The position numbers and the translations under genes were made by a program. From contig KZ538150.1 of NCBI GenBank assembly GCA_000934665.2, positions 62,001 to 114,111 on the forward strand: DNA of 52,111 nucleotides, read 5' to 3'. This document shows, in pieces, positions 1 through 52,111 of the stretch. The stretch comes from Catajapyx aquilonaris (lineage: Eukaryota). How positions within the stretch are numbered: the first letter of the stretch is position 1; each line of letters begins with the position of its first letter. Under the pieces are notes generated by a model. It had not been told where the DNA came from, searched no databases, and saw only the letters and a program-made list of their open reading frames with translations.

Positions 1-34
1 TTGACATGCCTGGTCAGCTTATCTTATACAGTAG

Positions 35-418
35 CCTATATATAAAAGCCGAAGTTTGTTTGTTTGACCCCCCCCCCCCNCCCCCCCCGCCTCTTTTTCC
101 TACTGCCCCTGCACCGTATCACCTGGATGCTGTATCACTGTGGTGACGTATCACCGAGGTACCTCTGCACTGAGGTACCATGGCAATGGAGTCACCAAAG
201 CACTTTATGAGTTTACCATAGCAACAGGGTTATTGTAGCTACCGATATAGCATATATAACACGGTTTCTATGACATCAACAGTGATTGACTGCTGCTGAT
301 TCATTGTTTCCATAGTAACATCAACACAACACCATGGCAACAATGGCATTCAACAATATCAATGGTGCCATAGTAATAGACCGTTCAATTCCCCTGCGAA
401 GCACGGGTACCCTGCTAG
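35..418 (+). mobile_element. Non-autonomous Helitron-like element
   Basis: 5' CCTATATATAAAAG...GTTTGTTTGTTTG; 3' hairpin CCCCTGC-GAA-GCACGGG (391-407) followed by CTAG|T (415-419). Confidence 0.7.
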
Positions 419-627
419 TATTGTATAAACATTAGTTAAGAATAAATATTGTATGATCTTGGTCATTGGTTGTGTGATTTGGGGTAAATCTGGAACAAGA
501 ATTGACTACTACTACTGTATGTCTTTCATAAAGATTAATGACATGTTCTGGATCTATTATGCACCTGGCCCATTTAGGCTGCATGAAAACAATGTTAAGA
601 CAACTGGCTCTTATATTAGTGACTTGC

Positions 628-789
628 CATGTAAAAATCCCCAAAGGCTCCCCTTAGGCATAAACTCCATGACAATGTTGATACATCCTTTTGGACTAAA
701 AGCTGTTCCAAGATATTGCACAATGTTTTCATGGTGTAGATCTTTCATCATAGAAGCTTCATGAAGAAACTGTTCAGCAGTCATCCTCA
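628..789 (-). CDS. Divergent tyrosine-kinase-like gene, alphaC/hinge exon (gene continues beyond the left edge)
   Basis: tttcatttcag|TG-RMTAEQFLHEASMMKDLHHENIVQYLGTAFSPKGCINIVMEFMPKGSLWGFLH-G|gcaagt; in frame with the 3262-3403 exon; alphaC Glu, HxNIV and ExMxxGSL present. Confidence 0.88.
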
Positions 790-1310
790 CTGAAATGAAA
801 GCCCATCATGGTCACATGAAAAATATTATTCTGAATTCATGTACTGTACACACATGTAATGTAGTCCCACTAGAAATCAATCAGAATTAAAATCCAAGAA
901 ATAGCTGTGGTCTTTGAAATAGATATAGTGAATGAGTATGGACTGCATTGGGTAGGAATTTATCTGAAACACTTGTATTTAAGATTATTTCAGGTTTTAG
1001 AATCCCTATTAATATAAAGCAGAAATTGGTTCATATCTTTGTATATTTATCACACCTACTCAACCCATTTCTCGGGTACTGAGAGCACTGAAAATTTTCA
1101 CACCCATGTTTTATGCTTCCCTGAATCCAGGAAAAGTCTAAGGTCGGTTTTCAGCAGCCTTTGCAATTGCCTAGCAACCTTCGCTGTCAACAACCAAAAG
1201 TAAGGATCTTCCTTTCTCACTCACGTTCGAAAATAATCCACATTGCATAATCAAAAAAGAAAACAATATAACAACGGGCAGGTTGGCAAGAATTGCAGTA
1301 CACATCGCGC

Positions 1311-1484
1311 CAGTGGCGGATCTAGACGTCGTTGTTGGGGGGGGGGNNNNNNNNNNNNNNNNNNNNNNNNNNNNNNNNNNNNNNNNNNNNNNNNNNNNNN
1401 NNNNNNNNNNNNNNNNNNNNNNNNNNNNNNNNNNNNNNNNNNNNNNNNNGATCCCCCCCCCCCCCCCCCATAGATCCGCCACTG
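1311..1484. mobile_element. hAT-like MITE (contains assembly gap)
   Basis: TIR CAGTGGCGGATCTA / TAGATCCGCCACTG; degenerate 8-bp TSD catcgcgc / catagcgt. Confidence 0.75.
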
Positions 1485-2010
1485 CATAGCGTATTGTAGC
1501 AACAGTTGGAGTACTTTGGGGAGTGCTAAGATCAACAATATCGAACAATACAGTACTGCACAGTACAGTACATAACAGAGAACCTGCCACAAGGCACCAG
1601 GAAAAACAAAAGAGGATCAGTTATGTTTGTGTGTTTGGTCTCAGAAGTGTTGAAGTGATGTGTTTATGTTTAAATTGTGTTAACTTCAAATAAGGTACAC
1701 CTGACGGTAATATGACCAAGCGAAGCTTTGGCGAATTTTCCTGAAGCCCTATTGGTAAATTTAAATAAAAAAACAAAGTATGTACGGTATCTTGTACATT
1801 GGAACCTTGCTAGTGGAGGACAAAATAATCCGATGTATAGCTGAAAGGGAACAATGGGAAAAATATTTTAGCCCAAAGGTCTGCCATTTGACCATATTAA
1901 AAACATGTGATGTTAATATGGCCAACAAACTTTTGCTTGCCGAAAAAAAGGTTCATAAATATTTAGCAGAGTAACTGGTTTTTTGTTGTAACTCCTTACA
2001 TGAAGATTAA

Positions 2011-2135
2011 GGGCCGGTTTCACCGAGCTCAGTATATGATAAAACCAGGGTATTTCTCAAAATCCCTATCTATTTGTATGGATTTTCCTAAAGAAACCTG
2101 GTTTTATCATATACCAAGCTCGGTGAAACCGGCCC
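2011..2135. mobile_element. PIF/Harbinger(Tourist)-like MITE
   Basis: TIR GGGCCGGTTTCACCGAGCT...ATATGATAAAACCAGG and its reverse complement; TAA / TAT flanks. Confidence 0.8.
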
Positions 2136-2491
2136 TATAAGTTAGGTAATATAGAAACTAAGGAAAAAATGCAATTGCATGAGTACTTCACAAATAAATG
2201 CCACTGCAATAAGAATCGAAGGAAGTAAGGAAAAGCTGAGAATGGAAGACTTAAAACCACTGCAACTTTTGTTCCCTTTATGTCCTTACATTCTCCATCT
2301 GCATAGGCCTCTTCTATGTAGGTTTCTTTTGTTTCTTTCTAATATGGCCAACATGGCCATAATTGCAACCCAGACGATTTTACAGAAAATCCTAAATTAA
2401 GGTGTCATAGTTGAGTAATAACTCAAATCACAATGAGTGTACTGGAATAAGCATTAAAATGTGCATATGAAACAATCGCACAATTGAAACT

Positions 2492-2853
2492 TTTATTTTT
2501 TATTATTTTTATTATTTTACTTACCCCATTGGGAGAATATCAGCGCTCCTTTAGGGGGGTGGAATACCACCATTCTTCCATGTCAATTTTTCTAGTTTTT
2601 CTTCTAACTCCGGTGCAAGGCTGAAAGGACATGGGTAAGGATATGGATTTTTGGGGAGGGGACACAGGTGCAAGTACAATGTCTGAAAAGGGTCATGTGC
2701 AATCCCCCAGGAGGCTAGGTTGCCAAGACACCTCCTTAGGCGCGGGTGAGAGACCCACTGACGCAGGCGGAAGGAACTCCCGGGCGGGGATAGAACCCGG
2801 GACCTTCCGCACAGCAAGCCGAGACGTTACCATCTCGGCCACCACGCCTCCCC
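2492..2853 (-). mobile_element. tRNA-derived SINE, family A
   Basis: A-box TGGCCGAGATGG, B-box GGTTCTATCCC, A-rich tail; perfect 15-bp TSD cgcacaattgaaact (2477-2491, 2854-2868); second copy at about 44185-44522. Confidence 0.88.
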
Positions 2854-3261
2854 CGCACAATTGAAACTGCACACCAATGGGACCTGAAAACAGTGGCCAA
2901 CTTACATGCAGAAATTAAGAACGCACTTTGCTCGACACGATTCTCTCGGCAATATGGCAGGCCGGTGCCGAACTGCGTGGCGCCAAGTAATGATATTTGG
3001 CATCACCCCTCTAGAGACCTGTCTGAACACCATGCAGGCACTACCTCCAGGATTCCGCTGTAACTAACCGAGATACAGTCCATTGGCCATATTACCTTCT
3101 ATGGCCATATTATCATCAGGGACCTTATTTCAAAAAATTTCGATACAAAATTTTCAAATGTAATTTTAAAACCCACCCCGTACCCAGGAAGTGGCTAAAT
3201 GAGGCGTGATAAATAAATACATGTACATATATTGAGCTTTATATTAATAGGGATTACTCAC

Positions 3262-3403
3262 CGCCTTTCATCACTTTGATAGCCACATCTGTGCGACGCC
3301 AAATTCCTTTATGCACAGCACCAAAACTTCCCTCTCCCAACTTGAGTTCATAACAGATTTCTTTGTAGGATATCTCGTTGCCAGTTGCATGTCGATACTT
3401 CTG
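3262..3403 (-). CDS. Divergent tyrosine-kinase-like gene, kinase exon with P-loop and VAIK lysine
   Basis: tgtag|CAG...: QKYRHATGNEISYKEICYELKLGEGSFGAVHKGIWRRTDVAIKVMKG-G|gtgagt; GxGxFG and VAIK intact; phases 0/1. Confidence 0.88.
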
Positions 3404-3558
3404 CTACATGTAAATACACACAGGTACAATATTAGCATAATTATGGCATGCAATCCACTGAGCACTGATTATCCACTTATACGCTGTACATATAACTTAT
3501 ACGTATTGTTGGCTGTCCTCATAAAACACTGCGGTTGGTGTTATGTCTCCTGCTGTAC

Positions 3559-3850
3559 CGAAGCAGGTTGGTGTAGTGGTTAAGGAGTCGACTGCTAATC
3601 GGGAGGTCCTGGGTTCACTTCCCGGGGCCGGTGACCCTGATTGTGGTTTTCTGTGGTTTTCCATGGTCCCCCCAGGATAATTCCGGGGTCACTTCCGTAC
3701 ACAGCCGCTTCCTTCCCTCCCTATCCTTGGCCCCATCCATGTGTGAAGAATAAATGTCAGAAATATTGAACGTGAAATGGTGGTATTCCACCCCCCTAAT
3801 GGAGCGCTGATTCTCCCACTGGGGTACAATAAATATAAATAAATAAAATA
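3559..3850 (+). mobile_element. tRNA-derived SINE, family B
   Basis: A-box TGGTGTAGTGG, B-box GGTTCACTTCC, (AAAT)n tail; TSD tct(c/a)ctgctgtac (3546-3558, 3851-3863). Confidence 0.85.
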
Positions 3851-4739
3851 TCTACTGCTGTACATTTGCCCCTATTTCAGGTGAGCCGTAAATGGCGTAA
3901 AGGAATCAGTAATCTCCCTGGGTTTCTTATCAATGCTGTGCACATTTTGTTTAATAATTTCGGCCCTCATCTGTATCAACTTGTCAGGTTCTTTCAAGAT
4001 ATGGTGAATTTACTCAGATTTCCTGATATTGTGTTCTCAGTTAATGTGCAACCAGTCCTGCAACATGTTTATTTCTAATCCCTAACTCACATGCATTTTG
4101 TAGTATTATTATTATTATTCTCTCCTGTTGTAAAATTGTGCATCGAGCACTAACCAAGTTGTATTGTTTGTTTGGAATGTTACTGATAAGCTCATTTTTG
4201 TATTGAAATGCCTGATTATATGAGTGGGATGTCCCCTGGGAGGGCCACCAGCCCACTGGGTAACCAATAAATCTAAATCTAAATACTGTAGTTGGCAGAA
4301 CCCAGTAAGAGAACCAATAATTCATAATGCCAGGCTGCCTCCTGGGCTTCCCTACACCAAGCGCCTACGTACACTTAGGTTGGCCAGATAGATTTTGACA
4401 GAGTACCACATAAAGTTGTGTAAACTACACCTTGGAAACTGCAATTTAATGTAAATTTAAAGTTGATACTAGAACACCTTGTGCTATCTACGACATAGCA
4501 CATAGTCAGCACATGATTTGCAGTGTATATATGAAACATTCGCCGAATCAATTAGGAAACAGTACCTGCGCCTTGCCAACCCTTTGATTCGTTGTTTTGT
4601 TTCTGGGTTCGAAGTCGGGGAAGTGACCAGGGACCCCGGAATTAATTCCTCAAGCTTGGCCAGAATACAGATGGGGTCATTGTCATCTGCTGTCAGGTCG
4701 AATCATAAGTTGCTAGGTTAGGAACAAATTGATTCGGCG

Positions 4740-5070
4740 AATGTCCCGTATACTTGACATGAGCCACCAGGGCCCCGTGGCGAGGGGGGCACAGGAACGG
4801 TGGGTGGAGAATGGGAAAAGGTCCGGCAGGTGACGATGACGGCGGCGGGAGAGACGAAAAAAAGCGACCTTCACCCGCCGAGGTCAACAGGCAACTGGAC
4901 GTGTTCCACCCCCATTGCGCATGCTCGGAACGGGGGCCAATCGGAGGCGTCATGGTAACAATGCGTCATGGATACATCACAGCAACAATGAACGGGGGCC
5001 AATGGGAAGAGGTGGTGGCGACAATATGGGGGCGGACCAATCAGAGGGCTCGGCCAAAGTCCGCAAGCAT
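4740..5070. promoter_or_regulatory. GC-rich promoter-like island with three CCAAT boxes
   Basis: CCAAT at 4937, 4999, 5037; GGGGGCGG GC-box; TGCGCATGC NRF1/ewg-like; CATGGTAAC half X-box. Confidence 0.45.
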
Positions 5071-5156
5071 TTTAATATTATAGAAGATATAGATACATTT
5101 TCAAAAATTGGAGGAAATGGGAGAATAATAGAAAACCCATGCAAACAAAGACTATA

Positions 5157-5158
<2 letters not shown>

Positions 5159-5237
<79 letters not shown>
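5159..5237. repeat. (AT)n microsatellite
   Basis: About 39 uninterrupted AT units. Confidence 0.98.
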
Positions 5238-5239
<2 letters not shown>

Positions 5240-5339
5240 AAATACCAACTCTTTCCACAAGAGAATCCTTATTACTGCTCAATCTGAGGATTCTTTTTGT
5301 ACTGATGTTATAACTGAATGAATTAAAAAAGCAACTTAC

Positions 5340-5392
5340 TTGACTTTCTTTTTGTGAATCACCAGACCCAAAGACCCAATATGCCAATCCAA
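5340..5392 (-). CDS. 53-nt exon completing the putative TM helix
   Basis: tttttcag|TT-GLAYWVFGSGDSQKESQ|gtaagt; phase 1 start matches the 5542 exon across a 149-nt intron; phase 0 end matches the 3403 kinase exon. Confidence 0.65.
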
Positions 5393-5541
5393 CTGAAAAA
5401 TGACTATATTTTAATTTACTAGATCTAAGTCAGTAATTGAACACATTCACTTTGAACTTGCCAGTTAATCATATAAAGGAGCATACCGTACTATCAGTAG
5501 TCTTAATGCAGTAACAAGAAGAGAATAAATCAGCTTCTTAC

Positions 5542-5602
5542 CCAACAAAGCAACAGTCACTACCACCATACCCACAGCAACAGCTCCCTCAGAAAGTGGC
5601 AT
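5542..5602 (-). CDS. Start-codon exon encoding a hydrophobic N-terminal segment (probably the same gene as the kinase exons)
   Basis: ttttttcag|AATC-ATG; MPLSEGAVAVGMVVVTVALL-G|gtaaga; A at -3. Confidence 0.65.
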
Positions 5603-5989
5603 GATTCTGAAAAAATGCAACAACCTTACTTTTAATGTTGAATCGACGTATTAAAGAAATACAGTATATTTAGCTGCAGGACTGGAACATTGATAAAATT
5701 ACTTAACATCATAATAATTAAGGACACAACATATGCCACAAATAAGGAACACCATACCACTCACATAATTTATGTGTAGAGCAATAAATGAATAAATGTA
5801 TCCCAATATGTCGAAAATAAGACAATATGCTGTATACAGGTAGTACCCATTTTACATCATTTCACATTAACACCAGTTTCAAAATTCTCGCACATTTGAA
5901 AATTAATTTAATTGAAAAATTATGAAAAAATTGAAAATAACAAAACAATCTAAACATAAACACATCACTGAACCACTCGTGAGTCCTAA

Positions 5990-6159
5990 AGCAGCATTTA
6001 CATGTGAGCGATTTGATGAGCAAAGTCTTCGCCGAGTGGTAACATCGCTGCGTAACCCAAGTAAGCAGTATTGTTTGAGGCGAAAATCTATATTGTTACT
6101 TTCACCTCAAACAATATTGGTTACTTTGCTTGTCAAATCGCTCACATGTAAACACACCT
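5990..6159. mobile_element. PIF/Harbinger-like MITE
   Basis: IR ...TTTACATGTGAGCGATTTGA / TCAAATCGCTCACATGTAAA; TAA on both sides. Confidence 0.75.
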
Positions 6160-6359
6160 TAACTTATTGGCCCTCACTCACTACAGTATTGGTGCCTTAT
6201 TTGTTTTTATGGTGTATTATGGCAGGGACTACAGCATATAGTATAATGTACTGTACAGTGCTGTACTCAACTGCATGTATTCAGAACAATAAATATGGCA
6301 CAGTTCTCTCTCCTTTAAGCCAATCCCTGCTCCTCCCTAATGCACCATCTTGGGAAAGT

Positions 6360-6725
6360 CTATCGTTTATCCGCACCTATAGCGACGCGGCAGGGTTGGG
6401 AAGGCGTGGTGGGCTCCAAACATGTTGGCTACGGGTCGTCGCAAACAATCGGTTGCCGGGAGAGCACAACTTGCTACCCCTGCCACGCGAACCGATCAGA
6501 CGAGTGCTATTAATGAAGGAGGTGGGCAATATGAAAGCCATGATGGTTGCTGCAGTCCGTTAACCCAAAGAACGACACTTCGTCAAGAAACCGTGAAGGC
6601 ATTCGAATTTTGGCTGGCAGCAGTATCAAGGCCCACGATTGTTTGCGACGCACAGTTGCCAACCATCGGGAGGCCTCCCGCCCGCCCAACCCCGACCACG
6701 TTGTTAAGGTGCGGATAAACAATAG
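6360..6725. mobile_element. MITE with about 90-bp imperfect terminal inverted repeats
   Basis: CTATCGTTTATCCGCACCT / AGGTGCGGATAAACAATAG and inner CGTCGCAAACAATCG / CGATTGTTTGCGACG. Confidence 0.75.
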
Positions 6726-6798
6726 TTTATCCCCATCTTGCATTATCCTCTGTCTCGATCTCACCCAGCCCAGTCCCTGTAGTGGGTGAAATGATACT

Positions 6799-7020
6799 TT
6801 ATAACTGATATATTTAAGGAGGTTGGCCCAGCATTGCCTTTCAACCTCCAAGGATAGGGAAGGAAGGAAGCGGCTGTGGCCTATTATACGGAAGCAACCC
6901 CGGAATTATCCTAGAAAGACCGTGGAGAACCACGGTCAAGGTTTCCGGCCCCGGGATTCGAACCCACGACCTCCCGATTAGCAGTCGGACGCCTTATCCA
7001 CTATGCCAACCTGCTTCAGT
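6799..7020 (-). mobile_element. tRNA-derived SINE, family B head with a different tail
   Basis: GAAGCAGGTTGGCATAGTGG...GGTTCGAATCC head matches the 3559 copy; TSD tggg(t/c)gaaatgatact (6783-6798, 7021-7036). Confidence 0.85.
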
Positions 7021-7187
7021 TGGGCGAAATGATACTGTAGTGTTGTTAAAGTGCACGCATGAGTGAATTTGAACTGTTACAAGGGAAAGGAACCCTCAGA
7101 ACTTGATGACCCTCAACCTGGAACTTACCATTAAACCGTCATATTAAATGTTTCACACTTAGCATTAATAAAAACAGCAACATTATA

Positions 7188-7372
7188 CAGTAGACTCCAG
7201 ATATAACAGACTTCAAGGGACCATGGAAATTAATAATTATAACTGAGGTCTGTTATAGCCAAATACACAGGCCATAGTACATAAATGCATGACGGGACAA
7301 ATAACCTTTTGAGTCTGCTATAACTGCTGAGAGTCTGTTATAGGGGGGCTGTTATAATACCGGAGTCAACTG
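7188..7372. mobile_element. pogo/Tigger-like MITE
   Basis: TA|CAGTAGACTCCAG...CCGGAGTCAACTG|TG; repeated CTGTTATA subterminal motifs. Confidence 0.65.
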
Positions 7373-7523
7373 TGGTACTGACTGTGGGTAAACTGTGAAA
7401 ATTTTAGAACCTATCTAATTTACCTATACATTATAATTTTGTCTAATTTTACGCTGATTCACTTTATGGAGCTGGGTCGCGGAACCAATTACTACTTAAA
7501 ATGGGTACTATTACTAAACTTAC

Positions 7524-7844
7524 CTGTTTTATTATTAACGATTACATAAATAAGTCATGGACTATATGGAGCACTCTACAGCAAGCTCTACAGTATAACT
7601 ATAACTGCCATGGCAAGAGATTGACAGAGGACTTCATATACCGTAATCAATATTCAGATCTGATGGATCACCTGATAATAGAGGTTTCAGGTTTCCTATC
7701 AAAAGCATTTGTCAAAAGTCTCCACCAGAAACAAAGGAGGTGGGAAGAAAGGTAGGTATAGTGAGCATGGCAGTGGGTGAGGACCGGTGAGGACTGAGGA
7801 GGGAGAGGGGAAAAAACCTCATTTCTATATACCCTGAACTATTG
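7524..7844 (-). other. Candidate 5' UTR exon with multiple short uORFs
   Basis: TACTAAT branch site (7861-7867) plus gtgtttcag| acceptor; AAACAG|gtaagt donor at 7523. Confidence 0.5.
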
Positions 7845-8210
7845 CTGAAACACTCCTTGCATTAGTAACATCACATAATAAAATATGGATTGAATGCAAA
7901 TTTTTTTGAAAACAATCAATGAAGGTTCTTAGCACTTTCTTGGCAATGAAAATCAAAACAAAAACCGCAACTAAACTTTCAACCCGGATTTTTGCAGCTC
8001 AGGTATGAAGAGGAAAACCAATTTTTCAATTTTACATTTAACAACAACAAGAAGAAGAAGCAATAACCTGGGCTCAAATTTACCATCTCACAAGTCTCAC
8101 TAAAGCAAAGCCAATCGCCTGCCCTGTAGTGTCCATTTGACGAGAGTTCACGCACAATATAAAGACGAGACGAGGAGGGGCACGTACATGGAAATATGAA
8201 CAAAATGTAC

Positions 8211-8480
8211 CTGCTCTTATATGTATCCTTATGATAATGAAGTGTCAGACCACGGGCAACAGTATGCCACGGTGTGTCAAGCTCCACCGAGACGTGCCAC
8301 CGCCCACCGATCACGAGACCACTTCTTCTCTAATTTAGACCGCAACCAGACCAAGGGATTTCCCCGCGATTTTGGTTGATTTGGTTGAAGCATGGTGGGT
8401 TGAAGTCGTGGTTGAAGTCGAGACCTCGGATTCAAAATGGCTCCACGAAAAGTGGACCCGATAGCCATGCCATCTTCCGG
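8211..8480 (-). other. Candidate first exon of the minus-strand kinase gene
   Basis: CpG-rich segment starting near CCGGAAGATGGC, ending GAGCAG|gtacat (alternative donor ATG|gtaaat at 8083). Confidence 0.45.
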
Positions 8481-8700
8481 GAGGAATGGCCAAAGTATTC
8501 ACGATTCCACGTACCCACAAGTTATTCGCAAATGCGCATTTTTAAATAATATATGTAATGACATATAATAGGACTAAATACTTGTAATTTAAGAGGCCAG
8601 TACAGAGGGTGTGGGGAACGAAGGAAGAGACCTCGTCATGACACTTTTCCGAGTTATAAGACAATCTCTGCCTTGCCACCTGCCAGCCTGCTGCCAACTT
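8430..8700. promoter_or_regulatory. Putative bidirectional promoter (OST4 / kinase gene)
   Basis: Overlapping YY1/ETS-like GCCATCTTCCGG (8469-8480) and a second YY1-like AAAATGGC, between two divergent donor-terminated exons. Confidence 0.45.
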
Positions 8701-8790
8701 GCATCTTGCATAGCTGACCGGCCGTAGTCGTCTCGTTGTCTGGTATCTCTTCTGTGCTCTGTTGGCTGTTCATCTTCGTGAGAGTAGCAA
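8700..8790 (+). other. OST4: Probable OST4 non-coding first exon (start approximate)
   Basis: CAA|gtaagt donor at 8791 upstream of the 9132 acceptor; CpG-containing context. Confidence 0.55.
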
Positions 8791-9154
8791 GTAAGTTGAG
8801 CCAAAGGTCCACAGAACTTGCCTAGCGCTGCGACAGCCCGTAGAAAATCCGACGCGGTCATAGTCATGCAGGTCGTACCTGCCGGTCTTCTAGCCAAGTG
8901 TTGCTGAAGGTGTAGTGAGACCAGTGAGAGAGACCCACACACAGGTGATCCGCTGGTACCCACGAGCATGCCGATGCTACATCACTGACATCAATGCATG
9001 CTTGCATAGACTACTGCTTGACACACAAGTGAAAAGCGGGGCCTTAGTTGTAGGTCATTATGGCTAGAAAGTGTAATTTTGTAGGCGGCAATGCAGGTTT
9101 ATAATGTTTACTGACACTTTTCTTTCCCGCAGCTAGTTCCACCGTGCTGTAGAG

Positions 9155-9262
9155 ATGATAACTGATGTGCAGCTTGCTGTGTTTGCCAATGTGCTTGGCG
9201 TTTCCCTGTTCCTTCTTGTGGTACTCTACCATTACGTAGCTGCAAACTTCCCACACAACTGA
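9155..9262 (+). CDS. OST4: Oligosaccharyltransferase subunit 4 (35-aa single-TM microprotein)
   Basis: [35 protein letters not shown], nearly identical to the known OST4 sequence [28 protein letters not shown]; lies in exon 9133-9323 (tctttcccgcag| ... CAG|gtgag). Confidence 0.96.
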
Positions 9263-9815
9263 AGAGGAGGATGGGACTTACCACACCTCCCTTTCCACCT
9301 GTTTCTGCATTTTGATTCACCAGGTGAGCTCATATCAGCATTGGACTCTGACTCGAAGTTTGGTTTGAAATCTAGGTGTAGGATCCAGTGTGCTATTTGG
9401 TCACTAGGCACACCAGGACCAACCCAGAAATACAAATTGGAGGAACTCAATTGTTACTTTCAGTTACTCATGTTTACTGTTTTAATCAGTCAATTTGTTT
9501 CTGGGCTGGCATGTATCTAGCAATTCAAGTGGACTGGGTGTCGACCAAGCTTGGTTGACTTCTGAGCAATATATGACATGTGGATGCCTGAATAGCATGC
9601 AAATTAAAGTCATCCGCTTTGTACATTACTTCCAATTCTGTAGTGGAAAAGAAACATCAGGGGAATAAAGGGGCCGTAAGCCAAGCAGATTTTCCAAATG
9701 CACTAAGGACAGCTCACACAACAAATGCCCAAATTTTTCATGTAATTGCTCAATTTAGAACTACACCCCTGAAAAAATGCTTACAACTTTAACTTCATTT
9801 TTTATTACTTTTCAG

Positions 9816-9915
9816 ATATCACCATGACCCAAACTGGATCTGGGAAAAAGTCACTAGCACCCTGCAACGAGAACCTCTCTGTAGGCAAATAAATGAAGTC
9901 CAAATGCATTTGGTA
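9816..9915 (+). other. OST4: Probable OST4 3' UTR terminal exon
   Basis: ttttttattacttttcag| acceptor at 9815; AATAAA at 9888-9893. Confidence 0.6.
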
Positions 9916-12900
9916 ATTTCTTTTAATTCCTGGGGGCTTGCACCTTTACAAAGAGTATCACAAAAAGAGTGTCCATTTTGCAACTCCTGAAAAATGTCCA
10001 AAAAGAAAACAAGCACGGATGTGTAGGAATACACCAGGACTGATGTTTTTTGTTTTCTTTGTGTTTACCTGGACTGAATAGGAAGTAATTGAGTAATACT
10101 ACCAGTACATACACCAAATTTACAAATCTTACCTACTAACATTTTCAGGTTTAATGATTTTAAAAAGTGAGTTTGGCGCCCACAATACTGGGTAGGAAGA
10201 AGACAAAACATACTCTCTTCTATCATCGCCCCCAACAATGTACAAAAAAATACTATCAAGATGGTATGCAAGATTAAAATAAATCCAGTAATTCGCAAGT
10301 GTAAAAAAGGGAAACATCTAATATCATTGATTAGGCTAATTTTGTATTAGGAAACTGAAATGTGACTGGGTCAAGAAAATGTAGTAGAGGTGATAACTTA
10401 GAAGAAAAATGTCATTCTTTGGGTACAGATTTGGACCCGCCATTTTGTGCCTCATAAAAATAATAATAAACCACTGCAAAGTCACACTGCGGATGTTTCC
10501 AATCAGCCAGCTGGATTTTGTGCACACCACTAACAAAGCATGATTATTATCAGTGTTTGGGACATTTTGTGCCAAAATTAACTGGTCAGATTTGCCCACT
10601 GGCTTGCAAAGCTTTTCTCCTCTTTTAAACCATCTGTCGCACACAAAAAGCATTTCTCCATGTCACTTCCATGAGTCACTGTCCACACACTTCCATAACA
10701 CTTTTGGAATGATAATTACACCTGCTGTTTTGGGTAATGGGATGCAGAATACAAAAAACGGGACACTCGCACAGTATAATGCCAACCAAACATTGGTCTC
10801 TAGGTTTAAAAAGAAAGAAAGCCACTCCTCAGCCTGCACGGCTCCACAGTCTTTTCTGAATACCGCACCATGGGAGCATTTGTCACAAGTAGTCACCAGG
10901 TGACAACAATGTGGACGGGGAGACAAATGAAAAAAAAGTCTTCTAGTTCCACTTACTCATAAATAGGTACAAAGAAGGAACTACACTGAGCAATAATTGC
11001 ACATGGGATTGGCTTGTCACAACATAACATCAAGCTGGCGCACAACCATGCTGGATTTCAGAGATGCTTGGCATCCAGAAATGGCAATGTGGTTTCTGAT
11101 AGGAAGTCCTAACGATGGCTGCCACTCTCAACTCATATTTAAAAATGGGGTACAAATATAGTCAAGTTTCCAGTTCAAAGATTACTTATACGACACATGG
11201 ACAGGAAACCGCAACTTCCTGGTTCTGTGGGAGTTGGCAGTTTGAGGTATTACTTTGTAAATGTGCAACAAATTTTCCTCACTAAAACACAGAATTTTCT
11301 TTGACATTCATGATATGACAGTGCCAAGTTAAAAACTGGAGGAAGTTTGAAACAATATTGCCAAACACCAAACCAAATGAGGTAATGAAAATGATAGCTC
11401 AAATTGTGATGTACTCTTACTATGCAATGTCCCCTGAATGGAAGCAGTTTAGATAAGTAGGCAGAATGCAGGGCTGCACTGCCACACCAGAATTCCAATC
11501 TCAACTTCCCAACCCACTTCCATCTTAGGAAAAGTACGGCCTACCACATTTTGCCCCTAAATCACCATGGTCGATCTACCAGTTTCTGGTTTGGTTTGCT
11601 TTATTGGGAAGCCAATATGACTACGGCTGCCCAAGGATGCTGTGATAGAGGAAGAGAGGTTTTTGGAAGGTGGAATGAATTGGGATAACTCTAGAAAACT
11701 CACTTGAACATGGAGATGACATCTCAAAACTCTCTCCACACCACAAAATCCTCTGGCTAGCTCAGTAATCAAACATGCGACCTCAGAAAACTGTCATGTT
11801 AGCCCCGATGTACTGCTTCTCTTCCCCAAGACATTGCATACTGGTCACATAATGATGGTGTGAAATACACGTAATATCATGATCAGTCCACATCACTGAC
11901 TGTGAGCTAAAGACCCAAAGGCAAACTTTCTCCACATTTTGATCTAATTCTGCTCGAATACATCTGGTTGCTCATGGCCTCCAGCAGGTCCAGTCTCAGG
12001 TGATGGTGCAATACTTCAACATGTAGTGTGTATTCCTTAGCTGCCAGTGTCATTAAATGGAATCATAGAAAAAATGAGGAAACTTCTTTGTCTTTCACAA
12101 AGGAACTAGACCACTGGGGCAAACTGAAACTGCTGTTATTTAGTTTCACATTATGACCAAGAAGTGTATTATGAATGCCCTAGTCATGTGGCTTCAAAAT
12201 CCCTAGTTTTCTTATTTCACTGTTTGAATAGACACCCTGTAGCATAATTAGAAAGAAGTTACCAGCCATGTTTTGGTTACACAACTAAATCTTGAAATTT
12301 CTACGAGTATGTGCCTCATAAGTCACTCCAAATCATCCACTGAATGACATGACACAGTGGAGAGTTTTTGACCGCAAACATACACTTTTTTAAAGAGTCC
12401 AGCACAGAAAAATTTCTTGTGCCTCACAATACTGACTCTCAGAAATTAAAGCAATGGAAGCTGGACTGGATTGGAGGATCCTACAAAATGCGGCTGCTGA
12501 GGAAGCCATACCACTTGAGAACATAGATAGGAAGCTCTACAGCTTTCAACATCATGTATGGACTTGTAAATTGCGAGTGTACTGCTGGGTGATTTCCAAA
12601 TGTTAGTCTCCAAGCATCACGAGTCATATATGGAGACACTTTGGAAGGAGCCCCGAGTTACAACATGACAGGTGCTTCTTATAAAAGCTGATTATTTGCT
12701 CACTCTACAGGCAGACTAGAAAGCTTTAGCCAATATCAAAATTTCCAGAAAATAATGAACACTGATTCTAAAAGTTACATGCATGCCTTTAGGGACTCAG
12801 GAGGCTGCAATTGTTAAATGGTAAAAAAATATGCAAACTGGCTGAGATTTTTTCCAGCTGTTTGATGCACATTTTCTGCATAACAACCCACATTTTCAAG

Positions 12901-13186
12901 ATTGAGTAGGTGACTTCCTCTCTTAGCATTGATACTCTTTATGATGCCTGTGACCTTCCATGCCATGGCAAGAAATAATGTATATTGCAACCATGATCGT
13001 CATTTGTCAGGTTGTTCATCTCACAATGTCTGTCAACCACACTGCTTGGTCCAACCTCATCAGTCTGAGCCCAGATCTGTCATCCAAAGTGTAATTGGAC
13101 AGGTACCAAGCCACTTCAAAATCTTCCTCTGCCTGAATGAAAATGTACTGTAAAATCCAGTCCTCTTCACTTTTTCCTCCTCATAT

Positions 13187-13395
13187 TCAATATGCAGTGG
13201 CCTCCTTGTATTCAGATCCCTCGAGGGTAAAGAAGTCCTCGAGCTTCCACTGTAAAGTTTCGAAGGTCGGCCTCTTCATTGGGTCCTTATGCCAGCATTC
13301 CAGCATGATGTCGTAGAGGGCAGGGGGACAGCCGGGAGGGCATGGCATGCGATACCCGTGCTCCACCTGATGGAGGACCTCTGCATTTGTCATGC
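13187..13395 (-). CDS. Src42A: Src42A coding exon 8 (C-lobe, regulatory tail, stop)
   Basis: tttttcag|[25 protein letters not shown]...[28 protein letters not shown]; the eight exons sum to 1701 nt = 566 aa + stop. Confidence 0.96.
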
Positions 13396-13764
13396 CTGAA
13401 AAAGAAACATTACAGTGAGAGTGCACCAAGTAGCATCACTGAAGTCTCTAATACATGTAATGTAAATAATAGTACTCGAGGTAAACTATAAATTTTACAG
13501 GTCATTTGAAATAGTAACATGCATACTATTAGCCTACCATTAAGGCCTTTTCTCAAAAATTAGAATATAATGAAATATTTTCATCATCACATATGCCAAG
13601 GATTTTTGAGTTGAGTACATCAGATAAGGTTTAAGTTCTTGGAGCCAAGACACTGGGCTTGGACACAGAAAATTTCACTTCAGCTCTATATTTTCTACAA
13701 CTACTGGACTATGGACAACAGAAAGATCGAGGCAATTTTGAAAGTGAAATTCAAAACAATCTCA

Positions 13765-13989
<225 letters not shown>

Positions 13990-14311
13990 TTATTACTAGC
14001 AAACTCCCTCAGCATGTGTACCAAGCAGGTAATCATTGGTTATAGTTTTCTTGGTTGATGTCATATGGAGCCCAAAATGTCATGTTATTAGCTTCGACAA
14101 CAACTGAGAAACAGAAAGAAGCAATAACAGTTTGAATTGTTGGCATGCAAATTATGTTCCATTGCATCTGGGCCCTACGACTAACAGGTACACCCATCTT
14201 TGTGGATTAAATTATAATGTTTCCCTTTTATAAATAGTATATGAATATTATGTTATTTTCTAATGTCTGCTTGACTTGTACACATTTTCCACGCCCACAG
14301 AGCAGCATCTA

Positions 14312-14584
<273 letters not shown>

Positions 14585-14592
14585 TTACATAC

Positions 14593-14751
14593 CTTGCAGA
14601 AATTCTAGAAGGCTTCCATTCTTCATGAGCTCTGTTATGATGTAAATGGGCTCCTCCATGGTGCAAACTGCATAAAGTTGGATCAGCTTGGGATGGCGCA
14701 GCTTCTTCATTATTTGTGCCTCTGCCAAGAAATCTTTCGGGTCCATTGTGC
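14593..14751 (-). CDS. Src42A: Src42A coding exon 5 (alphaC, Thr gatekeeper, hinge)
   Basis: ttag|[55 protein letters not shown]|gtatgt; phases 1/1. Confidence 0.96.
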
Positions 14752-14956
14752 CTAAGAGGAGAGTGATAACATACACATTATTGTCATGTGGTTTCAGATT
14801 GGAACTTCAGTAACTCAGTGAAGCAATATTAGTTACATTGATGAATATGCACTACGTTTTACTTGATAAGAAAATCAACTCTACATATAACCTGTGTGTC
14901 TCAAAATTTCCCTGGAAAAATTCAATACAATATTTCCTTAGAGTATAGGAAAGAAA

Positions 14957-15129
14957 AAGTGAAACCTGCATATGGAGGAATCACATGGGACCCTATATTT
15001 TTTTCAAAATGGACAAGATTCTGCTTTATTTGGCATGGAATTCATGCCCGATGCATACACCCAGTCCCAGAAAAAAAATCTGCAATGGAGTGGTTTCTGC
15101 TCAGGGTCCATTATGGACAGGCTTCACTG
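14957..15129. mobile_element. Degenerate Tigger-like MITE
   Basis: AGTGAAACCTG ... CAGGCTTCACTG|TA. Confidence 0.4.
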
Positions 15130-15745
15130 TATTTCACTGAGGTGGTAAATGCTCTGAAAGTGTTTTAAAACAACACCAGGGTCTTAACCTGGGCAAAATA
15201 ATTATGAGACTTGATTTTCAGGATTTTTTTTTTTGTTCCTTTGTACTTAAAATAATGATGATAATAAGTCAACTTGTTTCATAAACGCTGGATCTAAATA
15301 ATGATTTTATGTAGTGTGTTCTTGAAAAGCCTATTTATACATGCCATATCCTTTCATGTGATTGTTAGGATCTACAAATCTAATAACTTCTGATATACCA
15401 AGCAGAGTATGCTTTTCAAATGGCAAAACGTAATGATGTTATGCAGTTGCAACTTGCTTGCACAAATTGCAGCCTGTGATTTAATCACAGGTGGTGTTTC
15501 ATAAGACTATATACTGTTCTAGTGGAATATTCATAATGCTTATTACAAAATTACATAGGCACAAAAACACTTCAGTTCTCTTTACTGGTGCAACAAATGG
15601 AATTTCCTAAGGTAGGTAAATTGTCTGCAAAGTCTCAAAAATCTCAACATACACAGGTGGCATTTAAAAGTCTTATTAAAGCATGTTAAGAGTTAATTTT
15701 TAAAAACTACAGCATACGTAAGTCTCTCATTGTACTTTGCAAGTA

Positions 15746-15989
15746 ACTCGTCATTGATCTGACAAAAGGACGAATTCAACATTTTACAAGAGAGTCAAAA
15801 GAAACCTGGAAACCACTGTACAAATACATAGGATGGCCTTTTGATTTTCCGTTCTAACTCTGACGCCACTTGTCCCATGTGTTCGCCATTTTGTCAGAAT
15901 GTGGCCAACACTTGATGGTGCTGGGAGAGGCCATAATCCAATTTAAGCAAAAATGTTGAATAAGTCCTTTTGTCAGATTAACAATGAAC
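15746..15989. mobile_element. MITE with about 40-bp inverted termini
   Basis: ATCTGACAAAAGGACGAATTCAACATTTT vs AAAATGTTGAATAAGTCCTTTTGTCAGAT. Confidence 0.7.
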
Positions 15990-16105
15990 TAAGGTGTTGA
16001 CTTATGATGCAAAGCAACCTTTTATATCCAAAGACCACCTACCCATATCACATTAACAGAACATAAAATGGCAATGACAAAAAAAATTGGTGGTTAGTTC
16101 AATCA

Positions 16106-16420
<315 letters not shown>

Positions 16421-17502
16421 CTACCTAGGAACACACACTCTTGCTGATTCATCCCAGTATCCAGCAGTTAGCTGTTGCAAGAGCTGCAATAACCCCAGCC
16501 AATCAGCATAAATAAAAAGTTAGGAAAAATATCTGGGCTTTAGTTTATAATCAAATGTGGCAATTAAACTCTTGACATCATTTGGCATGATAGCAACTAG
16601 TGCATTGCAGAAGCCCATTATGTAGGTTCAATGCATTCCTAGGCAAAATTTGAACTGGACCAAATTCCGCAGTACTCTGCAGAGCACTTATGCAATCACG
16701 TTGCATGACAGTGTTACATGTCACATTACGTGCCATAAGGTGGCTTCACAATGCATTTCCTCACCTCGACACCAGTTTTCATCGTCACCAAAGCGTGACA
16801 CCTGTATTGCAGCCCCTCCTTTTTTTTTTGCAAGAACCCTGGCTATTATTTGGTTTGCAACCTTCACCTTCAAAATAATAGCCTGGGAACATATTCCAAA
16901 GCACAAGCTGTTAAGTACACTTAAATGCATTTTTATCTTTCAGGCAATGCAAATTAATGCAAAGTAAATGCATTTTAGTGTACATTGTGAACACATCTAT
17001 TCATCCATCCAGGCACTTCCAGGTTTTTGTACTTTTAGGTACTCACTGAGCGCTTCATAGATTTTAGAACCCGCTGCATGCAAAAGGGTTAAACAAACTC
17101 ACAGCTGAGTAGCATAATGTAACCATTCACCATGCAATTTGAACCAGAAAGGATATAAATTAGTTGGGTGAATTACTTTACATATGATATATCTGTAATC
17201 CTATGTGGTATTTCTGGCAATAATATAATCAATGCAGTTTTAACAATACGTACATTTTTATCAGCCATAAACTGCCTTTCTGGTTCTTGTACTGCATCTA
17301 TACACAACTTACCGTTCTTATAACATAGCCAAAAATTTCAGCTTTAAATTATTCCTACAAAATAAGTTAACCTTATCAAGCTGGCTTGCTTAACTATGTC
17401 TACAAACTAACTTTATGAATAGGCAACACAGTTGCCTTTATACCAACAGTTGGCATTGTTCATAGAACTAGCCCTTCAATCCTTGGGACCATAATCAGAT
17501 TA

Positions 17503-18017
17503 CGAGGGTTGTTTCATAAGTCATGGCGCATATTTTTTTATTCAAACCTGGTAACACATACAGAGATGACCTTTGCTGAGTTTTGGAACTCCGGGCGACT
17601 ACAATTTTATCTGGCATATAGACGTCGCCCATATCGTGGGGGAAGAAGGGAAACAAAAGGGGATCGTGACCTCTCTCTCTCTCTCTCCTTTCCCCCNNNN
17701 NNNNNNNNNNNNNNNNNNNNNNNNNNNNNNNCCCCCCCCCGCACCATCGCCCTAAGAAGGCCTGATGCGCTTGGAGATGTTGGACGCTGCATGCTAGACA
17801 CTCGGAGATGGACAACACTGGATCACCATCTCTTTCAGGTGCAAAAGAGCCACCATTTTCCTTCGCTTGGAACTCGATCTAATTGAGGGCGATGGTTTTT
17901 TCAAACGATTTGTGGTGATGGACGACACATGGCTCAGGTCATAGTGCTCTGACTTGTCCCACACTCGAAAGCAAGCTCCCAAAAAAATAAGCGCCATGAC
18001 TTATGAAACAACCCTTG
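17503..18017 (+). mobile_element. Internally deleted mariner element
   Basis: TA|CGAGGGTTGTTTCATAAGTCATGGCGC ... GCGCCATGACTTATGAAACAACCCTTG|TA; remnant EGDGFFKRFVVMDDTW resembles the mariner first catalytic motif (FLxRIVTxDETW). Confidence 0.8.
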
Positions 18018-19944
18018 TATTATCCAGCCCACCTTTTGGGAGAAGTAACAGGGCAAGTAATGTCGTGGACAGGGGACCAGGAGGAGGAAAGGGTGGAATG
18101 AGGACATTTTTGACTTGGTTCTTAACTTTCACAGGCTCCTTTCTCTGCTCCGCCAATCTCATTTATGGAAACGATACATGCCAGAAGCATTCCAGTCTGA
18201 CTGCCCTTCCAATACCCCAGCAAAAAACAATGTGGACCCTTTCCAACTGATATCAATGGATTAATACCATAATAGATCAATCAGGTTTTAAGCAACCAGT
18301 ACCTGTACAGGTAACTTTCAAAGCAAGATTAAATTTACTATTGGCAGTAACTGTTGAAGTGATACACTTTCAAGCAAACCTGCATTTTTGTGTGTCAAAA
18401 TATTCCTTCACACCACTCCTCCTGATGAAGATGATGGTTATGGTTGTATGGTACATAAGCATAACAATAACACACCTGGAGTTATAAGTTCAATCTGTGG
18501 TAATGGTACAATAATCCACTCTCATGAAGCAGACATTATGAATTAAAATAATGCAATCACTAAATACAGTTGAACTAACCCTCCTGCCCTGCAGCCTTGA
18601 GGTTACAATTGAACATAGCAACACCTGGCTTCCATTTATAGCCCACTAGCACAGGAACAAAGGGATGGTGGAAAATCCCACTGATAAATTATTTGGAATG
18701 ACAGCTTAAATTGGAGCTGTGGCAAAAGCTGACCATGTTTATAACTGCAGACTTTGGAGAGTTACACAAAAATGAGGACTGCATTTTTTTTTCTTGCAGG
18801 CAGGTGAGGCGGGGGAGGTGGAACACAATCGCAGGGGTGAGGGGTTTGGAAAGGGGGAAAGGGTGGAAGGGGGAATATTCATGATTGTGTGAGGATGAAA
18901 TATTCAAGGGCTTTGTCAGGAATGCACCATGGTTTCAGGGAAAATACTTTAGCCCACAATTATTATTCCACAGAGAACACAGTTTATGATTTTGTGGCCT
19001 GTGTTTCATGTCGTTTCTTTTTTTCCCTTTTTTGAAAAATTTACAAGCAATGTAATACAAGGTAGTCTGGACAATTGCTTGCATAACCAAATGAATTCTA
19101 ATTCATTAATTTTCTTACTCCAGTCCAGATTGAAGGAGTTAACATGTAACCTGGCAGGCCATTAACACCTTATAATACATCAGGATTTCATGTGTGCCTC
19201 GCTACAGTATTTGATTTTACATGTTAAGGGTAGCTCACAAACGTCTAATATGGATCATTCAAATCATGATGAATAATTACAGAAAATTTGAAATATGAGA
19301 CTTGTCAAATACATATTAAATGCATTGCATATTGCCATAGCCCCTTTAAAATCTACTGCAGAGACCTTTAAAAAAAACTTGAACACACAAATATATTGAT
19401 GTGCTTCTTACAATGCTAGGCTACATTTTTTAACCAGACATAACATTATGTACAAAGGGTTTTCAAATTATAAGTTGAGTCAGGACTAATATTGCTGTCA
19501 GCAGTAAAGAAAAGTCGAGATTATACTGATGAGCTCTGCCACATCTCCAGGTGCAAAGCATGCAGTAAATTTTCACAAAAAATTGGCAGCCACAAGCATC
19601 AACCTGAAGTGGCCCCGCAATGCACAGTTCAAGCTCTCGTTGCACAAGCTGCAAGCACCTTATAAGTGGCACACTGGGATTAAACCCCAGTGGAGAAAAG
19701 TTTTACTTATCAATATTTTTCAAGCATTCATATGTTCAGTCAGCAGCAGGTAGCATAAGAACTCTTAGTGCTTAACCCAACATGTTCAAAGAGTACACTC
19801 ATTTGTAATAAATGATTTGAATCAGCCTACTTATTTCAATCAGGATGAGATACATTATTTGAACAATACAGTTATAGTAAATACCCTGTCATCACCACCA
19901 AAATACTTAAAGAGCATGCTAATCAAAGTTTTAGGCCAACTCAC

Positions 19945-20108
19945 CTGCACACATGGCTTCCTTAGATTGACACACAATCCATCAGGATCTTTACTGTAGT
20001 GCTCCACAAGTTCCTGGAGGGTGCGAAAGGTGGTTCTTCGAGCAATGAAGAAACCCCCTTCATCCAGCTGACGGATGCGATAGTGCTTCACAGTGTCCCC
20101 ATCACGTA
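19945..20108 (-). CDS. Src42A: Src42A coding exon 3 (SH2 C-half)
   Basis: cag|TA-CGT...; RDGDTVKHYRIRQLDEGGFFIARRTTFRTLQELVEHYSKDPDGLCVNLRKPCVQ; CAG|gtgagt; phases 1/0. Confidence 0.96.
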
Positions 20109-20653
20109 CTGCCAGGGCACAAGAGACACTTCATAAACATCACAACAAAAATCCCACTTGCCCCATTGTCAAGATATTCCCTGGGCTCTCAAACTGCAAA
20201 AGTTAGGGGAACCTCCCAGAACAATGTTAAAGTATTCATCATGCTCGCCCCCTGACAGACATGTTACAACAACCTGTGGACCAACGGCGCAGGGTCTTTT
20301 TTTCTCTCTCATTCTCGTCTGGTGTCATCCCAGAAGAAAAGGCCATGCTTGTTACCATGGCAACTGCCCTTGGTGCCCAGATCTACCTGATCATGTGGTC
20401 GTACCTGTCCTGCTTCCCCAGAAGGAACTTACGTAGCATCACATATCGCCATAAGAATTGCAAAGGTCATGCCAAGTTTAGAAATACAAGGTGTTCCAAA
20501 CTACATGAACTGTGGATGCAGGGCACTATTATGAATCGGAAATTACTGCAGTATTTTCTCAATGCAGAAACTGGGGCAAATAATTTCTTTGCATTCACAT
20601 AAAAATACAATATTTCTTCGACATTTTATCAAATGCTTGCCACTGGTGTTTTA

Positions 20654-20951
20654 CAGGGTGATCCAAAACCCCTGGTCAATTGCTGTTTCGATTATTTCGC
20701 ATTAAACGCTTTGGAATGGCTACAAAAATATTAGCTGCTAATATTAGGTCGAATCACTTATCAAAGCTCCGAATTGAAATGAATTTACGCTTGGGAATGG
20801 CGGATTGTATAACAAGTGGCATTTAACATCAGTGGTAATCAAGGAAAAATGCCATTGCTGGTCAAAAAATGATGGGTTTATGTAACCCAATATTAGCAGC
20901 TAATATTTTTGATAACTGCTAACAGTAGTGTAGCCATTCCAAAGCACCCTG
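20654..20951. mobile_element. Tc1/mariner-like MITE
   Basis: TA|CAGGGTG ... CACCCTG|TA; internal IR GCTTTGGAATGGCTACA / AAAATATTAGCTGCTAATATT. Confidence 0.65.
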
Positions 20952-23900
20952 TATAAAGTTCAGCAGTCCTTGAATTTTGATGAACATTTTAATCAAAAAT
21001 ATGTATGACATGACACACAGAACCTATTCTAATGAGAACGAAAATTCTGCAATTCAAAGAATTCACGTTCCGAATTCGTTGAAGTGTTATCTGTAACACT
21101 ATCTTATTCTCAAAGAACACAAAATAGTTATTTAAATGACGCCAATTTAAAAAAAAAATTGCACACTCTAAGAAAGGGATTTAAAAATGCTGAAATCTTG
21201 CTGTGAGATGCTGAACACTAACAGTTAGTTTTGGCCTTTCACGAAAATATGAGAAAACTGCTTCTGGGCATATCTGCAAAATTTGTCACTGCATTGCCGC
21301 TATACAGTTACTTATTACAAACGCAGTACCAATCCCAACTATGTCTACTGGCCTGTGAAAAGGCCCTCGGGCCCAATGTGCTGTAAATTACTTTCCGAAA
21401 ATTAGCTAATGGCACCCTCACTTAATCGTCTTTGGAGATTAATTCAAGTCCAGGCCAAATGAGGATCAAAAATCTATGGGCCCTTCGTCAGAAGATGATC
21501 AAAGGGCCAAGTTTCTCATTTGTCATTTTCTTTCGAGGGCACGCCCACTGTCTCCGCCCTATTTATTTATTTTTTGTTATCAATGTATGATATTATTGGT
21601 TAAAATAATTATCGTAAGTGTCGTTTTAAAACAGAAACATCCATTGATGGGAAATCGGCCTTAGAATCGCACCCAAACGCCTAGGAATATTAGTGAATGC
21701 AGGCAAACAGAAGACTGCTTCAGACCCTTGACGATTTCTGCCGTCGGTAATGTACCGCCACAACACTTTCGCACGCTTTCGCAGCTACTCACACATGACA
21801 CATACCAACACCCGACGCCCGCCGTAGCCTACTCCAAATGTCCCTGCTCCTTCCGGGATTGTGCAAAACGTGTCGCGTAATTTGAAAATTGTCAAATTCC
21901 CTGAAGGCAGTGACGACTTGTCTGTCCAATCAAGCAGCACGTGTGACTCCGGCTAATTGGAAGCCATTAGGCAAATGTGTTGCCTTTGTCGGCCCCGCGC
22001 TCACCTCAATGATTCAACTCCTCCATTAGTTTTCTCAGCCCCATTTACTACGGAAGACGTCATGAATAAACGTCAAGGGAGAGATGTCATTTCAATATGT
22101 CCCGTCCTGCGACATTTCCTCCTCTAATCTGCATGTAGACCCTGCTTATGGCATATTCCTAGCAATATACTACCCGCCTAGTTTCTGCAACGGTGCCACC
22201 CTGGACCTGCCAAACACAAAGTTTCCTTTAGGCAGTATCATTTAAATTATATTATATTATCAACATTAATATCCCTGAAGCCTTGCCACATTGTCTTACT
22301 TTTTACCGGTACGAAATAGAAATCATATCCGGCCTCCCTGTGTAAATGGAGCAAAACCGGGCATTTTCGCAGCGGGAACTATCTAACCAGGATTTTCACG
22401 CCAGCTGGAATGAAGAAAAAAAAAAATCCCTGCCGAATTTGCTGACGTCACAGCAGATTCAAAACGCGTGCTTGGAACCGACCAGGAGTTTCCCATCGCT
22501 TGCCTTGTTTTTCTCATTATTTACCGCGCGCAAATGACTCTTCCTGGGCACGAAATTTGCATTCGGGGGGTACGGAGCGCGCGGGGTTGCCAAGCAGATC
22601 TCGGTGCGAGATACTGCACGTTATAAACCAGTACAGTAGTATGCGAGAGAAATATGTGGAACGTTCCGTGAGAAGTACCAAGGACGAATGGGTGGGGGTC
22701 ACCGGTGAAAGGAACGAGGTATGCGAAAACATACTCAGGAATTATAAGACGTCATCGTAATTTAACCAGTCCTTCACCCACCGACTGGCGAATTACATGC
22801 ATTATTTTCGTTCTTAAAGCGACCCATGACTTAATCGATGATCTTCAGTGACGGATGGAGACGTCAATAAATTACCTCATCACAAGGCTGCTGGCGGTTA
22901 AATGGTGTCACTCGTGATACAAGGGTCACGGCTCAGGGAAGTTGCAAGAAAAACTAATTTGTACCTCATCGTTTGTACGTGATTCCTGACTAATGTTATG
23001 ATGTCACACTTCTGTAAGCATTAAGCTCGTCCATGGTTCAAGACTGAGTCTCCGTCACCCTTTTTAGTTGTATCTGAAATCAGTAGAAGGCTTCGTTTTT
23101 CCACAGATATGTCAAAAATTGCTCTAAAAACTTGCTTATAAATTGATCCAATAACAAATTCGCCGATATTGTCTCGATTTATGATGTCACGTAGAAGTGT
23201 AGTTTCAGGTGCGCACAGCAATTTCATAATAGGATGTGAATACCTATCAGTTACGAAAACCTTTATCTTATAAGACAGGGACGTCGCGTCGTCGACACAC
23301 TTCTCATTATCTATAATTTCGAATTTGTATACCAGGAAAAGAGGAAAATAATCCACTCAAGTCCAAATCATGGTGCACGGTACGAAGCAGCATGAAATAT
23401 TATTGGTACGTGAATAAGCATTAATGATACATGTCACTTAACTGACTATCTTTATATTTGTCATAATATTTCTGCGTCGCACATTTGGTTATCAAATCAA
23501 TAATTATTCGCAGCAGCGGCTGATTAGGGAAATAGCGAATTTCATCCTCCAATCGCAATGAGTACTGATATGCATAAAGACCGCATAAAATCACGTTGCA
23601 GCTGCAGCCATTTGCATGGATTATTTTTTAAACCACCAAAATGATTCTTCAAATGCAGAAATATTCAATCAATATAAACGAGCCTACATCACAATTTCCT
23701 CTGAAAAGCCCACGAATACTTAAGATGCTATATAACCCATTCTCAATTATTGCTTTGAATACCTCAGCGAAATAATTTCCCGAATTCTTTCGAACGTGCT
23801 GTAAGCATTCAAGACTAATATTAAACTGTGCTTGCAATTTCGGAAGGTTCAATTACAAATTCATATCTGCTAAAAAAAATCATTTTACAAGTTGCAGGAA

Positions 23901-24290
23901 AAACCCTTCAGTTAATAATATACCCAACCACAAAACAACTTATGGACTTCAACAAATTAATCCCAACACGCATGGTGGCAGTATAGAGGAAGTCACGGAA
24001 TCCCCCTTACTGCCTACTTGTGCCCTCAAATTCCTACACTGTAGGCTACCTGGCTTGAAGTTCCCAGTTGTGACATAACACGAGTTTCCCCGCCTACTCC
24101 CCAGTTTTATATTTACAACTGACATTAATGCGGACTCTGACATGCCTCCTCGACTCAAATAATTCTACGTCACGACTATGTTGGTTCCGCCGTTGCACGG
24201 TTCAACACACATGCCCCATACACTCTCCTCGTGTATATTCAATGGATGCTAATGGTGGGTTTTCAAAAGAGACGAAAAAAGGCTGCTGAC

Positions 24291-24412
24291 CTGAGAGCGA
24301 GTAGTCGTTCCTACGGCTCTCGGAATCCCGGATAAGGAACGCCCCATGTTCGTTTTCAGGAAGGAGAAGCTTCTTTTCCGCCTCGATGCGCTTGATCTTG
24401 CCAAAGTACCAT
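24291..24412 (-). CDS. Src42A: Src42A coding exon 2 (SH2 N-half)
   Basis: cgtttcag|A-TGG...; [41 protein letters not shown]|gtcagc donor; phases 2/1 fit neighbours. Confidence 0.96.
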
Positions 24413-25274
24413 CTGAAACGGAACAATGGAATCAAATGAATGAACATACCGTTGGGATTATCACACACATGATTCTTACATGCGAACACATCTAGATCTT
24501 GGATTTAGTGTCCATCCATGTACCCGCCTTACGAGTTAGTGAACCCTGTTTCACAATACAATATTTCTATACATAATACATATAAGGGCAATCAGCTAAC
24601 AGCAGGCAGTAATTCACAGTTGCCTGACTGCAAAGATTCTACCAACTTTACTACCGCACTCGACAGCGTTACATCAACCGACGTAACTCATAAAAAGCTG
24701 CGCCCCTCCGCATTCCTGCAGACGAAACAATACATAGCCGCATTGTGTTCGCCTGAAGCAATCGTGTCTGGAGATAAACGTGACTACCCCATTTTGAGGC
24801 CGTGTATTTCTAGGAAGAGAGTGGTCGAGACGGAAGAAAACCTCATCTACATAAGTCAGCAGGCAGGCAGAAGGTTGAAAAGTGGCAGGTGGCAACGAAG
24901 GAATCCTCCATTCCGTCTTCCTGCACAGGTTCAAAGGGGCTCATTTCAAATACGCTACCGGAATCGTGCCTTCATCACTTTCCGAGACCGGGAATCATTT
25001 CCATGTTGGTCCAACGTGAAAGTATATCCCCCCGGCTTCCAATCTTGCACCTTACACTTTCCCTCTATCCAAAAAGAGGTCTTTTGCATTACAGACACGC
25101 GAAAATGCACATCGCACAGCATAAATCAGTGATGATTGGTTTCATGCATTAGTGACAGAAACGCTTCGCTGGAGCTCAGTAAAAAAAACACGGCGCATTA
25201 TTGTATGAATTGTGTGATCATATATTCCACGGCAAGTCAATTCAAACCTGACGAGGGACGTGAAGTGGTGTAGT

Positions 25275-25500
25275 GGGTAACGTTACAGCCTCCATCTATG
25301 ACGTCCCACGTTTGATCCCCGGGTCGTCTCCGTGTTCGCGTCGGTTTTCTCAAGAGTTTTCCCGTTTTCCACATCCCAAAAATCTCTCCTTCTCACCTCT
25401 CATAAACCAGATAGCCTTAGTTGCGTTGGCTCCCCCAATCAATCAGGCAACCATACCTGACGAGTCACACACCTCAACGCGTGAAAAAATAAATATTCCT
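25275..25500 (+). mobile_element. Old tRNA-derived SINE remnant
   Basis: A-box TGGTGTAGTGG, B-box-like GTTTGATCCCC, pyrimidine-rich GTTTTCTC..GTTTTCCC body. Confidence 0.5.
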
Positions 25501-28500
25501 CTGCTCGACTATAAACTGTTTCTATCAGACTACGCTGTTTGAATGATGGCAATCCGATACAAAAATCCCACGTTACGGAAATGAATCCTGCACAGTTTGC
25601 CAGTTCCTCGATTCCATCTTGGATAAGAATAAAAAAAACAACCGTTGTTACATTCCTTCCCACGTTCACTCGATCGATTCATGTGTAACAGAAACCGATA
25701 GAACTAATGAGCACATGATACTGTGCACGAGTCCCGGATGCTCTCCTCATAATGGCGACTCTCATTAGCGGAGCATCATATCAATGCAGGTATTGTTGTT
25801 CGACTATACAAAGTGTATCAGCATACAGCTTAGTTCGTTCCGTGAAACTTGGATCGGCATAATGCAAAGTTGCAGTTCTGGGAATATGCCAAAATTACAA
25901 AATGTTACGAAGTACTCGGTTGACAGCGTGACCGGCGATATTGGCATTTCGCCTATTACCCAGTCAAAAGTGTCATTTATCCAGAATGTTCGAAAACCAA
26001 TTAGTACTTCGAATATTCACTGTAGTAAAAAACACCAATGCCACTACAGATATTGGTAAACAACAGCTGATGGCATACACTAATATTTACACATTTCAAC
26101 ACGTGCATTACAAGACACGTCCATGAAAGTTTCACTGAAACTGTACAGTGTATACCCCCATTACAAAACCTATTACGCATAATAGTAAACAGATGCTCAT
26201 CAGCGTGCCGCACTGATGTAACGACAGTCCAGGATGTGCAGATACGTGTCAGAAAATTATGCGGCCGCTGTGTGAACGACCTGCAGCGAAAGTCAAACCC
26301 CCTTCCATCCCTAAACAAACCCTGACAAGGATATCGCACCACGTCACAATGACAACCTCGTAGAGGTGAAAGCGATTCCTGTGAAAACCAAGACCCCAGC
26401 TAAATAGGCTTCCAACCGACTCCATTTTTGTAGGTTTCCAAAAGTTCGGAGAATGTACCAACTCTTTCCCCGTACCCCCAAAACGGCGGTGAAAATCCGA
26501 TTAACTATACAGAAACCGTAGGCCCAAATCATCCCCGACGGAAAGCATTAGCTCCAGAGGGAATGTTCCCTGGAAGTATGAATTAAAAATAATTGCTCTT
26601 CCCTCTCGCAGGATTACAACTTTTCCCGCCCACCCAAATTCGGAATAGCTAAAATTTTGAAGGCTTTGGGTGTCACCGTGCAAATCCAGCACCAATTACA
26701 TACGGTAATCCCCGCTCATGAATCGAGTTGTCCTCCATATATGAGGCTGCGGTGTGCACATCGACCTGTGTGCATGCATGCCTCTGCATATCCTAGTTTC
26801 CCCTGCAATTTATAATTTACAGAAAGTACACCTGATGTGAATGTTCCATTCGCACAATGTGACGTTCATAAATTACGTTAAAATTATTGTAATTAGTCGC
26901 GATGAAATTAAATACCCTCCAGATAATTTGGCTTACAAGCAAAAACTCTCCCAATAATTATTTTGCCGATTGGACGAAACATGATGCCCCACCTTGCCCG
27001 CAAGGGTAGGGCATACCTGAACCGTATCGATTCCCAGAAGTGCTCTATGCAATTCTAATTGACTTCGTTTCGCCTTAGAATTAGAAGTTGAGGCCGAATC
27101 AGGTTTCCATCGAAGAAAATAAGTTCTCGACTCTCCCCCCCTTCTTGTCCTACGACCGCAAACAAGAACCGATCCGAATTCGGTTCCTTTGGGGATATCG
27201 GGAATAGTGTTGAGGTTAGAATACACGCATGGCTCCGTGGCAGCAGGACCTAACGGTAATTCTCACTGGGCTCGGTTTCCATTCCACCACTATGGTCACT
27301 TATTTCTCTCGCTTTTCCCCTCCCTTGCGCCGCAGTCTGAATTTATTTCACGCTCCAACCACAATGGTCACCGTCGCGTTTTGGGACACGTTCCAGCCAT
27401 TATCAAATGTCAACTAATGCAAAAACCAGACGCAGTGCTACGGGGTGAGACTCAAGTCTCCTATCTAGGTTCAGGCGGGGTCAGACACGTAAGCTGCAAG
27501 AGGTGGATGTCGACTATAGCGAGAATACAGTTCATATGGCCATTCGGGTCAATGGTTAACCGTCTAGTTTATAAACCCTTTACACACTGTGATGTCGGCA
27601 AAGGGCAAAGATCAAGTAATCATTCTCCCCCGTGGCGATAAATGTTACCTCGCATGTTAAACCTGCAATCTTATACAGCGTAACGGGGCTGATTCTCATA
27701 ACAGCCCTCACATTACTGTTATGTCCTGACACGATATGGTGCCAAATCATCAGAAATTCAATACGTCCACTATTATTTATCCCACTTATTATATCGATTT
27801 TTCCATCATTTCTCCGACTCTGCAGTGACCGCCGGATGCCAGCCACATCCAGAAAAAAAACACCCTCTCATGCAATTAGAGCTTTTCCCCCAGAAAAAGA
27901 ATATCGACTTTCCTTCCAAGCTTTCTCTTCTGTCAATTAATCCTTCGCTATTCCTTTCTCACGTCGTCCCAGCCCGTACCAAAGGGCCCTAGACTCCTGA
28001 ATTCTACCTCTATAATAAGGGGTCGGGCATCTTTATTTCGGATTATCCAGATGTGCAAATTCCCTCGCCTGTGGACGGAATAACAAGAGCGGAATGGAAA
28101 CCACAGGGCATGAAATGGAAATCCTTATTCTGGAAGAACAGGAACACACTCCCTTTTCCCTTTCCACTCGTAAAGCCTAGCAGTAAAGCTAACGGGCCAG
28201 GAATGCACTCGTTACCCACAAATCTGGGGGGGGATCTGCCTAACTAGTTCCGAATAAAATTCATGTCGCGCAAGGTTGGTCGATATACCATGTACGGCAT
28301 GTGGCCCGGAGAGGGGTTTAAAAAAATTGACGAAAAAAAAATATAGGAAAGAAACAAGAGGTTTTCCGATGTTAGGCAAGCTTGCGGGTTATTCAGCACG
28401 GGTCGAGTCCGGCAACAACCTTGGCCTGTATCAGATTTTCTTGCAGGTTTTGGTTCATATATCCTTTTCATAATTATAAACTACAATGAAAAAGCGAAAC

Positions 28501-28776
28501 AACTAACGTAAGATCGACTTTTGCATACAATGCTGGCATATTGGGTTCTCAGAATTTATCCTAATATATACATGTAATCAGAAAAGGATGTCGTTTTATC
28601 CTGACGGGAATATATTTTTGTTTCAAAAGAATCAGGAGATTTCTAATAGTTTTTAAATGGACCAATGATCAACATTAGCAGCTTGAAGGCCTCGATTCAT
28701 ATAAAAATCAAGTAGTACAGAGAAGAAATGTATACACAACTTATATAGGCCCACTTCGATTCCATTCACTGAAGTA

Positions 28777-29710
28777 CTTGCCCTGATCTGAAAATATTGG
28801 GACACCCCCAAAAAATGGAGTGGTGGGGTTATACACAGGATGTGATAAAAAGTTTCCATTAAGATTATCTGGACTTTAGAATGGATAATTATGAATAGTA
28901 ACAATTGAGCTAGGAGGATACCAAATTTGAAGTTCATTTGACAGTTAACAACTGAAATAAATACGATTATACCTTGGACAGTGAATTTCTGTGGGGTCTG
29001 GTAAAAATTGCTGCCACTATGTTAATTTCTTACTTAGCGGGATGTAAATGTTGATAATGAACCTGAGGGGCCGCACAAACCCAAAAACAGTTATGACATT
29101 AATTACAAAAAATCTAGCACAAAATTAAAAAATATTTATCGCAAGTGGATTTTTTCAGAAATTGATACACTTGGCTGTACCACATCTAACGGTGTTATTT
29201 ATTAATAAATTAAAATGTGATAGTATTGTTTATTTAGAACTCAGTCCAATGTGCTATGATAAAAAATTTCATTGCAATTAAAGTAAAATGGCTTTAAATA
29301 TTCCTTAATTCAAAAATGCACAGAAAATGGCATATCTGCAAGCCATGATAAATATTTTTTAATTTTGTGCTAGATTTTTTGTATTAATGTCATAACTGTT
29401 TTTGGGTTTGTGCGGCCCCTCAGGTTCATTATCAACATTTACATCCCGCTAAGTAAGAAATAAACAGAGTGGCAGCAATTTTTACCAGACCCCACAGAAA
29501 TTTCACTGTCCAAGGTATAATCGTATTTATTTCAGTTGTTAACTGTCAAATGAACTTCAAATTTGGTATCCTCCTAGCTCAATTGTTACTATTCATAATT
29601 ATCCATTCTAAAGTCCAGATAATCTTAATGGAAACTTTTTATCACATCCTGTGTATAACCATACCACTCCATTTTTTGGGGGTGTCCCAATATTTTCAGA
29701 TCAGAGCAAG
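28777..29710. mobile_element. Long-TIR (foldback/Tc1-type) non-autonomous transposon
   Basis: 364-bp arms 28777-29140 and 29347-29710, near-identical in inverted orientation; 206-bp spacer; TA TSD; explains the twin MNFKFGILLAQ ORFs on opposite strands. Confidence 0.92.
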
Positions 29711-32700
29711 TATATACCATATGGGAATTTCCGCCAAAGAAAGTACAACTCTCATGAGAAAATGCGATGACGCGGATTGTACATTTTTACAGCAACACGA
29801 ACCCAAACCAGAGCCTCTATCCTTCAAGGGACTAGCAACAGTATCATCTTGGGTTTCCAAGAGTACATCTTCGCCCCTCTTCATCATTTCCAGAGTGGAA
29901 TTATAAATCATTCACTCTGTAAAATTATTCAAGTCCGCGCCAAATGTTTTGGCGATTAGGAATCTCCCCACAGAGGTCACGGATTCATAGATTATGCATT
30001 AGCTGGGATAGGCTCGAGAGGCCTGGAATTATGGTGCACCAATATCCTCTCGTGAAAATATCGGCAGTTAATATTTAAAGAAGCTTTACATCTATTTGGT
30101 CCGTGTTGCTATCCAAATCGGGCGAAGCGACAGCATTATACACGCAGGTGAAGGTGTAAGAATTACTACACATTACACGCACTCCTTAAAAAAACATTTA
30201 CAAAAACAGCGTGCATTTCACACACAAAAACTCATTCTCCACCTAAAAATGAAATAATCTTGTTTCATGCCGCTTTCTACATGAAACTTTCCGCGAATGT
30301 CGCGATGACTTAATTAGCAACGGGGGAAGTCCAGCTGGACACGACACATTTTTGTCGTAAAACTGCTCTCCGCGTCCGTTTTGAGTTACGTCGGAGAAAC
30401 TCCCCGTCAGTTTCACTTTTATCATGCATCCTAATTATAACTCCCCGACGACACTAACTTTTCACAAAATCGCCCCACATTACCCATTCCATCCCACCTG
30501 CAGCCTGGTAAACTCCACTTTACAACCAACTCTATCAAGTTTGCATTGAAATTCCGTCAGCGGCAGAAAAGGCGCAATGGAAACTTAACACGTGACCGCC
30601 ATCCGAATCGGGTTGAGCGGGCAAAGAGGCCGAGAATAAGTCATGCATGGCTTCTATTTTCCTTTTAGTCGACAGCCTGCATTTGAACAAGTTCACCCGG
30701 TAGTAATTCCCCTGCACTTATCCCGTCAGCAACCGCTACTTCGCCTGGCCACCCTGACTTGACTAACCAAGTTTCCATGCATTCTTTCCAGCACACTTCC
30801 AACGGATGTCTCCCAAAATCAGAGTGGTAACTGCATGGCTGCATTTGAAAAAGGGGATGATGGATTTCAGATTTCCTAGTCACGCCCACTGTTCTAGAAT
30901 AATTCCATTTTTAAATGGCAAAATCGCGTTTTTAAAGCACTTCAAATGGCTTGCGCCACATTCCAGGATCGAGACACCTGCAGGTCCATATATGTAGTAT
31001 AGGGTTTCCCCTGCAATGTGACATGCCTGTTTGCATCATTACATAACACTTGAACGTCACTTGGCCCATATGTCAGGTCAGTTTGCACTGTGTTGTAAAA
31101 TGGCTTGGAAGCCAAGAAAAACTACACGGTCGGTTTATTTCGGGAGCTGAGACCAACAGACGCTGCTGGGATGAATGAACTAACTCATAAGATGGATGAA
31201 TGAATGAATATGGGCGGGAAGGGGCAGTTTGTTACTTTTCGTAGCTTCCTGCGCCCATTTTTTGTGCCCGCAACAAAAATTAAGAAAAGGTCCCGGCTTA
31301 ACGAACTCAATTATTCTCGTAATAACTGGATAATTATTTTAACTGTGCTTGTATATATGGCGTGGCCTCACTAGTGACCAGCATTTCGGCAGGTTAGACA
31401 ATGCGCCGGATACAATACAACAGCACAGTATACTTTTACATTTTCAGAGAATATATTGCTCCTTCATGTATTTGAATTACGTACGGAACAGGGACAGTTC
31501 CTGTGTAAAACAAGGGTCATCATCACGCTATCTTCACCATGCAAGGCCTTCCCCTGTTTCCAACAAGGGCCATCCAAAAGTCATTAACAGCACAAAAAAA
31601 GTATAATAGCCTGTGGCGTACATGCACCATATGTTTACATTGCCTGTGCACTCCTTTAGTGGCTATTACTCAAAGCTTCCATAAACCATTTGTGTCGTGC
31701 CCTGTGTACTTATGTGCATTATGGAAATGAAGTACAGAATAGCTGTAGAGTGACAGCAGTCTAACGAGGTACTGACATTACTATACCCTTTACGTTTGCC
31801 CAGGCTGTGACATCACAACCACTGTTATACACAAATATGTGAATGATTGAAACTAATGTGATATGCTGGCGATATTTTAAATTCACCAGCACAACTTCAT
31901 GCATGGCACTACATATGATACAGCCATGTCTTGTTTACAATGCCACATTTTTCGCGCCTGCCTGTCAACAATTAAACTGTCACAATTCAATGCCCTTTTG
32001 CCTGTCTGACTGACTGCAGCGTGTATAGGTCGCATAATCCTGTCAAGGTCCGCAAAATTGAGGTCCATCCGTTGCGTCAAGAGTCCAGCTATGCCTGGTA
32101 CCAAGTATTGGGATCCCATGCCACCCACTAAAAATCCTGTTCATCGGAATTCCTCCTGTCTTTTTCGGTTGAGCGAAACCGCCGAAAAAGCAGGCGGCAG
32201 TTCCAAGTGGCGCAACACCGGAATTCCAATCTGAGCAAAAAGTCCCACTCTTCACCGGCGTTTATGGATGTTTGTGTTCCGCCCGGGCAGATACCGACCA
32301 TTTCCAGACGCCAGCCCTTTTGGTCGGATGAACCCAACCGTGCGTAACTACACTCAGAATCATAGCCCTCGCCGGAGGAGCCCTTGTGCTTCGGAAGAAA
32401 AGAGAACACAATCCTAAGAAGGATGCGACGTGGGGAGAAGGAAGCAGATGGTCCTCCCCGAGCATAAATCCAAAGCATTCTTCAGGACCAGAACCAGAGG
32501 AACAACGTTTTGGACCCCGTCCAAAATTCAATCTTATCCTGCAGCTTCCTTTACGGACTGCCACTCTCACGAAAAGACAAGGACAGGCCAGAAAAAAAAA
32601 ACTGCAAAAAATAATATTCGATAAGAGTGCAGGCTTGGGTCCTTGCGTTTATCCAGGACATGGTATACTATCGTTTCAGAAATGCTAGCAGTGATAGGGC

Positions 32701-35700
32701 ATATTTTCTCCTCGAGGTTTATTTACGTTTCGATATACTGCGCCCCAGAGACTGTCGTATGTAGCACAGTGTAGCACCAAAACGGTACTCGGGGATCCAT
32801 AATGTTCGGGCTCCTCAGTCTCAAACAGAACAATGTGCCGCTTCCCACAAAGATTTACGGTCATGTTGTATGGCATGCTACTAGTATAAATGCAATTGCG
32901 GCGAGAATTGCGGTCTTTTCTTCAAAGCTTCAAATTTTCAATGCACCATACTCCATAAAACAGCAACTCTACATCACGACAATCAAACACAACGCATGCC
33001 ATGGGGAATGCAGCTTAAGCTTATATGGAAGTTGTTTTCACATCCTTATTGAGAAATCAAAAACACGTCGAGAAAGTTGTTGAACATCAGGTTCGAAATT
33101 CTCCAGCAATGGGAACAGCTAGAATTTAGTTCAGATTTCGGATCATCCTTTTTTATACGATAAGAATCGCTATAAAACTCCGTCCTACATGTTTCAATTA
33201 TCCCCACATCTGCTGCGACATAAATTACGATAAAATAATAACGACGTCTGTAATGTTTCCGTCTTTTTAAAAAGGTTTACAAATTAATGCTTTTCTTTCC
33301 TTCAGAACAATTTCGCGATATCGGAATCTATACTTTCCACCTGAATTTCCCCGCTCCACTGTGAAAGAGGAAATCACTTATCAGTTAAGTCGGCGCTATT
33401 CCGCAACGATCTACTTGAAACACTGCATGATGTATGGAAAAAAATACACGAAAAGGTCATCTGCAAAGGGCTGGCAATAATTGAAATGCACGATTGAATC
33501 AGCAATTTCCTAACGATGCAACTAAATAATGTGCTACCATGTACAACTCTCTTGCCTTCGCACTGTAGCATGTAAGTAGGCTACACTCCTCTCCTAATTT
33601 AGCAAACTCTAATTCGCAACGGTGAAAGTTTTCAATTTTTCTCACTTAAAAGGACGTGCGCATACAGTACATAGGAGCCCTGCAACAGAAAAATAAAGCC
33701 TTGGACACATTTGCATACGCGCTTGGCTTATGGTGCGAAGGTTTGCAACGACCTAGATTTTCGAGTTACTTAATTTGCAAGTTGATGTTGAGAGCAATCA
33801 TCCCCCCTGCCCACCACTAAGGAAGTTGCTTGCTCTATTCACACACTGGGCGTACAGTATGCACACTAGTGTCATGCACACTCGAGGTCACCCTGATCAA
33901 CTGCTAATTATAGAGAAATGCTGCAGGGAGTTGCATTATTGCACTGCCTTATATTCACTGTGAGTAGTCAAGTGTCCACATGTCACCTAAACTGACGGTA
34001 TAACTGGCGGCCTTTTTTTCCTGTCCCACTGTATGAAAAATGCAACATCGTGTGTACAGTACAGTACGGCAAAAATAGCTGCAATGCTACAAGGTCATTA
34101 TCCAGTTTCTATCAGTGATATAGTCGCCGTCATGTGACCTATCAAGGGTGAGGGTGGGACATGAAGATATAGCACGTATAAACAGAAAAGGGGAGGTTAG
34201 TACTGCAGCCTGTGGAGAGCATCGAGCTCGGTAAGGTCAGTTATATTGCATAGGTGTAGCTCTCTTCCTGCCCACTACGTTCTCCCGAAACGGCCCAGTC
34301 CAGCTTTCACTTTCCATATGACCTAAGTGGTCACTTCCCACAACCGGCGACAAGGTGAAATCTGATCCAGAACATGCGAAGGCGTTTCATTTACTTTGCT
34401 CCTACGCCATATCAGTACTTTTGCCACAAAAACCTGCCATTTTCTACATATTGCCCCGATCCATGTCGTGATAAAACCCATTTTGTCCGGTGCGTTTCCA
34501 CTCGGTTTCCACACAGTTTCCAGACGTGCAAAATCTTCCGGTTTCCCTTCGCAGCACTAGGCAAAAAAATAATTAGAACCAGTTAGACGACATAGCATTG
34601 ATTTCACAGCTGAGAAAGTAGTCTAGCATGAGCAGGATTTCATACATGTCCGACACCCGACTATTCGTTACCTCGCATCGTCCTGTGCACGGTTTTGCAT
34701 GCCATGTCCTGCGTATTGCCGGTGACCTTTTGCGATATGCAAGCATTACTGTAAAATAATCCCACCTGATAGGCATTTTAGCCTTTCCGCCTCCTTGTCC
34801 TGGTAAAACTTAACGGTAGCAATCTTAAGACACACTCCATTGCCTGGTGTCGTTGGAGACAAGAAACGAGGCATCCTACCCCAGTCATATCACTGACTAG
34901 CAAACTGGGATAATAAACCGCCATATATCAACAAAATAAGTTGATAATTTTCGGACGTCACGTGTCTAAATAAAAGATAAACATTCGGTTCTTTCCCCAG
35001 GTATTGGATAGTGTGTTCTAGCAATGATCCTATCAACATTGGGCTACGCATGTTTATCGAGACTGATCAGATTTGAAACTTGTTTAAAACAGTCGGATTA
35101 TATGGTTAGTAACCTTTTCTTTCTGTTGTTCTACGTCTCGCCTCGGATTAGCGAACATATTGCAATGAACGTCATGATAAGAATTTCAATTATTGTGAAA
35201 AGGTACGCCCAGGTCATTTTTTATCATCTCTTGAACAACCTTGCGACAAGTAGACCCGCCATGTCTCAGTTAACAGTATACTTCAAATTTCCTGAAATGT
35301 CAAGGGATTAAAATCGTCACGAACAATGCTGCACTAAGCAAGTCGGCTATTCCAGCAAATCGGAAGTTCGGCACATGCAGCTTCTGTGGTAACACGCAGA
35401 ATAGCTACACGAAGCTGGTGGCTTTTTGGACTCTCCAGGTGAATTGATGAGTTTCGGGCCGCTCCACTTCCCCCCACCAACTCCCCCACACCATTTACAT
35501 CAGCCTATTTCCAACATCCAACAACCCTGAACCAGAAATCCGCCTAGAACTGACCAGTGTACCCAATTTGCCGACCAAATAGCTAACAAAGCCAGACTTT
35601 TTGTGCTGCAGGCGGGCACGCCTCACAAGGTTCGCACCTCTCCCGCCCCCCTTTATTCCGACCAGAAAGCTGAATGAGTGCCAATGGTGCAGGATGCAAG

Positions 35701-38700
35701 TTCTGTGGGAGCGCGCATCAACAAAACGAGATGTGGCGGCACACATGTGCGAATATGTGGAGCGAGTGAGGCAGTTCCCAAAGGTGCACACGTCTGCCCC
35801 ACTTCCTCGCCCTCCCGGCCCCACCTTGGCCTCCCTCCAAATCCAACGCTCCTTCGCCATCCCACGCATTCCTTGTGCACACCTATCCTCACCATTCAAT
35901 ATGTAAACATATCCACTTGAATGTCATTTATAGGTGCAAGTACACTTCAACCGAATTCTATGTGTTTGGTAAGAATATGGCCAAATAGGAAACTCAACGA
36001 TTATTTGGGGTCGTGAAGCAGACACGTTCTGGTTCTCTTTATTGCTGGCTGCACTTTGCTCCCTGCAAGAGCTGCTACCTCAGGCCATTGATTTATTACA
36101 CGGTGGCCACAATGTGGTGGAGGCATACGAATCGCTTCGATCAAGCAGGTGACTGCAGTTGACAGAATCGCAAGCGATTAAGGTGACTAGTTCCGCGTTT
36201 TTATTCCACATGCTGCGTGCTGGGTAAACACGTACAGTACATTTACCAAATCCAAATAACAATTAAGCACCCCTCGGCCTGCGAATGGGTGCAATAATAC
36301 GTGAAATTCCTGCATCAATGATTGTCGGTTGAAGCTATAGAGGCATTATTTAACTTCATGTAATGTAAACAATGTATGCACAAACGGTATAATTAACTCA
36401 TGCCATTTCACTTAGCCCTTTTAGCTTTAATCCACACATCGGTTAAAAACCAATCGGCCGAAACTTACTTGAACTATGCGATATACCGTTGCGCTTTGAA
36501 GCTGGCTTTGCATGAAATATTGTGATCCCTTGTTCCATTCACATGGCACAGTGAACACCAAAAACAAATAAGCTAATTAACAGTAACTTCCGCCACATAT
36601 TAGCACCCTGTCAATACAGAACTGGATAATCTTTACACTATGCAGCTTATTATTGGCCAATGTGTCGCCACAACCCAGAGATTAATTTAACGGAACAATA
36701 TACACCGCTGCTGACCATGCAGTTTGGTTAGTTCTGTACATACTGCCGACTAGACAGCTCAACAACCTGCCAACGAACTGACTCAACCCACTTAGGCGAT
36801 TCGACTTGGCTCAGTATCTGGGCTGCAAGCACATCATTATATCGGCATGCTTTAGACCTGTCCAACAGCGATACTCTACGGTCTATGCACTACAATGCCC
36901 TCACTTACATGCAAAAGAAAACATTCTCTTGGTCTCAGCCAAGAATGCTCGTCCAATTTACTTATAATCCAAAATAACACTTTCCAGTTTAATGGCCACA
37001 GCCTTGGAACCCTCCTCGTCCACACTTGCAGCTTGGCGGCTCTTGCCGTTCTGCACAGAAAGTTATTGTCTGCTTTTCGCTTTACTTCTCTGCAAATTGC
37101 CAGTAGAAGTCCGCTTCGAGGGTTAATTAGCACCTGATTGACTTGCCAGCAACTCCGCACCTTACGACCTACATTTTCTGGCCCTTTCAACTGCCATTAA
37201 AATTTTAGCAATCATACTTCTTAATAAGCTTCATTACTTTTGGGTCAAAAGGAAATGTATCATATATTATTAGTTTATTACTGTACTGCAACTTGCAAGA
37301 TGTGGTTGGAAAATTGTCACTTGTGAATTTGCAGAGAATCTTTAAATGTGGTCGTAAGTGCCAACCAACGGGCAGATCAACGGTGTCTATATTATTTTCG
37401 CAGCTCTGTCCAATACTGTCAAGGTCGAGGTGCCATCATATGCCGCGGCTCCAACGACTTCACTGGAATTCCAGTTATGTTGCTACTCCACTGCAAATAT
37501 GGAGAACAGCGCAGCGTCTTGGTTCTTAACGAGTCCTCATTGTTGACATCCGAATGACGAGGAATTCTGGACGTGTTTTGATGTTTAGATGTGTCCCACA
37601 TGACCTCCATGACGTATAAAGATACTGGATTTCCAGTAGTTGGACCAGTTCATTATGGAATACCAGAAGACAGTGGGAAGCCCTCACCTTTTTCCATGGA
37701 GTTATTCTGTTGTGCCAATGTTATCTCATTGGATATCACATCTCTTCCTGGATTAGGCAGATCTACTGGAACTCTCAGCTGAGATCTCCCCCGAATTCCT
37801 TGAATGTACTATTCACCCACAATTACCCTGTAATTCCTTTCCTCCTTCAAGTTACATTCATTTACACTTGACTCAGGCCATCCAGACCGGGGCCAACAAT
37901 CCTAACTATAATTTGATAGCTACTAATGCACTTCACTGGCTCCCCACACCTTCATGGGGGGCTCAGATAACATTATCTGAGTAGTAAATCAATTAGCACG
38001 GCCTTGAGACACAGCTTGACTAAAGCTGCTCTGAATGTCCCCAGAAGATGCGTCATTATCCCCTCCTTCTCCAGGAACTTGGTTATATCCAAGCACACGC
38101 TCATTCATCCGACAGCTCCTGGAAGCCTGGTGCTCACTTATTTATTCGCTGCCGGATGAGCTGCCCAGTGGACATCCAATTTGACCATGCTAACTAGACA
38201 AGTTAACGAGGTGGCTCGTAATAAAGGCGATGGCTTCATGAGCACTGATTGAACTTGACGTGTTTAGGATGGAATTTTGAACCAGGCTTAAAACTCTACG
38301 CAAAATTTACAACCTCTGCGGATGCTGCGGAAGTGCTCTCGGTGGAGCTGTATCCCACTTTCCCAGCCAAATTAATTGCCGATCCTCTAGGGAACGTGTT
38401 AATTGACTGTTAATAATCTCGCCCTCCGAAATAATTAAATTATTTGCAATAATTTGCAAGCGGCGCGACACATACGTCTTCCACCAGTTGATTTATCGTA
38501 CTCCGCATATGTAGTACATAGTAGACCCAGTTGAAAATGAGTGAATAGAGTCCGACTCATTGAAAACTCCACTTGGACGTTAATATAATATTATTTTGGT
38601 AGCCACATTCCACGGGAAGAATGCAGTGAGATAACTGCGCTCCAAGAGTACGTTGCACTGGTTCATCTATATAGAACACATTTTTTATGCAGTGTCTCCT

Positions 38701-40587
38701 GAAATGTTTTCCATGTTTAGGATCCGTTTAATAATAACAGTTTACGTGGTTGTTCCTGAGCGACGTGACATCAATTAATTATGAGCAATGCTGCAATACC
38801 GATTCACTCTGGTGTTATCTATATTACACACGGTACTATACTGACGTGGCTTGTCCGGGTAATTTATTTCCACTGTTATTATAGCATGATATGGTCTGTA
38901 AATCTCAATAAGCAGGTGCAGATTGCGTTTGTAGCATCATTTTCGAACCGGAAAGTAACTTCCTCCCTTCCGCGGTCGTTTCAAATGTGACTCACCGCCC
39001 TATCAAGTACATTATGGTCACATCCCAACATAACTTAAGCAACTATTTTACATAAACATACTTCTCTCCTATTTCACAAGCGAACCAGGGGGGGGGGGGG
39101 ATCCAGCATAATGCTATTAAGGCACAATCTTCTATACACAACTAATACTGATTCCAGGAAATCCGCGCCTTCCGAGTGCTCGTAATATCTGCTCCTTGTA
39201 CTGTACAATCATCGTAACTGCTCCCTCATTCATGATTTCATGCACAAGTGTGTCGACCCTATATGGATGAATCAGTGTGGTGCCAGGATTTCATCTCTCC
39301 GGCATGCCGTCACTGATAGGAGAAACTCGATGGCAAACAATTCAGTGGATACAAATTCCTTCCTGATCATCACCACGCTCCTATATTTTTCTTCTCACAT
39401 TCCAAGAAGACTCTTGCTGCGTTCATGTCAACAAAACCTCAACACCAATTCAGCTCAACCTCAACGTAAGGCAATAACTCATCTCCAATAAACCGGACGA
39501 TATTTTATGAGAGCGGCAGGAAAATAAGCAAAAATGGTCGATTTATCAACGCCTCATCGCCATAACAGGCAACGTCGCTCTTGGTCTGCAAGTTAGTTGA
39601 TATCTACGCAAACACAGGAACCGCTTCCTGTTCTTGCCTTGTGTGGGATATGATGTGGTCTCCGAGACTCGGTATGTCCTCTGGTAAATCAAGGTTCAAA
39701 ATAGAGCTAGTTGTGGGAGGCTATAACGCACGCCTTGCTAGTTCGTTGACACATGCAAGGAGAGAGACGGAGCATCTTTTCATGAGTGGTCAGTGGTCAC
39801 ACGTGATAGACCTAACACTAATTTGGTCCATCTGCTCTCCCTGCGATCACTTCCTCCACATGTATAATATGAATTTGTTTTTCTGAAATTCAGTTTCAGA
39901 AGCCCACTCTGCTGATTAATGGTATATGATTAACAAGTAATGTAGTTGCTCCTTGTGATCACACAGGAGGCCCTAAGTGTAATATGTTACCTTGTAAGTT
40001 CTGCTCCCTCAGTGACAGCACATGGTTTCTGACAGATTCTACTTTTATGCTGTTATAGATTAAACATGAGAGCTTGAAAATGCGTATTAACTAAATATAT
40101 TTTCGCAGCTGGATGTAACACACTGAGCACTGAGCAGTATGCCAGCACCTGCGGGTTATAGTATCCCATGGTACGGTATTAAGACTACACTGAATTATAA
40201 CTGAAGGCTTATGCATTTCCACTCTATGCAAGATTCATATATCAATAATGAATGTCAAAATTTTTATGCACAGTAAATGCCCTAAAAAATCTTGCCCATT
40301 ACACTAATGTCTTCAGCAAGTATGAGTGGGAGTAGTTAATTGGGGCATAGCAAAGAGAGTGTATATAGTAGTTTCTCAAGAATAAGTGACAGTAATGTCC
40401 AGCCAATGCTTGGAAGGTGACTACACACAGACATCTGTCCTGCAAGTAGCTGTTTGTCACACACCTCCTTTCTAGACCTACTTTCCGCTTCTTCAAACAC
40501 ACAATTGTGGCTCTGAAGAAAGCTTCCATAAATGTAAGGGAGGGAAGGGTTTGGCTATGATGTATGGCAGTAGCATGCAATTATATA

Positions 40588-41335
40588 CTGGGTGTTTAAA
40601 AACTTTGCGTGCAAATTTTAATGGGATATAATTATCACATATGGAACTCCAATACAAACCTTTTTCGTCAATGAATATATGTCTGCTGACATCATCCTTT
40701 GGTTCTAAAGGGTGCTGACAGATATTGGTAGAGCTGGTACATAAATGAATGGAAACAAGTATGAACATGTCTATTCAAAGATGCTCAAAGATGCAACTGG
40801 CAACAACATTGCATGCACGGCAGTGTAAAAGCATCATTGACTGCAAAGCATTTTCAAAGAGTCCCAGCATTCTTGTGGCAAGGTCTTATTCTGAGTCAAT
40901 GGGTCTCTTGCACATGAGGGTCTTCATGTGTCCCCAGAAGAAGGAATTAAGACAGGCCAAATTAGGTTATCTTGGTGGCCAGGCAATGGATCCACCCTGG
41001 CCTACCTGTTGGTCCCCAAATAAAGTGGTATTCAGATCACAAAATGCCAGAAATCTTTGGAAATTCACAGAAATCACTGCTTTGAGGCTGTCATGTATGC
41101 AACGCTGTTACCGGTTGCATCTATGAGCACATTCTTTGAATAAACTTGTGGTTCATCCTTGTTGCCATTCGTTTACATGTTACCAGTTCGAGCAATATCT
41201 GTCAGCGACCACTAGCACTAAAGGATGTCCTCAGAAGACACACATTTATTGATGAAAAATGTTTGTCTTGGTATTCCCTATTTCCCATGTAAATATGTAT
41301 CATCAGTTCAAAAAGGTATTAAAATATTTGTACAA
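40588..41335. mobile_element. Old diverged long inverted-repeat element
   Basis: Arm about 40610-40825 pairs imperfectly with about 41088-41333 (e.g. GCTGACAGATATTG / CAATATCTGTCAGC); left end TA|CTGGGTG. Confidence 0.65.
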
Positions 41336-43437
41336 CTAATATGGCTCTTTGTTGGCACTAAGCTGTTTGTTTTTAAAGTTACTTTCGCAGTTACCTCAAA
41401 TTGTTAAATTGTTAAAAGTATTAGAGATTACATCAAACTGAATCATTCATTCAAGCTCTTCACTCCCAAGTATTTCTGAATGGCCCATTGGAACAATTGG
41501 CATAGCAAGTCCATGTTAGGACCCATTCTGTGCAGGCCAGACCCCTCTGGAAGCTTTAAAAGTGACATGCAAAAAATACCATGCACAAAACCTAATATTA
41601 TCAGCAATTATTTTGATGTTCATTAGCAGGAACTATGCAAAAGTAACTGCTAAATAGAAGCAGATTAGTGTAACAAACAGCCACAGTAGTCAGAAGTATT
41701 TTGCATCACTCTGCAGATTCTAAGTAACTTATTCACTACCAAGACAATGCATCAGTGGTCATGGGGCGTTACAGAGCCACACTGCATTGCAGTAGAGTAA
41801 GAAGCAATTCAAAATATCACCAAGAATGCTGCATAATTTATACATATCATTATTGTAAAATTGTGTTTATTTCAGTGACTGTCATGTTGATGTCAGTAAT
41901 TAAATCAAGTGAAGGATATACATTATTTATCCAATATCTGATGTAATGGTCAAAATAGACTTAGCTGAGTTCTTATACCCATCTTTTCTGGGCAATTTGA
42001 ATATCATGGGGACTGTGGCTACAAATTTGGAATGAAGGCCTTTCTTGCTAAGGGAAAATGCTAACCTATTGGCAATGTCATGTGTCATATAATTATGGAC
42101 AAACACAATCTGAGCTTGAGCTAAAATATCGAACACATCCTGGTATTTGTCCTCTCGTCCATACCACAAAATATCCACTGCACACACTTTCTAATAATGG
42201 CCGGGTCAAAGTCACATGACAATATTAAAGTAAAAACACTCAATTCTCTTTCTCTCATAACTACCATAAAGTTTTTGAAAATCATGCAATCAAAATCCTC
42301 CACGTACAACATGAAAGAAGTGGCCTTCTTACAAGAAAGGTATCTCAAAATTTCTCTCCATATAACAAAATTTGTTTGGGAACTTTCACCACTCTAAAAA
42401 TGTCTTGCCATGCTTTAAGATTCATCAACAACTTCACAGCTAATGGAAAACATATAGTCTTAGTATGCCTATATCTTCCTTGTGTTCTTATTTTGAACTT
42501 CTGTATTCAGCATGGATATTACTAGTAACTACACATGTTTTGATGGTACCACAGAATGTCGGATTATCAGAAGTAAAGCATTAATTTACTATAGAATTCA
42601 ACTGCTTGTAATGGACTCTGGATTTGGCAGAAACCTGTCCATTACAAAAAAAATTGCTTGGTCCCAGCAGAAAACTTTCACTTAATTTATGGGGCATAGT
42701 CTAACATGTGTTTCAGGATTTAGCTCAGATCTGCATCAGCAGAAACTTCCATGCACTTATTTTCCAAATGGACTTGGATGCATACATACTTTTGGAAAGC
42801 ACATTCATGGGCTCTCCAATAGCATGTGAAACTCAATGACACACTTAAGGTGAGGCGACCATCACTCCCAAAATTAACTCTCAAGATACTAATAAAGTAA
42901 AATTCTTCAGACACATCCGCATATCAGTCATGATAGTGGTTGTTGTCTACTTATGTGTCATGTTTTAAAACATCTCTTTTCCATTGAATTTTGGGTCTCC
43001 TTTATCACTGACTATCCCTGCACAGAAAAATGTCATGATGATGATGTGCGTTTCTATCTTGTCTCCGTGACTTATTGAGATGCAGATGGTGCACACTGAA
43101 TAGAAGAGTTTTACAAGTCCTCATCTATCTCAAAACTTTTGAACGCATGCTCCTACATTAAGTTATCACAATTAGTTTCACGTAAAAAGAAATTCCCTCA
43201 GGTACCCAGGCCCCACGAAAAGGTGATGCATTTGTTATTAATATATATAAATATATAAACATATAAATGAAAGTGAATCTTCAGGCTGTAGCACTGTCAG
43301 CATGCCAAGTGGAAAACCTAACATGTAAGTGGCAGGGAAAGGCAGTAGGAATGTTTTCAGTCATGTGTCTTTCAAAACACATTCTAAAAATAGTGACACT
43401 TGCAACAAAATCTGAGAAATAAAAGGATTGTACTCAC

Positions 43438-43979
43438 GGCTCAGCTTCAATGGACTTCAGCTTAGCCACATAGTTGGACGGAATGTATCCCTCCTGTTTG
43501 GTTGCCTTGCTCCTTGCAAACCACCAGTCACCCTGGGTATCATTCAGGATCTCCAGGTGCTCCCCCTTCCGGAAGCTTAGGTCCTCATCAGTGCGGGCAT
43601 CATAATCATACAGTGCCACGAACACCTTCGCAACCCCTGTCCCTGCTCCACCACCTGACCCATCTGGTTCCGGCAATGGTGGCAGTGTAGGGCCATTTCG
43701 GGGCTCACCTCTATGCCCTACCTGCGATGCAGCGGAAGCAGCGGCTGCAGCTGCTGCAGCTGCAGCTGCTACAGTTGCTGGGTCATGCGAGTGGGCATGT
43801 GAATGTGAGTGTGAGTGTGAATGAGGATGGGAAGAAGGAAGAGCCAGGCCACCAACAGCAGTTGCAGTTAAGGGCTGCTGAGGATCAATAGTGTGAATGC
43901 CACCTATGCGATCTACTCCAACAGCTGAACCTTCCTTTTTGCCGGAGCTTGGGCCCTGGCTGCTGAAGCAGTTACCCAT
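43438..43979 (-). CDS. Src42A: Src42A/FRK-like tyrosine kinase, coding exon 1 (SH4 MGNCFS, unique region, SH3)
   Basis: ATG at 43979; MGNC acylation motif; SH3 [20 protein letters not shown]...WWFARS...GYIPSNYV; donor CC|gtgagt at 43437 (phase 2); upstream acceptor ttttcag at 44038-44044, so the exon starts at 44037. Confidence 0.96.
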
Positions 43980-44108
43980 CTTAGTTTGATGAGTTCTGAA
44001 CCAATTAAGGAACTACAGCCCACTCTTCAAAGGTCTCCTGAAAAGTGTAGAGGAATGGAACTAATGTCAATTCATATGGCTATAAAATAATGTTCTCCTA
44101 TGTTAATA

Positions 44109-44773
44109 CAGTAGAACCCCAATTATCCGACCTTGAATTATCCAACTCCTTGGTTTATCCGACCATCCCGCTCTATCATTTGAATTTTTTTATTTTTACA
44201 TTACTCCATTGGAGAGTGGTGCTCTTTTAGTAGTCACCCACTGTAAATTCCATTTTTCATATTTTCGTCAACTCAGATGCAAGAACGAAAGAAAGGGGTA
44301 GGGATGGGGATATTTTGAGGAGGGGACACAGGTGCAGGTGAAATGTCGGAAAAATGGGTCATGGGCAGTCCCCCAGGAGGCTAGGTTGCCAGACACCTCC
44401 AAGGTGCGGGTCAGAGACCCTCCTGACGCAGGCGAAAGGAAGCTCCCGGGTGGGGAACGAACCCAGGACCTTTCACTCAGCAAGCCGAGTCGCTACTGAC
44501 ATGGCCACACACCTCTCCCGGCAATAAATATCTATATTTTCTCATGAAATTCTGTAATGTTCCATGCATTTGTTTGTTTTGCCTTAATTAAATTGTAAAT
44601 AGTGTGTGTAAAAGAAAAATACTTTACTATTTCTTAGAAAACCTTAATATTGTACATTATTTCATGTTTTTAGTTGTTTTATTAAAGCTTTTTCACTCCT
44701 CGGATTATCCGACCTTTTTGGCTATCCTACAATGCCCCAGTCTTATGGGTGATGGATAATGTGGGTTGTACTG
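44109..44773. mobile_element. pogo/Tigger-like MITE containing a SINE
   Basis: TA|CAGTAGAACCCCAATTATCC ... GGATAATGTGGGTTGTACTG|TA; repeated TTATCCGAC motifs. Confidence 0.75.
44185..44522 (-). mobile_element. tRNA-derived SINE, family A (second copy)
   Basis: Shares CCCCAGGAGGCTAGGTTGCCA, GGGGACACAGGTGCA and TGACGCAGGCG blocks with 2492-2853. Confidence 0.85.
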
Positions 44774-46940
44774 TAGTTTGCAGCACATCATAATAATTAA
44801 AGGCAAAAATTCCATATCCTCAACAGTCTTTCTTGAAACCAACATCATTTCCACAAATCACAGAAAACCTACAGCACACATTCAATGAGTAAAGCCTTTA
44901 GGTTTCTCTTACAGTGTAACCAGAAACCTCAACTTACTCTTCTACCACCACGTACTTATTTTATATTCATAAGTATTTTGTAATAAGTGGCTACAATATG
45001 CTAAACGGAACTTCTCAACTATGATAGGTAAGATATGCAGCACTTTCGCCCATCCCATATTTCTTATGCATGTGGAAGGCTCTCTGTAATATTTCAGGCA
45101 GAAGAAGACTGTGCATCACAACCTCATGCAGTGGACACCATCAATTAAATGAGGTCAGGTTTGTCAGTTGGGGTGTACAAAGGAAATTAAATTTGAGTGC
45201 ACTTTATATGGTGGAAGTACTGCATATGCTGCCAGTATCAATGATAAGGTTCTCTTGATAACACAACCAGGATATGGTCATTGTCAACTCTAGAAATAAA
45301 TTGATCTCTATAGAACTTTCAAACTAGCCACTTTGCAGTTTCTTATAAAAATCAATCAAGCTTCTGGGAGTTTAATAATGACAACACTGTCATCTGCCCA
45401 AACCATGGACAACCATGCCTAATAGCCTCAGGTTTCAATTCAATATCAGCATCTAAAACTAAGAATGATGCTTCATATGCTACAGTAACTATCATTTTGA
45501 TTTTATAAAAAAAGGAGGCCATTCTCAGATACCCAGAAATTACCGGCCCCTTCCTGTATATCTCAGGTGACACGTAATTATTTAAAAACTATATTTAAAT
45601 TCTATAAAATGGGTTACTTACTAAACATACTCCTAGTTTGGCCAAACTGCCATCCCTTCTTACAATAATTATAGGCACAAAGAAAATAGCCTGCATTCAA
45701 TCTTATTCAGGGTTCAATTCAATTTGGGAAGAATTGGCAGTCATGATCTTTTCTCAAGGGAATGTCTTTTGGAGATCAACTAAAGAGTGTGCATAAAAGA
45801 ATTTGGATGATGTCACTCAACTTTTCAAGCAAACTCGGGGCAAAATCAGCAATAATATTTATTTTCATAGCAATTGATAAAATATTCCAAATTCATAATA
45901 ACATCATCATACACCCAAGCAAACACAAGTACTACACTAAACCAAAGTGACTGCCAGGTATGTACAATTTACTCTATCTGTTCAGCCCTTTTACAGTTAG
46001 TACCATTTACAATTTTGGTGTACGTGTACCACCAAAGCAAGCCCAAGTACTGTACCATTTAAATTTTAAGGTTGGTATATATTTTTATGCATTTTATAAT
46101 AATGCAGCTGTGCATGAATTTCGGTTCTTGATATGAACCAAACAGTTATTGTTTAAAAACAGAGCTTCATTAATATAATTGCAAATAAGGACAAACTCAA
46201 AAAAATCCTGGGAATGTTCCTGCAAAAGACACTGAACTATGAAGGACACTGGGAGACCTGAGAAGATATTTTCGTCTGGCTTTCAGGTGCTTACAATTTC
46301 CAGCAGCATAAATACCATACAATTTACTTAAGAAATGATTCAGTTGTGTTCTCCTAACTGGGCACAATGCTAAAAATTAGTCAGCACTAAATATTACCCA
46401 CGAGGACATCATTACAGTTCACCCATTCCCCCTTTTTTACATGAAGTTTTGGTAACGTGATTCATAAATTCCTAAAAGTTTTTCAAGAATTTCAGGAAGT
46501 ACACTTGCTGAGTTGACATGACCAATCTGTCACACTGCCAGATGACAACTTGTACAGAGTATAATGCTCCTCAATAATGTGCACTTTAGGCTCTCCACAT
46601 TCAGCTACACAACCAAAAAACATCTGCATAAATCTGTGCTGCATATTTCAATGATGCACATAAAATTATTTCCACTGTCACTACACTTGAGCCCACTGAC
46701 AACACCTGCCCCTATGTTTTTGTCCACCCTGTGTTTTGTCCTCCCGCTCCCTCCCAGGCTCACCCAGCCCCATACCCACTCCTTCCTTCCTCCCCTTCCA
46801 CTAAACCTGGACAACATTCCATTCAGTCTCCCCCAGCCAGGCCACCCTATCGCTGCCTTCTTGCACGCACCCCCTCCACCGTAGGTCTCCCCTTCGCCAC
46901 CCGTAGCCTACAATCTACACGAGGGGTCCATTCATTTTAC

Positions 46941-47240
46941 CTGGTCTTTTATGCCTCCTCCTCCTCCTCTTCCATCACGAAGTACCCCGCTACTGGTGCA
47001 GCCTCTGGCCCCATGACAACACTGAAATTCCGTGTCTGGTCAGCTGCCGGAGCAGGACGGAGCAGATGCACGCCCCCGCGCACAGCAGCCTCTGCCTCTG
47101 TCACCCCTTTTGCCATTGCCCCGGCGACTGTCCTGCCCTGGACCAGTTCAACTTTGGCCCTGCCCGACGCCCACCCTCCCCCCCTCGCCCGGCGACTCAC
47201 TGCACAGCTGCTGCACAACTGCACACACCGAATTCCCGAA
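46941..47240 (-). other. Src42A: Probable non-coding first exon (5' UTR) of Src42A; start approximate
   Basis: GC-rich island ending in CCAG|gtaaaa donor at 46940, which can join the acceptor at 44038 in front of the ATG exon; pyrimidine/purine-skewed promoter-like tract upstream. Confidence 0.55.
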
Positions 47241-48448
47241 CGCTTATGGGGATTGGGCGGGCTAGGAGTAGGGGAGGGAGGCAGGGGCAGACTGGAAAAG
47301 GGGCAAAAAGAAAAAGAAAAAAAAAGTAGGGGAGGGAGTAGGGCCAGGAGCTATGGGAAGGAGCGGGGAGGAGGGTGGTGAGTACTTGGAGTCAACTGCC
47401 GGTAGAGGGACCCTCATAAGTGAAATAATGCGGGGAAGACGGATCCGTGATGGCAGGTGGCAGCACCTGGGTACTACACTCGCCATCTACCGGTTGTATT
47501 AACAGGTGGCAGTTTCCTGTATTGAATTAAGGTCAGATTAAGGTGGCTGAAATTTGGAGCTCACTTCAAGTCTTCAACACCAAGGACCTGACTGCTACCA
47601 GCATTGGCATATAAACTTGATATAAACGACCTTATGAATTTCTATCTACTCGTTCGTCCCAACATGGTCACTTCTTACTGAGAGACCTGGTGGACGTCTG
47701 GTCCCGCCACAAAGGCTGAAGTCATGAGGGCGTACTGGACAGATAACACACGACTCACCCTGCGACCGATCAAAAATTCATGTTCAAGAATGCCTGACAC
47801 CATACACATGTAACTCACAGCTCACAGGTGAAGTCGTGTATGGAACCATTAACAATTATGCACGCTTGGCTTTTTAATGGCATTCGGGGTGGTGGTGCTA
47901 CAACACTTGCCACCTTTTCATATGAACAACCCAATATATTTCACTCCTCTACATGTAGAAAATGGAACATGCAAAAGTGGAATATTTCCCTGCAAGTTAT
48001 ATGTAATCCAGTGGTAGATTATCCTAAGGGCACAAATCACAGTGTTACACTGTGTTCATGATTGGAAAGAAGTACTTGTAATTTGGAGTAACTTTTATTG
48101 GGGACTTTCATTTACACAATGCACAGCAACAACTGCATGGTACTTGAATGTGAGTGTGCCATAATGATCAACACAAATAGCATAAAACCATGAAATAACC
48201 GTATTTGCTATAATATGTATTCTCATGCGTAAGTGAGATCACTTGCTGATCTAACAGAAAAGGGTAGTAAAAGTTGCTCATGGTGTGACAATTTTTCATC
48301 TTATTAAATGTTGGCCTGTACTCAAAATATTTGCCTCATAAGAAACCAGGGAGTAAATAGCAAAGGGGTTCTCACAATTGCTACTTCAATCTAAAGGCAT
48401 ACCCCCATAATATAAGGCATGAAATGCTGAGGAATGTGGAGACATGTA

Positions 48449-48734
48449 CAGTGCTGGACATTAATTCTGTCTTACTGGTAGGGACACTTTCTGATGCGGC
48501 AGAAGTGCAAATCGAAGTGATACAGTGCGAGCCGTAAGTGCAAGTAAGAAATGGTAGGCCTTGGGTGACATCACCAGCTGGGCACAAGCCTGTTTGGTTT
48601 TGCCCCCAGCCGGTGAAGTCACCCAAGACCTACCATTTCTTACTCGCACGGCTCGCACTCTATCACTTTGATTTGCACTATTGCCGCATCGGAAAGTGTC
48701 CCTAGCAGTATGACGGAACTGATGTCCAGCACTG
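48449..48734. mobile_element. Palindromic Tc1/mariner-type MITE
   Basis: TA|CAGTGCTGGACA ... TGTCCAGCACTG|TA; the element folds back over about 130 bp. Confidence 0.88.
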
Positions 48735-50823
48735 TATTGTTCAATATATGAAATACACATGGAATGAGGTTACTAACCAAAATAACGAATAAAAATGTAG
48801 GTTTCTTTAAATACACAAGGAATCTGATGGACTCAACATAGTTCACACATATTTTCACACTTAGTCAATTCTCATTTTAGTCACACATACTTTTTCTTGT
48901 ATTCTTCATAATAATAATCATCATCATCATCATCTTTCACCATGTTTTCCCAAAAAAGATTTGGGGTTGCCAGCGGATAACGAGGAGGAAGTCCTCGCTA
49001 CCCTTTTTTTCCATCTTGTATTCTTGCTTTGAAAAAAAATATTTATCTTTTCTTATTAACATCAAAAAATTAGTCCAGTGAAAACCCGAAAATTTTGAAA
49101 TCAAACTTGTCAATATCTCATGTCTTTTGTTCTTCATGGTATGAAATTACTGGTTCCAGCTGGTTCCTAATGCAATCCCCAAAATAATTACCATTTAAAA
49201 CCTGGTACCCAACATAAAAAGTTACGAGTATGTATTAATTAAGTTCTGTGTATAGTATCATATTTTTCCAACTGAATGTTGCCAAGATGTGTTATGAATT
49301 TATATCATGTGCCATGCATGGTAGGCAAAAGGCTATATGCAGGAGCTACAGTATACTGATGCCATGCTATTCGCTTTGGCATAAGGTCTGTGTATTTCTA
49401 TGACACTTTTGTGATTTATTCTCTGAGAGAACAACAGAGCCAAGGAAATGATCAGTACCAACTCATGTGATTCATCAGTGCATGTTACTTTGTGAACAGA
49501 ACTACTTGGCATTGCACAAGCCTGGGGACTGAAAAGCTTCCTTTTGTGTAATTTTATTTTCAACTGTGACGGAGGAGGCAGGGTAAAGCCAGGCTGGTCT
49601 GTTGGGGGCTGGAATAGAATGCAATACGGAAACTGCAGAAAACGTCTTGAGGATAGCATGTCAGTTCTTACAGTGTCGCATCTCTATAATACATCTGTTC
49701 CCTCAATGTACAGACAATGTTAATTATTTGTAGACAAATCCCTTTTGCTCATTTTGGGAGTGGTCAGCAAGAAAGGAAATCCTGCTGCATGCGACTGATG
49801 AAGAAGCATTGAAAGCATATTAAAATTCAGCATTTCAGCCAGTTCTGGAGGTTGGCAAGTAGCAGAAAAAGCATTAACTTTCACAGATGCTGAATTTTTA
49901 GGTGCTCCACAAGATGCAGTATAGGAAGAGTCAGAGTTGTTTAAAAAAATTCCATGTTAAAAATCCTTGAAACCCACACCACCAGCCATGACAGGATATA
50001 ATTTGACTGAGAAGATAACTTAGAAGGGAGTGGGAGCAGCAAGAATCAGCACCCAATCCACTGCTTCATTTACTGGCCACTGGCAGGTAGAATGCAGGCA
50101 GCTGCACACACCTGGAGTAGCTCAGTCACATGCATAGCAAATGAAGTTCCATTGTAATAATGTGTGGGTTGACATGTTGATGTAAGTCTGGGGAAGGGGC
50201 TCCAAGTTGACTGTAACATCAGTATGTGTCTACTCCAACACTACTGTGTAGTATAGACATCATTACCAATATTTACTCTACCATGTGCAGTAACATCCTA
50301 TCCAAGTTGTCACCAGAATTTTATTGAACTCTTGTAGTGCCTAACCAGGTTCCCCATCATTATGCTCCCAACTGAAACAACCGTACACCTGAATAATCTT
50401 AATTCCACTATTGCAAAAAAATATCATGGCATTTCAAAGAAATATCAATTCAGTTCAGCTGGCTTTGGACCTTAGCTTTGCAGTGAGAATGTCAAGTAAC
50501 AAATTGTTTAGTTTTGTCCTTTGCAAACATTAACCAATGTCATCAGCAATCCTTTTTTGATATTGATATGAAATCACAAAAGTGAAACACCCCATTAAGT
50601 CTGGCATTGTCTCTCTATTTCTCAATTTACACTTCTGAGATATCCTCAACCATTGCAGTGACATATAACTTGGCACAAATGTGTTTCTGAATAATATTAC
50701 CCAGTTTTGTCCTGCAAGGACTGTAAAAAAACCACTTAAATTGAAATCACCCTAGTTTTTGATCTCTCCTGCCTCTGGATTCCCAATCAAGACTTGACCC
50801 AAACCCCACCTCACTATCTCACA

Positions 50824-51182
50824 TCAGTCTGACGTAAAGAGGTGGTCCATATACTTGAGGAGTCCATGTAGACGCCTTCTGATCCTCTTCTGGTCATCAG
50901 CTGTACAGCCCAACAATGCATTCTCAAACCTCTGGTCAGTAGCACCCTGGCCCTCAAGAGCCTCCTGTGCAGAGGATGCACATGCATTGACATAGGATAC
51001 GCATCGAAGACGGGTACCCTCGGAATCCGATTTCATATCCACCACCAGACGATCGATGAGCACATTCACCTGGTGCAAGGCTTCTTCCTGATGCTGGTCG
51101 CGCTCTGTCCTCACATGCACCTCCACTGTTTGGCAGCGCTGGCACAGGAGCTCAGCATAACGCCGCACTTCATCTTGGTCAG
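50824..51182 (-). CDS. BAG2: BAG2 last coding exon (BNB/BAG2 domain)
   Basis: gagcag|CT-DQDEVRRYAELLCQRCQTVEVHVRTERDQHQEEALHQVNVLID...DQRFENALLGCTADDQKRIRRRLHGLL*; matches BAG2 [34 protein letters not shown] motifs. Confidence 0.9.
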
Positions 51183-51500
51183 CTGCTCACAAATTAATAA
51201 TGAAGGTAACTTTTGTAAACAAATAACAAAAAATGAATAAAAAATTTATGACATTAACGTTAGGCAGAGATTAAATCAGTGTTACAACCAACTATCAACT
51301 AGTTCATGTCACGTGTTGGTGCTTTATGTACAACCACAATTTGCCTATTAAACGGACACATGATGTACAGTTGCTGTATGAAATCTTAGCTTCAGCGAGT
51401 CTCACTGAATGAAAATTAATCCGGTTCCTGCTCAAATGAAAGGAGCATGATCAAGCTGACATTTCAATTCTTGCAATATTTAAGAATTCTGAATACTCAC

Positions 51501-51798
51501 CATGGGGGAGATGGTTAAGGATTTCATTGTTTCCAAGTGTATCAAGAGTTGACAGGAGGGAGTCCCTCTCTTCCTCAACACGCATTCCATCTCTCCTGAG
51601 TTTCTCCACCAGAGTATCAACCTGGTCCAGCAACTTCAAGAGGTGGTCGCGGGGTGACTCATCTGTCTCTGCTTCTGTCTCCAAGGGGACCAACTGGTGG
51701 GCAGAGAGGCCTAGGCCTAGGGTCCCACTGCTCCCATCTGACTGCTGGATTGGGACTATGCGCACTTTCGGGGCACTTGGACCTTGGCTACTGTCCAC
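51501..51798 (-). CDS. BAG2: BAG family co-chaperone 2, internal coding exon (start codon exon probably outside the window)
   Basis: ttgtccag|GTG...; RDHLLKLLDQVDTLVEKLRRDGMRVEEERDSLLSTL resembles the BAG2 coiled-coil (RLLESLDQLELRVEALR...); G|gtgagt donor, phase 1. Confidence 0.88.
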
Positions 51799-51994
51799 CT
51801 GGACAATAACTTTATTTCAGTTTATGCCAGGTTGACAAATATCATTGCAAGATTACTTGTTTGATATTGGTCATTACTAAAGAAAGGTAGAATGGCTAAA
51901 AATTTCAAACAACAACAACAACAACAGTAATGCACCTTAATAACAGTTGGCAAATTCATTAATTTGATACTTTAGTTATTTTAGCTATTGGATT

Positions 51995-52111
51995 TTAGCA
52001 TCTCTGTAGCCAAAACCCTACTCTTATGCCTATCTGACCAAACCCACGCTTCACTACCATACATAAGTGAAGGAACAATAACGTGAGAATAGACAGACAA
52101 CCTACAGGCAG
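51995..52111 (-). mobile_element. RTE-clade LINE ORF2 C-terminal fragment
   Basis: Translates RLSVYSHVIVPSLMYGSEAWVWSDRHKSRVLATEM, matching the RTE motif PxLxYGSExW...EM. Confidence 0.75.

Follow-up and report, generated by a model that had tools for sequence, protein, structure and literature searches.

The left end of the window (the whole stretch of 52,111 nucleotides that was analysed) carries, on the minus strand, the 5' part of a second protein-kinase gene, here called K2, which is separate from the complete Src42A/FRK-type gene K1. K2 sits downstream of K1 and head-to-head with OST4, which marks the boundary of its upstream region, and its four minus-strand exons join into one open frame of 418 nt (139 codons). 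A sequence-only reading of this DNA had proposed such a second kinase gene, and the coordinates, frames and peptide of its four exons all agree with ours (Table 1). K2 is a real fragment of a kinase gene, and for a membrane anchor encoded by its first two exons, a plausible feature, the odds are about even. As a whole, the best explanation is that K2 is a Src-derived duplicate with a two-exon membrane anchor, to which we assign a probability of roughly 0.45.

Table 1. Position of K2, K1 and OST4 features within the window
Feature	Position	Strand	Description
Next intron start or gene end	1..621	-	No kinase-like frame
Non-canonical GC donor GCAAGT	622..627	-	ATG/GCAAGT; directly after exon 4
K2 exon 4, kinase	628..789	-	FLHEAS, L.H.NIVQ.LG, gatekeeper Met, hinge IVMEFMPKGSL; PF07714 positions 45-93, E 1.6e-10
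K2 intron 3	790..3261	-	2472 nt, Src-type position; assembly gap 1347-1449, SINE-like or palindromic repeats
K2 exon 3, kinase	3262..3403	-	Linker, G-loop GEGSFG, VAIK lysine; PF07714 positions 4-37, E 2.6e-4
K2 candidate intron 2	3404..5339	-	1936 nt, inferred from phase only; TA microsatellite, SINE-like copies, rival splice sites
K2 candidate coding exon 2	5340..5392	-	Last 8 hydrophobic residues, polar Gly/Ser/Asp/Gln/Lys/Glu linker
K2 candidate intron 1	5393..5541	-	149 nt, GT..AG
K2 candidate coding exon 1	5542..5602	-	ATG (A at -3), 5-residue N-terminus, first 15 helix residues
OST4 coding exon	9155..9262	+	35 codons plus stop; PF10215 E 1.9e-16; head-to-head with K2
K1, complete Src42A/FRK-type gene	13187..44012	-	Own kinase exons and stop codon
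K1 kinase exons	16279-16111, 14751-14593, 14532-14354, 13947-13791, 13395-13187	-
K1 SH2	within 24205-24504 and 19858-20130	-
K1 N-terminus MGNC plus SH3	within 43437-44012	-

The kinase exons of K2 and their surroundings

Exons 3 and 4 match consecutive, colinear stretches of the PF07714 profile, exon 4 with 41.1 bits, where the cut-off is 23.1, and exon 3 with 20.8 bits, a score which alone lies below the cut-off but is colinear with that of exon 4. Together, the two exons encode a full kinase N-lobe in which the ATP-binding motifs are intact. Indeed, the marks of the protein kinase superfamily (GxGxxG, the beta-3 Lys and the alpha-C Glu) are all present, the Glu of FLHEAS aligning to that of FLAEAS in CSK. 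The acceptor of exon 3 (..catgtag/CAG, phase 0) is a TAGCAG tandem with a weak pyrimidine tract, while its donor reads GCG/GTGAGT (phase 1). Exon 3 has no in-frame ATG, and an upstream coding exon is therefore required. Exon 4 follows a tttcag acceptor and ends in phase 1 at a Src-type intron position; if left unspliced at the GC donor, its frame ends after 6 more codons. A Pfam scan of the ORFs in positions 1-627 returned no HRD, DFG or APE exon, the place of which is beyond the window, as is that of the exons for the catalytic loop, be it of Tyr or Ser/Thr type, and for any C-terminal regulatory Tyr. When ATG, GTG and TTG starts are used, the exon-4 frame comprises only 59 aa and exon 3 is without a start, which, for a 60-aa minimum, fits the earlier remark that the kinase frames are missing from the ORF track.

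In exon structure, the kinase part of K2 matches the neighbouring Src-type gene, which lies in tandem on the same strand and likewise has a PF07714 N-lobe. Both of the introns that can be compared share codon and phase (all phase 1), at positions that we take to be Src-type. One follows the catalytic-Lys segment (K.G), with LKPG/T in K1 and MKGV/R in K2; the other follows FL.G, with FLQG/ in K1 and FLHG/ in K2. Furthermore, a phase-0 acceptor precedes the linker/G-loop exon in both genes. The N-lobes are identical at 37 of 92 positions (40%), K2 being free of stops and frameshifts, and in the alignment the spacing from G-loop to Lys is one residue shorter in K2 than in K1. The earlier description of K2 as Src-like holds for its intron positions and phases; sequence identity and the tree described below give no Src placement.

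What K1 has and K2 does not is the regulatory module. The K2 model begins Met-Pro-Leu and carries no myristoylation Gly, in line with the sequence-only reading, whereas K1 begins MGNC. On the minus strand of 1-13.2 kb, a Pfam search of ORFs read from stop to stop, with a minimum length of 28 aa, found no SH3, no SH2, no ectodomain and no further kinase exon; this extends to 13.2 kb the absence of SH3/SH2 exons reported earlier between 3403 and 8500. Of 334 ORFs with a length of 55 aa or more, the scan covered 300; of the 102 shorter ones (28-54 aa) on the minus strand of 1-13.2 kb, it covered 100. Exon 4 and OST4 were the only matches above cut-off in that interval, and the same scan recovered the SH2 and SH3 exons of K1, which are separated by a 19-kb intron. 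The proposed lack of an ectodomain is likewise borne out, with no domain match upstream on the minus strand and 5 residues before the helix in the model. A good AG acceptor lies 4 nt upstream of the exon-1 ATG (first exon base 5606), so that "exon 1" may be preceded by another exon; this acceptor is a small loophole where the ectodomain is concerned.

The candidate membrane anchor

Exon 1 ends in the donor TGG/GTAAGA (phase 1), exon 2 is bounded by the acceptor tttttcag and the donor CAA/GTAAGT (phase 0), and the hydrophobic helix crosses the junction between them in frame. Both exons are unique sequence outside any repeat. In the spliced peptide, Kyte-Doolittle hydropathy in 19-residue windows peaks at 2.53 (residues 6-24), and is at least 2.0 in every window from residues 3-21 through 13-31. 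The length of the helix suits a signal anchor, as do the 5-residue N-terminus before it and the net positive charge after it. Among ATG-started, splice-bounded chains of one or two exons on both strands (104 kb), a hydropathy of at least 1.9 was reached in only three places, and one of at least 2.3 by the candidate anchor alone. In a chance control, for which splice thresholds were fixed after sight of the previously proposed sites and an approximate weight matrix was used, roughly 0.05 such constructs were expected to precede exon 3 in a phase that fits it.

Hydrophobic 19-mers per se are common, with 62 segments of at least 2.0 in a six-frame translation of the 52 kb. Candidate intron 2 contains a rival donor after 4091 and a rival acceptor near 4057, the latter named by the sequence-only reading. 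Under similar splice thresholds, exon 3 can also be entered in frame from nine further chains that begin with ATG. One of these uses a two-codon start at 4096-4091, the donor of which (GTGAGT) is better, and another uses an exon at 9007-8879. A codon-usage test had no power, since proven kinase exons also failed to stand out. The earlier claim of a signal anchor thus stands as regards a coherent helix (length, short N-terminus, charge), but not as regards the join of exon 2 to exon 3, which is drawn from phase and competes with about nine rival chains.

Under the preferred reading, a tandem duplication of the kinase-coding part of the Src-type gene would have given rise to K2. The copy would have lost the SH3/SH2 exons, if it ever possessed them, and would have diverged to ~40% identity while its frame was kept open. 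It is an even bet that exons 1 and 2 provide the N-terminus, namely a 5-residue tip, then the hydrophobic helix of ~23 residues and, after it, a short polar linker. Inserted in N-out/C-in orientation, the helix would act as a signal anchor that holds the kinase domain on the cytosolic face of the membrane, and this tethering may replace the role of acylation plus SH3/SH2 in Src kinases. The fuller scenario, in which a Src-type tandem copy exchanged its entire acylation/SH3/SH2 regulatory module for a signal anchor of two newly captured exons and became an integral-membrane, ectodomain-less kinase in one (probably arthropod) lineage, appears rather doubtful.

Sequence relatives and comparable architectures

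Judged by sequence comparison, the K2 N-lobe is an orphan. A CSK fragment shares 41.5% of its residues and protist TKL kinases share 44-48%; across the comparison (38-48%), identity to TKL kinases differs little from that to Src and CSK. No relative above 61% identity was present among 1.84 billion representatives, and neither a close relative in very large protein and metagenome collections nor a close locus in viral/metagenome contigs was found. The organism's own proteome is absent from the database even for K1, and the absence of K2 there therefore says nothing. In an N-lobe tree (39 rows, 104 columns), K2 falls outside the starred 11-row Src/Abl/Csk clade (97/93) and takes no settled place of its own; joining it to that clade was not rejected by the AU test (p 0.38).

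Individual matches point in two directions. The top N-lobe scores, 69-74 bits, belong to Ser/Thr-type TKL proteins with the motif HRD[IL]KSLN, as compared with 46.8 bits for K1. As regards TKL kinases of the TAK1/RAF/CTR1 kind, the best TKL matches are unnamed or amoebozoan proteins rather than animal orthologues, and the intron positions of K2 are instead common to the Src-type gene. Among solved structures, CSK is the best match for exon 4 (39 bits, 26/50 identical, ungapped), yet it lies outside the best 60 for exon 3, for which RAF1 (26.5 bits) and TAK1 (26.4 bits) are the best matches; CTR1 is among the solved matches listed for both exons. CSK has SH3 and SH2 domains, in contrast to K2, for which neither was found in 1-13.2 kb.

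Kinases with a comparable arrangement do occur. In 27 of the 150 best N-lobe matches, a hydrophobic 19-mer lies at most 160 residues upstream of the kinase domain. Several protist TKL kinases (P0271, P0240, P0210) are membrane-anchored by a TM helix directly or closely upstream, as in P0271, in which the helix occupies residues 2-22 and the kinase starts at residue 63. Their N-lobes are 38-46% identical to that of K2; however, they have Ser/Thr-type catalytic loops, their named members are amoebozoan, and they show no sign of orthology to K2. Among membrane kinases that lack an ectodomain, NOK/STYK1 has only 22 extracellular residues (PMC11782862), and LMTK2 is anchored via N-terminal transmembrane domains that are followed by the kinase (PMC5891947). 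An N-terminal membrane helix, a short linker and then the kinase would also be the architecture of K2 if the join is right, although the K2 model has ~5 extracellular residues versus 22 in NOK, and one helix versus two in LMTK2. Neither NOK/STYK1 nor LMTK2 is among the best 60 solved matches of either K2 exon, in a structure set that may not include them, and our comparisons yielded no sequence evidence of kinship between K2 and either kinase.

Competing explanations and significance

It is unlikely that the hydrophobic exons are foreign to a real K2 gene which starts elsewhere, at 4096-4091 or 9007-8879, and encodes a soluble kinase with almost nothing before its kinase domain. The first of these starts would be served by a promoter inside "intron 2", and the second lies near the OST4 promoter. 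Such a start would draw on the nine other in-frame chains at comparable thresholds, the 4091 donor scores 5.0 and surpasses both anchor-exon donors (3.0 and 4.6), and several of the closest N-lobe relatives (P0185, P0192) begin their kinase domain no more than 10-20 residues from the N-terminus. Against this, the alternative exons have neither coding nor domain signal, and no other hydrophobic splice-bounded construct in 104 kb equals the anchor pair in quality, which lies upstream and has the correct strand and phase. We also consider it improbable that a partial tandem duplication left K2 as a mere relic, decaying or truncated, with N-lobe exons as its sole remains, neither a working 5' end nor a catalytic half, and a hydrophobic ORF that arose by chance. 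The GC donor at the last exon and the weak acceptor of exon 3 also fit decay, and the stop 6 codons beyond a conserved intron position, the missing ATG in exon 3, the remaining 627 nt without a catalytic exon and the want of a close relative in very large collections all speak for it. However, some 100 codons have remained open, with every key N-lobe residue intact at 40% identity, which is unexpected for a copy that died long ago. GC donors that continue in AAGT form a minority class known to function, K2 introns of 1.9-2.5 kb easily place the next exon outside the window, and, with even K1 absent from the database, the absence of K2 there is uninformative.

Two further arrangements would leave the kinase exons functional in another setting. 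The K2 exons could be an alternative cassette of K1, the donor of the second SH2 exon (~19.9 kb, phase 0) being joined to the 3403 acceptor, so that SH3 and SH2 would be combined with another kinase domain. Phases are compatible, the position of the acceptor is that of the homologous linker intron, an intron of 19 kb already separates SH3 from SH2 in K1, and both the missing ATG and the missing SH3/SH2 would be accounted for. Nevertheless, K1 has complete kinase exons and a stop codon of its own, OST4 intervenes on the opposite strand, the anchor exons are left without explanation and we know of no case of this kind, which makes the cassette highly improbable. Equally little credence is given to a receptor-type kinase that has its ectodomain exons further upstream and in which the helix is an internal TM segment reached via the acceptor at 5606. 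The frame is open across that acceptor 4 nt before the ATG, an in-frame ATG exon (6423-6377) could be joined to it, and many of the closest N-lobe relatives (P0210, P0266) are receptor-like with ectodomains; the minus strand of 5.6-13.2 kb, however, is without any domain match, and the space is occupied by OST4 and the 3' end of K1.

Should the anchored model fail, the K2 locus would be an ordinary divergent or decaying paralogue. In practical terms, K2 points to a gene that would escape annotation based on ORFs or homology. If the Src-derived, membrane-anchored reading is true, K2 would exemplify the natural conversion of a cytoplasmic tyrosine kinase into one that is constitutively tethered to a membrane, and tethering without SH3/SH2 autoinhibition predicts a different regulation, perhaps with constitutive localisation. 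It would then be a clear-cut instance, found in nature, of a signalling kinase whose domain architecture has turned over, in which a Src-type gene structure is retained and a helix serves as the replacement module, and it would show how tandem partial duplicates gain new first exons.

A kinase N-lobe on the strand of a complete Src-family gene

The sequence-only reading had proposed that four minus-strand exons form a second kinase gene (K2), with exons 1 and 2 (the anchor exons) encoding a hydrophobic helix and exons 3 and 4 a kinase N-lobe. The positions and splice sites of all four were confirmed exactly, and their scripted join gives 418 nt with zero stops, as expected of the single open frame that had been claimed. 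The spliced product runs from a 5-residue N-terminus through a hydrophobic run and a polar linker into the kinase N-lobe. Judged by profile and motif content, exons 3 and 4 are genuine kinase exons. Indeed, Pfam PF07714 matches exon 4 with an E-value of 1.6e-10 (41.1 bits, profile positions 45-93) and exon 3 with one of 2.6e-4 (20.8 bits, positions 4-37), the matches being colinear on one strand, and the two exons contain GEGSFG, the VAIK lysine, the alpha-C Glu and the hinge. The nearest solved structures are CSK for exon 4 (39 bits, 26/50 aligned residues identical) and RAF1 and TAK1 for exon 3 (~26 bits), and comparison with the ESM Atlas returned "kinase" and nothing finer.

No in-frame ATG occurs in exon 3, and a stop directly precedes it; a functional K2 gene therefore requires an upstream coding exon. 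The exons for the catalytic-half motifs (HRD/DFG) had been placed outside the window and, in line with this, Pfam analysis of minus-strand ORFs found no kinase exon in 1-627.

Coordinates of K2, its alternative 5' ends, the neighbouring Src-family gene (K1) and OST4
Feature	Position	Strand	Details
K2 exon 1	5602-5542	-	ATG start; donor TGG|GTAAGA
K2 exon 2	5392-5340	-	acceptor tttttcag; donor CAA|GTAAGT, phase 0
K2 exon 3	3403-3262	-	acceptor catgtag|CAG; donor GCG|GTGAGT, phase 1
K2 exon 4	789-628	-	acceptor tttcag
Alternative K2 start	4096-4091	-	two codons, stronger donor; in frame with exon 3
Alternative K2 5' exon	9007-8879	-	in frame with exon 3
K1 first coding exon	within 43437-44012	-	MGNC N-terminus and SH3
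K1 SH2	within 24205-24504 and 19858-20130	-	
K1 kinase exons (n=5)	16279 to stop at 13187	-	
OST4	9155-9262	+	between K1 and K2; PF10215, E 1.9e-16

The Pfam ORF scans also recovered K1 as a whole Src-family gene on the same strand as K2. Its closest named relatives are arthropod Src42A proteins, with up to 98% identity in the last exon and ~50% identity over 94% of the length of the N-terminal exon. On this basis, an arthropod or a related protostome is the probable source of the window. The first coding exon carries the entire SH3 together with a run of His-Ser dipeptides and one of poly-Ala, and is separated from the first SH2 exon by a ~19-kb intron; the kinase exons are crowded into 3 kb, with one intron of 60 nt (14592-14533). 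Two database proteins with the source names "abl-1" (P0090) and "Tec" (P0096) fall tightly within Src42A in the N-lobe tree yet are far longer than Src42A, and are therefore probably fused gene models.

The scans covered the stop-to-stop ORFs of 55 aa or more that lie outside 46.1-51.8 kb (300 of 334) and, within 1-13.2 kb, 100 of 102 minus-strand and 15 of 57 plus-strand ORFs of 28-54 aa. On the minus strand of 1-13.2 kb they revealed no additional kinase exon, and likewise no SH3, SH2 or ectodomain family, which bears out the earlier view that K2 lacks these modules. Of the features of the Src family, K2 shows the gene structure and lacks the acylation signal, SH3 and SH2.

OST4 is a single-exon ORF of 35 codons. 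It is preceded by the acceptor ttctttcccgcag at ~9132 (+), which implies that a non-coding exon lies upstream; the consensus donor at 8791-8796 (+), CAA|GTAAGT, is a candidate end for that exon. Were the exon closed at 8791, OST4 and K2 could have a divergent promoter region in common at about 8.6-8.8 kb.

The DNA of the window is eukaryotic; its introns are long, and it contains SINE-like repeats and three N runs. The repeats (a pair at 2583-2855 and 44249-44520, and inverted pairs at 3557-3730 and 6848-7020 and at 2501-2604 and 3745-3850) share 78-81% identity, contain tRNA-like stretches and lie in introns of K1 and K2 and in the intergenic region. K2 intron 3 contains a MITE-like, near-perfect palindrome of 127 nt (2010-2136, 81% self-complementary), and candidate intron 2 a perfect (TA)n microsatellite of ~78 nt (5159-5237). 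The N runs are assembly gaps at 60-100, 1335-1470 and 17697-17731, one of them within K2 intron 3; long poly-G/poly-C runs border the first two, which resemble artefacts of sequencing or scaffolding more than biological features. By the left window end, 100-430 (-) carries recurring CCATGG-containing motifs (..ttgccatggt.., ..gctatggta..).

Gene structure and sequence family of K2

The K1 intron that follows the catalytic-Lys segment cuts the fourth codon past the Lys in phase 1, and the next one cuts the Gly after FLQ, also in phase 1. The K2 introns at these two sites interrupt the identical codons in the identical phases and, furthermore, the acceptor of the linker/G-loop exon is in phase 0 in both genes. 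The gene structure, therefore, points to a Src-type origin. ABL1 intron positions in this region differ from the Src type, so that the match between K1 and K2 would be Src-type-specific.

The label "Src-like" thus holds for the intron codons and phases, but the sequence family is unclear. The K2 N-lobe is 40% identical to K1 (37/92) and 41.5% identical to a CSK fragment; with the best TKL-type proteins, identity is 44-48%. In phmmer comparisons the joined N-lobe scored 69-74 bits against Ser/Thr-type (HRD[IL]KSLN) kinases, 70 against an HRDLALRN protein, 57 against CSK fragments, 53 against Src42A and 46.8 against K1, in a set biased towards non-Src matches because it was chosen among 1.84 billion representatives by resemblance to exon 4. 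In an N-lobe tree (39 rows, 104 columns), K2 branches near the base without a resolved position and falls outside the starred Src/Abl/Csk clade of 11 rows; joining it to that clade was not rejected by the AU test (p 0.38, log-likelihood difference 1.6).

With exon 4 as query, a word-indexed homologue search gave zero candidates, and an exhaustive HMMER search gave 187 proteins at E-values up to 1e-3. The highest single-stretch identity among these is 61%, to a protein with a Tyr-kinase-type catalytic loop (P0263), and the few named close matches are amoebozoan. Scans of viral and metagenome contigs returned 0 and 157 relatives, respectively, the best being 56% identical across most of the exon and none being of the same or a close species. 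No K2 orthologue was recognisable in the protein and contig collections searched; the protein database contains none of the organism's own proteins.

A decaying partial duplicate would fit some features of K2: the exon-3 acceptor is weak, the catalytic half lies beyond the window, and the donor after 628, at the conserved position, is GC (ATG|GCAAGT), the frame stopping 6 codons on if unspliced. These same features fit a functional gene in which one intron is of the GC-AG type. The ~100 open codons, with every key residue intact at 40% identity, speak for selection, be it past or present. K2 is a real kinase gene fragment without an earlier match, probably of Src-type descent.

The candidate membrane anchor

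The predicted helix of ~22 residues was recovered as a run of ~23 residues across the exon 1/2 junction, in frame over a 149-nt GT-AG intron and of a length that matches a membrane span; the Kyte-Doolittle hydropathy of the spliced model (19 residues) peaks at 2.53. The short N-terminus is uncharged to acidic and the net charge after the helix is positive. Under the positive-inside rule of membrane protein topology, this pattern suits an N-out/C-in anchor that would keep the kinase on the cytosolic side. Two other identities for the anchor exons were rejected: OST4 lies on the opposite strand, and a repeat piece is at odds with a sequence unique within the window.

As a chance control, all ATG-started, splice-bounded open chains of one or two exons were considered on both window strands. 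A hydropathy of 1.9 was reached at three places only (5602, 48636, 1305), and 2.3 at 5602 only. At ~3 hydrophobic constructs per 104 kb, the minus strand would be expected to contain 0.16 over the 5.7 kb that lie upstream of exon 3, and ~0.05 in the right phase, estimates that are optimistic since the thresholds came from the proposed sites themselves and the weight matrices were approximate. Plain hydrophobic 19-mers abound in the six-frame translation (62 segments at 2.0 or above), and a codon-usage log-likelihood trained on K1 was powerless, placing exons 3 and 4 at the 13th and 46th percentiles of the null and the anchor exons at the 28th. Nine further chains join exon 3 in frame at an acceptor threshold of 0.25; the proposed chain falls slightly below this value and appears at 0.2. 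A good acceptor 4 nt ahead of the exon-1 ATG (first exon base 5606) means that "exon 1" probably has at least one non-coding exon before it, and an in-frame join from this acceptor to 6423-6377 is possible. We put the joining of the anchor exons to the K2 kinase exons at about even odds.

Kinases with an N-terminal membrane helix and little or no ectodomain have precedents: NOK/STYK1 has 22 extracellular residues (PMC11782862), and in LMTK2 the kinase comes after transmembrane domains at the N-terminus (PMC5891947). The layout of the K2 model also recurs among protist TKL proteins, P0271 being one. A shared layout does not by itself imply kinship of any of these with K2. A membrane-anchor architecture is a reasonable, if unproven, model for K2.
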